From the NCBI GenBank assembly GCA_963781885.1, contig CAWAHW010000004.1, positions 195,940 through 259,939 of the forward strand: DNA of 64,000 nucleotides, in the 5' to 3' direction. Of the stretch, positions 1-64,000 are shown piece by piece. The stretch is from an uncultured Spirochaetota bacterium (GTDB lineage: Bacteria; Spirochaetota; Spirochaetia; SZUA-6; Fen-1364). The notes beneath the pieces were generated by a model, which did not search any database, was not told the origin of the DNA, and worked only from the letters and a program-made list of their open reading frames with translations. The position numbers were made by a program, and so were the translations under genes. Numbering within the stretch: the first letter of the stretch is position 1; each line of letters starts with the position of its first letter.

Positions 1-1413
<1,413 letters not shown>

Positions 1414-1419
1414 TGTCTG

Positions 1420-1704
1420 TTATCCTTTCGCGGCGCTGCGCGGACATCGCGGCACGTGCGCCCGAGCGCCCTCATAACTCCCCGTTGCCCCGTCTGCGCC
1501 ATGCACGACGGCGAGCCCCTTTTCAGCGAGCTCCGCGAGAAGAACCGGGCGGTGGTTGCGGGAGCCCCAGCATCCCGGGCAGACGCCGACGGTCGAAAGC
1601 TCACCCGTACGCCGGTTGCGCACGCTGATGAACGCCCTTCCCTCCTGCACTGCCTGGACCCTCTGGCTCATCGTTGCTCCCGCAGTCAATGTACAGATTG
1701 GCAC
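1420..1704 (-). CDS. hypothetical small protein directly upstream of ftsH (CPGC-containing); may be spurious or frameshifted with the 1601-1846 ORF
   Basis: ORF ends 7 nt before the ftsH start. No recognisable domain. Overlapping ORFs occur on both strands in this 380-bp divergent region. Confidence 0.2.
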
Positions 1705-1745
1705 CGCCTAAAACAAGCGAGCCGGTTTTCGGGTTGAAGCCTGAA

Positions 1746-1773
1746 TTGACACTGCCGGCCGCGTGGGTATAGT
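1746..1773 (+). promoter_or_regulatory. sigma70-like promoter for trpS (TTGACA-16-TATAGT)
   Basis: TTGACA at 1746-1751 and TATAGT at 1768-1773, about 20 nt upstream of RBS GAGGAGG and the GTG start. Confidence 0.3.
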
Positions 1774-1793
1774 GAAGCCCTGAGGAGGAACGC

Positions 1794-2777
1794 GTGAAGG
1801 TCCTGTTTACCGGCATCCAGCCGACCGGCGACATCCACCTGGGCAACTACTTCGGCGCCATCGCCAACTGGGTGCGGATGCAGCACGAGTACACCACCTA
1901 CATCTCCGTGGTGGACCTGCACGCGCTCACCATCCCCTATGAGGCGGCGGACCTGCCGCACCGCGTCACGGATCTTGCCCTGACGCTCTACGCCTGCGGC
2001 ATCGAGATGGACAAGGCCGTCTTGTTCGTGCAATCCGAGGTCTCGGGGCATTCGGAGCTCACCTGGATATTCAACACCATCACGCCCCTGGGAGAGCTCG
2101 AGCGCATGACGCAATTCAAGGACAAGCGGGAGCAGTTCCGTGCGTCGGTGAATGTCGGGCTCCTGGACTATCCCGTCCTGCAGGCTGCCGACATCCTGCT
2201 CTACAAGGGTGAGGTCGTGCCCGTCGGCGAGGACCAGGTGCAGCACGTGGAGTTCACGCGCGAGGTGGCGCGCCATTTCAACGGCCGCTTCGGGGACACG
2301 TTCCCAGAATGCCAGGCCCTCCTCACCGCCACGCCGCGCGTGCTCGGACTGGACGGCGACTCCAAGATGAGCAAGAGCAAGGGCAACACCATCGGCATCC
2401 TGGAGACGGCGGAGCAGATATGGGCAAAGGTGGGGCCTGCGAAGACCGATCCCGCGCGCGTGCGGCGCACGGATCCGGGCACACCGGAGAAGTGCACGAT
2501 CTGGTCGTATCATCTGCTGGTCACCCCGGAGGCAGAGCGCGCCGAGATCCACAAGGGCTGCACGACCGCGGGCATTGGGTGCATCGACTGCAAGAAGCGT
2601 TTCCAGGCAAATCTCATGAAGGTGCTCGACCCGATACGGGAGAAGCACGCGGAGCTCTCGGGCAGCCGGCGGAAAGAGGCGGTGGAGCGGCTGGACGCCA
2701 ACGCGGAGAAATGCCGCGCGGTCGCGGCGCGGACAATGGCCGAGGTCAGGGAGAAGACGGGCCTGAAGAGGGAATAG
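1794..2777 (+). CDS. trpS: tryptophan--tRNA ligase
   Basis: HIGH-type motif (TGDIHLGNY), KMSKS motif, class I aaRS, 327 aa. GTG start with RBS GAGGAGG. Confidence 0.9.
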   Translation: MKVLFTGIQPTGDIHLGNYFGAIANWVRMQHEYTTYISVVDLHALTIPYEAADLPHRVTDLALTLYACGIEMDKAVLFVQSEVSGHSELTWIFNTITPLGELERMTQFKDKREQFRASVNVGLLDYPVLQAADILLYKGEVVPVGEDQVQHVEFTREVARHFNGRFGDTFPECQALLTATPRVLGLDGDSKMSKSKGNTIGILETAEQIWAKVGPAKTDPARVRRTDPGTPEKCTIWSYHLLVTPEAERAEIHKGCTTAGIGCIDCKKRFQANLMKVLDPIREKHAELSGSRRKEAVERLDANAEKCRAVAARTMAEVREKTGLKRE

Positions 2778-2778
2778 C

Positions 2779-4119
2779 ATGAAAGAAGAAACGGGCTTCG
2801 GACCGGAAGACCTGAAGGTCGATTCACTCGGCGAGCCGAAATTCCCCTCCCCGCTGGCTCTGGGAGCAGCCGACGCGGAAGAATCGGCCAACTACATCTC
2901 TGACGAGCGCACCGTGCTCTACGACATCGACCGTCAAACGCTCGTCGCGCGGGTCCGCGAAGGCAAGGACATTCCAGCATTCGAGCTGGCGGGTCCCCGG
3001 CGAAACATCTTCTTCGATCCCACCCGCGTGAAAGCCGCAATCGTCACTTGCGGCGGCCTCTGCCCGGGCATCAACAACGTGATCCGCACGCTCGTCTTCG
3101 AGCTGTACTACCGCTACGGCGTGCGCTCCGTGCTGGGCATCCGCTACGGCTACCGGGGCTTCATCCCCAAGTACGGGTATGAGCCTCTTGCGCTGAGCCC
3201 CGAGGACGTGAAGGACATCCACGAGCGCGGGGGAAGCGCCCTCTCCTCCTCCCGCGGAGAGCAGGACGCGGGAGAGATCGTGGACTTCCTCCAGCGCAAG
3301 GGCGTTTCGCTTCTCTTCACCATTGGCGGTGACGGGACGCTTCGAGGAGCTCACGCCATCTACCAGGAGATCAGGAAGCGCGGCCTCCACATCTCCGTCA
3401 TCGGGATCCCGAAAACCATCGACAATGACATCGCGTTCGTGGAAAGGACCTTCGGTCTTGAGACCGCGTTCTCAATCGCCGCGGAATCCATCCGCAGCGC
3501 CCATACGGAAGCAATCGGCGCACCCAACGGCATCGGGATCGTCAAGGTCATGGGGCGCATGTCCGGCTACATCGCCGCGAACGCCGCCCTGGCCATGAAC
3601 GAAGTGAACTTCTGCCTGATCCCGGAAGTCTCATTCGGCATGGAGGGCAGTTTCGGTCTTTTTGCCCTCACGGAACAGCGCCTGCGCCAGCGGGACCACG
3701 CCGTCATCATCGTGGCGGAAGGCGCCGGCCAGGAGCTTGCAAAGGACACGACCGGGAAAAAGGACGAATCGGGCAACCCCGTCCTCGGCGACATCGGCCT
3801 CTACCTGAAGGATTCCATCAAGAAGTACTTCAAGGAGCATACGGACCTGTACGTGAACATCAAGTACATCGACCCCAGCTACATGGTGCGCTCCGTGCCG
3901 GCCAACGCGCATGACTCCATCTTCTGCATCCAGCTCGCCCAGAACGCCGTCCACGCCGGCATGGCGGGCAAGACCGGGGCGATCATCGGCCAGTGGAACG
4001 GCAAGTTCACGCACGTGCCCATCGCCCTGGCCACCTCCCGGCGCAATGTGCTCTCCCCGGACGATCCGCTGTGGCTCTCCGTGCTGGAATCGACCGGCCA
4101 GCCCTACCGCATCGGCTGA
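2779..4119 (+). CDS. 6-phosphofructokinase (long, about 446-aa type; GGDGT suggests ATP-dependent)
   Basis: GGLCPGINNVIR, TIGGDGT and PKTIDNDI motifs of the PFK family. Start overlaps the trpS stop region. Confidence 0.85.
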   Translation: MKEETGFGPEDLKVDSLGEPKFPSPLALGAADAEESANYISDERTVLYDIDRQTLVARVREGKDIPAFELAGPRRNIFFDPTRVKAAIVTCGGLCPGINNVIRTLVFELYYRYGVRSVLGIRYGYRGFIPKYGYEPLALSPEDVKDIHERGGSALSSSRGEQDAGEIVDFLQRKGVSLLFTIGGDGTLRGAHAIYQEIRKRGLHISVIGIPKTIDNDIAFVERTFGLETAFSIAAESIRSAHTEAIGAPNGIGIVKVMGRMSGYIAANAALAMNEVNFCLIPEVSFGMEGSFGLFALTEQRLRQRDHAVIIVAEGAGQELAKDTTGKKDESGNPVLGDIGLYLKDSIKKYFKEHTDLYVNIKYIDPSYMVRSVPANAHDSIFCIQLAQNAVHAGMAGKTGAIIGQWNGKFTHVPIALATSRRNVLSPDDPLWLSVLESTGQPYRIG

Positions 4120-4128
4120 TCCTGTCGC

Positions 4129-4157
4129 TTGACGGGCGTGCCCCGCTCAGCTACTAT
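4129..4157 (+). promoter_or_regulatory. sigma70-like promoter upstream of metK (TTGACG-17-TACTAT)
   Basis: -35 at 4129-4134 and -10 at 4152-4157. A 130-nt leader with U-tracts lies before metK. Confidence 0.35.
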
Positions 4158-4287
4158 GCCCCTTGGATCGTTCATCCCGTGGAGTGATTTGCGGCCTATT
4201 GCAACCACGTAAAAAAGTGCTAAAAAACCAGGACCGCTTCCAGAAGCCCGCCTGCGTTTTTTAGACACCGTTCCATCATCCAGGAGG

Positions 4288-5457
4288 GTGTTTTCAGTGA
4301 GCCAGAGAAAAGATTATGTCTTCACGTCCGAAAGCGTCGGCGAGGGCCATCCGGACAAGGTCTGCGACCAAATCTCGGATGCCGTCCTCGACGAGGCGCT
4401 GCGCCAGGACCCCACGTCCCACGTCGCCTGTGAGAGCTTCACCACGACGGGCCTCGTCCTTGTCGGAGGGGAGATCACCACGACCGGCTACATCGACCTT
4501 CCCGTGCTCGTGCGCGGCGTGCTCAAGGGTATCGGGTACACGGACCCGTCCTACGGAATCGACTTCGAATCCTGCTCCGTCATCTCCACCATCCAGAGGC
4601 AGTCCCCCGACATCGCCCAGGGGGTGAACGGCACGGGCCTCCACCACGAGATGGGCGCCGGCGACCAGGGTATGATGTTCGGCTACGCCTGCACGGAGAT
4701 GCCCAACCTCATGCCGGCCCCGATCAGCCTCGCCCACAGCATCATGCGCACCGCGTCGGTTGCCCGCAAGAACGGCACGCTGTCCTTCCTGCGGCCCGAC
4801 GGCAAGTGCCAGGTGACGGTGCAGTACATCGACGGCAAGCCCGCGCACGTGACGACGGTCGTCCTCTCTCACCAGCATTCTGAGGAGATCGGCCACAAGG
4901 AGCTGGAAGAATCCCTCATCGAGACGGTGATCAAGAAGTCCATCCCCGCCTCGCTCCTCAACGGCAAGACCGTGTACCACATCAATCCGACGGGGCGCTT
5001 CGTGATCGGCGGGCCGCACGGCGACTCGGGCCTCACGGGACGAAAGATCATCGTCGACACCTACGGCGGCATGTCGCGCCATGGCGGCGGCGCCTTCTCC
5101 GGCAAGGACCCGTCCAAGGTGGACCGTTCGGCATCATACATGGCCCGCTACGTTGCAAAGAACGTCGTGGCCGCGGGCCTCTGCGAGCGCTGCGAGGTGC
5201 AGGTGGCTTACGCCATCGGCATCGCCAAGCCCGTCTCCCTTTACGTCTCCACGTTCGAAACGGGCAAGGTGCCTGATGAGAAAATCGAAAAGGCGGTCGC
5301 CGAGGTATTCGACCTTACCCCGCAGGGCATCATCACGACGCTTGACCTCCTGCGCCCGATCTACCGCGAGACCTCCAACTACGGCCACTTCGGCCGTGAA
5401 GGCTTCTCCTGGGAGAAGACCGACAAGGTGGAGGCCTTGAAGGCAAGGCTGGGCTGA
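4288..5457 (+). CDS. metK: S-adenosylmethionine synthetase
   Basis: GEGHPDK, GAGDQG(M)MFGYA and the C-terminal MetK signature. 389 aa. Confidence 0.92.
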
Positions 5458-6455
5458 TGGAAGCAGCGGCAGGGCAGGCGCTCTGGTATGCAACCCGTCC
5501 TGACGGGAAAGCGGCCTGCCTGCTCTGCCCGCATGCCTGCGTCATCGCCGAAGGAAAGCACGGTGTCTGCGGCGTGCGCTTCAACCAGGGAGGCCGGTTG
5601 GCGCTCCCGTTCTACGGCCGCGTCTCATCGCTCGCCGTCGATCCCATCGAAAAAAAGCCGCTCTATCATTTCCACCCCGGGGCGCGCATCCTTTCGGCGG
5701 GTTTTGTCGGGTGCTCGTTCCGCTGCGGGTTCTGCCAGAACTGGCACATCTCCCAGGGAACCGATGCGCAGACGCGCTTCATGTCGCCCGCGGACCTGGT
5801 CCAGGCGGCGCTCACGGAGCGTTCGTTTGCGCTGGCCTACACCTACTCCGAGCCGCTCATCCACGCGGAGTATCTCCTGGATGCCGCGCGGCTGGCGCGC
5901 GCCGCGGGCCTCAAGAATGTGCTCGTCTCCAATGGGTTCATCAACCCGGGGCCGGCCGATGAAATCCTCGCCGTCATGGACGCCGCGAATATCGACTTGA
6001 AGGCCTGGGACGCCGATTTCTACCGCAAGGAGACCGGCGGAAAGCTGGAGGACGTGCAGCGCTTCATCAGCCAGGCGGCGGGCTGCATCCACCTCGAGGT
6101 GACGACCCTCGTGATCCCCGGCAAGAACGACGACCCGCGGCAGATCGAAGGCATCGCGCGATTCATCGCTTCACTCGATCCCGGCATCCCGCTGCACCTT
6201 TCCGCGTATCATCCCGATTTCAACTACGATGTCGACCCGACACCGCCGCAGACGGTCCGCACGCTCGCCGAGGCGGCGCGGCAGCATCTGCAGTTCGTCT
6301 ACGTGGGCAACCTCGGCGGAGAGCAATCCGATACCGCCTGCCCCCACTGCGGCGGCCTGCTGGTGCGGCGCCGGGGCTACGCCGTAACGGTGGAGGGAAT
6401 ACGTGACGGCGCGTGCGCGAAATGCGGCACGCGAAGCCCTATCGTCCTGGCTTGA
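5457..6455 (+). CDS. amrS: radical SAM enzyme, AmmeMemoRadiSam system type (AmrS/PflA-like activase family)
   Basis: CSFRCGFCQNW CxxxCxxC radical-SAM cluster motif plus a C-terminal Cys-rich tail (CPHCGG...CAKCG). ATG overlaps the metK TGA (TGATG). Confidence 0.7.
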   Translation: MEAAAGQALWYATRPDGKAACLLCPHACVIAEGKHGVCGVRFNQGGRLALPFYGRVSSLAVDPIEKKPLYHFHPGARILSAGFVGCSFRCGFCQNWHISQGTDAQTRFMSPADLVQAALTERSFALAYTYSEPLIHAEYLLDAARLARAAGLKNVLVSNGFINPGPADEILAVMDAANIDLKAWDADFYRKETGGKLEDVQRFISQAAGCIHLEVTTLVIPGKNDDPRQIEGIARFIASLDPGIPLHLSAYHPDFNYDVDPTPPQTVRTLAEAARQHLQFVYVGNLGGEQSDTACPHCGGLLVRRRGYAVTVEGIRDGACAKCGTRSPIVLA

Positions 6456-7479
6456 ATCCTTCCGCCTTGTAGCGGGGGAAGCTCACCGTCCACGATCTGC
6501 CCAGTAGCTTCCGCACGCCCCGCGAACCCTCGAGCCGGAACAGCAGAGGCTCCAGGACCGCCGCCTGCAGCCGTGAAAGATAAACGGCAAGTGCCAGGAA
6601 AAGAGCGATCCACGCGGGCACTGACAGGTAGCCGGGCAGCGCGACGAGCGCGGAAAGCCTGTTCAATCCGATTACGGAGACAACAATTATCGCCACGTTG
6701 ACCGTGAGGTGGACGACCGTGCGCGGGATGGACATCTGGATCGATTCCCGGGGACACAGGTTGATGCAGCGGTTGCACCCTTCGCACCTCACGCGCCACA
6801 AGGGCCTGCGCGCCTCCCCTTTTCCCGCCAAGACGATGGCCGATGCCGGGCAATCACGGGCGCAAATGCCACATGCGTTGCAGCGGGCATCCGCGGCGTA
6901 CAGGGCGCCGAGGAGGTAACGTCCGATCAGTGAATAGATCATCGAAACGGGCCACGAGAGGACCGCCATGAGCGTGCCGATGCGCGCACGTCCCGGCACG
7001 GAAGCCCCCGCTCCATCGGCGAGCGTCGCGGCGAATCGCGCGGCCTCCGCGTCACCTTCCCGCGTCATCGACAGGGCAAGGTCTGCGCTCGGTGAAGGCA
7101 CCACCTGGGTCCAGTTAAACGGGTAGGACACACCCGCCGCGGCGCCAACGCGGAAGCCTTTCCGTCTCAGGAGCCCGCGCGCCTGCCAGAGCGACGCGAA
7201 TGGAGCGCCGCCCCACGTCGCGAATGCCGCGGCATTCCTTCCTCTGCCCCGCACGCCGCGGAGCATTCTGCGCACGAGGGCGGGAATGCCGAAGCCGAGC
7301 ACGGGAAAGGCCAATACAAAAAGGTCGCCCGTAAAATCGCCTCGAAGGCTCCTATCCCCCCGTCGAAGCTCCACGAGCCTCACATGCCATCCCCTGCCGC
7401 CGAGAACGCCTGCGATTCCATGCGCCGCCCTCCACGTGTTCCCCGTGCCCGTTATGTACGCAACCGTTGCCTCTTTCAC
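6439..7479 (-). CDS. EFR1-family ferredoxin (flavodoxin-like domain + 2x[4Fe-4S] ferredoxin domain + C-terminal TM segment)
   Basis: N-terminal flavodoxin-like region (AYITGTGNT), CNACGICARDCP and CEGCNRCINLCP cluster motifs, hydrophobic C-terminus. Converges on the rSAM 3' end. Confidence 0.6.
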   Translation of the reverse strand: MKEATVAYITGTGNTWRAAHGIAGVLGGRGWHVRLVELRRGDRSLRGDFTGDLFVLAFPVLGFGIPALVRRMLRGVRGRGRNAAAFATWGGAPFASLWQARGLLRRKGFRVGAAAGVSYPFNWTQVVPSPSADLALSMTREGDAEAARFAATLADGAGASVPGRARIGTLMAVLSWPVSMIYSLIGRYLLGALYAADARCNACGICARDCPASAIVLAGKGEARRPLWRVRCEGCNRCINLCPRESIQMSIPRTVVHLTVNVAIIVVSVIGLNRLSALVALPGYLSVPAWIALFLALAVYLSRLQAAVLEPLLFRLEGSRGVRKLLGRSWTVSFPRYKAEGFKPGR

Positions 7480-8139
7480 GGTCTGTCCCCTTTTTCAAGC
7501 GATCCTCGTGCCACGGCCTTCTGCTGGAAGGTCCTTTCGAACACATACGCGCGGTACACGCGCGCGCTCCGCGTCATCTCTTCCGTGAGGGCGGCGTTCG
7601 CTTCGATTCCCAGCCCGCCGATCAGGCGCGCCCGTATCCCCATCTCGTGCTCCACGAGATCCCGCGCGCAGCGCGCGTAGAAGGTGAAGTCCCTGACCGA
7701 AAGCCCCCAGGAGAGGGATTGGGCAAACATCGATGCGATGGCCACGTCCTGCTCGTCGAAACTGCTGTCGTTTCGCGGGACAAGGAGTCCGGCCTCCACG
7801 AGCGAGCGGAGCGTCGCGGCGCTCAACCCGCTTGTTTGCTGGACCTGTTGCCGCGTATATCGCGTGCCCTCATCAAGCCCGAAAACCGTGTCGGACAGCG
7901 ACATCAGGGCCCTGATGTCCTCGGGACGAGCCGCGGACTGCATATACCCCTTTATCTCGGACAGCGTGAGCCGCTTCTTTTTCTGGAGCATCCGTATCAG
8001 CTGCACGCGCTCGACGCAGTTCTGGCGAGTAAGCGGCGACATTGCGCCCCGTGCGCACGGGCTCGGGCAGGAGCCCCTGGTCGACGTAGTGGAGAAGCGT
8101 CGATCGCGGCAGCCCGGTTGCCTTCATCAGCTCACGCAT
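7476..8139 (-). pseudogene. MerR-family transcriptional regulator, frameshifted near 8040-8060 (two overlapping ORFs 7873-8247 and 7476-8042)
   Basis: N-terminal MerR HTH (MRELMKATGLPRSTLLHYVDQGLLPEP) lies in one frame. The continuation (VERVQLIRMLQ...LTLSEIKGYM, second HTH-like GLSAATLRSLVEAGLL) lies in another. Stop overlaps the EFR1 start (ATGA). Confidence 0.5.
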
Positions 8140-8324
8140 CTTCAGGCCGGAGGGCCATTTTTTCGCAGGAGGGTGCATGCCGGAATGCCAATCGAAAAAC
8201 GATTTTTTGTCAAGTGCAACTCTACACTTTGCATTATGAAGGGGCACGAACGACCAGGTGGGCCGCCCACCAACTCGTCCGGTATTGACAGAATCAGGGC
8301 TTCGTGGTTATGTGAGGCTCACTT

Positions 8325-8397
8325 TCCCCTGTAGCTCAGTCGGTAGAGCGGGTGGCTGTTAACCACTAGGTCGCTGGTTCGAGTCCGGCCGGGGGAG
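8325..8397 (+). tRNA. tRNA-Asn (anticodon GTT)
   Basis: Cloverleaf drawn by hand: 7-bp acceptor TCCCCTG/CGGGGGA, D-arm TAGCTCAGTCGGTAGAGC, anticodon stem-loop GGTGG-CTGTTAA-CCACT, T-arm GCTGG-TTCGAGT-CCGGC. CCA is not encoded. Confidence 0.85.
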
Positions 8398-8403
8398 CGA
8401 AAG

Positions 8404-8437
8404 AAAGGGTCCAGCCACCGGCTGGGCCCTTTCTTTT
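8404..8437 (+). terminator. rho-independent terminator after tRNA-Asn
   Basis: GGGTCCAGCC/GGCTGGGCCC 10-bp stem (one G-U pair) followed by TTTCTTTT. Confidence 0.5.
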
Positions 8438-8454
8438 CCCTGGCCGGACTCGAA
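8438..8454. repeat. inverted 17-nt copy (16/17) of the tRNA-Asn 3' end (TTCGAGTCCGGCCgGGG)
   Basis: Reverse complement of 8438-8454 equals tRNA positions 8378-8394 with one mismatch. The surrounding sequence does not fold as a tRNA. Confidence 0.4.
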
Positions 8455-8691
8455 ACGAGCGAGCGCGGCGCGATCAGCGCCGAAAAGCGCGCAGGGACGC
8501 GCGCTTCGCGCGTTCGCTGCGTGGAAGCAATTTCTACTGGGCAGTTCCGCTCGAGTCTCAAGAATCCACTTGCTCCTTCTCCCGGTTGGCAGTAGGTTCC
8601 AAATCGCCGCGCATCGAAGTCGATGAACAGGTCACCATGCTCGTTTGCCGGCCGTCACGTTTCCTGCTATTCACTCGTGTCGGGGGGGCGT

Positions 8692-9580
8692 ATGCACGTT
8701 TCTCGAATCCATGGGGCCTTGAAGAGGGCCTCTACCTTTGCGGCGCCGGCAGGAGCCGGGGCCGCGCTCGTTCTCATGCTCGGCTTTGCGGTGACGGCCT
8801 TCGGGCAGACCGTACCGGCCCCGACTGGTGCCCACGCGCCCGTTGTGCCGGACATCGTGGAGTCACAGAACGAGCTCGCCGCCTGCTTGTCGGACAACCA
8901 GATCCAGGGAGCGGCGGATGGATCCCAGACCTTCAATGGCAAGGCCGGTCGGTCAATGGATCGCCCAGACGCAGGAAAAGTTCTCCACGCCGCTCGTGGC
9001 ATTCAACGCCTCCGTCTCGCCCGACGGACAAAGTCTTGCGGTGGAGCTCGTGGGGTGCCACCGGTCCCAGGACCAGCCGTTTCCCTTCACGATCGTCGCC
9101 GTTATTGGCCCGAACGGCCAGGTGAGCTACCTCCGCGATCAGGCGGGTACGCCATACTTCGACGGGTTCTTCACGGGCAACTCCGAAGGTGTCTACCACC
9201 TTTTCGGATGGCTTGCGAACAGCCAGACAGTCCTCCTCTTTGCGGAGCCTTACGATCTGGGCGCGGGAGGATCGTGCGAGCCGACCGACTGGATATCATA
9301 TGGCCGTGGCGGGCAGCCGGAAGCCGCCTTCCAGACCGTAAACGGCTTCACTCCCGCGAAGGGCAACGGAGTCCTTTTCTATGTTGCACCCGACGGTTGC
9401 AGCGGCGGGGAGAATGAGATTCACGAGGTACAGACTGCGACCGGCATCGACACGACAATCTACGCTGGCCCGCAGGACGTGGGCGTCGAGATAACCGGAA
9501 TTTCTGAGACGCCAGGCGGGTCCATCGTCATACGCTATCGCCCGTTTGGAGGCGACGAGCGAAAGCTCACTGTTCCCTGA
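8692..9580 (+). pseudogene. secreted hypothetical protein, frameshifted near 8945
   Basis: Signal peptide (MHVSRIHGALKRASTFAAPAGAGAALVLMLGFAVTAFG) in frame 1. The protein-like remainder (...VAFNASVSPDGQSLAVELVGC...) is in the 8828 frame. RBS GGGGGG before the ATG at 8692. Confidence 0.45.
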
Positions 9581-9718
9581 GCCGGCCCGCCTGGTAGAGC
9601 GACACGCGACGTCGCGCGCGCGGGCTGCGCCCGCCACTGAGCGCCGCCGCGGCGAGCCGTCCCGAAATGAAGCAAACCTTGACAGGCCTGGAATTGTGCC
9701 AGACCATAGAAAGCAGAC

Positions 9719-10138
9719 TTGGCGGAGGAAACAGGAACCATGCCGAACCCGAACGAGCTCATCGATGACCTTATTGCCAAAACCCCGGACTGGCGCGGCA
9801 AGACTTTTTCCAAGCTTCGAAAAATCATCCACGATGCCGACCCCGAGATAACCGAGGAATGGAAATGGGTCACTGCCAACCGCCCCGGCACGCCGGTATG
9901 GGAGCACAACGGGAGTGTCTGCCACATCAACATCCTGAAAGACAAGGTGAAGCTGACACTTCACGAAGGGGCGAGCCTCGACGACCCGAAAAAGCTCTTC
10001 AACAACGGGTTTGGGGGCAACAAACTGCGGGCAATCGATATCAGTGAGGGCGACAAGCTCAACGCAGGCGCTCTGAAGGCGCTCATCCGTGCCGGTGTTG
10101 AATATAACCTCTCCAAGGTGAAACCCAAGCGCAAGTAA
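9719..10138 (+). CDS. DUF1801 (YdhG-like) domain protein
   Basis: IHDADPEITEEWKWVTANRPGTPVWEHNG matches the DUF1801 core. About 55% GC, clearly lower than flanking genes. Confidence 0.6.
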   Translation: MAEETGTMPNPNELIDDLIAKTPDWRGKTFSKLRKIIHDADPEITEEWKWVTANRPGTPVWEHNGSVCHINILKDKVKLTLHEGASLDDPKKLFNNGFGGNKLRAIDISEGDKLNAGALKALIRAGVEYNLSKVKPKRK

Positions 10139-10170
10139 GGAGGCCGCCGGGAGGGCGGCCCCGCAGCAAC

Positions 10171-11090
10171 GTGTTGAATATCCAAATGGAGCTGATCATG
10201 TGCCGATTCCGCCGCATCTCCCAGGTGCTCTCCGTCGCAGCACCCCTGGCGGCTTTCTTCGGGGTGGTTATAGCCGTCAATCCCGTCATGGCGGCCGCCG
10301 CGCCAGACAGCGTCCTGATACAGCAGGCAGCGGGGTCAACGATCTTCGACAACGGGACCGGCTTCATGTGGGGAACGACCGGCAGCTCGTTCGCAATCGC
10401 GCGCACCCAGAACAATGGAAAGACGTGGAGCAAGGACGACCTCGACGGCGTCTCCGATAAACCTGGGCGCCCTTGCAACAGCGTCAGGCGGCCGTCTCAC
10501 CACTGTCTCCGTGCACTTCGCCGATCCCGACCATGGCTGGGTTGCCTGGTCCACCGAGGATTCGGTTTTCCATATCGCGAGCACCACGGACGGCGGGGCA
10601 AGCTGGCGGGACGCGCTGTCGCTGCAGACCGACGCCGTGTTCGACCGCGATATCTTCCCCGGGCCTGGCCGCGCCTGCCTCCTGGCGGAAATGCCGGAGG
10701 GAATGATGCACACCACGATGGTGACGATAGCCACGGACGACAACGGCGTCACGTGGACTCCCAGCGTGCTCTCCCACGGCGATGGTGTGCACGATTGGAC
10801 GTTCCGCAGCGCGACAGACGGCTTCCTTTCGGTCGACTACCCCTCCGGGGTGAGCATCCTTTTCTACCAAACGACGGACGGCGGCAAAAGCTGGAAGAGT
10901 GTCGATCTTCCCCTTCCGCCCGATGTCACGACCGAAGGGGTCTGGGGCACATCCCCCGGGCAAGCCCGTTTTTTCGGGCCCGCAACAACTGACCGGCATG
11001 ATGACGGTGGAGGTCGATCTTCCGAAAGGCGAGGCGAACGTGGTGTACCGCACCACCGACGGCGGGAATACGTGGACCTACTCGAAATAG
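10171..11090 (+). pseudogene. secreted BNR/Asp-box repeat protein (Ycf48/sialidase-like beta-propeller), two frameshifts (about 10455 and about 10950)
   Basis: Signal peptide, then Asp-box repeats TTDGGASW, TDDNGVTW, TTDGGKSW, TTDGGNTW spread over three reading frames (ORFs 10171, 10415, 10899). Confidence 0.5.
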
Positions 11091-11098
11091 GGGAGACT

Positions 11099-11175
11099 AT
11101 TGTTATATAACAAGCTATATATGGCTTGTTATATAATGCTTTATTAATGAATTGTTAATCTCCCGTTTATGGCGC
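11099..11175. repeat. AT-rich palindromic element: perfect 14-bp palindrome TTGTTATATAACAA plus two further TTGTTA motifs, bracketed by GGGAGA/TCTCCC
   Basis: Read directly from the sequence. Sits in the 415-bp intergenic region upstream of the porin gene. A second perfect palindrome ATGCCATGGCAT is at about 11364. Confidence 0.4.
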
Positions 11176-11505
11176 CCAACATACCGTTCATATAAGCTGC
11201 TCAACTAACGGAAAGGCGGCTTGATTGTCCGCGTGCAGTGGCATTCCAAGCGAGGGTCATGGGGTCGGGGTATCTTCATTCACGTCCTCCCTTTCCGTTG
11301 GAGTGATTAGGTTGCCGCGGGATTCACCCTCGCTGCAGCTCCATCCGTGACCCTCACTTGATATGCCATGGCATGGATCGTCGTCAAAGCCACATGAAGA
11401 CGGCGCTCGCCAAATACTTGGTCACAACACGACGGCCGGTGGCTGTCGTGTCTAGAATGAGGAGCCGTTGGCTCCAGATTCGACGTAGTACAAGGGAGGA
11501 AGGGA

Positions 11506-12609
11506 ATGAAAAGAACTCTGTTGTTTGGGCTTATGGCTCTGGCTCTCCTCGCCGTTGCGCTCCCCGCAATGGCAGCTCCATCGACTCTCGGGGTTGCGGG
11601 CGAAGTGACGTACGGCGTCATCGGCACCGGCACGACCGCAGCAGATGGTTTCGGCAATGCGCAAATGACTCTTACCGCAACTGTCGATCCCAACAACATG
11701 GCATCGCTGCAGCTTTACGCAAACACCCTGACTGCCACTGAGAACGGCTCCACCATGGGCATCCCTGTTGTCAACGATTTCTACTGGCAGTCGAATATCG
11801 GCGGCATACTCGGTCTGGACGCCAAGGTTGTCGACCCGGTCCTCTCGGTGGGATATGGCGTTTACGATCTTCCTGACTTCAACCTGACCCAGTCCGGCCC
11901 TGAAGGCATCGCGGCACTCGGCGTCGACAGCGGCAATGCGGACGGCATGTTCGGTGGTGAAATCGGACATGGATTTGGCCTGGCTGCTTTGAACACCAGC
12001 ATCCTGGGGATGTTCAACGTCGTCCTGGCAGCATCTGGAACGGCTTTCACAACGGCAACGCCCGAAGCTCTGGCTGGCGTTTATGGCACGGTCGGACCTG
12101 TCAGCTTCGAAGCTGGGTGGGCCGCAAAGGGAACCACAGCTGGTTACATTCCCATCGGCGTCAAGGCAAATCTTGCGATGGGGGACATCGGTCTTGCAGC
12201 CATGGGCAGCTACGTTGTCAATCTGAACGCGGGCGGCGTGTCCAACTGGGCAGGCGGCCTCCAGGCAAGCTACAAGAGCAGCTACACGGTTGACTTTGCC
12301 TTGGTTTCCACCGAACCCAAGTGGGCCACCGCCGGGATCATCGAAGGCACGGGAGATGTCATTCTTACCTTCGCACCGAACTTCGGAGTCATCGGCACGG
12401 CATGGCTGAACCTCGCTACTAACGCAGCGGCGCTGTTCGATACCTTCGAAGCTTCCGTTTGGTACTCGTTCGGCCCTGCCAAGATTCGTGTTGGCTACCT
12501 CTACACGACCGCGACGGGGAACACACTCGGAAATCCTGACCTGAACGCACCGGCGGCTAATGGCGCCAATGGCGGCGGCGTATTCGCTACTGCCGACATG
12601 TCCTTCTAG
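11506..12609 (+). CDS. outer-membrane beta-barrel (porin-like) protein
   Basis: Signal peptide MKRTLLFGLMALALLAVALPAMA, Gly/Ala/Thr-rich alternating pattern, C-terminal Phe (..ADMSF). [13 protein letters not shown]. Confidence 0.6.
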   Translation: MKRTLLFGLMALALLAVALPAMAAPSTLGVAGEVTYGVIGTGTTAADGFGNAQMTLTATVDPNNMASLQLYANTLTATENGSTMGIPVVNDFYWQSNIGGILGLDAKVVDPVLSVGYGVYDLPDFNLTQSGPEGIAALGVDSGNADGMFGGEIGHGFGLAALNTSILGMFNVVLAASGTAFTTATPEALAGVYGTVGPVSFEAGWAAKGTTAGYIPIGVKANLAMGDIGLAAMGSYVVNLNAGGVSNWAGGLQASYKSSYTVDFALVSTEPKWATAGIIEGTGDVILTFAPNFGVIGTAWLNLATNAAALFDTFEASVWYSFGPAKIRVGYLYTTATGNTLGNPDLNAPAANGANGGGVFATADMSF

Positions 12610-12632
12610 AACGTACTCCTTTCTGACTATCA

Positions 12633-12667
12633 AAACGGCCCTTCTTCCAAAGGGCCGTTTTTTTTCG
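12633..12667 (+). terminator. rho-independent terminator after porin gene
   Basis: ACGGCCCTT-CTTCCA-AAGGGCCGT perfect 9-bp stem followed by TTTTTTTT. Confidence 0.75.
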
Positions 12668-12753
12668 GGGCTCACCAGCTTTGTGGCGATGAAGCTGCTC
12701 ACAATGCTTGACAGGCCCTTCCCTCCGATTCACTATTCCGTGAAGCGCCCCCG

Positions 12754-14523
12754 ATGAAACACAACACATCATCGCCTCTGGTCATTGCAGTCTTCGTTAC
12801 GGCGCTGGCAATGTTGGCGGGGGCGACTTTCATCAACACCCGGATTACCCTGCGTCACATAGACGTCGACAGGCTCTATGTCGCGAGCCGCGCCCGACTC
12901 ACTTCGATCCAGGAGCTTAAATCGATCGTGCTCACGGCCGTGATCGCGGAAAGAAACTTCATCCTCAGCGGGAACGATCAGGATCTCCAGCCGTACGAAC
13001 AGGCAAAGGCGGATGCGCGGGTGCAGGTTGAAAAAATCGACCCCCTGATCGACGATGCTTCCCCTCAACAGTCGGACCTCGACGAATTACGAAGCCTTTT
13101 TCAGGAAAAATTCGCCGCCCTTGACGAGATGATCGCCATGCGGCGGGCTCATGGGATCGGGCGCGAGGTGACGAGCATCCTCGTGGACAGAAGCATACCG
13201 CTTCTCACCAAGATCGATGCCGCGGAAGGCATCATGCAGAACGCTGAGGCAGCAACGCTCCAGCAACTGGAGAATCGTTCGTCGGACAGCGTTTATCTGT
13301 CCCTTGCCGTCTCATCCGGCGGCAGCGCCCTTGCTTTGCTGCTCCTTGTACTCGCCTTCGTCATGCTGGAACGGGAAATCGTGCGGCGACGCGTCACCGA
13401 AGCGGGCCTTGTCGAGGCAAAACAGGTCGCCGATGCCGCGAATCGGGCGAAAAGCGAATTCCTGGCCAATATGAGTCACGAGATCAGGACCCCCATGAAC
13501 GCGATCTTGGGTTTTGCCGAGCTCTTGGGGGAATCGGCTTCGGCGGGCATCAAGGACAAGAGCAACATCGACGGGATCAAAACGGCGGGAAAAAGCCTCA
13601 TGATCATCATCAACGACATCCTGGATCTCTCCAAGATCGAGGCGGGCCGCCTGGATATTCGGCTCGAGCCGGTGAGCCTCCCGAGCCTGCTGCGCGACGT
13701 GGAGCGGATCTTCTCCGTGGCGGCGGCACGAAAGAAGCTCGATTTCCGCCTTACAATCGCCCGTGGGATACCCGATGTCCTCCGCCTCGACGAGGTGAGA
13801 TTGCGCCAGGTGCTCTTCAATCTGCTGGGGAATGCCATGAAATTCACGGACAAGGGTTCGGTCGGCGTCGCCGTCACAATGACGGGTCAGGTCTTACCGG
13901 CCAACCTCATCGACCTGGAAATCGATGTGATCGATACGGGCATCGGCATCGCCGCCGCCGACCAAGAGGCGATCTTCGAGCCTTTTCGCCAGGCGTTCCA
14001 GGGAGAGCGCCGATTCGGCGGAACGGGTCTCGGGCTTGCGATCAGCCGCAGGCTCGTGGCGGCGATGGGTGGATCGCTCTCGGTGCGGAGCGAGATCGGT
14101 CGAGGCTCCCTGTTCCGCGTCCGTCTTCCGGGGGTACAGGCGGCCGTGGGAATCGAGCCCGGCGCGGGAGGCGGCGGTCCCGCTCAAATCCCCCCTGAGA
14201 GCGCGATCCCTGTTCCCTCCGTTGCCCCCCTCATTCTCCTTTTCATCGAGCAGACGAGGAAAGCCGGTCCGCTCCGCGATGCCATCGGTTCCGCCATGCG
14301 CGAGGAAATTCTTCCTGAGCACAAGAGGCTGAAGATCACCCTCGAGGTCAAGGCCGTCCGCGCATGGTGCCTCCGGCTGCAAGAGCTCTCTGGCTCATGG
14401 GGATGCCCTGCTCTGGCGGATTTCGCCAGCACGCTCGAATCGTACGCCGACAGTTATCAGATCAACGAGATCGTCGGGTGTCTTCGAGAATTCAACGCCG
14501 TCCTCGAGGAGTTCACGCCATGA
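12754..14523 (+). CDS. sensor histidine kinase with periplasmic CHASE3-like domain
   Basis: N-terminal TM, CHASE3-like region, second TM, HisKA (EFLANMSHEIRTPMN), HATPase (GTGLGLAI). Promoter-like TTGACAGGCCC upstream. Confidence 0.8.
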   Translation: MKHNTSSPLVIAVFVTALAMLAGATFINTRITLRHIDVDRLYVASRARLTSIQELKSIVLTAVIAERNFILSGNDQDLQPYEQAKADARVQVEKIDPLIDDASPQQSDLDELRSLFQEKFAALDEMIAMRRAHGIGREVTSILVDRSIPLLTKIDAAEGIMQNAEAATLQQLENRSSDSVYLSLAVSSGGSALALLLLVLAFVMLEREIVRRRVTEAGLVEAKQVADAANRAKSEFLANMSHEIRTPMNAILGFAELLGESASAGIKDKSNIDGIKTAGKSLMIIINDILDLSKIEAGRLDIRLEPVSLPSLLRDVERIFSVAAARKKLDFRLTIARGIPDVLRLDEVRLRQVLFNLLGNAMKFTDKGSVGVAVTMTGQVLPANLIDLEIDVIDTGIGIAAADQEAIFEPFRQAFQGERRFGGTGLGLAISRRLVAAMGGSLSVRSEIGRGSLFRVRLPGVQAAVGIEPGAGGGGPAQIPPESAIPVPSVAPLILLFIEQTRKAGPLRDAIGSAMREEILPEHKRLKITLEVKAVRAWCLRLQELSGSWGCPALADFASTLESYADSYQINEIVGCLREFNAVLEEFTP

Positions 14524-15668
14524 TCGAGGCCGCCACAGAGGTCTTCCCCCACGCCACGGAATTCCGCGTCCTCATCGTGGATGACGTGCCCGACAACCTC
14601 AAGATCATCGGTGGCATCCTCGATGGGAAGGGAGTCGATCTCAGCTTCGCGACCAGCGGCGCCCAGGCCTTGGAGAGCGCCCAGGTCACCCATCCCGACC
14701 TTGTCCTCCTCGACGTGGCGATGCCCGAGATGGACGGCTACGAAGTGGCGCGGAGGTTCAAGACGACCGACGGCCTCTCCGACATCGCGGTGATTTTCAT
14801 CACGGCGCGCGCCCATTCTCAGGATGTTCTGGACGGTTTCCGCGCCGGCGCGGCCGACTACATCACAAAACCGTTCAACGCGGCCGAGCTTCTGGCGCGC
14901 GTCTTTACACACCTCGAGCTCAAGAAATCGCGGGATACCATTCGTCACCAGAACGAGGGCCTGCGCGCATCCAACGCCGCCAAGGACAGGCTCCTTTCCA
15001 TCATTGCCCATGATTTGAAAAACCCATTGCATGGGCTCATCGGCATTTCCGAGCTGCTGCTCGATATGGGTGACGGCATGGATGGCGCCTTGCGGAAGGG
15101 ACACCTGACTTCCCTGAACGCAACGGCCCGACAAATGGCAAAATCCCTTCGTGAGCTTCTGGATTGGGCCAAAGTGCAGAGCGGCGCCATTGAATGGAAA
15201 CCGGAAGAGTTCATGCTGGCATTCATCGTTGAAGAATCGATCCTCCTCATGCAGAGCGCGGCAACCGCAAAGGAGGTCGCCGTGACGAACCGCATCGCGA
15301 GCGAGGAAAAGGTATTCGCTGATCCAATCATGATCCTCACGGTTGTCCGCAATCTCCTGCAAAACGCGATCAAGTATTCCAGACGCGGTGGCGAAGTCAC
15401 CATTTCCGCTGAGAATGTCGTTGATGACAGCGTTCGGATCATGGTCGGCGACACGGGTATAGGCATGCATCCCGCCCTCGTCACCTCCCTCCTCAAGAAT
15501 GATTCGCTTGCGTCGCGACCGGGGACCGAAGGCGAGCTGGGGACTGGACTCGGACTCAAGTTCTGTTGGGAGTTCCTATCGACGCATAGAACCACCCTCC
15601 AAGTGAAAAGCGAAGAGGGAAAAGGGACGACGTTCTCATTCGTGCTGCCTCGCAGGAAAAAAGAATAG
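14520..15668 (+). CDS. hybrid response regulator-histidine kinase (REC-HisKA-HATPase)
   Basis: REC domain (LIVDDVPDNL...DVAMPEMDGY...ADYITKPF), then HisKA (IIAHDLKNPL) and HATPase (DTGIGM, GTGLGL). ATG overlaps the upstream TGA (ATGA). The track ORF start at 14364 is an overextension. Confidence 0.8.
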   Translation: MIEAATEVFPHATEFRVLIVDDVPDNLKIIGGILDGKGVDLSFATSGAQALESAQVTHPDLVLLDVAMPEMDGYEVARRFKTTDGLSDIAVIFITARAHSQDVLDGFRAGAADYITKPFNAAELLARVFTHLELKKSRDTIRHQNEGLRASNAAKDRLLSIIAHDLKNPLHGLIGISELLLDMGDGMDGALRKGHLTSLNATARQMAKSLRELLDWAKVQSGAIEWKPEEFMLAFIVEESILLMQSAATAKEVAVTNRIASEEKVFADPIMILTVVRNLLQNAIKYSRRGGEVTISAENVVDDSVRIMVGDTGIGMHPALVTSLLKNDSLASRPGTEGELGTGLGLKFCWEFLSTHRTTLQVKSEEGKGTTFSFVLPRRKKE

Positions 15669-15713
15669 ATTCGGATCCGCCTTCGCGCGGCTGCCGGTTC
15701 AGCGCCCTGCTGT

Positions 15714-16832
15714 CTACTCCACCTCGTCGGGCCTGACCTCCTCCCCGGTGGCCGCGGACTGAAGAGCCGCCAGGGTGAACTGGAGGACTGCCTTGCCTGC
15801 GGGGCCGTCCAGCTTGGGTTTCCCGCGGCCATGAAGCGCATCGATGAGATTGTGGGTCGCGGCAATGAACCCATCGTGCCATTCCTCTCCCTCAACGGGT
15901 ATGGCCTTTGTCTCTCCACCCTTGAACAGCATGAGCGCGGGAAGGTCAACGGTCCTTGCCGTGTAGCGATTGATGAAGATGATGCCCTTTTCACCGATCA
16001 CTTCGATGCGATCGTCGTCCGTGTAGTACTGGGAATTGATGCACATCTTCGGCGTGTACTCCACGTCCAGGAATCCATAGCGACGCGCTGCCTTGTACTG
16101 GAACATGATCGCGGCCGGCGCATCGATCCGCACGGTGCCGGCCGTGTCCTTGACCGCGGTTCCATCGATCCAGGCAAAGACCTTTTCCACGGGCCCTCCC
16201 AGGAAGTACCCCACGGAGAAAAGGTGGTAGCCGTGATCGAACACCAGCGGCCCGCCGCCGCACTGCTTCTTGTTGAAGCGCCAGAGCCATGCGCTGAGAG
16301 GCACTTTCCATCCCGTGTTTTCCGTTCCCGTATTCACGTGCATCCGCACGGCGCGGACTTCTCCGATCTCCCCGGCGTCGATCATCTCCTTTGCGCGGAC
16401 CGCGGGGGCGTAGCAGGCGAAGGTCTCGAAGACCCGGAGCACGACTCCGGCCTTGCGTGCCGCGTCGATCATCTCATCCGCTTCCGCGGCGGACAGCGCC
16501 ATGGGCTTCTGCACGGAGACGTGCTTGCCCGCCCGGCAGGCCGCCACGCTCATGGAGCAGTGCAGGTGGTGCGGTGTCAGCAGCTCCACCACGTCCACCT
16601 CCGGGTCCCGCAGCACCTGTTCGTAGTCGGTGTAGACCCTGTCCACGCCCCATGCCTTTGCCTTTTCCGCGGCATGTGCCCGGCTCGTGTCGCACACCGC
16701 CATTATTTTCGCGTCCTCCCTCCCCTGGTAACCGAGCCGATGCAGGTCCGAGATCCTTCCACACCCGACAATGGCAACGCCCAGTGGCTTGGTTCGCGTC
16801 GAAAGCCTGGAAACTCTGACTGCAGTGGCCAT
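15714..16832 (-). CDS. Gfo/Idh/MocA-family NAD(P)-dependent oxidoreductase
   Basis: Rossmann motif VAIVGCGRIS, EKP-like motif VSVQKPMA, family-typical length of 372 aa. Confidence 0.85.
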   Translation of the reverse strand: MATAVRVSRLSTRTKPLGVAIVGCGRISDLHRLGYQGREDAKIMAVCDTSRAHAAEKAKAWGVDRVYTDYEQVLRDPEVDVVELLTPHHLHCSMSVAACRAGKHVSVQKPMALSAAEADEMIDAARKAGVVLRVFETFACYAPAVRAKEMIDAGEIGEVRAVRMHVNTGTENTGWKVPLSAWLWRFNKKQCGGGPLVFDHGYHLFSVGYFLGGPVEKVFAWIDGTAVKDTAGTVRIDAPAAIMFQYKAARRYGFLDVEYTPKMCINSQYYTDDDRIEVIGEKGIIFINRYTARTVDLPALMLFKGGETKAIPVEGEEWHDGFIAATHNLIDALHGRGKPKLDGPAGKAVLQFTLAALQSAATGEEVRPDEVE

Positions 16833-16835
16833 GGT

Positions 16836-17468
16836 CTACTCCTTTGAAATGGATCGAACTGAAGACTCCAGTCGCGGGTCCGCGCCAAGAGAGGCGCGAA
16901 GCACGGGAAAAAAAGCGGGGAAAGTAAGCGCCGGACGGACGACCTCCGCGGGAAGGGACGTCACGATGTCGGCCATGGCGCGGTGGGTGATTCCCGAGAC
17001 TTCCTTCAACAATGCTCTGCCGCGGCGCTGCGGCTCTGCACGGCCGGCGGGATAACCCGCACCGGCATCTGCCGTGAAAAGGTTGTCGAAGATGAGCCTC
17101 AGGTTGATGTCGCCTGCCCAGCCATATCCCTGATTCAGGGCAAGAGAGACGCAATTGCCCGCGTTGATGCGGGAAAAAAGCCACGCATCCAGGGGAGAGA
17201 GCAAATGGCCGCAGCAGACGCCGGGGTATTGCATGACTGAGTTCATATAGCCGATCCCGGTTCCGCAGCCGCCGATCACGAAGTCCACGGCGCCCAGATG
17301 CAGGAGCAGGGCGGACATCAGGCCCGTGTGGACATAGAGAAGCTCGGGCGACTGGCCGCTCTGCGTGTTCCCAAGGTTCAGGACCTCCAGCCCCCGGCCT
17401 TCCAGCGCCTTCACAATGTCCGCGTTCCTGTCGGCAGCGCTCGTTTCGTTGATGACGGCGACTCTCAT
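16836..17468 (-). CDS. RpiB/LacA/LacB-family sugar-phosphate isomerase
   Basis: FVIGGCGTGIGYMNSVMQYPGVCCGHL matches the RpiB active-site region (catalytic Cys). Confidence 0.7.
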   Translation of the reverse strand: MRVAVINETSAADRNADIVKALEGRGLEVLNLGNTQSGQSPELLYVHTGLMSALLLHLGAVDFVIGGCGTGIGYMNSVMQYPGVCCGHLLSPLDAWLFSRINAGNCVSLALNQGYGWAGDINLRLIFDNLFTADAGAGYPAGRAEPQRRGRALLKEVSGITHRAMADIVTSLPAEVVRPALTFPAFFPVLRASLGADPRLESSVRSISKE

Positions 17469-18418
17469 GACCGGCTCCCCTTCCTCCTGTCCATGGCGCG
17501 GCGCGCCGAAACGGCGATCTGCTCAATGGACAAGCCGCAGGCATCCATGAGCGTGTCCAGATTGCGCCCGGTCGGGCAGAAGACGTCCTGGATTCCCACC
17601 CGTTCGACCGGAACGGGAACGGAGGCGGCAAGCGCTTCCGTCACCGCGCCGCCCAGGCCGCCGATGATCGAATGCTCCTCCGCGGTCACGATCGCTCCCG
17701 TTTCCTCCGCGGCACGGATGATCAGCGCCTGGTCCAGCGGCTTCAGCGTGTGCAGCTCCAGGACGCGCGCCTGGATGCCCGCGCGGCCAAGCAGGTCCGC
17801 CGCCGCGAGGCAGCGCCCGGTCATGGCGCCCGTGGCAATCAAGGTGACGTCCCCGCCGTCGCGCAGGCAGAGCCCCGCGCCGATTCGAAGCGGCGTGCCC
17901 GGCCTGTAGACCGGCAAGGCGGGGGCGCGGCTGATCCGCAGGTAGACCGGACCGTCGTGTTCCGCGGCCAGTGGTACAAAGGCCGCTGCTTCCTGCGCGT
18001 CCGCGGGAACGATGACGGTCATGTTGGGCAGCGCCCGCATGTTCGCCAGGTCCGTGATGGAATAGTGCGTTGCCCCGTCCTTGAAATCGGAAATGCCGGC
18101 GTAGCTTGCGGCGATCTTGACGTTGGTCCTTGCATAGCAGACGCACGTCCGCACCTGCTCCAGCGCGCGAAGGGAAAGAAGGGAGGCAAATCCGTTCGCG
18201 AACGGAATGAAGCCCCCCAGCGCCAGGCCTGCCGCCACGTCGATCATGCAGGGCTCCGCGATCCCAATATTGAGAAATCGATCGGGGTGGCGCACCGCGA
18301 AGAACTTCGAAAGCGTCGAGGCCGACGTGTCCACGTCCAGGGCCACGACCTTCGGGTTGCCGTCCGCGTATTCGGCAAGCGCCTTCCCGTATGACTCGCG
18401 CATGGAAGGCTCAGGCAT
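17465..18418 (-). CDS. transketolase, C-terminal subunit (pyrimidine-binding + C-terminal domains)
   Basis: Start MPEPSMRESYGKALAEYA at 18418 (the track ORF is over-extended). Typical split-Tkt B-subunit motifs. Overlaps the N-subunit stop (ATGCCTGA). Confidence 0.85.
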   Translation of the reverse strand: MPEPSMRESYGKALAEYADGNPKVVALDVDTSASTLSKFFAVRHPDRFLNIGIAEPCMIDVAAGLALGGFIPFANGFASLLSLRALEQVRTCVCYARTNVKIAASYAGISDFKDGATHYSITDLANMRALPNMTVIVPADAQEAAAFVPLAAEHDGPVYLRISRAPALPVYRPGTPLRIGAGLCLRDGGDVTLIATGAMTGRCLAAADLLGRAGIQARVLELHTLKPLDQALIIRAAEETGAIVTAEEHSIIGGLGGAVTEALAASVPVPVERVGIQDVFCPTGRNLDTLMDACGLSIEQIAVSARRAMDRRKGSRS

Positions 18419-19259
18419 CGTCCGGCTCCTCTCCCAATTCACGCAGGGCCTGGCGCAACTCGTGGTCCGAAGGAACGTTGCCGTGCCAGGAGCTCTGGTT
18501 CTCCATGAAGGAGACTCCCTTTCCCTTGGTGGTCTTTGCAATGACGATGCTGGGCCGGTCCCCCTTTTTCGCGGCGCTTTCCAGCGCGCTGATGAGAGAA
18601 CCGGTGTCGTGTCCGTTGCATGGAATGACGTTCCATCCGAAAGCGGCCCACTTGTCGGCAAGGGGCTCGAGGGGCATGACGTCATGCACGAATCCGTCGA
18701 GCTGCACGTCGTTGTTGTCCAGGATCACCGTCAGGTTGGAGAGCTTGAACTTGGCCGCCGACATGGCGCCTTCCCAGATGATGCCGGCCTGCGACTCGCC
18801 GTCGCCAATCAGGACATAGGTCCGATAGTCCATTCCCTTCCACCGAGCGGCGAGCGCCAGACCTGCCCCCACGGCGATACCGTGTCCAAGGATGCCGCTC
18901 GTCATGTCCACCCCCGGTGTCTTCAGCCTGTCGGGATGGCTCTGGTGCGGGCAGCCCACCTCTCCCCAATCATTCAGGGATGACGGAGCGAAGAATCCGC
19001 GCCGGGCGAGGGCCGCATACAGCGCCGCCGACGCGTGTCCCTTTGAGAGAATGAACCTGTCGCGCTCCTCCCAGAGAGGCAGCGCAGGATCCAGACGCAT
19101 GACGCGGAAGTACAGGACTGCAAGGATTTCCGCCGCGGAGAGGGCGCCCCCGGGATGCCCCGCGCCGCGTCGATGGATCATGCGCAGACTGTCCACCCTG
19201 AGCAGGCGGGCCATCTCGTCAAGGTCGCACATCTTTTCTCCCTCTCCGCGCGGGGACAT
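18411..19259 (-). CDS. transketolase, N-terminal subunit (TPP-binding)
   Basis: GHPGGALS, LSKGHA, GDGESQAG TPP-binding motifs. 282 aa. Confidence 0.85.
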   Translation of the reverse strand: MSPRGEGEKMCDLDEMARLLRVDSLRMIHRRGAGHPGGALSAAEILAVLYFRVMRLDPALPLWEERDRFILSKGHASAALYAALARRGFFAPSSLNDWGEVGCPHQSHPDRLKTPGVDMTSGILGHGIAVGAGLALAARWKGMDYRTYVLIGDGESQAGIIWEGAMSAAKFKLSNLTVILDNNDVQLDGFVHDVMPLEPLADKWAAFGWNVIPCNGHDTGSLISALESAAKKGDRPSIVIAKTTKGKGVSFMENQSSWHGNVPSDHELRQALRELGEEPDDA

Positions 19260-19262
19260 TCG

Positions 19263-21111
19263 CTAGAGTCCTATCTCATGCCGGAGCGCCTGGACCGAGT
19301 CGCACCATGGACCCACATTCCAGCGCCCCCAGACTCCCATGCCGCCCAGCGGGTCTGCGCCGAAGTACACGGGAACGTGGACGAGCGAGAGTCCCGGGTG
19401 CCTGCCCGCTTCCACCAGCGCCGCGCGAAGGGCTTCTGGTGTCCGGCCGCCGTCCACCGCGCGCACGCCGGGAACGGACCGTGCCCAGGCAAGGTAGTCC
19501 ACCTTCAGCGTGTTCCAGGTCGCAAATCCCCTGCCGTACTGATCGTTCTGCAGACCGGTGATGGCACCCATCCTGCCGTTGTCCAGCAGGACGATGCAGC
19601 CGCGCGCGCCATGCTCCGCGCCGTCGATCAGGACCTGGGGATTCATCGTGAAGGAGCCGTCACCGGTAAAAGCCACAGCGGAGAAGGGCTTGTCCGCCGC
19701 CGCGGTTGCAAGAAGCGCGGACACGGCGAATCCCATGTAGGATGCCCCGGCCTCCGTCAGCGTGACGCCCGGGCTCTTCATCCTCCACCACCTGAAAGCC
19801 GTTGGCCTGCACGTCCCCCGCGTCGAAGAAACACACGGCACCACGCTCCCGGGCCCACGATGCCGCGATCCCGATGACAGCAGGCTGGGTGAGCACGGGC
19901 CCGGCCCAGTACTCGTCCTTCAGCACGGGGTTGCTGAACCTCTGTCTCTTGAAGTCCTGCCATTCGGCCTTCTTCTGTGCGCAGGAGTCCGCCCAGCCCC
20001 CGCGTGCAAAGCCTCCGCCAAGCGCCTGGTTGAGCCTCCCCAGCGTGCGCTCCGCGTCCCCGACGAGCGCGAGCGAGTGGCGGTAATGCGTAGCGTCCTC
20101 GAAATCCGCGTTGATATTGATCACGCGCTTCACGTTCGGATAGCCCGTGCGGGAGCAGTCTGACTGGCAGACGGCGCGCGTGCCCACGGCCACCAGAAGG
20201 TCCGCGTTCTCCATGGCGTGGTTCCCGCAAAGGGAGCCCTTTGAGCCGCCCACGCCCATGCACTGCGGGTGCGAATAGGGAATGCAGCCGGAGGCGATGG
20301 GCGTGAAGACCAGGACTCCACCCGACAACTCCAGCAGCTTCTCCAGTTGGGCGCGCGCCGTCCTGCCGCCTCCGCCCACCTTGACCAGCACCCGTTGGGC
20401 ATCGCGGATCCACCCCGCGGCCGTCTCGTAGTCGCCGTTGGCGGCGGCCAAGGCGGTTGCGCCTGTCGCGGAAGGAATCTCCGGAAGCTCGGCGGTGTTG
20501 AACCCACGGATCAGCGTGGACTGGGTGTTCAAGGGAAGAAGGAGGTAGAACGGAGTGGGCCGATACGGATGGTCCACGGCCGCCGCGCCTCGCTGAAGCG
20601 CAGTGGACAGGGCAAGAGGAGTATGGAGGCTGTACGCCCTGCCCATTGTCGCGGCCAGCCGCAGGAAAAGTCCCTGCTCGGGCCGGGGGACCTGCTGCAT
20701 GTTATAGCCTTCGTCCTCCGTGGTTTCGTCCCCCATGAGGTACCAGACGCCAACTCCGTCCGATGCCGGGGCGATCGAAGCTGCCAGGGCCTGCAGCGCG
20801 CCGGGACCGATGGAGGTGACAACCGCGGCCTTCTCTCCCGTTGCCCACCGCAAGGCCATGGCGGCGTGGGAGGCTTCGATTTCATTACGGACCGCGAAGA
20901 CCCTGGCCAGACCTGCTTCCTGGTAGACCCGAAGGACTTCGCCGATCTCCGTGGAGCCATGCCCGAAGACCGCGAAGTACTTCCTCACTCCCAGTCGGAG
21001 CAGGCCGAGCACGAGCGCCTCGGACAGGGTGACGTCCACCCGTGCCGGCAGCGTCCCACCCTGTGCCAGAGATCGCGCGCGTGCCAGTCGTTCTGCTCCT
21101 GCATCGTGCAT
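19263..21111 (-). pseudogene. thiamine-pyrophosphate-dependent enzyme (acetolactate synthase / IolD / sulfoacetaldehyde acetyltransferase superfamily), single frameshift near 19780-19800
   Basis: Pyr and middle domains in ORF 19660-21111. TPP-binding C-terminal domain (GASYMGFAV...TGDGSF...LDNG) in ORF 19263-19844, other frame. The junction maps to a CCC/CC homopolymer (gaagagcccggg). Confidence 0.6.
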
Positions 21112-21119
21112 GCCGTCTC

Positions 21120-21863
21120 CTATCGCGGCCCGGAGGCCTGACGCTCCCCGAGCGCCTTTCCGACTTCCACCGCGATGGCCGCCAACTCAGGCAGGCGCTG
21201 CGGCGTCATCCGCGTGGCGGGACCCGAGATGCCCATGGAGCCTACGACCCTTCCCCTGAAGTCCACCACCGACACCGCAATACAGCGGATGCCGAGGTCG
21301 AACTCCTCGTCGTCCACGGCGTAGCCCTGGCGTCTCACTTCCCCGAGCTCGCGCTCCAGTGCGGCAGGATCCGTGATGGTGCGTTCCGTGTAGGATTCCA
21401 GCGTCTCGGGCATCGGGATGTCCGTGAAAGCAAGCAGCACCTTGCCCAGCGCCGTGCAATGAAGCGGCCCTGTCTGCCCGACCTGTACGTTCACCCGGAG
21501 CGTTGCCGGAGATTCGACCTGGTCGATATAGAGCGCCTTGCCCCGCGACTCCAACGCAAGGTGCGCACACTCCCCCGTGCGTTCCATGAGCTGCCGGAGG
21601 AAGGGCTTGGCCGCCTCCCGCCACGGAAGCCGCGCAAGCACGCTGCGGCTCAGTGTGACCACCCGCGGACCAAGATGGTAACGCCGGGTCGCCTCGTCCC
21701 GTTCGACATAACCGTTATGCGCGAGCGTTGAGGCAAGCCGCGAGGCGCTCGCCTTGTCCACGCCGAGGGCGTCCGCCAGCGCGGTCACCGAGGTGCCTTC
21801 CGGCGCCTGGGAGAGCAGGTCGAGGATGTTGAGGCCACGCGTAAGTGACTGAATCTCTGTCAT
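21120..21863 (-). CDS. IclR-family transcriptional regulator
   Basis: N-terminal HTH (LNILDLLSQAPEGTSVTALADALGVDKASASRLASTL) and C-terminal IclR effector domain. Start MTEIQSL at 21863. Confidence 0.85.
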   Translation of the reverse strand: MTEIQSLTRGLNILDLLSQAPEGTSVTALADALGVDKASASRLASTLAHNGYVERDEATRRYHLGPRVVTLSRSVLARLPWREAAKPFLRQLMERTGECAHLALESRGKALYIDQVESPATLRVNVQVGQTGPLHCTALGKVLLAFTDIPMPETLESYTERTITDPAALERELGEVRRQGYAVDDEEFDLGIRCIAVSVVDFRGRVVGSMGISGPATRMTPQRLPELAAIAVEVGKALGERQASGPR

Positions 21864-21869
21864 CGTTGC

Positions 21870-21898
21870 GCATAATACAACAGGCATGAGTATTATGC
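21870..21898. promoter_or_regulatory. perfect 9-bp inverted repeat GCATAATAC-N11-GTATTATGC immediately upstream of the IclR gene (candidate operator)
   Basis: Read directly from the sequence. Arms at 21870-21878 and 21890-21898. Confidence 0.4.
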
Positions 21899-21929
21899 AA
21901 CAAAAATCGCCCAATAGGGCAAGCAGAGC

Positions 21930-23105
21930 TTAGCTTGCGGCCGCCGCCTGATGGGAGAGTATGACGAGGTACCGGTCCCGCACCTCGCGGACGACGTTTT
22001 CCCAGCTTCGGCAAAGCGTGGCCTGCGCGTTCATGCCCGCACGCTCCAGCTCCTGCGGGTTCGACAGTATCTGGACGACCCTTGCGGCAAAGGCCTCCAC
22101 GTCTTCATCCGCCAGGAATCCGTTTTCATCGTCGCGTATCACTTCGGCCGACGTGGAGCCGCGGAGCAGGACCGATGGGGTCCTGAACGCCGCGGCCTCG
22201 CGCACCACCAAGGGCGCGTTGTCGAAGAGCGAAGGAAAGAGGAAAATGTCGCTCCGGGCGTAAATCGACGCGAGCTTCCTGCGATCGAAGATCGACCCGC
22301 AAAACGTGACGCGGTCGCGTATTCCAAGCTTTCCAACCAGTGCGCGCAGCAGTAGCTTTGCGCATCCATCGCCGACAAAGACCATCCGGAAGCCTGGGAG
22401 CGCGGACATGATGCCGGGAAGCGAACGCACCAGGAACTCCAGGTTCTTCTCCCGGATGTGCTGCCCGACGAACAATCCCACGATGGCCTCTTCGCCCATT
22501 CCCAAGAGCTCCCCTCCCCTTTGCCGCAGCGGTGACAGGTCATGCGGAGGGGTAAAATCGATGCCGTTCTCCACGACGTCGTAGGGCCCGCCATACCCGT
22601 ATTCCCGCAGCGTCGCGGCGACGGATTCCTGGGGGATCCGAACATGGTCCACCGAGTAGTAGAACTCGACGATGCGCTTCATCTGCTCGTCGACGAGACG
22701 TTCTATCGGGATGGCGAGCCGGAGGTTGTCGCGAAACTTGGAATGGAAGGTCGCCACGATGGGGATGCCCATCTCGCGGGCGGTCTTCAGCGCCTTGCGG
22801 CCGGCCCCGAAGGGCGAATGGGCGTGGACGATGGAGAAATCGCGCTGCGTAAGCAGCGTCCGCAGCCTGCGGTCCATGTCGGGGAGCCCGATGCGGTAGG
22901 GGGGATGGACGAACGTGGGAATCGACAGGAAGCGGATGACGGGAAACGCTTCTTCGTCGCAGTGAAAAGGCACGGAAGGCGCCACGACGCAGGTGGGCCC
23001 CAGCAACCTGTTGAGCCAATAGGCGTAGTTCTGCACGACGATGGTGACCCCGTCGATGATGGGCACGTAACTGTCGTTGAAAAGGCCGACCGCGACGTCC
23101 CTCAT
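21930..23105 (-). CDS. glycosyltransferase family 4 (GT4, RfaG-like)
   Basis: GT-B fold motifs, C-terminal E-x7-E region (FLFPSLFDNAPLVVREAAA, ENGFL). Real start MRDVAVGLFN at 23105. The track ORF to 23627 is over-extended. Confidence 0.8.
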   Translation of the reverse strand: MRDVAVGLFNDSYVPIIDGVTIVVQNYAYWLNRLLGPTCVVAPSVPFHCDEEAFPVIRFLSIPTFVHPPYRIGLPDMDRRLRTLLTQRDFSIVHAHSPFGAGRKALKTAREMGIPIVATFHSKFRDNLRLAIPIERLVDEQMKRIVEFYYSVDHVRIPQESVAATLREYGYGGPYDVVENGIDFTPPHDLSPLRQRGGELLGMGEEAIVGLFVGQHIREKNLEFLVRSLPGIMSALPGFRMVFVGDGCAKLLLRALVGKLGIRDRVTFCGSIFDRRKLASIYARSDIFLFPSLFDNAPLVVREAAAFRTPSVLLRGSTSAEVIRDDENGFLADEDVEAFAARVVQILSNPQELERAGMNAQATLCRSWENVVREVRDRYLVILSHQAAAAS

Positions 23106-23944
23106 AGTCTTATCCTCGCGTCCTCTTTCAGAGATGCATAGAGCCGCTGATCCAGTCTTTGATTGTCCTTCAAGGATTCGATCAGGACGATGGCCTTTTG
23201 CGGACAATGATGGATGCACCGCGTGCACAGCTCGCAGCGCTCCGGGACGTGGATGGGGACCTCCCCCGAGGCGATCCACGCGCCTCGCTTGCACGCGGCC
23301 GCGCATGCGCCGCAGAAGGTGCATCGCTCCGGCAGGACGCGGAATTTTCCCCGCCACCCCTTGAATCCATCGAGGATCAGGACCTGCAGCAGCCATGTGA
23401 ATGGCGTATACCACTTGAGCGCCGGGATAAGACCGCGCGGCTGGGTCGCGGCACACACGCCGATCTCTTCGGCGATCGATCGCAGTTTCTGAGGAAGCCG
23501 CTTCTCGAAACGGTACAGCCAGGGCACGAGACGGCCGGGGAGGACGCACGTCACGTCGCTTCCGGGCGCGCGGACGACCTTCGAGCCCGCGACAATGATC
23601 CCCCGCTTCCTCAGGCTGAGCGCGCACGTGCGGATCGAATTCTCCGAGTAAAGCTCATCGGTCGTCACGATGTACGAGGCCCGAGGCGGATCGAAGGGAC
23701 CCAACCTCTCGATGAATTCCTGCATCGACGGCGCGGGCTTCAGGAAATAGGTCGGATAGCAGAACACCAGGAAGTCGGAATCCGCCGCCTGCTCGGGGGC
23801 GCGGGGATCGTAGACCCCGGTCACGCAGGCGTCGTTCTTCGCGGACAGGATTTCCCCGAGAAGCTCCGCGACGAGCCTCGTCCCTCCGGTCCCCGAATAG
23901 TAGAGCAAAGAGATCCGGCTGCGGCGCGCAGGCGTGTCATCCAT
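23102..23944 (-). CDS. EFR1-family ferredoxin (flavodoxin-like + 4Fe-4S domain), second copy
   Basis: LLYYSGTGGT flavodoxin-like N-terminus. CTFCGACAAAC and CELCTRCIHHCP cluster motifs. Stop overlaps the GT4 start (ATGA). Confidence 0.55.
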   Translation of the reverse strand: MDDTPARRSRISLLYYSGTGGTRLVAELLGEILSAKNDACVTGVYDPRAPEQAADSDFLVFCYPTYFLKPAPSMQEFIERLGPFDPPRASYIVTTDELYSENSIRTCALSLRKRGIIVAGSKVVRAPGSDVTCVLPGRLVPWLYRFEKRLPQKLRSIAEEIGVCAATQPRGLIPALKWYTPFTWLLQVLILDGFKGWRGKFRVLPERCTFCGACAAACKRGAWIASGEVPIHVPERCELCTRCIHHCPQKAIVLIESLKDNQRLDQRLYASLKEDARIRL

Positions 23945-23962
23945 GCAATCGGTCCCGATCCC

Positions 23963-24802
23963 TCAGACCCCGCGCCTTCGGGGCAGATCCGACGTGGCTT
24001 CCGCCTCTGCCTCGCCGAAACCGCCCCAGAGACGGTGAATCGCGCGCATGGCCAAGCCCCGCGGGACCAGACGGCCGACCATGGCCAGCACCCGGTTGCA
24101 GAAACCCGGGATAATGATCGCCTTGTTGCGCGTGACGCCCTCCAACGCGGTGCGCGCGATATGCCCGGGAGTCAGACAGAACAGGCGCGGCAGGAAGCCG
24201 AGCTTGTCCACGTAGTCTCCGACGGCAGCGGTCGTCTTGAAGGCGTTCGGACAGAGAACGCTCACGCCGATTCTGCCGGAAAGCTCCTCCCGCACGGCGA
24301 GGCTGAAATTGAGAACGAAGCTCTTGGTCGCCGAATAGACGGAAAGGGAAGGCATCGGGAAGAAGGCGCCGAGACTCCCGACATTCAGGATATGAGCGCT
24401 CTCGAGGCCCTCGAATTCGGCAACGAAGAACCGCGTCAGGCGGACGAGGGCGATCGTATTCAATTGCATGACCGATTCTTCATAGTCGATGGCGGAATCC
24501 GCGAACGGCCCCACCGCCCCGATGCCGGCGTTGTTGACAAGGAGGTCGATATCGAGCCCTTTCGATCGAATCATTTCGATGAGGCGATCGAGTGTGGCGC
24601 TGTCCGTCAGGTCGGCCTCCAGCCAGTCGACCGAGACGCCGTGTTCCCGAGCGATCGAATCGCTCAATTCGGGCAGTCCACTGCCCGGCAGCGCCACGAG
24701 CAGAAGATCCATGCCGCGGGCGGCGCACTCTCGAGCGAAGGCCCTGCCAAGCCCAAGGCTCGCACCGGTGATCAGCGCGCAATTGTATGTTTTGCCAGAC
24801 AT
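23963..24802 (-). CDS. short-chain dehydrogenase/reductase (SDR)
   Basis: TGASLGLG cofactor motif, NNAG, catalytic Y-x3-K (YSATK). Start MSGKTYN at 24802. Confidence 0.85.
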   Translation of the reverse strand: MSGKTYNCALITGASLGLGRAFARECAARGMDLLLVALPGSGLPELSDSIAREHGVSVDWLEADLTDSATLDRLIEMIRSKGLDIDLLVNNAGIGAVGPFADSAIDYEESVMQLNTIALVRLTRFFVAEFEGLESAHILNVGSLGAFFPMPSLSVYSATKSFVLNFSLAVREELSGRIGVSVLCPNAFKTTAAVGDYVDKLGFLPRLFCLTPGHIARTALEGVTRNKAIIIPGFCNRVLAMVGRLVPRGLAMRAIHRLWGGFGEAEAEATSDLPRRRGV

Positions 24803-24916
24803 TTTTCCCCTCGTGCCGCGTTTACTCAGGATGGACATCTCAGGCTATTACACTATCAAACACCGCGGCGTCATCGATATGCCCCCTGCCCGGGCGGCGC
24901 ATCCTTTGCGGGTGAC

Positions 24917-24925
24917 GCGTGAGGG
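24917..24925. repeat. target-site duplication, left copy (GCGTGAGGG)
   Basis: Identical 9-mer directly flanks both IS ends in direct orientation. Confidence 0.55.
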
Positions 24926-26578
24926 CAGCAATTCTAACTATGGGTCTGTACGGGACGCAATGCCGTAGATTACCGGGAACGCCCGTCTAGTATTCGCTAT
25001 GAGTTGCATGCCGTACACTTGCCCTCAGAATGTCAGGAGGGGAGACGTTTGAGGCCCTGATGTCCCTTCTCATGGGATGCGTCGAGAGGTTTCCAGATCG
25101 ACGAACGGGCAAGAATACGCAGTTCTCCCTTGAAGATGTGACGCGCGGGGCTTTCGGAGTGTTCTTCTGTCAGAGTCCCTCCTTTCTGGCCTTCCAAGAG
25201 TTGATGCAGCAACAGCAGGGTAAGAACAACGCACGGAGCCTTTTTGGGGTCCAGCAGATTCCCTCGGACAACCAGATCAGAGCCTTGTTGGACCCCGTGG
25301 ATCCCTCACTGTTGAATGCAGTCTACGAGAAGTGTTTTGATCTGATGCAGCAGCGCGGGCTTATGCAACCGATGAGGTCCTTTGCCAACTCGCTTCTGGT
25401 GGCCTTGGACGGCACAGGGTATTTCCTGTCGGAATCCATCCACTGTCCCTCCTGCATGGTAAGCAATCACCGTGACGGACGAGTCACCTACACACACTCC
25501 GTGCTGCTTCCCGCGGTGGTCAGTCCCCAACAGGCCCATGTGGTGGCGCTGCAGCCGGAGTTTCTCAGTCCCCAGGATGGCCATGATCGGCAGGACTGCG
25601 AGTTTCAAGCGGCCCTGCGCTGGATCGAGCGCTACGCTGCGCGATTGAGCCCCTTAGGAGTGACGCTGCTGGGAGATGACCTGTATTCGCGAACCCCCAT
25701 CATCACTCGCGCCGTGCAGCAGGAGCTGGATTTCATCTTTGTTGCCAAGCCGGTCATGCACAAGCACTTGTTTGAGGAGATTGAGGGCTTGGAGAAACTG
25801 GGCGGGGTGCACACCCTGCAACGCAGCGCCTGGACAGGTAAGGATCACCGTCACTACCACTACCGCTGGATCAACGATGTCAGCCTGACCGCCGAGAAGG
25901 ATAGCCCGGTGGTCTCATGGGTGGAATTGCAGATTCTCGACGACAAGGGCAAGGTCACTTATCGCAACTGCTGGGTCACCAGCCACCCCATCAGCGAACA
26001 GACGGTGGTGGAGGTGGTGAACGCGGGTCGATGCCGCTGGAAGGTTGAGAACGAGAACTTCAACACACTGAAGACGAAGGGATACCACTTCGAGCACAAT
26101 TTCGGCCATGGCCAGCAGTATCTGTCGCAGACACTGCTATCGCTGAATGTGATTGCCTTTCTTTTTCACACCCTTTTACAGCTCATGGATAGCCGCTGTG
26201 CCCTGCTTCGCTCGACACTGCCGCGTCGGGATACCTTTTTTCAACACGTTGCCACACTGACCCAGTATCTGTGCTTTGACAGTTGGGTGGCTCTGATGCA
26301 GTTCATGGTGAATGGGCTGCACCTGCCTGACCCAGACGGATAGTTCACCGATCCTGCCTGCCTTCATAACACCCCTACAGAACCACCCTCCCTCCTGCGT
26401 GGCCAACCTTGGACGGGTGCTTGCTGTAAGTCCCCTTCCGCGCCTCACAACTCCGGCGGACCTCCATTCAAACTTTCTCCTCCACCAAAGTCCTAATCCC
26501 GGATTCCCACCTGGGCGCATATACGCCATAGATTCCCTCATGCCAACCAAACGTCTTTGGCCATAATGCGAATTGCTG
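24926..26578 (+). mobile_element. insertion sequence (1653 bp) with imperfect 20-bp terminal inverted repeats (CAGCAATTCtaacTATGGgt / CAGCAATTCgcatTATGGcc), IS4/ISNCY-like
   Basis: IRs begin with 5'-CA. 14/20 match. Single transposase ORF inside. Flanked by a 9-bp direct repeat. Local GC is lower than the surroundings. Confidence 0.6.
25030..26343 (+). CDS. DDE transposase (IS4/ISNCY-like family)
   Basis: 437 aa. The motif RWKVENENFNTLKTKGYHFEHNFGHG is typical of this transposase group. The family is assigned from memory and was not searched. Confidence 0.75.
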   Translation: MSGGETFEALMSLLMGCVERFPDRRTGKNTQFSLEDVTRGAFGVFFCQSPSFLAFQELMQQQQGKNNARSLFGVQQIPSDNQIRALLDPVDPSLLNAVYEKCFDLMQQRGLMQPMRSFANSLLVALDGTGYFLSESIHCPSCMVSNHRDGRVTYTHSVLLPAVVSPQQAHVVALQPEFLSPQDGHDRQDCEFQAALRWIERYAARLSPLGVTLLGDDLYSRTPIITRAVQQELDFIFVAKPVMHKHLFEEIEGLEKLGGVHTLQRSAWTGKDHRHYHYRWINDVSLTAEKDSPVVSWVELQILDDKGKVTYRNCWVTSHPISEQTVVEVVNAGRCRWKVENENFNTLKTKGYHFEHNFGHGQQYLSQTLLSLNVIAFLFHTLLQLMDSRCALLRSTLPRRDTFFQHVATLTQYLCFDSWVALMQFMVNGLHLPDPDG

Positions 26579-26587
26579 GCGTGAGGG
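26579..26587. repeat. target-site duplication, right copy (GCGTGAGGG)
   Basis: See left copy. Confidence 0.55.
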
Positions 26588-26712
26588 GCCCTTTCTTGCG
26601 TGCGCTCCGGCGGTGTGTTATTATGGAAGCGTTCGAACAGAAAGGCATAATGTTGTGTAGACATCGTGTGTGTTCCCTTCAATCCCTCCCCAAATAGACC
26701 AAGGAGGCCCCC

Positions 26713-26826
26713 ATGAGTGCGGTATGGGCATGGCTTGTCGACGTGGCGGGACTTTCCGGGCTGGCAGGCGATGTTCGCCTCCTGCCGCAAAGCCATTGCA
26801 GCGCCTTGCGCGCGATGGAGGAATGA
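26713..26826 (+). CDS. small ORF (37 aa, MSAVWAWLVDVAGLSGLAGDVRLLPQSHCSALRAMEE) with near-ideal SD, coupled to downstream gene
   Basis: AAGGAGG followed by 5 nt and ATG. Stop is 3 nt before the next ATG. Below the ORF-track length cut-off. Confidence 0.3.
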   Translation: MSAVWAWLVDVAGLSGLAGDVRLLPQSHCSALRAMEE

Positions 26827-26829
26827 ACC

Positions 26830-27318
26830 ATGGCCGACCAGGTTTTCCGTCCACAGGCTTTCGAAGACGTCGAAGACGCCGGCTTGTCCGAGGCGGACTC
26901 GATGCTGCAGCGGGAAGGGGAAATGGACAAGACACTGGGAGACGCCACTCAGCAAGTGAGCATCGAGGCGGAACGGGACATGGACACCTGCCCATTCGAC
27001 ATGGGAATCTCACAACCCCGCGCAATCAGCCTTCTCAAACTCTGTGAGCTGTGCGCGCAGCCGGTCCCGGCCCAGATTGCCGCGACCGTCGGCACGTCCC
27101 GATGTCCTTTCCTGCTCATCCACCAGGTAACTCCGTTCAGCAAGTTTGGATACCCCCCCACGCGCGTGTGGGGGCTGGGCTACCAGGTGGACAATCTCGA
27201 TGCGGGTCTCGTGCCGGTTGATTTTGCGCCTCGCAGCGAGTTCTTGGAAGTCGGTGGGTGGGCGACCGACATGAAGCTCGGCGTCGCGGCGGACGGCAGT
27301 TTCAGCCTGGATCCGTAG
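26830..27318 (+). CDS. hypothetical protein (162 aa, acidic N-terminus, Cys pairs CPFD / CELC / CPF)
   Basis: ORF in the same orientation as and tightly spaced with the CHAT cluster. No recognisable domain. Confidence 0.5.
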   Translation: MADQVFRPQAFEDVEDAGLSEADSMLQREGEMDKTLGDATQQVSIEAERDMDTCPFDMGISQPRAISLLKLCELCAQPVPAQIAATVGTSRCPFLLIHQVTPFSKFGYPPTRVWGLGYQVDNLDAGLVPVDFAPRSEFLEVGGWATDMKLGVAADGSFSLDP

Positions 27319-27339
27319 CTGATCCGCGCAGCCCAGACA

Positions 27340-27663
27340 GTGCCGGGCCTTTCCCTCCAGGGCGCCTCGGTGTCAGCGGCAATCAACAGCAGCGTATCTT
27401 TCGTGCTCAAGCTCAAACTGGATGTCCTCAAGATCATGGCCGGCCAGGTCGGCTGCGGGGCGAGATGGGACTTCGTGGAAAGAGACGAACGGATCGACAG
27501 GGCGTTGACAATGGTTCAGACGCTCATGGTCCGCGACACCACCAAGTCCCTCCACATGCAGGTACGGTCGTGGGTGCGGCGCAGAAGGAAGCTTCTCCCG
27601 GGTGGCGCGGCTCGAAGCTGGATCGTCGGGCCGCACGCCTTCACGGTCGGGCTCGAAACATGA
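27340..27663 (+). CDS. hypothetical protein (107 aa; start may be at 27436)
   Basis: ORF ends 10 nt before the next gene start. Basic C-terminus. No recognisable domain. Confidence 0.4.
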   Translation: MPGLSLQGASVSAAINSSVSFVLKLKLDVLKIMAGQVGCGARWDFVERDERIDRALTMVQTLMVRDTTKSLHMQVRSWVRRRRKLLPGGAARSWIVGPHAFTVGLET

Positions 27664-27672
27664 GGGGGTCAT

Positions 27673-29142
27673 ATGTCGGATTCGCCATCTCTGGTGCAGC
27701 TGCGAGCGTTGTGGGCTCAGAATCCCGCCGCGGCAATCCTCTTTGCGCGATTGGATCCCCAGTGCATTCCTCCGGACACCGGGCAGTATGCAGCCAACCT
27801 CCAGCGCTCAATCCAATCTCAACGCGAGACTGAACAGTCGGTGAACGCGGCTCTTGGAGCCATGGGGATATTTCCGGCGGCGTCCCCCGGCGTTGGCTAC
27901 GGCGCGACGGTCAATCCGGATGACCTCATGTTCTATGGAACCATGGGGCTCGTGAGGGCGCATCAGGGCAACCCTCCGACAAGCGACGCGTGCGCCGGTT
28001 GCGCCGCCGCGATCCTGAGAGGCCAACGCGACCCCATGGACGCGCTCGCCCTGGCGGGGAGCTCGATTCCCGGCTATGCCCAGTATATCCGGACAATCGG
28101 CGCGTTCCTGGGGAACGTTTCCCCGTTTCTGAGACAGATGGCATTCATTGTCGCGGCGCTCGCCGTTCCCCTCCAGGAGATCCCCGGGCTTCTCAATTTG
28201 AGCGCGCAGGATCGGCCGCAGAGTCTGGAGGAAATGTTCAACCGAGCCCTGCAATCGGCCGAGGAAGCGTTTGGCAGAAACGATTTCGGGCGCGCGGAAA
28301 AGGACCTCATGACGGCGCTCCAGGCGGCGAAACAGACACCAAGCCCGGATGACGACATCCTGGCGATCAAACACCTGCTGCTGCTTGCTTTCAAGTCGAC
28401 CGTGTCCGTGGATTCCCTGTCGCTTGCCACAAGCGTGGCAGGGAATCTGGTTGAGAGCAACCGATGCCTCGCGGAGGCGGCGCGAATCGTCCTTGCCCTT
28501 TCGGTCATCGCCAAGAGCTATGGCGTGGTCCGTGAGCTCGATGAACCACTGACACGCATCATCCTCAAGCTCCTGGAGTCGGAGCTGCCAGGAGAGATCG
28601 CGCTTCCACTCCACCTTGCGGGGGCGGAAGCCCAGCTGCGTCAGGGCAACACGGCGGAGGCGGAGGATATCCTGGACAACGTGCGTGGACGTTTCACGGA
28701 CGTCGACAGCCAGCTTCAGATCGCTTGCATGGATGCCTCCATTCATCGGGATAACGCTGACCGGGAAGGTGCGTCGGACATCCTGACGTGCGCGCTCCAG
28801 CACGCAGCCTCCATTGATCCGGCCCGGAGGCTCGCGGCGGTGCAGCAGCTCGTGAGCTTGTGGCCTGACGGAAAGGAGGGGCTTGCAGCCTGGCTGGACG
28901 AGCTGAAATCGTTGGCAAGCACTCTGCAAGATCCCGCGCGCAGCCTCGTCCTGGTGACATCGGCGGGCGCCCTGGTGAGAGACGGCAGAAATGAAGAAGC
29001 GGCCCATCTCGTCGCTTCGGTGGATCTGCCAAGGCTCGAGGAAATGACGCCGGACCCGATGAAGGACGTGATCCGCTCGATCCGTGAGCAGCTCGGCGCC
29101 CTGCTCCACCGCGGCGACCCAGGAAGGGACAAGACCATATAG
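27673..29142 (+). CDS. all-alpha TPR-like repeat protein (489 aa)
   Basis: Leu/Ala-rich helical repeats throughout. RBS GGGGG. Immediately precedes the CHAT-domain gene (10-nt gap). Confidence 0.55.
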   Translation: MSDSPSLVQLRALWAQNPAAAILFARLDPQCIPPDTGQYAANLQRSIQSQRETEQSVNAALGAMGIFPAASPGVGYGATVNPDDLMFYGTMGLVRAHQGNPPTSDACAGCAAAILRGQRDPMDALALAGSSIPGYAQYIRTIGAFLGNVSPFLRQMAFIVAALAVPLQEIPGLLNLSAQDRPQSLEEMFNRALQSAEEAFGRNDFGRAEKDLMTALQAAKQTPSPDDDILAIKHLLLLAFKSTVSVDSLSLATSVAGNLVESNRCLAEAARIVLALSVIAKSYGVVRELDEPLTRIILKLLESELPGEIALPLHLAGAEAQLRQGNTAEAEDILDNVRGRFTDVDSQLQIACMDASIHRDNADREGASDILTCALQHAASIDPARRLAAVQQLVSLWPDGKEGLAAWLDELKSLASTLQDPARSLVLVTSAGALVRDGRNEEAAHLVASVDLPRLEEMTPDPMKDVIRSIREQLGALLHRGDPGRDKTI

Positions 29143-29151
29143 AGGGATACG

Positions 29152-38403: not shown

Positions 38404-38515
38404 CTCTCTGATCACCCTCGGTTTCCTCCAACTTCCCCAAATGTACATTTAAGGAAGCTGGGCCTGGACAAGCCCCACGACAGTATTCTCTCCCTGGTTC
38501 GGTGCAGCTGCCTCC

Positions 38516-39604
38516 TCATTCAGAGCACTGGACAACGACCTTGCCCACGTTGATCTCGCCCCGGGCAAACGCCTCAAAGGCTTGCTGCAGGGAGACGGGA
38601 TCGAAAGGAACTATCCTGGTGATCTCGGCCTTGAGCTTCCCCTCCTCGGTCCATTGAACGGCCCGCTCGAGACCCTGGATGACACTCGCTCGGGCTTGTG
38701 GATTCTGGAACTCGGGATCCGTCGCATATCTTCCAAGGTCGCCGATGACCATCCTGCCCCCTCGTGCCTCGACGACGGAGGACAAGTCTGTCGACCCGAA
38801 TTGCTTCAACTGCCGGGCGGTTCCCAGGCGGATGTATTCGCCACCCGAGGCAATCACCGCCGAAGACTGCTGGTAGGACGATGGCGAGTTGGTGGAGTCA
38901 TAGACCACGTCGACGCCCCGCCCGTCGGTCAGCTTGAAGATTTCCTTCGCCACGTCCTGCCGGGAATAGTCGATGACGTGATCGACGTGAAGTCGATGCA
39001 GGAGCTCTATCGTGGCTGCCTTGCCAGCAGACCCGATGACCTTGAGCCCATGGATCTTGGCCATCTGGACCGCAAAGTGTCCGAGGCCGCCGCCCGCGCC
39101 GGCAATGTAGATCCACTTGCCGCGGTGCCGCTGGATGTCGCCGGACAGGATCAGGCTCTCGTACGCTGTCAGGAAAGCAATCCCGAAGGTGCTGGCTTCG
39201 GTCGCGGGAACACGGCCACGGGGTACGATCCTGTCGGAATGGCTTTTGACCACCGCGTACTCGGCGAAACATCCTCCTTTGCTGATGCCGCCGAGAACCG
39301 GATCGCCCACCTGCAGCCCGCGAGGGCCCTCACCACCCCGCTTGACAATGACCCCGCTGTAGTCGAACCCCAGAACATAGGGGTCGGGAAGCTGGAAGAT
39401 ATTTCTCCTCGCCATGAGCGGATCCATCTTGTTGATCGACGCATAGTCCACCCGAACAAGAATCTCGTCGGGGGCCAGGGACGAAATAGTCTTCCGTTGA
39501 AGACTCACAGGATCTCCTTCGTGCGAGATCGCAAGTGTATTGAAACTCAGGGGCAGCTGGACCTCTGCGATTGGTAACGATTGATCTGGATGGGAAGCTG
39601 GCAT
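38516..39604 (-). CDS. zinc-type alcohol dehydrogenase / quinone oxidoreductase (MDR superfamily)
   Basis: MDR fold with nucleotide-binding GAGGGLG. 362 aa. Confidence 0.8.
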   Translation of the reverse strand: MPASHPDQSLPIAEVQLPLSFNTLAISHEGDPVSLQRKTISSLAPDEILVRVDYASINKMDPLMARRNIFQLPDPYVLGFDYSGVIVKRGGEGPRGLQVGDPVLGGISKGGCFAEYAVVKSHSDRIVPRGRVPATEASTFGIAFLTAYESLILSGDIQRHRGKWIYIAGAGGGLGHFAVQMAKIHGLKVIGSAGKAATIELLHRLHVDHVIDYSRQDVAKEIFKLTDGRGVDVVYDSTNSPSSYQQSSAVIASGGEYIRLGTARQLKQFGSTDLSSVVEARGGRMVIGDLGRYATDPEFQNPQARASVIQGLERAVQWTEEGKLKAEITRIVPFDPVSLQQAFEAFARGEINVGKVVVQCSE

Positions 39605-39697
39605 TTTCTTGTCTCCTTGGGTTCAAGGTACTGACTTGACTTCATACGATCCATGTTCCAAAGTCCAAACTATCGTCGAGATAGTCCAGGAGGACTC

Positions 39698-40673
39698 GTG
39701 GATCCACTTTCCGATGTCATTTCGCTCCTCAAGCCGAATAGTTTCACCTGCAGCGGTTTTGATGTCGGTGGGGCGCACTCGGTGCAGTTCCCCCGGTTTG
39801 AAGGCGTCAAGTACTACGCACTGGTCTCGGGTCAGCTCTGGTTATTGGTGGAAGGGACATCGGAAGCGATCCGGCTTGCTGCAGGAGACTTTGTCCTGCT
39901 GACCGGTGGACATACGTGTCGCCTGACTTCGGACCCGTCGTTGCCCGCCACCGATATTGCGGTCTTCAAGTCGATGATCCAGCATAACGGTGACATTGTG
40001 ACTCTCAACGGGGGCGGAGACTGCCTGACCCTTGGAGGACACTTCCTTCTCTCCGGATACCATGCTAATGTCCTCCTCGATCTCCTTCCTCCCGTCATTC
40101 ACATCCGCAAAGAGTCGGTCGATCCTTCATTTTCATTGGTCCCTCGATCTCTTGATGCATGAGCTCCGGACCTCCCGACCCGGCAGCAGCCTCGTGGAAC
40201 AGCACCTCGCCTCCCTGATCCTGATCCAGGCCCTGCGGGTCTACCTGTCTGAAGACTCCCGGAGCATTTCCGGGTGGTTGTTTGCTCTTTCCGATGAAAA
40301 GATCAGCCGCGCGCTGATCGCCATCCACGCTGACCCGGCCCGACGCTGGACACTCCAGGAATTGGCCGCGATGGCGGGAATGTCCCGTTCTCTTTTCGCC
40401 CAGAGGTTCAAAGCGACGGTTGGTACCTCGGCCATGGAATATGTGACCCGATGGCGGATGTTCAAGGCAACGGAACGGTTGCTGGACTTCCACGATCCAA
40501 TCGCTGAGATTGCACCGTCTCTCGGCTACGAGTCGGAGAGTGCCTTCAGCGCTGCCTTCAAGAGAGTCCTGGGGTGTTCCCCACGACAGTATGTGCGCAC
40601 TCATTCCAGGCAGAAGGCCCTGGTCGTTGACGATGGTGCGGGGGCACTTGAAATGCCAGGGCAGAACGGATAA
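39698..40673 (+). pseudogene. AraC-family transcriptional regulator (cupin_6-type N-domain + AraC HTH), frameshift near 40135
   Basis: N-domain (VDPLSDVISLLKP...) in ORF 39653-40162. HTH domain (..LQELAAMAGMSRSLFAQRFK...GYESESAFSAAFKR) in ORF 40032-40673. The junction lies at a TTTT run. GTG start at 39698 after AGGAGG. Confidence 0.6.
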
Positions 40674-40701
40674 TCCTACACGCAACAGGGAGGAGATACA
40701 G

Positions 40702-40785
40702 ATGGGAAACAAGGATAGGAAGAAAGACAAGAAGAAGCCGAAGAAGACCGCGACGAAAAAGCCGGGCCCTTCGAGCGTGAAGTAG
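40702..40785 (+). CDS. very small Lys-rich peptide (27 aa, MGNKDRKKDKKKPKKTATKKPGPSSVK)
   Basis: RBS GGGAGGAG 6 nt upstream. Immediately downstream of the AraC stop. Followed by a GC-rich hairpin. Confidence 0.25.
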   Translation: MGNKDRKKDKKKPKKTATKKPGPSSVK

Positions 40786-40789
40786 CCCC

Positions 40790-40850
40790 GACCCCGCCCG
40801 CCGCGGCCCACGGCCGGCTTCGCGGCAAGGGTTGACCCGCGGGCGGGGTC
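40790..40850. terminator. perfect 12-bp GC-rich inverted repeat (GACCCCGCCCGC...GCGGGCGGGGTC) between convergent genes; no U-tract
   Basis: Read directly from the sequence. The 37-nt loop is itself structured. Confidence 0.3.
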
Positions 40851-40978
40851 ACGGTCAGTGTCGGCCTGTGCGGGCGGAGGGCGACCCGGCCAGGCGCCTC
40901 AAGCCCATCCGCCCGTCACGGCGCGGCGCATTCGAGGGGGACGGGCACCCCGGCCCCTGCCCTCCTCCGCGGTTGCGA

Positions 40979-42742
40979 TTACCCCGCAAGCTCCTGCGCT
41001 TTCCACATCTCCGCCATCTTGTCGCCCTCCAGCCTGATGAGCCAGATCACACGGGATTCACTATCGATGTCCGGGCACGCTCCCCGGGTCGTGCTGTGCA
41101 CCGCCACCCTGTCCCCTTCGCTGAGGATCGTCTCCACGCCGATGTGGAAGTCGGGGCACTCCGCGCGCGTCTTCAGGAGCTCGGCAGGCACATCCTGCGC
41201 GCCACGGATCAGCACGTTCGAATGATCCACCCAGTGCGGGTGGAGGATGTCGTGGATGCGGGAGATGTTGCCGGTATTCCACATCTCGAAGTATCGACGC
41301 ACCACCGACTTGTTAATTTCGGGATCCGATACCCGGGAAACGGCGCGTCGCGCGCGGATCGGCCTGATGAGGAACGCCGTGACGAAAAAGCCCGCCGCGG
41401 CAAAACCCGATGCCATTCGGAGCGCCACGGTGATCCCGCGCATGAATGCATCGCCAAAGCCGGTCGTTCCATGGGCCGTTGCTCCGAAAACCGTGACCAG
41501 TATCGCCAGGCCGATGGACCCTCCAACGGAAATCATGGTCTGCGCAAGACCCGACGCCGCGCCTGACTCCTTGCGCTCCACGCCCGACAGTGCCGTCACG
41601 TTGAGGGGCATGATGCAAAGCCCCGACGCAAGGCCGATGAGGGCCAGCGGACCGAGCAGACCGCCGATGTACGTGCTTGCAGGGGACAGGAAGGTCAGCC
41701 AGAAAAGACCGGCGGCTTGCACGAACGTCCCCGTCAGGATGAGACGCCACGGTTCCCACCTCTTGAGAAGGCGCGGCACCACGCGCACGGTGACCAGGAT
41801 CATTGCCGCCAGGGGCAGGTACGCCAGCCCCGCCTGCAGCGGGCTGAGCCGCAGCACGCCCTGGAGGAACTGCGTGGAGAAGAAGAAGGTCCCGAAGTTG
41901 CCCGCGATGACGAGGAGCAGCGCCAGGTAGGCGCCGACCCGCCTGCGGTCGGAGAACAGCCCGAGGGGCAGCAGGGGCTCGGCCGTCCTCTGCTCGTGCC
42001 GGATGAAGAAGCCCAGGAGCACGACGGCAAGCGCAAACGCGGCCAGGGCGAGCGGGTTGCCCCAGCCGGACGATGCCGCGCGTATCAGGCCGAAGACGAG
42101 CGACGTCATTCCCACGGTGGAGGAGACGGCCCCCGGCAGGTCGAACCTGCCCTCGCGCCGCTCGGTTTCCTTGAGAACGATCGGCACGAGGACGACAAGC
42201 GCGATGCCCACCGGCACGTTGACAAAGAACACCCATCTCCAGGAGAGCAGCCCCGTGAGCACGCCTCCCATGGTGAGGCCGATGATGCTCCCAAGGCTTG
42301 CCGCCGCCGAGTAGAAGCTGAGGGCGCGATTGCGCGGCTGCCCTTCCGGGAAGCTCGTCACCAGGAGCGCCATCGTGCTGGGAGTGGCGAACGCCGCGCC
42401 GACGCCTTGGAGCACGCGCGCCGCCAGGAGCAGCCACGCGTTCGGTGCCAGGCCGCCCAGCGCCGAGGCCGCGGTGAACAGGACCAGGCCGGTGAGCAGG
42501 CTGCGCTTGCGCCCGACGATGTCGCCCGACCTTCCCCCGAGGAACAGGAGCCCGCCGTAGGCGAGCATGTACGCGTTGACCACCCAGGCCAGGCCGACGG
42601 CGGAGAATCCCAGTGCCTGCCGCATCGACGGCAGTGCAATATTGACGATGCTCATATCGATGCCGATCATGAGATAGCTCGCCACGATGATCCCGAGGAT
42701 CACGCCCTGCCGAGCCTCCCTGGTCGATGTTTTCATTTCCAT
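40979..42742 (-). CDS. MFS transporter (DHA2-like, 14 TMS) fused to a C-terminal SnoaL-like / NTF2-like (ester-cyclase-type) domain
   Basis: MFS motifs (GRSGDIVGRKR). The C-terminal 120 aa (INKSVVRRYFEMWNTGN...HWVDHS...VIWLIRLEGDKMAEMW) resemble the SnoaL polyketide-cyclase fold. Confidence 0.8.
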   Translation of the reverse strand: MEMKTSTREARQGVILGIIVASYLMIGIDMSIVNIALPSMRQALGFSAVGLAWVVNAYMLAYGGLLFLGGRSGDIVGRKRSLLTGLVLFTAASALGGLAPNAWLLLAARVLQGVGAAFATPSTMALLVTSFPEGQPRNRALSFYSAAASLGSIIGLTMGGVLTGLLSWRWVFFVNVPVGIALVVLVPIVLKETERREGRFDLPGAVSSTVGMTSLVFGLIRAASSGWGNPLALAAFALAVVLLGFFIRHEQRTAEPLLPLGLFSDRRRVGAYLALLLVIAGNFGTFFFSTQFLQGVLRLSPLQAGLAYLPLAAMILVTVRVVPRLLKRWEPWRLILTGTFVQAAGLFWLTFLSPASTYIGGLLGPLALIGLASGLCIMPLNVTALSGVERKESGAASGLAQTMISVGGSIGLAILVTVFGATAHGTTGFGDAFMRGITVALRMASGFAAAGFFVTAFLIRPIRARRAVSRVSDPEINKSVVRRYFEMWNTGNISRIHDILHPHWVDHSNVLIRGAQDVPAELLKTRAECPDFHIGVETILSEGDRVAVHSTTRGACPDIDSESRVIWLIRLEGDKMAEMWKAQELAG

Positions 42743-42853
42743 GTGTGTCTCACCTCCGTGATGAGTCCGTTATTCGGAGTGTATCTCCGTTTAGCGAATG
42801 GAATATACGGAGGGGTCCTCCGATAGTCAACACGAAAGGTTGATTGGTATATT

Positions 42854-43438
42854 ATGAGAGCGATGAGTGAAAAAGCCGATCGTCCGCTTCGCGCCGACGC
42901 CCAGAAAAATTATGCGCGCCTGATCGACGTGGCAAACAGGGTCTTCATGAAGAAGGGCCCGGACGCGTCACTGGAAGAGATCGCACGCGTCGCGGAAGTA
43001 GGCATCGGCACGCTCTATCGCCACTTCCCGACCAGGACAGACCTCCTGCAGTCGGTGTACGCCGAGCAGATCGAGGCCTTGATTGCCCGAGCCTACGAGC
43101 TGCGTGACAGTTTGCCTCCCCGGGAGGCGCTGCTCTCGTTCCTGGACGCCGCGGCGGACCACATGACGAACTACAAGGCCTTGAAGGCCTGTCTCATCAC
43201 GGCAGGGGAAGGCGCCGCGAAATCGCACCAGCAGTGGGCGCCGCGCCTGTACGAAGCTGTCGGCGCCCTGCTGGCTGCCGCGGAAAAGGCGGGGGCGGTT
43301 CGCGGCGGACTCGAGCCCATGGATCTCATGAAGCTCATCCATGCCATCACGGTGGCAGCGGAGAAATCACCCGACAGCGCGGCCCAGGCGAAAAAGTTGC
43401 TGGGCATCATGACCGACGGCCTGTTCAAGAACACATGA
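42854..43438 (+). CDS. TetR/AcrR-family transcriptional regulator
   Basis: HTH LEEIARVAEVGIGTLYRHFPTR. Divergent from the MFS gene. Confidence 0.85.
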   Translation: MRAMSEKADRPLRADAQKNYARLIDVANRVFMKKGPDASLEEIARVAEVGIGTLYRHFPTRTDLLQSVYAEQIEALIARAYELRDSLPPREALLSFLDAAADHMTNYKALKACLITAGEGAAKSHQQWAPRLYEAVGALLAAAEKAGAVRGGLEPMDLMKLIHAITVAAEKSPDSAAQAKKLLGIMTDGLFKNT

Positions 43439-43481
43439 TGCCTGTATAGGCGCGGGCGGGGCACGCCCGGCTCTACCAGGC

Positions 43482-44168
43482 TTAGCGGGGCTGCATGCCC
43501 GCGGTCTGCGCGAGGTGCGCCGTGACCTCAGGGGAAAGGTTCAGCGCGGCAGCGAGCTGCGCCAGGTAGTCCGTCTCCGCGGGCGTGTCCACCTCGATCG
43601 CAAGGAGGGAGGCCGCGTACAGCTTCGCGGCAAGCTCGGGGTTGCCCCGGGCGGCCGCCACAAGCTCCGTGGTGTCCAGCGGCTTTGCCATTTCCGCCCT
43701 GAGAAAGTCCAGGCCCGCCTTTTCCTCGCCGGATTCATGGATGGCGGCAAGGATGCGGCTCATCTCTGATTCGTCGATATGTCCATCCGCCTTGGCGGCG
43801 CTGATCATTGCCTTGAGGACGAGCTCGGAGTGCCGCTCCAGCTCTGCCCTTTCCGCGTCGGTCTGCGGCGCCCGGTAGGCGGGCGGCGCATCCTGGCCCT
43901 GGAAGTGGCCATTGTTCTTGAGCGCCTGCCACGCCATGAGGCCGAGCATCGTCACGGCTCCGCCGCCGATGCCGCCCCTGATGGCGCCTCCCAGCCCCCT
44001 GCCCGACCCCATGACCGCGCCGGCCAGCGCTCCTATGCCTCCGATGGCCAGGTTCTGGTTGCCGCCCATCATGCGACCGGCCTGGTTCAGCATGTTTCCC
44101 ATCCTGTTCGTGGAGGATTGGCTGACACCCGATTGGAGGAATGATCCAAGCATGTTTCCAAAGTTCAT
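43482..44168 (-). CDS. YebE-like inner-membrane protein (DUF533, TerB-like C-terminal domain)
   Basis: Gly-rich N-terminal region then VLKAMISAAKADGHIDESE...LYAASLLAIEVDTPAE..YLAQLAAALNL, close to E. coli YebE. Confidence 0.7.
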   Translation of the reverse strand: MNFGNMLGSFLQSGVSQSSTNRMGNMLNQAGRMMGGNQNLAIGGIGALAGAVMGSGRGLGGAIRGGIGGGAVTMLGLMAWQALKNNGHFQGQDAPPAYRAPQTDAERAELERHSELVLKAMISAAKADGHIDESEMSRILAAIHESGEEKAGLDFLRAEMAKPLDTTELVAAARGNPELAAKLYAASLLAIEVDTPAETDYLAQLAAALNLSPEVTAHLAQTAGMQPR

Positions 44169-44241
44169 GTCTGTGTCCTTGCCGATGATCGTACGGCGGG
44201 GCGCACCGGGCTGTCAACGGCAGACGAAATATGAGTGCTCC

Positions 44242-45186
44242 CTACCACGCGCGGGGGATCCTGTAGAGAACGAACTTGTTCCGAGAGCCACCAAAATATG
44301 CCAGGATGTAAACAGTCGCGTTCGGATCGGCGGCGACGAGCTGGAGATTGGCGTCATCCTCGTATCGAAGACCGTAAAGGCGGACGAGGTCCCCCTTCTT
44401 GTTTCGGATTCCAAGGACAGAACCATCTTCCCACGAATAGAAGTTGCCGAACCGGTCAAAAAAGCAGGTCTGCGGCCATGACAGGTCCGGAATCGAATCT
44501 TCCGCAAGACGATCCCTTCTGTTGCTGTTCCAGAAATCGAGAATGCGCTTCGAAATACGAGCCAGTGGTTTGCCGTCGGAAATCAGGACGCCGTTCTTGT
44601 CGAACACGAGCTTCCTGCTTCGCGCTTCCTTGCCTTGAAGGAAGCTTTTCGTTTCATCGGCGCCTCGAAACACAGGCTCTTGAGCACGACCAGGAAAGAA
44701 TTGAAGGCTCGAATAGCCACCCTTGTCCGGATTTTCCGACAAAATCAGGTCACCGGCGATCAGCGTCGGAAAGAATACAGCATCGTCCATCCTCCGCTTT
44801 GTCGCACTGTCTTCCCAGGCCGCGCGTATGTCGAAAACCATCTGTCGCGTCGCAAGATCGAGGACCTGGAGCGTCCGCGGCGGCTGTTGCCCGAATCCGA
44901 TCAGCCGGCCCGCATCGAAGGCGAGGAAGCACGTGAAGATGTCGAACCCTGGAGAGAACGATTCTATCCGCCCGTCTTTCCTGATCTCCGTCGTTCGGTG
45001 GTTGTTGGCGTCGGCAATATAGACATTGCCGTCCGCGTCTGCGGCAATGGCGACGGGAGTCCCGATGGCGTCTTCTGCCGTGCCCATCTCGTATTCACCC
45101 GCTGCCTCATCGATGAGACGGGTATCTATCGCGCGGGCACTGGTGCCGACGAGCGCCAGGACGAGCACAATCACGGCAGTCTTCAT
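44242..45186 (-). CDS. secreted NHL-repeat-like protein
   Basis: Signal peptide MKTAVIVLVLALVGTSARA. The motif DGNVYIADANNHR is NHL-like. Start overlaps the upstream gene stop (ATGA). Confidence 0.55.
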   Translation of the reverse strand: MKTAVIVLVLALVGTSARAIDTRLIDEAAGEYEMGTAEDAIGTPVAIAADADGNVYIADANNHRTTEIRKDGRIESFSPGFDIFTCFLAFDAGRLIGFGQQPPRTLQVLDLATRQMVFDIRAAWEDSATKRRMDDAVFFPTLIAGDLILSENPDKGGYSSLQFFPGRAQEPVFRGADETKSFLQGKEARSRKLVFDKNGVLISDGKPLARISKRILDFWNSNRRDRLAEDSIPDLSWPQTCFFDRFGNFYSWEDGSVLGIRNKKGDLVRLYGLRYEDDANLQLVAADPNATVYILAYFGGSRNKFVLYRIPRAW

Positions 45187-47966
45187 GGCGACGCCTCCCA
45201 GTCGACGGTAGCTGAGACGTTGAGAAGGGATTCGACTACCCAACCGCAAAGCCCCTCCGGCAGCTTTATCCTGTACCAGATTTTGTCCGGAGAGTCGGCG
45301 ACCGACCTGTCACGCCAACGAGCCTGAACGGTCACCGCGGCGCCACGCGGAAGGTCTGCCAGGGAAGGGGATGATTCCAAAGGGAACCTCCGCAACTTGA
45401 CTCCATCTTGCGCGACAACTGCCGCGACGGAGCGATATCCCCAGGTTCGCTCGTGGCGCACCAGCGAGTAGAGTCCCCTCGCAGGGGAAGCGACAAGCTC
45501 GAAAACCACCCCATCGGCGTCCACGGCGACTCCGCACGATCCGGCGTTCAACAGGACAGTGCCGAGGACATCGCCTTTTCCAGAAAAGGCCCGCACGACA
45601 TTCGATTGCAGAAGGTAATAATTCCCGTCCCTGTCGAACCCCATGAGACGGCTTGCCCCCTCGGTATACGCAGGGCCTGAAAGGTGAATGTTGCGTGCTT
45701 TGAAAAGGCGAAGCAGGAGATCGGGGTTGCGCGTGAAAACTCTTTCCCCGTCCATGAGCATTCCCTCGGGATTGACCCAGAGGCCTCTCCTGTCGACTTC
45801 ATGCGCACGGATGAAGGCAAGAGTGCCGTCGTGATTGCGGTACGTTGCCCGCGCACCGGGCCGCAAGGGAACCTCAAGACTGAAAAGCCAATACTGGTGG
45901 GCGGGCCTGTAGTTTGCCCGCGCGGGCGCGGAAACATCGAGCTCGCCAATGAGAAGATCATCGCCATATGCATAGTATTTCGGATGTGACGGGTCCGAAG
46001 GAAAGGGATAGGCGGCCGCGTCGCCGTGAAAGAGAACAACGCCGCCCGTGGGATCCACCACGGTGAAGCTGCCGTCACCGTCCTGCGCGCCCTGGATGAT
46101 CCGTCCGTCCATCGCGAATGCGTCGCCGAACGAAATGTCACCCAGGGGAAGCTTCGAAACGGTCGGAACCAATGCCTCATCGAGCTGAATGACGCGCTCA
46201 TTTGCCGGATCATGAACAAGAAGCGTTCCGTCCGAGGTCCCGAGCATCCCATCGACCTGAACGGGTGCCTGCATCTCTGCCGGCGGAGTGTACCCGAGCT
46301 GGGTCGCATCATTGCCGAAGGTGAAGGTGCGGACAATCGTGGATGGCCCCGGGAAAGCCAGCGGGGTCCCCGTGTCCCTGAGCTGCCAGGCTCCGCCCAG
46401 GTCTTCGTTCTCTATCGCAACGGCGCTGCGTACCGTTGCGACAAGGCCCCCGCTGGTTGCCGCCTGATAGGCAGTCTGCGTGAATGAGGCTCCTGGCAAT
46501 ACGCCGGTTTTCGGAAGTGCAAGGATTTCCGCGAGCTCTCCCTGCGCGGTGGGAAAATGTCGACAAATGACAACCCCGCCGCCATTCGGCTGAAGAAAGC
46601 CAAAGGCGGACAATGCCGGCACACCATAGGTGTCGGCCTGGTTGTACGCCCTCCGCCACTTCATGTCGCCGGTGGGCGAAAAGCGAGCCAGCCATGCCTG
46701 GAATTCGGACGCTGACAGAATGGCTCCCGGGCCGCAGACGAAGAGGTCTCCCGCGGAATCCTGGACCATCCCGCGGGGACGCATTTCGCCTCGCGGGTTG
46801 TCAAAGATCTTCTGCCATGCGAGCTTTCCATCGGGTTGAATTTTGCAGAGCAGCAATAATCCGTTTTTGCCGGCGAAGGTCGTTCCGACGACTGCGAACC
46901 CACCATCCAAGAGCTGGACGATGGCATCTGCCGAGCATCTCTGCACCGCCGATATCGGCTCGACGCTCTCAATGTTCGTCCGCCATATCACGTCACCGTT
47001 CGACGTTAGCCTCATGACAAACGCTTGCGAGTATTCGGAGTTCGGCGGAGAGAAGATGCCGCAAAGAGCATAGCCATTGTCCGTGGTCTGCGCGAGACCG
47101 TTCACCTGGATGTTGCTCCCCAGGCAATACTCCTTTGCCCACAACAGCGCGCCGTTGCCGTCGACCTTGACGACGTAGGCAGACCCGCCGCCGTACGAGA
47201 TGAGCCCTCCGCCGAAAATCACGGCACCGCCGTCTCTCGTCGAGACGATACTGCACGGTGTGTTCACGTAGACGGTAGTGAAGCGCCGTTCCCATAGCGA
47301 GTGACCCTGCGCATCGATCTTCCCCAGCCAGGTCTGATTCCCCTGGCCCACGAGAGACGGCGCCGAACCCAGGAGGAGGAATCCTCCATCCACCGCCTGG
47401 ACGATCGACGTGATGTCGTGCTCTGCCAGAGCCGGGAGGGCACTCTGCAACGTGATGTTCCCCGACTCATCGGTCAAGATCAGGGAAGGACGACCCTTGG
47501 CACCCGACGCCAAGGCAGGGCCTCTCCCGATGAGGGCGTAGCCGCCTTTCGCGCGCTGGGCAACCGCCGTGAACGCCCCGCCATTCCTGTCCGCGAAGCG
47601 AAGAATGCAAAACGGCAGAGCCGGCGCCGGCGAGGATATGCTCTCCTTTCCCATGGCAATCCACCCCACCTTGTACCAGAAGCCAGTCCCCCCGACGGAC
47701 GCATGATCGTCAAAAGATGTCTCCTTGATGGGGTCAGCCGTCAGGCGGCTGAAAATGCCTTCGGGCGACGCGGAGCGGTACACAAAGTAACCTTCGGCGC
47801 CATTGACAGGATCCCATGCGATTCTGTTCAAGCCAGGCGGACACGCGACGGCGGTGATTTCATCCAGTCGGGCGACGCCCGTGACCCCGCTGGCGGCCCC
47901 CGCGTTCGCCGAAACGAGCGAAAACACCAGCACGAGAAAAAGCGTTGCGATTCGTGATCTCATCAT
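45183..47966 (-). CDS. large secreted protein (927 aa): signal peptide, FN3-like domain, repeated DGG-type beta-propeller blades, C-terminal SH3b-like domain
   Basis: Signal peptide MMRSRIATLFLVLVFSLVSANA. FN3-like (LNRIAWDPVNGAEGYFVYRS). Repeats VDGGFLLLG, TRDGGAVIFG, TTDNGYALCG, LDGGFAVVG. C-terminal WYRIKLPEGLCGWVVESLL. The track ORF N-terminal extension was rejected. Confidence 0.6.
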   Translation of the reverse strand: MMRSRIATLFLVLVFSLVSANAGAASGVTGVARLDEITAVACPPGLNRIAWDPVNGAEGYFVYRSASPEGIFSRLTADPIKETSFDDHASVGGTGFWYKVGWIAMGKESISSPAPALPFCILRFADRNGGAFTAVAQRAKGGYALIGRGPALASGAKGRPSLILTDESGNITLQSALPALAEHDITSIVQAVDGGFLLLGSAPSLVGQGNQTWLGKIDAQGHSLWERRFTTVYVNTPCSIVSTRDGGAVIFGGGLISYGGGSAYVVKVDGNGALLWAKEYCLGSNIQVNGLAQTTDNGYALCGIFSPPNSEYSQAFVMRLTSNGDVIWRTNIESVEPISAVQRCSADAIVQLLDGGFAVVGTTFAGKNGLLLLCKIQPDGKLAWQKIFDNPRGEMRPRGMVQDSAGDLFVCGPGAILSASEFQAWLARFSPTGDMKWRRAYNQADTYGVPALSAFGFLQPNGGGVVICRHFPTAQGELAEILALPKTGVLPGASFTQTAYQAATSGGLVATVRSAVAIENEDLGGAWQLRDTGTPLAFPGPSTIVRTFTFGNDATQLGYTPPAEMQAPVQVDGMLGTSDGTLLVHDPANERVIQLDEALVPTVSKLPLGDISFGDAFAMDGRIIQGAQDGDGSFTVVDPTGGVVLFHGDAAAYPFPSDPSHPKYYAYGDDLLIGELDVSAPARANYRPAHQYWLFSLEVPLRPGARATYRNHDGTLAFIRAHEVDRRGLWVNPEGMLMDGERVFTRNPDLLLRLFKARNIHLSGPAYTEGASRLMGFDRDGNYYLLQSNVVRAFSGKGDVLGTVLLNAGSCGVAVDADGVVFELVASPARGLYSLVRHERTWGYRSVAAVVAQDGVKLRRFPLESSPSLADLPRGAAVTVQARWRDRSVADSPDKIWYRIKLPEGLCGWVVESLLNVSATVDWEASP

Positions 47967-49624
47967 GGATATACCCGCTGCACCGTGAGGTCGACGTCTC
48001 GTGGTTTCTGTTCCGGCGACGGCTTTGGAGGCAGAGGCGGACGCGGGTCGAGGTCCTGGGCGGCCACCGGTTGTGAACTGAAATGGATGTCCGCCGGCAG
48101 GGCGTCCGTGGGCTCCGTTGCCACCTTGTCGCCCTGGACCAGGAACGCGTCGTCGGCCCCTGGCAGCGATCCATCGCCCCGCAGCTTGAGCACCCACGTA
48201 CACGTCTGGCCAGCGGAGTAGTAATTCGTGCTCGTGCAGACCGCAAATCCACCGTCGGAAGTCTGAATCGGGTCGAACGGGGCTTCCGGCGCAATACCGC
48301 GATATCGCCTCTCCCATTGTATGGCGCCGCTCGCATCGAGCTTGAGGATCGCGGCATCGCTTCCGTCCCTGGCCGGGGTTCCCGTGGAGAGGACAAAACC
48401 GCCATCAGTGGTCTCCTGGACCGGTGATGCCTGCCAGCCAGGAAGGGGAAGGTCGTATTTCTGTTGCCACGAAATCGCGCCATTCGCGGAAATCTTCAGA
48501 AGCCACAAGATGAGGGGCGCCTCGCCATTGTCGGTCTTTCGCAATCCGGCGCTTATGATTGCCCCTCCTCCCCGGGCCGACGCGACGCCACCCAGGGCCT
48601 CATCCGTTGGCCCACCCACCGTCTCTTGCCATTCGATCACGCCGCCCTCCTTCAGCTTGAGGAGCCAGAGGTCGGCGCTTCCTGCTCCCGGAATCTCCGC
48701 GCTTCCGCCAAGAAGGTACCCGCCTTCAACGGGACAGACGGCCACGGAGCTCCCCGTGGTCAGCCTCCTCCCACCGGCCTGATCACGAAATGCCTCCTGC
48801 CATTCCACGGCGCCATTTGTCGTCAGCTTCACCACCCAGAGGAAAAGGGATTCGGTTGAGTTCCCCGGTTGCACACTCGTGCATAGAATTGAGCCTCCAT
48901 CCGGCGTCTGACGGATAGCGCCGCGCAAAGAAGTGTCACGTGAAAAGCAAATGGTTGATTTCCAGGACATCGTCCCGGCGGAATCGATCTTCATGACCCA
49001 CTGTTCGTCAAACGTGGAATCGACGGTCAGGCTGACGCCAAGGATGAGAATCCCTCCGTCAGTCGTGCGGTCGACGGAATATGCATCGCAGGAGCTTGCG
49101 CTGAGGTAGCTCCCCTGCCAAATGGCATTTCCGTCGGGTCCAAGACGCGCCGCCAGCAAGGCGTGCCGACTGCTATCCTCGCTGGACGTGATCCAGACGG
49201 CGATTGCGTCGCCGTTGTCGAGGGAACAGATGAATCTCCCCGCGGAGTACGCACGGCCCCCCAGGCATCGAGCCCATACGGCTTCCGTAGCGGGCCCACC
49301 GATCATTGTCTCCTTGCCATTCACGAGGGAGCTCACGCGATATTCGCAGGGTGCATCGGCCGGAAGATCGGTATCCACAAAGCTCGTCTCATGCAGAGGG
49401 CTGCCGTTCAGCTTGAGAGGCTCGCCCCCGTGACCGACGGCGCGGTAAACGTTGTAGCCGGCGGCTGACGGCTCTGCACCCCATGCAAGAGAGGCGCTCC
49501 CGGATGCGTAGGCCAGCGTGACTCCCGGCTGCGCAGGAGAGGAAAATGCCTGCGGGGATGCTACACACACGATGAAAAAGAGAAAAATCACGACAAGCCC
49601 ATGGAAGCGGAACTTTTCAGCCAT
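47963..49624 (-). CDS. secreted FN3 + PQQ-like beta-propeller repeat protein (553 aa), paralogous to downstream gene
   Basis: Signal peptide. Repeats TTDGGILILG, TPDGGSILCT, VEGGYLLGG, TTDGGFVLST, TSDGGFAVCT alternating with W..KL...G.I.WQ. Pro-rich C-terminus. Stop overlaps the next start (ATGA). Confidence 0.6.
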   Translation of the reverse strand: MAEKFRFHGLVVIFLFFIVCVASPQAFSSPAQPGVTLAYASGSASLAWGAEPSAAGYNVYRAVGHGGEPLKLNGSPLHETSFVDTDLPADAPCEYRVSSLVNGKETMIGGPATEAVWARCLGGRAYSAGRFICSLDNGDAIAVWITSSEDSSRHALLAARLGPDGNAIWQGSYLSASSCDAYSVDRTTDGGILILGVSLTVDSTFDEQWVMKIDSAGTMSWKSTICFSRDTSLRGAIRQTPDGGSILCTSVQPGNSTESLFLWVVKLTTNGAVEWQEAFRDQAGGRRLTTGSSVAVCPVEGGYLLGGSAEIPGAGSADLWLLKLKEGGVIEWQETVGGPTDEALGGVASARGGGAIISAGLRKTDNGEAPLILWLLKISANGAISWQQKYDLPLPGWQASPVQETTDGGFVLSTGTPARDGSDAAILKLDASGAIQWERRYRGIAPEAPFDPIQTSDGGFAVCTSTNYYSAGQTCTWVLKLRGDGSLPGADDAFLVQGDKVATEPTDALPADIHFSSQPVAAQDLDPRPPLPPKPSPEQKPRDVDLTVQRVYP

Positions 49625-49945
49625 AGTTGTTACCCCCGGAGAATCTCGCTCATTACTTTCTGCTGTCAGAACGTCGGTGAACACGAAGCCGTTCCGTTCC
49701 GCCGTCTCGCCGATCGCGACAGGAATGGAGTGCGCGAATTGGGCGCGTCAACGGCCGCGGCGTGGAGCTCACCGCGTTCGGCACACAGCCTCAAATAAAT
49801 GTATAGATCATTTCAGAGCCACGGGTAAAGGGCAAAGTGCCATACCAAGCGTACGGGCCCGGCCGACATCTCAGGCGGGGCAGCCCGCACCCGCCCGGCG
49901 CTTTCAACTTTTCCGCGCCCACGATCTTCACTACATTACTTCCTC

Positions 49946-50365
49946 ATGGCAACCTCAAGAGCTCAACGCGTACCTGAGTTTCAAGGACAACGCCCGACAG
50001 GCGATGGAGTTCTACCATACCGTCTTCGGCGGCAAGCTGGTGATCAGCACATTCAAGGAGTTTCACGCTTCGAAGGATTCCAGCCAGGACAACCTCGTCA
50101 TGCACGCCGACCTGCAGGGCGACAACGGGATCAGTCTTCTATGCCTCCGACACCGTCAACCCGGCGGAGTACCGTCCCGCGAACGGCATCAGCATGTCGC
50201 TGGGCGGCGACAACGAAAAGGAGCTGACGGGGTATTTCAACAAGCTCAGTGCAGGCGGGAAGGTCACGATGCCCCTGGCCAAAGGCGCAGTGGGGAGACT
50301 CATTCGGCATGCTGGTCGACAAGTTCGGCATCCCCTGGATGGTGAATATCGCCGCGCCAAAGTAG
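49946..50365 (+). pseudogene. PhnB-like / VOC (glyoxalase-fold) family protein, decayed (two to three frameshifts in 420 bp)
   Basis: Segments NAYLSFKDNARQAMEFYHTVFGG, SDTVNPAEYRPANGISMSLGGDNEKELTGYFNKLSAGGKVTMPLAKGAVG and FGMLVDKFGIPWMVN lie in three different frames, in PhnB order. Confidence 0.5.
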
Positions 50366-50374
50366 GCCGCCCGC

Positions 50375-51917
50375 CTACCCTCCCCGCATCTCCTGCACCA
50401 TCGCGCGGGCGCCTTTCATCACGCCCAGCACGCCGCCGCTGCTCTGGCTTTGCGACCCGGCGAACCACAGGTTCGGGATGGGCGTCTCTGTAGCTCGGAT
50501 TGGGCCGGTTCATCACGGGGGCGATGCCGCCGAAGGAGTGATGCTTCTGACGGACACGTTGGCGGAAGTCGGCGGGCGTGACGATGACCCGGGTGCTCGT
50601 TGCGGCGGCGATGCCGGGCACGTGCTTCTCCGCACAGGCGACAAGGTGGTCCGCGTATCGCTCCTTGCCTTCTTCCCAGTCCGCGCCCTGGATCGTATTC
50701 GGCGCGACAGTGTAGATCGTGACCGCCGCGCATCCCGGCGGCGCCATCCCGGGGGAATGGCGGGACGGGATGTAGAGGACAAAGCCGTCCGCGCCGTCGT
50801 GGTAGCGGCCCGCGCGTATGTCGCGGACCCCCTGCTCCACGTCGTACCTGCCATAGTAGTAGCAGAGCGCCGACGGCTGGGCCGGCTCACGGTCGAGCCC
50901 GAGATGCACCATGAAGACGGATTCCATCTGGACCTGCCCGTCCACGACTGCCCGATAATCGCCCGGAAGCTGGTCCGCACCCAGCAGGTCGTAGAATGTC
51001 TCGCGCGCGCCGGCAGTGGAGACAACGAGGTCGGCGGGCTCGCTCTTCCCGTCCACCACGACACCGGTCGCCTTGCCCCCTTCTGTGGTGATCCGCGTGA
51101 CCGCCGCTGAAGTGCGCACCGCGCCACCGGCGGCCGCCAGGGCATCCAGCGCCGCCTTCACCAGGGAGCCGCATCCGCCCTTGATGTACCGGTAGACGGC
51201 CCGCGGCCCGGGCCTCTCACCGCGTTCGGGGTTGCGCGCGTCGAACGCCGACTCCAGGTTGAGCAGCGGCACCCCCAGGGCCGGGAACTCACTCGGAGTG
51301 ACCATCATGTCGGCAAGGATACCGGTGTACACGGCGCTCAGCTTGGGGGATTCGAAGAAATGCGCCATGAGATCGGCGGCGGACTGTGAGCCGAATTGCT
51401 TCACGAGCAGGAAGTTCAAGGCCATTCGGAGCTTGTCCAGCGCGGCAGCGTGCCCATCGCGAATCTCCGCGCGCCGGTTGAGGGTCACAAGCCGGTACAT
51501 CCTCCGGTAGAAGCGGTAGTACCGATCGAGACCGCGCGCGTCGTCGGGGAACAGGCGCCGCAGATGGTCTTTCCGCCACATCGCCCCCTGGTAGTCTGAC
51601 GGCCGCCAGAGCGCAAAGTCCGGAAAAACGATGCCTCGGTCACTCGGCTCCGTGGCCAGGGCCCGGGCGCGCGCGTCAGGCACGCCGATTTCTTCGAGGA
51701 TGCGCGTCCCGATCTCATCAGGGCCAAAGCCCTCCAGGAGAAGCGGACCGAGGTCCCACGAGAATCCGTCCTGAGTAATCGTGGCTGTCACGCCGCCGGG
51801 CTGGGGATACTGCTCGTAGACGGTGACCTTGTGGCCCTCCCGGGCCAGGTAGGCGCCCGCCACCAGGCCCGCCATGCCCGACCCGATGATCGCGACCCGC
51901 TTCTGATTGACTTCCAT
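50375..51917 (-). pseudogene. phytoene-desaturase-family (CrtI-like) FAD-dependent oxidoreductase, frameshift near 50485
   Basis: FAD motif VAIIGSGMAGL. After ...NRPNPSY the true C-terminus (TPIPNLWFAGSQSQSSGGVLGVMKGARAMVQEMRGG*) is in another frame. The track ORF instead runs about 235 nt further through the convergent gene. Confidence 0.6.
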
Positions 51918-51920
51918 CGG

Positions 51921-53357
51921 CTATATCCCCATCTCTTCGAGCTTCTTCCTGTTCTCCGCCGCCTTCTGGGGAGTGAGATCGAACCTGCGCCAGAAGACAA
52001 TGGTCATCGACAGCACCAGGAGCGCGGGCACGATGGCGGTGTGTATCCGAATCCCGACGATCATCAGACGCCAGCCCCCCGGGTTTGCGGCCTGCTGACC
52101 AGCCAGCGTGGGGTGTCCCACCACGAATCCCGTTGCGATGTGCGCCAGCGCGATCACGAGCGCTTTGAGCGCCTCGCTGAACCTCGCGATGAAAGTCTGG
52201 AAGCCGTAGTAGATCGACGGCTCGCGCTTGCCTGTCCTCACCGCCGCGTCGTCCAGGACGTCACCCATGGTGGGCGGATCCATGAACCACTGTCCGCCAA
52301 GGCTTACGCCAAAGAGGGCGAGCGTCGCCATCCACTCCCACCGCGTGACGGCAAACGCCATGGGGATGAAGGAGGCGACCATCAGGAAGCCCGCGATGAT
52401 GCTCATCTTCTTGTTGTCGTTCACCTTCTGCGAGATCCTCACCCACAGCGGGGTGGAGACCAGTGCGCCGGCAAGCATCGAGCCCATGATGAGCGGGAGA
52501 CTCCGGTTGGTGGGGTCGTCCAGGATGTAGGTGATGACGTAGAGCGCAGATGCGTTGACCAGTGCCACGGCGGCCTGGTAGCCGAAGAAGAAGAGGTACT
52601 TCACCCGCACGATCCGGTTGGCCAGTACCTTGCGCGCAACCGTGAAGAACGGCTGGTTGGCTTCGCCCGCACGGGCCTGGTTGCGCGCGTACTCGGCACG
52701 CATGCGCTTGTTCTCATAGACGCCGGGGAGAATGAGCGCGAACAGCAGGAACCCGCCGGCAAAGGAGACAAGCGCCCCCAGCCGGTAGCTCTCGGGATGG
52801 TTCTGGTTCACGATCATCCCGGTGATCACGAAGGCAAGGACGAGGCCGAGTATGCCCAGGAGCGTGCCCCAGCCCTGGACGGCGCGCCGTTCCTCGGGGG
52901 TGCGGAACTTAACCGGGAAGAGCGATACCGAGTTGATGTCGTAGAGCGTGTAGAAGGTGTCGAACAACAAGAGCGCCCCGATATACCACGCGAAGATCTT
53001 CCACGTGTCGTGCGGCGCGTGCCAGGCAAGCGGCACGAGAAAGATGAGGAGGTAGGAGAAGATCCAGGGGATGCCGCCGATCAGGATCCATGGGAAGCGG
53101 TGCATGTGTGTCCGCTTCTGCCAGGGCATCTTGAGCTTCTCCATCAGGTAGCCCGCCAGAGGTGCGTTGATCACGTTCCAGGTAGAAAAGACGAGAAACG
53201 CCACTAACGCGAGCCCCGACGGGAGCCCGATGACGCTCTCATAGTAGAAGAACGTGTACAGGCCGAAGGCAGAGGTGAACCACTGTGAGAACATCTCTCG
53301 TGAGCCGAAGCTGGCATGGATCAGCCGGGAGTTCTCGTAACGTTGCTTCATCGACAC
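51921..53357 (-). CDS. MFS transporter, GPH (glycoside-pentoside-hexuronide) cation symporter-like
   Basis: 12 predicted TMS with GPH-like loop motifs. 478 aa. 3 nt upstream of the CrtI-like gene. Confidence 0.75.
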   Translation of the reverse strand: MSMKQRYENSRLIHASFGSREMFSQWFTSAFGLYTFFYYESVIGLPSGLALVAFLVFSTWNVINAPLAGYLMEKLKMPWQKRTHMHRFPWILIGGIPWIFSYLLIFLVPLAWHAPHDTWKIFAWYIGALLLFDTFYTLYDINSVSLFPVKFRTPEERRAVQGWGTLLGILGLVLAFVITGMIVNQNHPESYRLGALVSFAGGFLLFALILPGVYENKRMRAEYARNQARAGEANQPFFTVARKVLANRIVRVKYLFFFGYQAAVALVNASALYVITYILDDPTNRSLPLIMGSMLAGALVSTPLWVRISQKVNDNKKMSIIAGFLMVASFIPMAFAVTRWEWMATLALFGVSLGGQWFMDPPTMGDVLDDAAVRTGKREPSIYYGFQTFIARFSEALKALVIALAHIATGFVVGHPTLAGQQAANPGGWRLMIVGIRIHTAIVPALLVLSMTIVFWRRFDLTPQKAAENRKKLEEMGI

Positions 53358-53434
53358 TGTCTCCTTTTATCGGGCATGCTATCATCCGATCGGGTCGACC
53401 GCAAACAAAATCCGTTCGGCGCAAGGGGGAAAAT

Positions 53435-54460
53435 GTGCAAAAAGAAATCACGTCTGCCGGCGATCTCCTGGATGCTCGCGGCAGGCTGGTCGCGAGTGGC
53501 TGGGCGCGGAAGCCTCTCCTGCGCTACGACCGCGGCAGGGTTGCCGCCGGAGCGCTCCGGATCAAGGAGTGGGACTACTACGAGATCATCAACCCCGACT
53601 ACGGCATCGTCCTGCTGGTCTATGACATCGGCTACCAGGGCAGGGCGGTAGTGAAGTGGATGGACTTCCGGGCCGGAACCTTTGAGGAGAACGGCCCGAC
53701 ACTCTGGTTCACCCGCGGCGGCATGGGCCTGCCCCCCGGCTCGGAGACCGGCGATGTCGTCTTTGACCGCGGCGGCGTTCAGTGGGCATGCCGCCGCCGC
53801 GCTGACGGGGCCCGCGCCTTCGAGTTCTCCTTCCCGGACTTCCGCGGCGGCACAGGCATTTCCGGAGAGTTGGAGCTGGCCCCGGCGCGCGGGGACTCCA
53901 TGGTCAACGCCATCCCTTTCCGAAACGCGACCAGGTTCGTCTATGCGCAGAAGATCACCTGCATGATGCCGGAAGGCCGGGTCAGGATGGGAAACGATGC
54001 CTACACCTTCTCACGGGACAACCACAGCTTCGGCTGCCTGGACTGGAGCAGGGCAGCATTCCCGTACCACTCCGAGTGGCGATGGTGCATCGCCTCCGGG
54101 ACGGTGGGCGGCGTGCCCTTCGGCATGAACATCGACTACGGGTTCGGCACCGAGTCGAGCAAGTCGATGATCTTTCGCGACAGCGTGGGCCATCACTTGG
54201 ACGAGGCCCGCTACACCTTCGACCGCGCGGACCCGATGAAGCCGTGGATCTTCACGGACAATGAGAACCGGGTCGAGCTCAGCCTCAGACCGGTGTGCAT
54301 CGAGCGCGGCTCCACGAACTACGTGATCCTCAAGACGAGCCTGCTGAAGGTGTACGGCTTCTTTACCGGGCGGGTGCGCCTGGACGACGGACGATGGATC
54401 ACCATCAGCGAGTCTGACCGGCTGTTCGGCTCCGCGGAGGCAGTGGTGAACGACTGGTAG
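53435..54460 (+). CDS. hypothetical protein (resembles DUF2804 family)
   Basis: GTG start after AAGGGGGA. 341 aa. The family assignment is a recollection, not a search. Confidence 0.55.
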   Translation: MQKEITSAGDLLDARGRLVASGWARKPLLRYDRGRVAAGALRIKEWDYYEIINPDYGIVLLVYDIGYQGRAVVKWMDFRAGTFEENGPTLWFTRGGMGLPPGSETGDVVFDRGGVQWACRRRADGARAFEFSFPDFRGGTGISGELELAPARGDSMVNAIPFRNATRFVYAQKITCMMPEGRVRMGNDAYTFSRDNHSFGCLDWSRAAFPYHSEWRWCIASGTVGGVPFGMNIDYGFGTESSKSMIFRDSVGHHLDEARYTFDRADPMKPWIFTDNENRVELSLRPVCIERGSTNYVILKTSLLKVYGFFTGRVRLDDGRWITISESDRLFGSAEAVVNDW

Positions 54461-54523
54461 AAGAGCACAGTCGGCGATGCTCGGGCAACAGCGACAAAGA
54501 GCGAAGCTCCTGAAGCTCCCGTG

Positions 54524-56080
54524 CTACGGGATTTCCTCGTCGTCCCCCTCGGGCCAGCGCGGCCCGACTCGGGCAAGCGTGATCGACTCGCGGAGATCGA
54601 ACCTTCCTGTCTCGAAGAGCAGAAGGATGGTCGCATCCGACAGGACTGCAAGCTGCGAATAGCCGGCCGCTCCCTCGTAGACCAGGCGGGAAACGGGCCA
54701 CGTGGCGCCTTCGTCGCTTGAGACCCTGAGCGTCATGGCGGCGCGGTAGCCGGCGCCCGGGTTGGCGAATGCGATCTGGCCAGCGGACACCCGCATTATC
54801 GAGCCCTGCGTGTCGGAGTCGGGCAAGCCGGGGGCGTACTGCCAGGGCGCCCAGGATGCACCGCCGTCTGTGCTCGTGGCCACGATACGGTTCTTCCCCA
54901 GGCCTGCCCGGAGATTTGCCACCACGGTGCCGTCCGTGCGCTCGAACATCTGCGGTTCTTCAGTCGCGCCGCCAATGGGCGCGCCGAGCTTCCAGGTCAG
55001 GCCGTGATCGTCGCTGAAGACCGCGCGCGGCTCGCCCAGGGTCGCCGGGATCACCAGCCGGCCGTTTGCAAGCTGGATCCCGCTTCCCGGTCCGCTATGA
55101 CACCACGTGCCGGCGGGCAGCCCCAGCTCCTGGCCGAGGTTGCGCGGCGCCGACCATGTTTGCCCGCGGTCGGGACTGGAGATCACGTGGAAAGAGCTGT
55201 AGTCGATGCAGTAGCCCAGCCAGACCGTGCCGGTTGCCTTGTCGTAGACAACGGTGGGACTATGGACCGTGTGTCTGCCCTGGTCCAGCACGATCGCGAG
55301 CGGGCTCCAGCTTCTGCCGGCATCGGTGCTGCGCTTCATCACAATGTTGATGTCCAGGAGGTCACTCATCGCATCGACGCGGGATTCGGCGAAGGCAAGC
55401 ACCACGTCGCCGGGCAGCACTGTCATGGAGGGGATGCGGTAGCCGCGGCCGGGCTCCTCGCCCGGCACGAACAGCGCGGTGTGCTCCACGCCGGGGGACC
55501 ACCGGGGATGCCACGTCGCGGCCACGATGCCAAAGCAGAGAAAGGCAAAGAGGAATGCCATGCCGGTGGCCGCAGTTGCCCTCATCATGGACGGAGTGCG
55601 GCGGCGGACCGCACCAAAAATGCGCGTGAAGCTGTCCGCCGCGAAAAGCACGGCATAGCCCGCGAAGGGAAACGCCAGGACCGCAACAACGAACATCGGG
55701 ACCGAGCCGAGCGCTCCCAACGCCATCACCTTCCCCACGAGGAGGATCGGGACGATGGCTGCGAGGTTCCAGACCGACCAGCCTACGATCCAGAACGTGT
55801 CTTGCCCCTTGCTGCCAAAACCTCCTGCAAGGATCCCCACGGGTCTGCCGGCAGAAAGGCCTTTCACGGCCAACCACAGCGAGCCGGCCGCGCTTCCAAC
55901 AAGCAGTGCCAGGAAGATTGGAAGGATCCACATGCCTCGGACAACGATAAGAAACTCGCCGCGGAAGGACAAAAGAAACACGGCGTAGATCGCACAAAAG
56001 AGGAGCGAAAACACCACCAGGATGACGCTTTCTGCAAGATCCTTCCTCAAGCCGCGGCGCGTCAGTTCTGTTTCTGTCAT
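54524..56080 (-). CDS. membrane-anchored sialidase / BNR-repeat glycosyl-hydrolase-like protein (GH33-like)
   Basis: N-terminal polytopic membrane region (about 230 aa). YRIPSM (FRIP-like) motif and Asp-boxes STDAGRSW, SPDRGQTW, SDDHGLTW, STDGGASW, SSDEGATW. Start MTETELT at 56080. Confidence 0.7.
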   Translation of the reverse strand: MTETELTRRGLRKDLAESVILVVFSLLFCAIYAVFLLSFRGEFLIVVRGMWILPIFLALLVGSAAGSLWLAVKGLSAGRPVGILAGGFGSKGQDTFWIVGWSVWNLAAIVPILLVGKVMALGALGSVPMFVVAVLAFPFAGYAVLFAADSFTRIFGAVRRRTPSMMRATAATGMAFLFAFLCFGIVAATWHPRWSPGVEHTALFVPGEEPGRGYRIPSMTVLPGDVVLAFAESRVDAMSDLLDINIVMKRSTDAGRSWSPLAIVLDQGRHTVHSPTVVYDKATGTVWLGYCIDYSSFHVISSPDRGQTWSAPRNLGQELGLPAGTWCHSGPGSGIQLANGRLVIPATLGEPRAVFSDDHGLTWKLGAPIGGATEEPQMFERTDGTVVANLRAGLGKNRIVATSTDGGASWAPWQYAPGLPDSDTQGSIMRVSAGQIAFANPGAGYRAAMTLRVSSDEGATWPVSRLVYEGAAGYSQLAVLSDATILLLFETGRFDLRESITLARVGPRWPEGDDEEIP

Positions 56081-56232
56081 GTCACATGATAGCCGGCGCC
56101 GGGGTGTGTCCGCAAGGACGCGCTCTTTTCGCAGCGCGCCGCGGCTGGTGACGTCCCGGGAGGCAAGCGGCAGACGGCCGCGCCGTTCCTCCCGTGTTTC
56201 CACTTGCCGCCGATTCCATGCATAGTAGGCAC

Positions 56233-56835
56233 ATGGCCTTCGATTCCCCATTCGAAGCATTCCTGCAACGCATCGGGGCGCGGCTCGACCCTGTCGATAC
56301 CGATAGGGTGCCGGCCGCGGAAGGAGGCGTGACCCACGCGGCGGTCACCCTCCTCCTGCGTCCGGCGGGCGATTCCGCCGAGATACTTTTTATCAAGCGC
56401 GCGGAGCGGGCCGGAGATCCATGGTCAGGGCACTTGGCATTTCCCGGCGGTCGGGCGGAAAAGTCGGATGCCTCCCTGCTGGACGTCGCCATGCGCGAAG
56501 CCGCGGAAGAGGTGGGAATCGACGCGCGACAAGGCGGCAGGCTGCTCGGCAGGCTGCCAACGATTCGTCCCCTGAGCGCCCGCATTCCTTCCATCACCGT
56601 GACACCATTCGTCGCCGTCGCTCCGCAGGGGGCGGTCCCGCTTCTTCAGCCGGAAGAAGTCGCGGACGCCTTCTGGATGCCGCTCGCTGCGCTCAAGGAG
56701 AGCGGACGCTCCGCGACGGTCCGCTGGGAGGCAAAAGACGGGACGCGGGAGTTTCCTGCCTTCCCTTCTCCCCGGGGCCCGATCTGGGGCATCACGGAAC
56801 GCATCCTCAGTCAATTCCTGGCGCTTGCCGTATGA
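56233..56835 (+). CDS. NUDIX hydrolase (CoA pyrophosphatase-like)
   Basis: Nudix box GHLAFPGGRAEKSDASLLDVAMREAAEEVG. Confidence 0.8.
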   Translation: MAFDSPFEAFLQRIGARLDPVDTDRVPAAEGGVTHAAVTLLLRPAGDSAEILFIKRAERAGDPWSGHLAFPGGRAEKSDASLLDVAMREAAEEVGIDARQGGRLLGRLPTIRPLSARIPSITVTPFVAVAPQGAVPLLQPEEVADAFWMPLAALKESGRSATVRWEAKDGTREFPAFPSPRGPIWGITERILSQFLALAV

Positions 56836-56907
56836 GTGTAAGCAAGAGCCAGCGGTGTCCGCCGCATTCCCGTTGAGTATATTTGATCAGGGTCGGGAGG
56901 TAGCGGC

Positions 56908-57354
56908 ATGCGGCGTCCATTGTTCCTTTCTGTCATATTGATCGTTCTGGCGGGTGGCGCGGTGGCTGCCCAATGCAAACCAACTCCCGGTGCCATTCTG
57001 GACCCAGGCTACACACCGACAGCGCCGAAGCGCGCGAGCGTCGGGTCTGGATTCGTTCTGACAGGCACGGTGATCGGCGATGACGATTGCCGGCCGCTTT
57101 CCGGCGCGACAGTCGAGCTCTGGTTGGCGGGCCCGCAAGGGGATACCGAGGCGCTCCGAGGAACGGTGGTGACGGACAGTAATGGTCGGTACCGGTTTCA
57201 AAGTCCTTTCCCGGCCGCCACCCCGGGAGGCCCTCCTCCGCACATTCACATGAATATCGCCGCGGACGGCTTCGTGGCCATCCAGACGGAGATCTTCCCG
57301 AGAGAGGGCGCCGCGAGCGGCACGTTTGATATCGTCCTCGACTTGGGAGACTAG
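56908..57354 (+). CDS. secreted intradiol-dioxygenase-like small protein
   Basis: Signal peptide. TDSNGRYRF and PPPHIHMNIAADGF resemble the protocatechuate dioxygenase core. Confidence 0.5.
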   Translation: MRRPLFLSVILIVLAGGAVAAQCKPTPGAILDPGYTPTAPKRASVGSGFVLTGTVIGDDDCRPLSGATVELWLAGPQGDTEALRGTVVTDSNGRYRFQSPFPAATPGGPPPHIHMNIAADGFVAIQTEIFPREGAASGTFDIVLDLGD

Positions 57355-57423
57355 GGGCGGCACCACCAGGGCCGGAGCCCGCATTCGCCGCTCGCGTCGA
57401 TCTCACGTATATTTGGAATCCAT

Positions 57424-58494
57424 ATGGAAATAGGAATCTACTCATTCGCCGACCTTTCGCCGGATGCGCACACCGGCCAGATGATAAGCCCGAGCCGGCG
57501 CATGCGCGACATCGTGGAAGAGATCGAGCTGGCAGACCAGCTCGGGCTGGACGTCTACGGCCTGGGGGAGCACCACCGGCCCGACTTCATCAGCTCGGCG
57601 CCCGCCGTGGCGCTGGCAGCGGGGGCGTCCCGCACGAAGCGCATCCGCCTCACCAGCGCGGTTTCGGTGCTGAGCTCGGACGACCCCGTGCGCGTGTACC
57701 AGGACTTCGCGACGTTGGACCTCCTGTCGGGCGGTCGGGCGGAGATCATGGCGGGCAGGGGATCGTTCATCGAGAGCTTCCCCCTCTTCGGCTATGACCT
57801 TGACGACTACGACGAGCTCTTTCAGGAAAAGCTGGACCTGCTCCTCTCTGTCCGGGAAAATGAGAAGGTCACGTGGTCGGGCAAGTTCCGCCCGCCGCTG
57901 CAGGGCCTGGGGGTCTACCCTCGATCTCACCAGCAGCCGCTGCCGGTCTGGGTGGCGGTAGGGGGCAGCCCGGATTCGGTGGCGCGCACGGCCCAGCTCG
58001 GGCTGCCGATGGCGCTTGCAATCATCGGCGGGCAACCGGAGCGTTTCAAGCCCTTCGTGCAACTCTACCGTGACGTGGCGAAGGAAGCCGGGCACGACCC
58101 GTCCACGACAAAGGTCAGCATCAACTCGCACGGGTACATCGCCGACACCTCCCAGCAGGCTGCCGACGAGCACTATCCCGCCATGCAGGCGCTCATGTCG
58201 CGGATCGGCCGCGAGCGCGGATGGCCCCCGATGAGCCGGGCGCAGTTCGAGGCGGACCGCGGGCTTCGCGGGCACCTCCTGCTGGGAAGCCCGCAGGAAG
58301 TCATCGACAAGATGCTCTTCGAGCACAGCATGTTCGCCTACGACCGGTTCCTCATCCAGTTCAGCGTGGGAACCATACCCCACGACAGGATGATGCACTG
58401 CATCGAGCTGTTCGGGACAAAGGTGGCCCCCGCGGTGCGCAAGGCGACGGAGGGCGCCCCTGCCGCGACCGTCCCCGAGCGCGCCCCGGCATGA
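57424..58494 (+). CDS. LLM-class (luciferase-like) flavin-dependent oxidoreductase
   Basis: [16 protein letters not shown]-barrel LLM signature. 356 aa. Confidence 0.8.

Positions 58495-64000: not shown

Follow-up and report, generated by a model that had tools for sequence, protein, structure and literature searches.

Many genomic islands are linked to tRNA genes, including the P4-type integrase islands and the high-pathogenicity island of Yersinia and E. coli, which is found at asn tRNA genes. Small palindromic repeats of the MITE or REP type, such as Correia elements and REPINs, make up a second group of well-described prokaryotic elements. A third is formed by the ICESt1-type elements of Streptococcus, for which the terms cis-mobilizable elements (CIMEs) and tandem accretion at att sites are used in PMC5704250 and PMC7563491.

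Here, we compare with these systems a tRNA-Asn locus in a 64-kb stretch of DNA (the window) from a high-GC, uncultivated Spirochaetia genome. In the account that we favor, with a probability of roughly 0.55, the tRNA-Asn gene would anchor a hypervariable zone, an inherited palindromic module behind it would have been halved in the window, a patch of accessory genes would follow, and the frameshifts in and around that patch would mostly be consensus errors. Most of the sequence observations made in an earlier note on this DNA held up on analysis, but its description of 8325-11100 as a lower-GC islet and its interpretation of 8.4-11.1 kb as a decayed integrated element did not.

The tRNA-Asn locus and the variable DNA behind it

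The gene order Mfd...FtsH-TrpS-PFK-MetK-rSAM(-EFR1 ferredoxin)-tRNA-Asn is common to the window and its relatives (L054-L061 among the compared loci), and the tRNA-Asn gene (Table 1) occupies the same place in L055-L060, L064, L065, and L067. MetK matches at 86-88% identity belong to named Spirochaetia, and closer ones, at 94-96%, lie on contigs of just 1.5-3.2 kb. A scan of genome contigs with the EFR1 ferredoxin returned distant matches only (≤35%), with no gain in synteny. Past the tRNA, gene content differs lineage by lineage in the compared Spirochaetia contigs. Homology between the window and its relatives persists beyond the tRNA as far as ~8504, where the window's variable DNA begins, and the genes that follow in the window are absent at that position in L055, L056-L060, and L064, which carry other genes instead. 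The content of 8.4-11.1 kb was, in fact, missing beside tRNA-Asn in every relative examined. The post-tRNA stretch is the start of a zone that varies between related soil spirochaete genomes, and as such it is an ordinary tRNA-linked variable region.

Comparison of the loci also supports tRNA-Asn as a hot spot for recombination and integration in this lineage. The earlier note's suggestion that the tRNA 3′ end serves as an integration target agrees with the loss of synteny after the gene and with two features of relatives. Directly after tRNA-Asn, L055, which is contig_23651 of ERZ25039480, carries an integrase fragment, an HTH_17 gene, and a 391-aa integrase (two tyrosine-integrase genes); the T-stem of its tRNA-Asn is altered, and arm-like repeats occur there as well. 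In other relatives, direct repeats of the tRNA 3′ end lie 190-900 nt downstream. Moreover, 3′ fragments of tRNA-Asn are found near copies of the module described below (48 nt in L069 and 40 nt in L062), modules in relatives are adjoined by HicAB and serine-recombinase fragments, and a DDE transposase adjoins the tRNA in L065.

Table 1. Features at and around the tRNA-Asn gene, in window coordinates
Feature	Position	Strand	Description
MerR-family regulator, split	7476-8247	-	One extra base at 8024/8025; upstream of tRNA
tRNA-Asn (GTT)	8325-8398	+	ARAGORN; Rfam tRNA 67.4 bits; conserved locus anchor
Terminator hairpin, bidirectional type	8400-8436	+	Inverted repeat I7, 17 nt at 94%; A-tract before, T-tract after
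Truncated/degenerate module copy	8434-8528	+	Left half only recognisable (to ~8503); att-like right arm missing
Inverted copy of tRNA 3′ end (T-arm/acceptor 3′ half)	8438-8454	-	Pairs with 8378-8394, 16/17; left arm of palindromic module
Secreted protein (gene A)	8692-9580	+	Signal peptide and 210-aa all-beta C-terminal domain, no Pfam match
DUF1801 gene, intact	9740-10138	+	Pfam PF08818 at 1.3e-18; GC 0.554
YCF48/BNR-like secreted protein	10198-11090	+	Extra C at 10454/10455, extra G at 10958-10960
Upstream region of outer-membrane-protein (OMP) gene	11091-11505	+	AT-rich palindrome 11100-11139 (promoter/operator-like) and long leader
Spirochaetia-specific OMP-like gene, intact	11506-12609	+	Signal peptide, C-terminal F
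TPP-dependent enzyme, split	19263-21111	-	One extra base in CCCGGG at 19768-19773; outside islet

The patch behind the window's tRNA consists of gene A, the DUF1801 gene, and the BNR/YCF48-like gene, which, judging from their homologs, appear to be accessory genes typical of the lineage. Gene A was described earlier as a frameshifted secreted protein, and comparison with intact homologs bears this out: it starts in frame 1 at 8692 and continues in frame 2 from about 8945 to its end, with one extra G at 8943/8944 (AAG[G]CCGG), and the homologs read ...FNGKP(V/I)xQWIA... across the junction. Its structure model is all-beta at a pLDDT of 65; a beta-propeller assignment was considered for the domain and rejected, as Foldseek returned weak matches (E > 0.001) at that pLDDT, and no function is given to it. 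A DUF1801 homolog (84% identical) adjoins a BNR homolog (65%) in L049/L050. The BNR family comprises 17 close members of 231-333 aa, of which the closest (81% identity) lies in a different gene context in L048. This L048 gene is intact, and the window's gene aligns with it at 86% nt identity with two 1-nt gaps, confirming the two frameshifts reported earlier as two extra bases. Two public gene calls, P0018 and P0227, correspond to pieces of frameshifted genes.

Along its length, the OMP upstream region behind the patch aligns with the sequence preceding the OMP homologs of L072-L074, the other neighbors of which differ. Its AT-rich palindrome, unique within the window, had been taken as the end of the islet. 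The block is there, but the alignment indicates that it is part of the conserved DNA upstream of the OMP gene rather than the boundary of an element.

Nor does composition set the islet apart. The GC content of 8325-11100 is 0.622 versus a window mean of 0.623, which places it at the 47th percentile of equal-sized windows, and 78% of windows have a larger tetranucleotide distance, so that both GC and k-mer usage are host-like. The DUF1801 gene, at the 5th percentile of 400-nt windows, is the sole low-GC part. Its GC content of about 55% had been correctly noted; the value of about 66% given for its surroundings was too high, as the islet's flanks have a GC of 0.62-0.64.

The palindromic module after the tRNA

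The terminator hairpin that follows the tRNA has a counterpart at the same position in relatives, though of unrelated sequence. Behind it lies the inverted copy of the tRNA 3′ end, present just as the earlier note had claimed. An exact 13-mer, TTCGAGTCCGGCC, occurs at 8378 (+) and 8442 (-), and the arms of the inverted copy reach 26 nt at 85%. If one mismatch is allowed, 0.22 matches to this 13-mer are expected by chance over the whole window, and three matches were obtained in 0/100 shuffles. Relatives with an 88%-identical MetK share the inverted copy, which in L059 matches perfectly (21/21). It is inherited and older than both the window genome and the islet, not a fresh scar. The copy is a genuine relic of rearrangement; it is simply not new to this genome.

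The module is a structured and conserved GC-rich element of ~140 nt, with the inverted copy as its left arm. Ten metagenome contigs carry it, and the loci L062-L071 stem from JGI peat and soil samples. The module always lies after a terminator hairpin, which itself follows a tRNA-like 3′ end. In relatives, its right end is a direct repeat of the last 19 nt of the tRNA. L064 (in two tandem copies), L066, L067, and L071 have an intact right arm, CGAGTCCGGCCGGGGGAGC, and direct repeats of the target core are seen on both sides in these same four loci; the window lacks the right arm. The terminal arms measure 19-21 nt in L059, L063, and L066, forming inverted repeats without coding capacity. A 72-nt “X” repeat, not found in the window, flanks the modules in L066, where a second terminator follows the module.

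The window carries one copy of the module in its 64 kb, and none was found in about 100 kb of seven other loci (L048, L049, L051, L054, L055, L072, and L073). With nhmmer, window positions 8435-8503 match positions 2-72 of the 143 in the module HMM. The covariance model R1 gives the window copy 50.9 bits versus 125-162 bits for 10/11 full-length copies in relatives; the second module copy of L064 scores 79.9 bits. Besides the window, L069 also keeps a half copy. In the consensus fold there are 44 pairs; 96% of cells are paired, five pairs are compensatory in eight sequences, and the covariation score was reached by 0/500 shuffles. G-U pairs are tolerated on the tRNA strand, and positions 8325-8570 of the window fold with a z-score of -8.4. 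A scan against Rfam 15 returned tRNA matches only, the remainder being sub-threshold matches to miRNA-type hairpins, and no family for the module. Two module patterns were searched in viral contigs, and neither was found. We regard the module as a previously undescribed repeat that is not in Rfam.

We infer that the DNA after tRNA-Asn would have been shaped by site-specific integration and deletion. What was inherited is a terminator hairpin followed by the GC-rich ~140-nt element. Because both ends of this element are inverted copies of the last 19-21 nt of the tRNA, its right end in relatives constitutes a direct, att-like repeat of the tRNA end. The module would then resemble a “CIME” of the attL-attR kind, its uniformity being maintained through recombination with the tRNA end, and it may represent a gene-less remnant of tRNA-Asn-targeting elements, derived from their att sites. 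In the window, a deletion or rearrangement would have removed the right half, and the same event would have joined the remainder to gene A, the DUF1801 gene, and the BNR/YCF48-like gene, followed by the OMP gene with its own AT-rich regulatory region. Two observations count against an att origin, namely that the element in L055 is seen without a module within 7.5 kb, and that att arms do not usually have a GC-rich hairpin core in which changes are compensatory. The covarying core would be just as expected of a structured RNA or of a REP/MITE-like element. It is possible, though less likely than not, that the module is a new family, made up of miniature integrative elements that are non-autonomous or else of structured RNAs, the termini of which repeat the last 19-21 nt of tRNA-Asn exactly and in inverted orientation. 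Such a family would build nested palindromes with bidirectional terminators and would mark cassette-like arrays of small cargo (toxin-antitoxin and BNR-type genes) after tRNA-Asn in soil and peat Spirochaetia.

Frameshifts and rival explanations

The islet had been called pseudogene-rich, and its reading frames are indeed broken in the letters; however, such lesions are not special to it, as the MerR-family regulator upstream of the tRNA and the TPP-dependent enzyme ~9 kb downstream are split in like manner. The MerR gene, which is absent from L056 (where just 62 nt separate EFR1 from the tRNA), has Pfam profile positions 2-41 in one ORF and 43-68 in the other, while the TPP enzyme has TPP_enzyme_N and TPP_enzyme_M in one ORF and TPP_enzyme_C in the other. 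All five frameshifts in the window are +1 insertions in short G/C runs, and the affected genes have no in-frame stop codons. In the rest of the window, no further frameshifts were recognised. Several other overlapping ORF pairs (SBBP, BNR_2, GT4/Fer4, ABC/PIN, and luciferase/OYE) were considered as frameshifts and rejected as separate genes. RpiB is intact. A methylation-motif cause was likewise set aside: two lesions lie in CCCGGG, but just two of the 40 such sites in the window are affected. The source contig of 808,799 bp is presumably a long-read assembly, and in the “contig_N” assemblies of relatives short-homopolymer frameshifts occur in the essential trpS and ftsH as well as in rSAM and one conserved gene. 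We consider long-read consensus errors in the assembly at least as likely as real decay because the same lesion occurs outside the islet, stop codons are lacking, and relatives have frameshifts in trpS and ftsH. They are also the more likely cause when compared with old pseudogenes, and such errors may be concentrated where a strain-variable region has low coverage.

The frameshifts could also be real and recent, in that accessory genes near the hot spot (MerR, gene A, BNR, and, further on, the TPP enzyme) lost selection and were inactivated by slippage insertions. Accessory genes beside integration hot spots commonly decay, and 4/5 of the lesions fall within 3 kb around the tRNA, in non-core genes, against zero in the adjoining 7.4 kb of core genes upstream. 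Such clustering near the tRNA is expected under relaxed selection on accessory genes but not if errors arise uniformly. Moreover, the single sign of the window's indels, all insertions, differs from that of the deletions in the relatives' “contig_N” assemblies. We nevertheless place real decay somewhat below even odds. The damage consists of indels alone, without stops, larger deletions, or any excess loss of conserved residues in the BNR gene (seven unique departures from invariant columns versus 1-8 in intact members), and several independent indels would be expected to come with many more substitutions, nonsense codons included. In addition, runs of just 1-3 bases are poor substrates for slippage, and related long-read assemblies are frameshifted even in trpS and ftsH. 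A relative-rate test on the BNR gene (36 vs 16 changes) was discarded, its polarisation being biased by the fact that P0001 and P0002 are closer to each other than P0001 is to the window.

With regard to the islet as a whole, the earlier note envisaged a decayed element that entered at the tRNA-Asn 3′ end, with the AT-rich palindrome as its right edge and its genes rotting. The stretch does adjoin a tRNA whose 3′ end serves integration in relatives, its content is, among the relatives examined, peculiar to the window at this position, three frameshifts affect two of its genes, and its DUF1801 gene is lower in GC. What makes this reading improbable is that the larger ORFs of 6.4-23.6 kb, scanned against Pfam and NCBIfam, include no integrase, nor any other mobility gene; that a 23-mer of the tRNA end has no direct match in the window at up to three mismatches; and that among plasmids and phages the single match covers 79 nt of DUF1801, with no similarity to viral contigs. 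GC and tetranucleotide usage equal background, like lesions occur outside the islet, the inverted copy is older than the islet, and the supposed right edge is the OMP gene's own upstream region. The one direct 13-mer match is an exact copy of the T-loop region, GTTCGAGTCCGGC (37230-37242), which could be read as a worn attR beside toxin-antitoxin genes, closing a larger island that extends from tRNA-Asn to about 37.2 kb. This copy is exact and in direct orientation, and on its flanks are an HNH gene and modules of the PIN/AbrB-like and RelE/Phd-like types; in addition, an IS-type transposase lies at 25.0-26.3 kb, and the k-mer signature is deviant at 37.8-40.8 kb. On the other hand, the 13-mer has a BLAST E-value of 0.05 and, with one mismatch, the chance expectation per window cited above; it lies inside an uninterrupted HNH ORF of 361 aa, similarity ends at 13 nt, and no integrase is found anywhere between. 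Such an island is accordingly very improbable. For the module itself, a function in RNA is an unlikely alternative to an origin from att sites. The module would then be a structured RNA or an RNA-level terminator or insulator transcribed with or beside tRNA-Asn, and the window copy merely degenerate. Its conserved fold with compensatory pairs, the tolerance of G-U pairs on the tRNA strand, the strong folding of the window sequence, and its constant position after the hairpin behind a tRNA-like 3′ end would all be accommodated. However, Rfam holds no matching family, the copies are placed after a terminator, the arms are perfect tRNA-end copies in both direct and inverted orientation, and half copies are kept in the window and L069. 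Tandem duplication, together with recombinase, toxin-antitoxin, and att fragments nearby, points to events at the DNA level, and complementarity is also maintained in DNA palindromes such as REPs.

The window's “pseudogenes” call for caution over indel errors in metagenome genomes assembled from long reads. The module is worth following, as it is conserved, covarying, and built of tRNA 3′-end copies, and terminators, att fragments, and small cargo genes are repeatedly found with it. Should it prove to be a recombination substrate, it would illustrate how att-bounded units without genes give rise to arrays, and structure them, at the tRNA hot spot of an uncultivated lineage; should it instead be an RNA, it would constitute a new RNA family.

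Comparison with known systems

The single-base indels of the window resemble Nanopore homopolymer errors in that they affect short homopolymers and break up ORFs that are otherwise undamaged, and in that the relatives' “contig_N” assemblies show such indels in essential genes. The Flye and Medaka pipeline of PMC12313526 carries an indel caveat for Nanopore-only metagenome assemblies, and the window may or may not be tied to that project. Unlike such errors, the five lesions are all insertions and are locally clustered.

The locus shares with tRNA-linked islands the use, in relatives, of the tRNA 3′ end as an attachment site, the varying content after the tRNA, the integrases right behind tRNA-Asn in L055, and the direct tRNA 3′ repeats of other relatives. 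It differs in that the window has no integrase, direct repeat, or compositional deviation, and in that its copy of the tRNA end is inverted and part of an older, shared module. In its size of ~140 nt, perfect 19-nt terminal inverted repeats, lack of coding sequence, stable hairpins, and association with terminators, the module is much like a MITE or REP. In contrast to these repeats, over the 64 kb of the window and the seven other loci of the lineage it was found just once, in the window, it is always tied to tRNA-Asn-like ends, and its terminal repeats equal the tRNA 3′ end; no target-site duplication was seen at the module.

Finally, the module may be set beside CIMEs and tandem accretion, as these terms are used in the sources cited at the outset. 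Departures from CIMEs are the additional inverted copy of the core, which makes the module a palindrome, and an interior of GC-rich covarying hairpins. The likeness lies in the short, gene-less segments of relatives, bounded by attL-like and attR-like target repeats, and, for tandem accretion, in the paired modules of L064 and the repeated terminator of L066.

Gene order around tRNA-Asn

On the basis of MetK, the window groups among uncultivated Spirochaetia, with named matches 84-88% identical, and it was through MetK that the relatives' contigs for the synteny comparison were found. The gene order common to these relatives is Mfd-...-FtsH-TrpS-PFK-MetK-radical SAM(-EFR1 ferredoxin)-tRNA-Asn, and every lineage differs downstream of the tRNA, in keeping with the earlier note's view of this end as an integration target. 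In the related loci L056-L060, the tRNA is followed by a DUF433 gene, small ORFs, a distant DUF1801 gene (about 52% identical) and an ABC ATPase; in L064, by an ABC permease; and in L055, by an integrase fragment, an HTH_17 gene, a 391-aa tyrosine integrase, a helicase fragment and a PLD nuclease. Compared with the relatives, the L055 tRNA has an altered T-stem (GGCGG/CCGTC), which would be expected of a tRNA whose 3′ half came with the element, and two TTGGTATCAG repeats lie just past its terminator. L054 has no tRNA at that place, and a transposase follows its radical-SAM gene. The upstream side is also variable: L056 is without MerR and has 62 nt between EFR1 and the tRNA, EFR1 is absent in L064 and apparently in L067, and a transposase lies upstream of tRNA-Asn in L065.

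The islet genes themselves recur in other settings. The closest intact BNR homolog, P0001 (288 aa; 81% aa and 86% nt identity to the window copy), adjoins an IS66 fragment in L048; DUF1801 (84%) and BNR (65%) homologs adjoin in another arrangement in L049 and L050; and the contexts of the remaining BNR homologs are all different. No tRNA was found near the BNR or DUF1801 homolog loci of relatives. Judging by these homologs, the islet genes are not foreign to the lineage. Upstream of metK, a SAM-II (long-loop) riboswitch is recognizable both in the window (4173-4233; 45.5 bits, gathering score 44) and in a relative (L054 9883-9943; 51.5 bits). The SAM-II family is known mostly from Proteobacteria and Bacteroidetes.

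Coordinates of features in the window (bare positions) and in related contigs
Feature	Position	Strand	Remarks
tRNA-Asn(GTT)	8325-8398	+	ARAGORN and Rfam
Hairpin	8400-8436		A-tract before, T-tract after; inverted repeat I7
Gene A, secreted protein	8692 to 9580		frame 1, on in frame 2
DUF1801	9740-10138		Pfam 1.3e-18
YCF48/BNR-like secreted protein	10198-11090		three successive frames
AT-rich palindromic block	11100-11139
MerR lesion	8024/5		one extra base, indicated by frames and sequence
Gene A lesion	8943/4		one extra G in AAG[G]CCGG
BNR lesion 1	10454/5		extra C in TCT[C]CGAT
BNR lesion 2	10958-60		extra G in CCCCC[G]GG
TPP enzyme lesion	19768-73		inside CCCGGG; gene at 19.3-21.1 kb, split between M and C domains
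Toxin-antitoxin cluster	35689-38448		PIN toxin + AbrB-type antitoxin, HNH_2 endonuclease, RelE-like fragment + Phd-like antitoxin
HNH_2 endonuclease	36641-37726		holds 13-nt direct copy of tRNA-Asn T-loop region
Integrase-bearing element	L055 13555-16887		directly after tRNA-Asn
Frameshift sites	L054 8172 and 11328-11433; L055 6585 and 4205
OMP leader in relatives	L072 1-688; L073 1-533; L074 1-437		all three contigs break off a few hundred nt before the OMP gene

Composition and the AT-rich block

The earlier note had described a lower-GC islet, but the GC content of 8325-11100 is 0.622, where the window as a whole has 0.623, and it stands at the 47th percentile among windows of equal size. 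Its k-mer signature is equally ordinary, the tetranucleotide distance from the window average being smaller than that of 78% of windows. Only DUF1801 is indeed low in GC (0.554, 5th percentile of 400-nt windows); the neighbouring DNA stands at 0.62-0.64 rather than at 0.66. The most deviant composition lies elsewhere, at 24.4-27.8 kb (IS-type transposase) and at 37.8-40.8 kb, the latter adjoining a toxin-antitoxin/HNH region at 35.7-38.5 kb. A DDE transposase-like ORF of 437 aa (25030-26343) occupies the window's most deviant part, and its homologs, at 40-45% aa identity, are the transposases mentioned for L054 (past the radical-SAM gene) and L065 (on the upstream side of tRNA-Asn). A 16-nt repeat with CTTGACAGGCC occurs at 9673-9688 and 12702-12717, about 50-65 nt upstream of the DUF1801 and CHASE3 histidine kinase genes, and the two copies are probably the -35 regions of similar promoters.

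The AT-rich palindromic block is present as described, but it does not bound an element. It precedes a gene (11506-12609) whose outer-membrane-protein-like (OMP) product has a signal peptide and a C-terminal phenylalanine and belongs to a family of only 21 members, the named ones being Spirochaetia. Three contigs encode a homolog 66% identical to this protein, and the 400 nt that precede it can be aligned over their length with window positions 11091-11505; TGTTA..TGTTATA(A/T)AA boxes, TTAATCTCCC and a number of leader blocks with strong conservation are retained. The downstream neighbours differ among these contigs, which identifies the block as the OMP gene's regulatory region; the window's palindrome is expanded and unique within the window. 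The leader of about 350 nt (11140-11505) contains long, almost invariant blocks, such as GGTCACAACACGACGGCCGGTGGCTG and TAGAATGAGGAGCCGTTGGCTCCAGATTCGAC, against a protein identity of only 66%, and may therefore constitute a structured 5′ UTR.

Broken reading frames

The frameshifts noticed in the secreted-protein and BNR-repeat genes are borne out by intact relatives: FNGKP(V/I)xQWIA spans the gene A break in P0228-P0233, and the BNR gene has exactly two bases more than P0001. The frames are thus broken as described, but similar lesions also occur outside the "pseudogene-rich islet", in a TPP enzyme and in the MerR regulator upstream of the tRNA (profile positions 2-41 in one ORF, 43-68 in the other). 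Each of the five frame changes amounts to one base inserted (+1) in a run of one to three G/C bases, with no stop codons in the corrected frames. Elsewhere in the window, genes with family matches are full length, and the lesions are therefore clustered, with four within 3 kb around the tRNA and one 9 kb beyond. Other suspicious ORF overlaps were rejected as frameshifts, being separate genes. A YCII-family gene (33287-33550) matches only profile positions 34-92 of 95, has no N-terminus recognizable upstream in any frame, and looks like a truncated remnant. The window's own proteins in the protein collection are P0018, P0107, P0227 and P0237.

Consensus error is given a probability of roughly 0.55-0.6 as the source of these lesions, and recent real inactivation is somewhat less favoured. 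Damage consisting of indels only is also the look of consensus errors. Several independent real indels would be expected to bring along numerous substitutions, nonsense changes included. At columns invariant in the rest of the family, the BNR copy deviates 7 times, within the 1-8 counted for intact members. The window's proteins come from a single contig of 808,799 bp, deposited at NCBI and ENA, and contigs of that length are typical of long-read assembly. In two related contigs named in Flye style, ERZ25039480 contig_19404 (L054) and contig_23651 (L055), trpS, ftsH, the radical-SAM gene and a conserved hypothetical gene are frameshifted; in every case one base is missing by comparison with intact copies, and three of the four losses fall in runs of two or three identical bases. 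Breakage of essential genes is unexpected, so such assemblies do contain these errors, and the lesions suggest that consensus indels are frequent in these public MAGs. A Nanopore soil-MAG study (PMC12313526) sets out what is apparently the same pipeline, along with a warning about indels. Against an artefact, the window's lesions cluster in accessory genes while the adjacent 7.4 kb of core genes are clean, and all are insertions as opposed to the deletions of the sibling assemblies. On balance, the reality of the islet's "pseudogenes" is doubtful.

A palindromic module with copies of the tRNA end

The inverted copy of the tRNA 3′ end is as the earlier note had it: 8438-8454 is the reverse complement of 8378-8394, with 16/17 matching, and the arms reach 26 nt at 85% because the terminator flanks pair too. 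The exact 13-mer TTCGAGTCCGGCC is present at 8378 (+) and 8442 (-); with one mismatch, 0.22 occurrences of it are expected by chance anywhere in 64 kb, so that an exact copy this near, less than 60 nt from the original, is no coincidence. The copy recurs in all of the independent short-read and long-read assemblies, from different samples, and is thus no assembly artefact, which answers the refuting condition that the earlier note had set on it. It is perfect over 21 nt in L059 (9534-9554 + versus 9617-9637 -) and shortened to GGACTCGAAAC in L056 and L060, and homology between the window and L056-L060 continues past the tRNA to position 8504. Such comparisons show that the copy is inherited and belongs to a larger module. 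A search for a direct att copy, using the 23-nt tRNA end with up to three mismatches, found none in the window. The closest approach to one is an exact 13-mer in direct orientation at 37230-37242 (E 0.05), which could be proposed as an att copy only with low probability; the HNH-endonuclease ORF that contains it, 361 aa long and flanked by toxin-antitoxin modules, is uninterrupted, and the match is treated as chance.

A metagenome scan with the 21-mer following the inverted copy yielded ten more contigs with the module, which is about 135-145 nt long and consists of GCTCCCCCGGCCGGACTCG, about 95-120 nt of GC-rich hairpins, and CGAGTCCGGCCGGGGGAGC. Both arms copy the final 19 nt of tRNA-Asn, the left one inverted and the right one direct. 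L064, L066, L067 and L071 have an intact right arm, whereas that of L056, L059, L060, L062, L063 and L070 has decayed. A terminator hairpin, varying in sequence between lineages, always precedes the module and itself follows a tRNA-like end, ...GGGGGAGC. Two terminator-plus-module copies stand in tandem after the tRNA-Asn of L064 (992-1470 on the reverse strand), and both end in the 19-nt direct repeat of the tRNA end. L066 (1-424) is a nested palindrome of X, terminator, module, terminator and inverted X, where X is a 72-nt repeat and its inverted copy exact. X has a tRNA-like end, ...AGGGGGAGC, overlaps short conserved ORFs on both strands (..GSKLVQ* and LDELRTYCYE..), and is also found in L062, L063 (twice) and L069; N-terminal read-through in the BNR homolog P0004 places X directly upstream of that gene. 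Remnants of mobile elements are found around the module in further contigs: L063 and L070 have HicAB and serine-recombinase fragments beside it, a 40-nt tRNA-Asn 3′ fragment precedes it in L062, and a 48-nt fragment follows it by 850 nt in L069, with RelE-like/XRE-like ORFs (assigned by eye) between.

The RNAalifold consensus fold has 44 pairs, with 96% of cells paired and compensatory change at five pairs; none of 500 shuffles reached its covariation score, and slid controls pair at 30-43%. No Rfam family matches the module, and it is absent from the viral contigs. The window holds a single copy, of which only the left half is recognizable (HMM positions 2-72 of 143 match 8435-8503 by nhmmer). 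A covariance model gives it 50.9 bits (8434-8528), compared with 125-162 bits in 10 of 11 full-length copies of relatives and 79.9 bits in the second tandem L064 copy.

The direct 19-nt repeat about 190 nt downstream, the tandem duplication and the neighbours are taken as traces of site-specific integration at the 3′ end of a tRNA, and the module is accordingly read as a gene-less, att-bounded remnant that would have been inherited with the locus, although the integrase acting on its arms is hypothetical. The window's half copy would then have arisen by later deletion or rearrangement, and the genes now next to it would have arrived in the same event. With its covarying GC-rich core, the module could just as well be a structured RNA or a REP/MITE-like element. 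The earlier note was thus largely right at the letter level, if wrong on GC, and half right in interpretation: a tRNA-linked hot spot with a rearrangement relic stands, but the 2.7 kb are not a delimited decayed element. The locus is of an ordinary kind; the conserved palindromic module derived from a tRNA end is undescribed and deserves a genome-wide look. Read as an att-bounded remnant, the gene-less module resembles the cis-mobilizable elements known as CIMEs.

Follow-up and report, generated by a model that had tools for sequence, protein, structure and literature searches.

A conserved six-gene operon with an IclR-family regulator, an IolD-like enzyme, a split transketolase and a DhuI-type isomerase as a candidate breakdown route for a sugar-like compound

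Results

Six co-directional genes on the minus strand of the window, the whole 64-kb stretch of DNA analysed here, form an operon encoding an IclR-family regulator, a ThDP-dependent enzyme, the N- and C-terminal subunits of a transketolase, a PF02502 isomerase and a Gfo/Idh/MocA dehydrogenase (Table 1), and this operon is read as a breakdown route for a sugar-like compound, presumably under repressor control. The analysis covered gene content, synteny, operator conservation, modular swaps, and family and phylogenetic placements. The same genes in the same order, IclR>ThDP>TKN>TKC>DhuI-like>(GPH)>Gfo, were found in 36 of 81 homologous loci and in four more that are cut by contig ends, and since the order is kept in all of these the arrangement is far beyond chance. 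Both the packed gene group and the IclR-controlled catabolic operon proposed in a preliminary description of this DNA are upheld. The operon is widespread in Chloroflexota; the genomes that keep its gene order number at least 36, most of them Anaerolineae. No function has been described for it, and a literature search found no paper on it.

In operon order the intergenic junctions measure +8, +3, -8, -4 and +3 nt (range -8 to +8), and Shine-Dalgarno-like motifs precede the starts of the ThDP, transketolase C, isomerase and Gfo genes. The 8-nt overlap is that of the transketolase C start with the transketolase N stop; the start codon and ribosome binding site of transketolase C were identified, and its exact 317-aa product is on record.

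Table 1. Features of the operon and its upstream region.
Feature	Position	Strand	Basis
IclR-family transcriptional regulator	21120-21863	-	PF09339 + PF01614; 247 aa from conserved ATG
IolD-like ThDP-dependent enzyme gene, interrupted	19263-21111	-	PF02776 + PF00205 in frame A, PF02775 in frame B
Transketolase N-terminal (ThDP-binding) subunit, 282 aa	18411-19259	-	PF00456, 180.6 bits
Transketolase C-terminal (pyrimidine-binding + C domain) subunit, 317 aa	17465-18418	-	PF02779 + PF02780
DhuI-type PF02502 ketol-isomerase, 210 aa	16836-17468	-	NF006753
Gfo/Idh/MocA NAD(P)-dependent dehydrogenase, 372 aa	15714-16832	-	PF01408, PF22725, PF02894
Operator box 1, TTGCATAATACTCAT	21886-21900	-	spacing to box 2
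Operator box 2, TTGTATTATGCGCAA	21866-21880	-	pattern match
Frameshift site, CCCGGG(C) run in ThDP gene	19767-19773	-	direct sequence reading

The reading frame of the regulator extends to a TTG at 21914, and the start that is conserved across 39 homologous loci is the ATG at 21863 (M-T-E-I-Q-S). Its best NCBIfam matches all lie below cutoff (BhcR, 199.7 bits against 350; PcaR/PcaU, 173 bits), and it is 83% identical to its counterpart in locus L083 and 60-71% identical to the regulators of Chloroflexota clusters. The palindromic operator noted earlier in front of this gene is real, but its structure is more specific: it consists of two pseudo-palindromic boxes of 15 nt in tandem, whose starts lie 20 nt apart, and it ends 2 nt before the ATG. 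The box consensus TTGYAT-N3-RNNCAA is conserved in about 35 loci, and the pattern matches in homologous loci are nearly all 20-nt-spaced pairs directly upstream of the IclR gene. In the 64-kb window TTGYAYNNNRNNCAA has a single match, at box 2, and many of the 39 aligned loci have the equivalent box right in front of the ATG. The start of box 1 lies 20 nt further upstream than that of box 2, a spacing shared with the box pairs of about 35 loci; its left half-site is intact and its right half-site degenerate, with three mismatches to TTGTATWWTRYRCAA, and the hexamer that opens box 1, TTGCAT, is at the same time -35-like. Since box 2 holds a -10-like TATTAT and is separated from the start codon by 2 nt, a leaderless or very short-leader IclR transcript is suggested. 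We infer that the operon is repressed by its own IclR-family regulator through the two boxes, which overlap the promoter.

The ThDP gene is present in the operon as described before, but not as one intact reading frame. A 1-nt insertion at the CCCGGG run of 19768-19773 splits it into two ORFs that overlap in different frames, one at 19660-21111 (483 aa, N and central domains) and one at 19263-19844 (193 aa, ThDP-binding C domain). Removal of one base from the run yields a 615-aa protein that matches its homologues, about 600-700 aa long (mostly 612-629), from end to end with 70-85% identity, and the junction peptide, EDEEPG followed by VTLTEAGASYMGF, aligns gap-free to the family consensus EDERPGQTFTETGASYMGF. 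The 483-aa N-terminal product as assembled, which is also the source assembly's own call (P0081), lacks the GDG...N ThDP motif. The window copy as assembled is probably not fully functional, because of this frameshift, the degenerate operator box 1 and the absence from the window cluster of the in-operon GPH-family symporter of the usual version; the frameshift could, however, be an assembly error, in which case the copy may be functional. The preliminary description had overlooked the frameshift and the missing transporter, as well as the wide conservation and the modular variants of the operon.

The best full-length profile for the reconstructed ThDP protein is IolD (TIGR04377, 154.9 bits, cutoff 715, E 3e-45), followed by ALS (118 bits, E 3e-34). 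Of the two affinities suggested earlier for this enzyme, IolD is thus the closest, while similarity to Xsc is weak (65 bits, cutoff 620). A fold search with a mediocre structure model did not tell ThDP families apart. Two findings named beforehand as speaking against the catabolic reading, a biosynthetic ALS with its regulatory subunit and a TktA-type transketolase, were not obtained: TIGR00118 gave 113 bits against a cutoff of 538 with no ALS regulatory subunit nearby, and TIGR00232 gave 192 and 68 bits against a cutoff of 682. The two transketolase subunits matched NF004559 at 287.5 bits (N, profile positions 13-282 of 627) and 252.7 bits (C, positions 317-625 of 627), and the N-terminal one is 82.5% identical to that of locus L084.

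The isomerase, previously called RpiB-like, is not RpiB proper and falls in the NF006753/DhuI subfamily (191.7 bits, above the cutoff of 137) versus 24 bits to the RpiB model NF004051. Its best solved relative is 4u8e, gbs1892 (E 2e-45, 41% identity over 182 residues), with RpiB structures at E about 2e-3. The protein gbs1892 is DhuI (PMC6837340), and the characterised member of this subfamily isomerises a non-phosphorylated uronate; DhuI is analogous but not homologous to KduI, a member of the same family as IolB. By family placement, the PF02502 protein of the window is a relative of DhuI-type uronate ketol-isomerases. In the alignment it keeps at the RpiB active-site position the Cys-Gly-Thr motif that is catalytic in RpiB (GGCGTG), unlike gbs1892, which has GCGAG.

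IolG (TIGR04380) is the best full-length NCBIfam match of the Gfo dehydrogenase, at 115 bits (cutoff 355), and the XylDh_Gfo6 model gave 54 bits. Among its best solved relatives are 3ezy, with a full-length alignment, and the scyllo-inositol/L-glucose dehydrogenase 5ya8, with an alignment of the N-terminal part; its identity to the L083 protein is 87%. Because the ThDP enzyme and Gfo fall far short of the IolD and IolG cutoffs, their chemistry could differ from that of their nearest families, e.g. 2-keto-acid decarboxylation or acyloin cleavage.

The usual version of the operon encodes a GPH-family symporter, whose score exceeds the cutoff of the GPH model TIGR00792. An IlvD dehydratase gene takes the place of the transketolase and isomerase genes in 15 loci, and in seven an IlvD-like dehydratase lies downstream of the ThDP gene, with an SSADH-like aldehyde dehydrogenase between them in four of the seven. 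This ThDP>ALDH>IlvD-like variant is associated with sugar-acid-type transporters, and its IlvD is L-arabinonate-dehydratase-like (PRK06131, 805 bits versus a cutoff of 539). Transketolase and IlvD occur together in none of the examined loci, and the most common and deepest-branching version, that of the window included, has no dehydratase. Because the ThDP enzyme, Gfo, GPH and IclR proteins of the transketolase and IlvD variants are 60-87% identical (Gfo about 80%) and the variants are interleaved in the ThDP-enzyme tree, the shared proteins most likely have the same function in either variant, and the exchanged modules would start from one common intermediate.

In L007, L035, L056, L060, L063 and L065 the DhuI-like gene is the immediate neighbour of the ThDP gene. 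An aldehyde dehydrogenase above the MMSDH/TIGR01722 cutoff is present in 11 loci of the transketolase variant, distant Myxococcota included, and never in the IlvD variant. Neither a kinase nor an aldolase recurs in the cluster among the homologous loci, and an IolE-like dehydratase is not among its conserved members. L083, L013, L015 and L038 hold minimal modules of IclR-ThDP-Gfo or ThDP-Gfo type, and in L013 and L038 the ThDP-Gfo pair is attached to an L-arabinose operon. Alphaproteobacterial loci have differing partners, namely a molybdenum hydroxylase-type enzyme, a Zn-dependent alcohol dehydrogenase and TctABC. In L063 a clan GH-D glycosidase without a sulfoquinovosidase match adjoins the ThDP gene.

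Discussion

The reading that we favour, at somewhat below an even chance, is that the IolG-like dehydrogenase and the IolD-like ThDP enzyme generate an aldehyde-acid which isomerase and transketolase dismantle in C2 units without ATP; its specific form, from cyclitol to uronate, is rather doubtful. We likewise infer the order of reactions, a uronate-type intermediate and a cyclitol-like substrate, and the earlier caution that the substrate cannot be assigned from sequence alone stands. A sugar-like compound would be imported, in the usual version by the in-operon GPH-family cation symporter, and oxidised by the IolG-like Gfo/Idh/MocA dehydrogenase. The IolD-like ThDP enzyme would then cut the C-C bond beside the new carbonyl and leave a product with a terminal aldehyde whose opposite end would most economically be a 2,3-dihydroxy-carboxylate, that is, a uronate-type aldehyde-acid of the sort that IolD makes from a cyclic 1,2-dione. 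In the version of the window the aldehyde end would become a ketol by the DhuI-type isomerase, and the split transketolase would move the C2 ketol unit to a phosphorylated acceptor, e.g. glyceraldehyde-3-phosphate, so that carbon would join the pentose-phosphate pool without kinase or ATP. These two steps may repeat, and kinase-free iterated isomerase/transketolase cleavage has a precedent in sulfo-TK (PMC9594981, PMC12890257). The residual aldehyde would probably be taken by the CoA-acylating methylmalonate-semialdehyde-type dehydrogenase of the 11 related loci, while other lineages may attack the other end of the intermediate, by an IlvD dehydratase or by an aldehyde dehydrogenase and an IlvD-like dehydratase.

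Several points count against this scheme. One dehydrogenase is not obviously enough to provide the 1,2-dione of an IolD-type hydrolase, the cluster has no conserved IolE-like dehydratase, and GPH transporters usually carry glycosides, pentosides and hexuronides, not free cyclitols. The minimal modules, one of them attached to an L-arabinose operon, are not explained by the scheme, and the partners in alphaproteobacterial loci are very different.

By membership tests the cluster does not qualify as a sulfo-TK, erythritol, apiose, canonical iol, ALS or TktA system. With myo-inositol catabolism (IolG, IolE, IolD, IolB, IolC, IolJ, IolA) it shares its nearest families, IolG and IolD, an aldehyde dehydrogenase in related loci that is nearest to IolA/MMSDH, and an aldehyde-to-ketol isomerase coming after the ThDP enzyme, as IolB does after IolD. 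It differs in scoring far below the IolD and IolG equivalog cutoffs, in lacking IolE, IolB, IolC and IolJ, and in having a non-homologous isomerase of DhuI type, a transketolase in place of kinase and aldolase, a GPH-type transporter and an IclR-family and not an IolR-type regulator. With DhuI-DhuD/KduI-KduD unsaturated uronate (DHU) catabolism it shares an isomerase in the NCBIfam family of S. agalactiae DhuI (gbs1892, 4u8e), whereas DhuD or KduD reductase, KdgK and KdgA are lacking and the partners are transketolase and the ThDP enzyme.

A route that oxidises a sugar or sugar acid and employs the ThDP enzyme as a decarboxylase is unlikely. Gfo would here turn an aldose into an aldonate, or an aldonate into a 2-keto-aldonate, a dehydratase would produce a 2-keto-3-deoxy acid, and decarboxylation of the 2-keto acid by the ThDP enzyme would give an aldehyde with one carbon less, to be oxidised by aldehyde dehydrogenase or isomerised and cleaved by the DhuI-like enzyme and transketolase. 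Both the IlvD variant (GPH, Gfo, IlvD, ThDP enzyme) and the ThDP>ALDH>IlvD-like variant, with its sugar-acid-type transporters and PRK06131 dehydratase, would obtain a complete linear pathway in this way. Gfo-family pentose 1-dehydrogenases exist, in line with the XylDh_Gfo6 match, a ThDP-Gfo pair accompanies the L-arabinose operon in two loci, and the second-best relatives of the ThDP enzyme are ALS-type 2-keto-acid enzymes. The two dehydratase-containing variants also share enzyme families with Weimberg/Dahms-type non-phosphorylative pathways (Gfo-type aldose dehydrogenase, IlvD/Edd dehydratase, aldehyde dehydrogenase), but those pathways have neither a ThDP enzyme nor a transketolase. The prevailing version, to which the operon of the window belongs, lacks a dehydratase and would therefore not form a 2-keto-3-deoxy acid, and a 2-deoxy aldehyde cannot become a ketol for transketolase by isomerisation. 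Gfo would moreover need differing roles in proteins that are about 80% identical and accompany ThDP enzymes that interleave in the tree.

The sulfo-sugar route akin to sulfo-TK that was put forward in the preliminary description is very improbable. Sulfoquinovose or its glycoside would enter via the GPH symporter, sulfoacetaldehyde would arise from it through the PF02502 isomerase and split transketolase, and an Xsc-like ThDP enzyme or a CoA-acylating aldehyde dehydrogenase would remove it. YihO, which imports sulfoquinovose in E. coli, is a GPH-family protein. A kinase-free split transketolase adjoining a PF02502 isomerase is indeed the core of the sulfo-TK route, sulfo-TK is found in anaerobes including Spirochaetes, one variant has a CoA-acylating aldehyde dehydrogenase, and IlvD/Edd dehydratases act in sulfo-ED (PMC9594981, PMC12890257). 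The likely logic is also similar, with aldose-to-ketose isomerisation, C2 transfer to a phosphorylated acceptor, possibly repeated, and a dehydrogenase handling the residual aldehyde. However, the invariant IolD-like ThDP enzyme and Gfo have no counterpart in sulfo-TK (SqvD, SqwGH, SqwI, SqwF or SqwD/SqwKL, SqwE), which leaves Gfo without a role, and the known NAD-dependent sulfoquinovosidase belongs to the SDR and not to the Gfo family (PMC10755693). For the ThDP enzyme the Xsc model gives 65 bits against 155 for IolD, the isomerase is of the 210-aa DhuI subfamily, the regulator is IclR-type, and the glycosidase of L063 has no sulfoquinovosidase match. Membership in sulfo-TK, erythritol or apiose systems finds no support in gene content: SqvD (PF02952), SqvB (PF16161), SqwF (PF00465), SqwD/KL, the SqwE exporter, a sulfoquinovosidase and a kinase are all absent from the window cluster and its flanks and from the recurrent neighbours in syntenic loci.

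Least probable is a glyoxylate or C2/C3-acid module analogous to gcl-hyi-glxR, in which the ThDP enzyme would ligate glyoxylate to tartronate semialdehyde and the DhuI-like enzyme would form hydroxypyruvate, a classical and excellent transketolase donor, or alternatively Gfo would reduce tartronate semialdehyde to glycerate for dehydration to pyruvate by IlvD: each conserved enzyme gains a formal role in both main variants and the best-matching regulators, BhcR and also IclR and AllR, respond to glyoxylate, but the ThDP enzyme is not notably Gcl-like (Gcl model about 43 bits on the N-terminal part, and outside the top 25 profiles for the full protein), a GPH glycoside symporter is an unlikely C2-acid carrier, and aldehyde dehydrogenase followed by an IlvD-like dehydratase misfits because tartronate is not a 2,3-dihydroxy acid.

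As to origin, phylogenetic placement indicates that the cluster was acquired by a Spirochaetia organism from Chloroflexota. The host genome is a MAG from Spirochaetia, and the named matches of the MetK protein, at 84-88% identity, are all Spirochaetia. The cluster proteins nest within the Chloroflexota crown and share 75-87% identity with those of L083 and L084, against only 54-64% for the spirochaete copies L047 and L053. The GC content of the cluster is 0.649, versus 0.587 and 0.603 in the flanks.

Gene organization

The compact series of minus-strand ORFs at 15714-21914 (ORF calls with Pfam and NCBIfam assignment; see table) is a copy of a conserved operon, an undescribed combination of already known enzyme families; literature searches for this combination of genes found no description of it. 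The row of ORFs and the gaps between them bear out the six co-directional, abutting genes of the preliminary description, and the true start of the C-terminal transketolase half (TK-C), the remaining junctions (+8, +3, -4 and +3 nt) and the conserved start of the regulator show that description to be correct. Shine-Dalgarno-like motifs are present at most genes.

Coordinates and assignments of features in the window and in homologous loci (L handles)
Feature	Position	Strand	Assignment or remark
SAM-II (long-loop) riboswitch	4173-4233	+	45.5 bits vs gathering score 44; directly 5' of the S-adenosylmethionine synthetase gene
S-adenosylmethionine synthetase gene	4288-5457		
tRNA-Asn (GTT)	8325-8398	+	Sole tRNA in the window
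Gfo/Idh/MocA oxidoreductase (Gfo)		-	Last gene of the row
Isomerase		-	PF02502 (LacAB/RpiB)
Transketolase halves (TK-N, TK-C)	TK-C start ATG 18418	-	PF00456 on one ORF, PF02779 + PF02780 on the next; TK-C start overlaps TK-N stop by 8 nt
ThDP enzyme		-	Acetolactate-synthase-like superfamily; two overlapping ORFs in different frames
ThDP enzyme, first ORF	19660-21111	-	N-terminal and central domains
ThDP enzyme, second ORF	19263-19844	-	C-terminal ThDP-binding domain with GDG...N motif
Frame switch	19767-19773		CCCGGG(C) run
Regulator, IclR-family	Start ATG 21863	-	PF09339 (N-terminal HTH_IclR) + PF01614 (C-terminal effector domain); start (M-T-E-I-Q-S) conserved across 39 homologous loci; ORF extendable to TTG 21914
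Operator box 2	21866-21880		
Operator box 1	21886-21900		Left half-site intact, right half-site lost
Terminator-like hairpin	21907-21922		Belongs to the upstream glycosyltransferase gene
Nearest SDR	23963-24838		Past a glycosyltransferase gene; not syntenic in other loci
ORFs upstream of the CHAT region	25030-26343, 26830-27318		No Pfam match
CHAT region	27673-30867		489-aa Pfam-less ORF before the CHAT-domain protein
CHAT-domain (caspase-like) protein	29152-30867	+	
HNH_2 endonuclease-domain ORF	36641-37726	-	Lower G+C there (0.58-0.59, 36-40 kb)
MFS transporter	40979-42742	-	Fused C-terminal SnoaL-like domain; unusual architecture
1044-aa ORF and overlapping 335-aa ORF	44242-48317	-	No Pfam match for either
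FAD oxidoreductase/GPH gene pair	50139-53357	-	
CrtI-like FAD oxidoreductase	50139-51917	-	
GPH-family symporter	51921-53357	-	
DUF2804 protein	53285-54460	+	Adjoins the gene pair; no NCBIfam match
BNR/sialidase-like repeat protein	54524-56260	-	Adjoins the gene pair; no NCBIfam match
Palindrome	62315-62331		TTGTATATTACAAAC; 2 mismatches to operator half-sites; lies where two short ORFs meet
Additional operator-like box, L003 (Chloroflexota)	3395-3409		Between IclR and ThDP genes
Additional operator-like box, L005 (Chloroflexota)	9892-9906		Between IclR and ThDP genes
L-arabinose-type operon, L013	2194-11857		AraA, Zn-dependent alcohol dehydrogenase, FGGY kinase

Conservation and variants of the operon

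A ThDP-enzyme alignment, scanned against one genome per species, yielded 431 relatives, the best 80 of which, taken with 10-kb flanks, were compared together with the locus L002 (81 loci) by tblastn with the window proteins and by clustering of neighbouring ORFs. The TK variant, IclR > ThDP > TK-N > TK-C > DhuI-like > MFS > Gfo, was found in 36 of the 81 loci and in 4 truncated ones, mostly from Anaerolineae and other Chloroflexota, with some Spirochaetes, Myxococcota and Dehalococcoidales. Its MFS protein is a symporter of the glycoside-pentoside-hexuronide (GPH) family (TIGR00792, 288 bits vs cutoff 231). A CoA-acylating, MMSDH-type aldehyde dehydrogenase (TIGR01722, 519-546 bits vs cutoff 448) is present in 11 TK-variant loci, including a distant one from Myxococcota, and in none of the 15 loci of the IlvD variant. 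In this second variant (15/81) a single dehydratase, scoring 698 bits with TIGR00110 and thus above the IlvD equivalog cutoff of 618, stands in place of TK-N, TK-C and the DhuI-like gene in an otherwise identical layout. Seven further loci, from Actinomycetes and Alphaproteobacteria (ALDH + IlvD-like variant), carry an IlvD-like enzyme resembling L-arabinonate dehydratase 3' of the ThDP gene, with an SSADH-like aldehyde dehydrogenase between the two in 4 of the 7 and often with a molybdenum hydroxylase-type enzyme, a Zn-dependent alcohol dehydrogenase and TctABC alongside. Reduced forms consist of ThDP > DhuI-like with no TK-variant transketolase next to them (4 loci) or of the ThDP enzyme and Gfo only (4 loci). 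Transketolase and IlvD occurred together in none of the 81 loci.

When the ThDP enzymes were placed in a neighbour-joining tree, TK-variant and IlvD-variant sequences came out intermingled inside the Chloroflexota crown group, and the ThDP enzyme, Gfo, symporter and regulator keep 60-87% identity between the two variants. Most simply, the proteins common to both would have one role, and the modules exchanged between them would use one intermediate. In L013 and L038 the ThDP-Gfo pair is joined to an L-arabinose-type operon devoid of transketolase, DhuI-like gene and IlvD.

Operator and promoter

The palindromic candidate operator noticed earlier in front of the regulator proved to be part of a conserved tandem arrangement. 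When the 60 nt preceding the conserved IclR start were aligned for 39 loci, two tandem pseudo-palindromic boxes, TTGYAT-N3-RNNCAA, appeared with their starts 20 nt apart, and in many of these loci a TATAAT-like hexamer lies in the second box, whose end is 2-3 nt from the ATG. The minus-strand sequence 5' of the regulator gene in the window is GTTGCATAATACTCATGCCTGTTGTATTATGCGCAACGATG. A search with the pattern TTGYAYNNNRNNCAA gave box 2 as its single match in the 64-kb window, and nearly all matches in the fetched loci were 20-nt-spaced pairs immediately 5' of the IclR gene. The HTH_IclR and effector domains, together with this candidate operator, are those expected of an IclR-family regulator. 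The terminator-like hairpin of the upstream gene argues that the operon has its own promoter, predicted to be autoregulated, and the overlap between box and promoter points to repression by IclR.

The additional operator-like boxes of L003 and L005 suggest that certain versions of the operon have a second promoter under regulation. The palindrome near the end of the window is probably a chance match.

Families of the encoded enzymes

The isomerase, previously regarded as RpiB-like, falls instead in the DhuI subfamily. It matches NF006753 / PRK09273 with 191.7 bits over residues 1-206 (cutoff 137), and among solved structures it comes closest to gbs1892 (4u8e), the DhuI of S. agalactiae (E 2e-45, 41% identity), whereas the RpiB model NF004051 gives 24 bits (cutoff 135) and RpiB structures reach E ~2e-3. 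KduI is a non-homologous analogue of DhuI, and KduI and IolB belong to one family (PMC12838403).

For the ThDP enzyme, corrected for the frameshift described below, an Xsc-like or an IolD-like function had been suggested. The IolD model TIGR04377 is indeed the best match, over the full length (154.9 bits, E 3e-45), but far under its cutoff of 715, and the Xsc model gives 65 bits against 620, which speaks against the former suggestion. Acetolactate synthase (ALS) models score at most 118 bits; the biosynthetic ALS model TIGR00118 reaches 113 against a cutoff of 538, and no ALS small-subunit gene was found in the cluster or the scanned flanks, so that the biosynthetic type is not indicated. The solved structure nearest in sequence is an ALS, at only E 7e-24. 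An AlphaFold model of P0001, the closest listed homologue, has a pLDDT of 69, and in a Foldseek comparison of this mediocre model with the PDB, ALS, 2-hydroxyacyl-CoA lyase, pyruvate oxidase and JanthE scored alike at 16-20% identity. As far as such a model can tell, the fold search does not discriminate between ThDP families and gives no word on the substrate.

The transketolase halves score 287.5 + 252.7 bits with NF004559, the short-type transketolase (cutoff 488), and the pair is therefore a generic short or split transketolase; the housekeeping type is not indicated, with 191.9 and 67.6 bits for TktA TIGR00232 against a cutoff of 682. Gfo has its full-length best match in IolG (TIGR04380, 115.4 bits, below the cutoff of 355), and its best solved relatives include 3ezy over the full length and scyllo-inositol/L-glucose dehydrogenase over the N-terminal part. 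In public sources the Gfo orthologues are merely named "predicted dehydrogenase", and the ThDP enzyme is called IolD at JGI. The idea that Gfo could be an NAD-dependent sulfoquinovosidase was dropped because SqgA, the known enzyme of this kind, belongs to the SDR family (PMC10755693).

Comparison with known pathways

Genes of known pathways were sought in the Pfam-scanned flanks (~1.8-15.7 kb and 21.9-36 kb). The sulfoglycolytic transketolase (sulfo-TK) pathway is kinase-free and employs the split transketolase SqwGH and the PF02502 isomerase SqwI; it also needs SqvD (FucI-family, PF02952), usually with SqvB (PF16161), further SqwF, a sulfoacetaldehyde reductase, or SqwD + SqwKL, and the exporter SqwE, usually with a sulfoquinovosidase (PMC9594981, PMC12890257, PMC11659671). 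The window cluster has a split transketolase as well; the PF02502 isomerase that adjoins it belongs to the NF006753/DhuI subfamily. SqvD and SqvB are absent from the cluster and scanned flanks and are not recurrent neighbours in the 81 loci, and neither SqwF (PF00465), SqwD + SqwKL nor SqwE was found in the cluster or scanned flanks. The related loci have the MMSDH-type aldehyde dehydrogenase; a CoA ligase and a sulfonate exporter were not found in them. A nearby sulfoquinovosidase, GH31 YihQ or SDR-type SqgA, was searched for among the scanned window ORFs and not found, and the GH27 or clan GH-D enzymes of two Myxococcota loci do not match sulfoquinovosidase models. The proposal of a regulated catabolic module with sulfo-TK-like logic thus stands, while that of family membership does not: the resemblance appears to be one of mechanism, because the required sulfo-TK genes are absent from the cluster and its flanks and do not recur in the homologous loci.

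Other known systems differ as well. From the canonical iol pathway the operon is set apart by IolE, IolB, IolC and IolJ, which are absent from the window cluster and non-recurrent in the homologous loci, and from the DHU module (DhuI-DhuD / KduI-KduD) by the lack of an SDR inside the operon. The erythritol and apiose routes, both considered earlier, require kinases; the apiose route joins its split transketolase with a sugar kinase and an apiose isomerase of the TIM-barrel type. The erythritol (RpiB/EryI) route is disfavoured by an isomerase that is not of RpiB type and by the absence of a kinase from the cluster; for the apiose route, the cluster contains neither kinase nor TIM-barrel isomerase, and neither of them recurs among the homologous loci. 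No kinase or aldolase was found in the window flanks.

Proposed pathway

We propose, tentatively and with low confidence, that the operon encodes an undescribed ATP-independent pathway in which a cyclitol-type, or similarly oxidised, substrate is converted through a uronate-type aldehyde-acid into C2 units, as a carboxylate counterpart of sulfo-TK. In the mechanism that we consider the most likely, the substrate, once imported, would be oxidised by the IolG-like Gfo, and the IolD-like ThDP enzyme would cleave a C-C bond, leaving an intermediate that ends in an aldehyde on one side and in a 2,3-dihydroxy acid on the other; this order was chosen because it alone keeps the roles of the four shared proteins in all variants. 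At the aldehyde end, the DhuI-type isomerase would turn the aldehyde into a ketol, from which the split transketolase could pass a C2 unit to a phosphorylated acceptor, possibly in two rounds, and the MMSDH-type dehydrogenase would take what remains. In the IlvD variant the dehydratase would act at the acid end, and with the ALDH + IlvD-like pair the aldehyde would be oxidised before dehydration. IolD converts a cyclic 1,2-dione into a uronate-type aldehyde-acid, and DhuI isomerises a uronate. In the parallel with IolG-IolD-IolB, the transketolase would take over from the kinase IolC and the aldolase IolJ. Weak hints of a cyclitol or cyclitol glycoside as substrate come from the symporter, whose family is MelB-like, and from the glycosidases (GH27 or clan GH-D) beside the ThDP gene in two Myxococcota loci. 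The weak points of the scheme are the missing second oxidation or dehydration for a 1,2-dione, the low scores with the IolD and IolG models, the very different gene context in Alphaproteobacteria, and the minimal ThDP-Gfo modules, including one within an L-arabinose operon, which it leaves unexplained.

A decarboxylase-based route for sugar acids would account well for the dehydratase variants but fails for the commonest variant, which is that of the window, and we regard it as improbable. The cyclitol-type pathway, if correct, would be widespread among Anaerolineae, with a scattered occurrence elsewhere in other phyla, its downstream module having been swapped repeatedly in evolution.

The ThDP family is large, with 5025 matches at E <= 1e-20 among the candidates scored and metagenomic proteins in the thousands, and some pipelines call its members IolD despite scores far under the IolD threshold. 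Once worked out, the function of the operon would mend a systematic mis-annotation and give a carbon source to Anaerolineae, which abound in digesters, peat, soils and groundwater but are poorly cultured. The pathway could be a second natural case of kinase-free, transketolase-based sugar dismantling. Experiments can make use of the operator, which is conserved, and of downstream modules that are interchangeable.

Origin and integrity of the window copy

For the genome of the window itself, the meaning is narrower, as its copy seems to be horizontally acquired and possibly decaying. Named matches of the housekeeping MetK (84-88% identity) are all from Spirochaetia MAGs. The cluster proteins are 83-87% identical to those of the metagenome contig L083 (IclR-ThDP-Gfo only), 75-82% to the complete TK-variant cluster L084, 59-79% to Chloroflexota loci, and only 54-64% to the two spirochaete copies L047 and L053. 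The ThDP enzyme falls inside the Chloroflexota crown group of the tree, and the G+C content is 0.649 in the cluster vs 0.587 and 0.603 in the flanks. Horizontal acquisition is the straightforward reading of these comparisons.

The in-operon symporter is missing, and the isomerase stop is followed after 3 nt by the Gfo start, a junction confirmed by the independent Logan contig L001 and an arrangement shared with L021 and L046. The cluster flanks contain sensor kinases, a GT4 glycosyltransferase, an Fe-S protein and an SDR; no genes for sugar uptake or cleavage were present among the Pfam-scanned ORFs there.

As assembled, the ThDP enzyme of the window is broken by a frameshift. Deletion of one base at the run where the frame switches gives a 615-aa protein, which aligns with homologues of ~600-700 aa (mostly 612-629) at 70-85% identity and 97-100% coverage, gap-free over the junction. 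The shortened product of 483 aa is also the call in the source assembly itself (P0081), and it was the only product at 100% identity in a homology search, which gave no intact near-identical copy. Metagenome scans with a back-translated junction peptide and with a 23-mer gave no match. Between 13596 and 17572 contig L001 agrees with the window except for one mismatch, and indels are absent; it modestly supports the accuracy of the assembly but ends short of the frameshift site. The frameshift is either a genuine pseudogene or a homopolymer error. Programmed frameshifting was rejected because every homologue of ~600-700 aa is encoded in a single frame.

Other features of the window

The CrtI-like FAD oxidoreductase is 44-56% (mostly ~50%) identical to a family adjoining the ThDP operon in at least 14 Chloroflexota loci, where it is also paired with a GPH symporter. 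The pair may be part of the same catabolic system as the operon; an operator box was not found 5' of it in the window. The 1044-aa and 335-aa ORFs overlap by 67 nt, which may be natural or may reflect a second frameshift. The CHAT region could represent a defence or signalling module, and the HNH_2 ORF may be a mobile or defence-related remnant.
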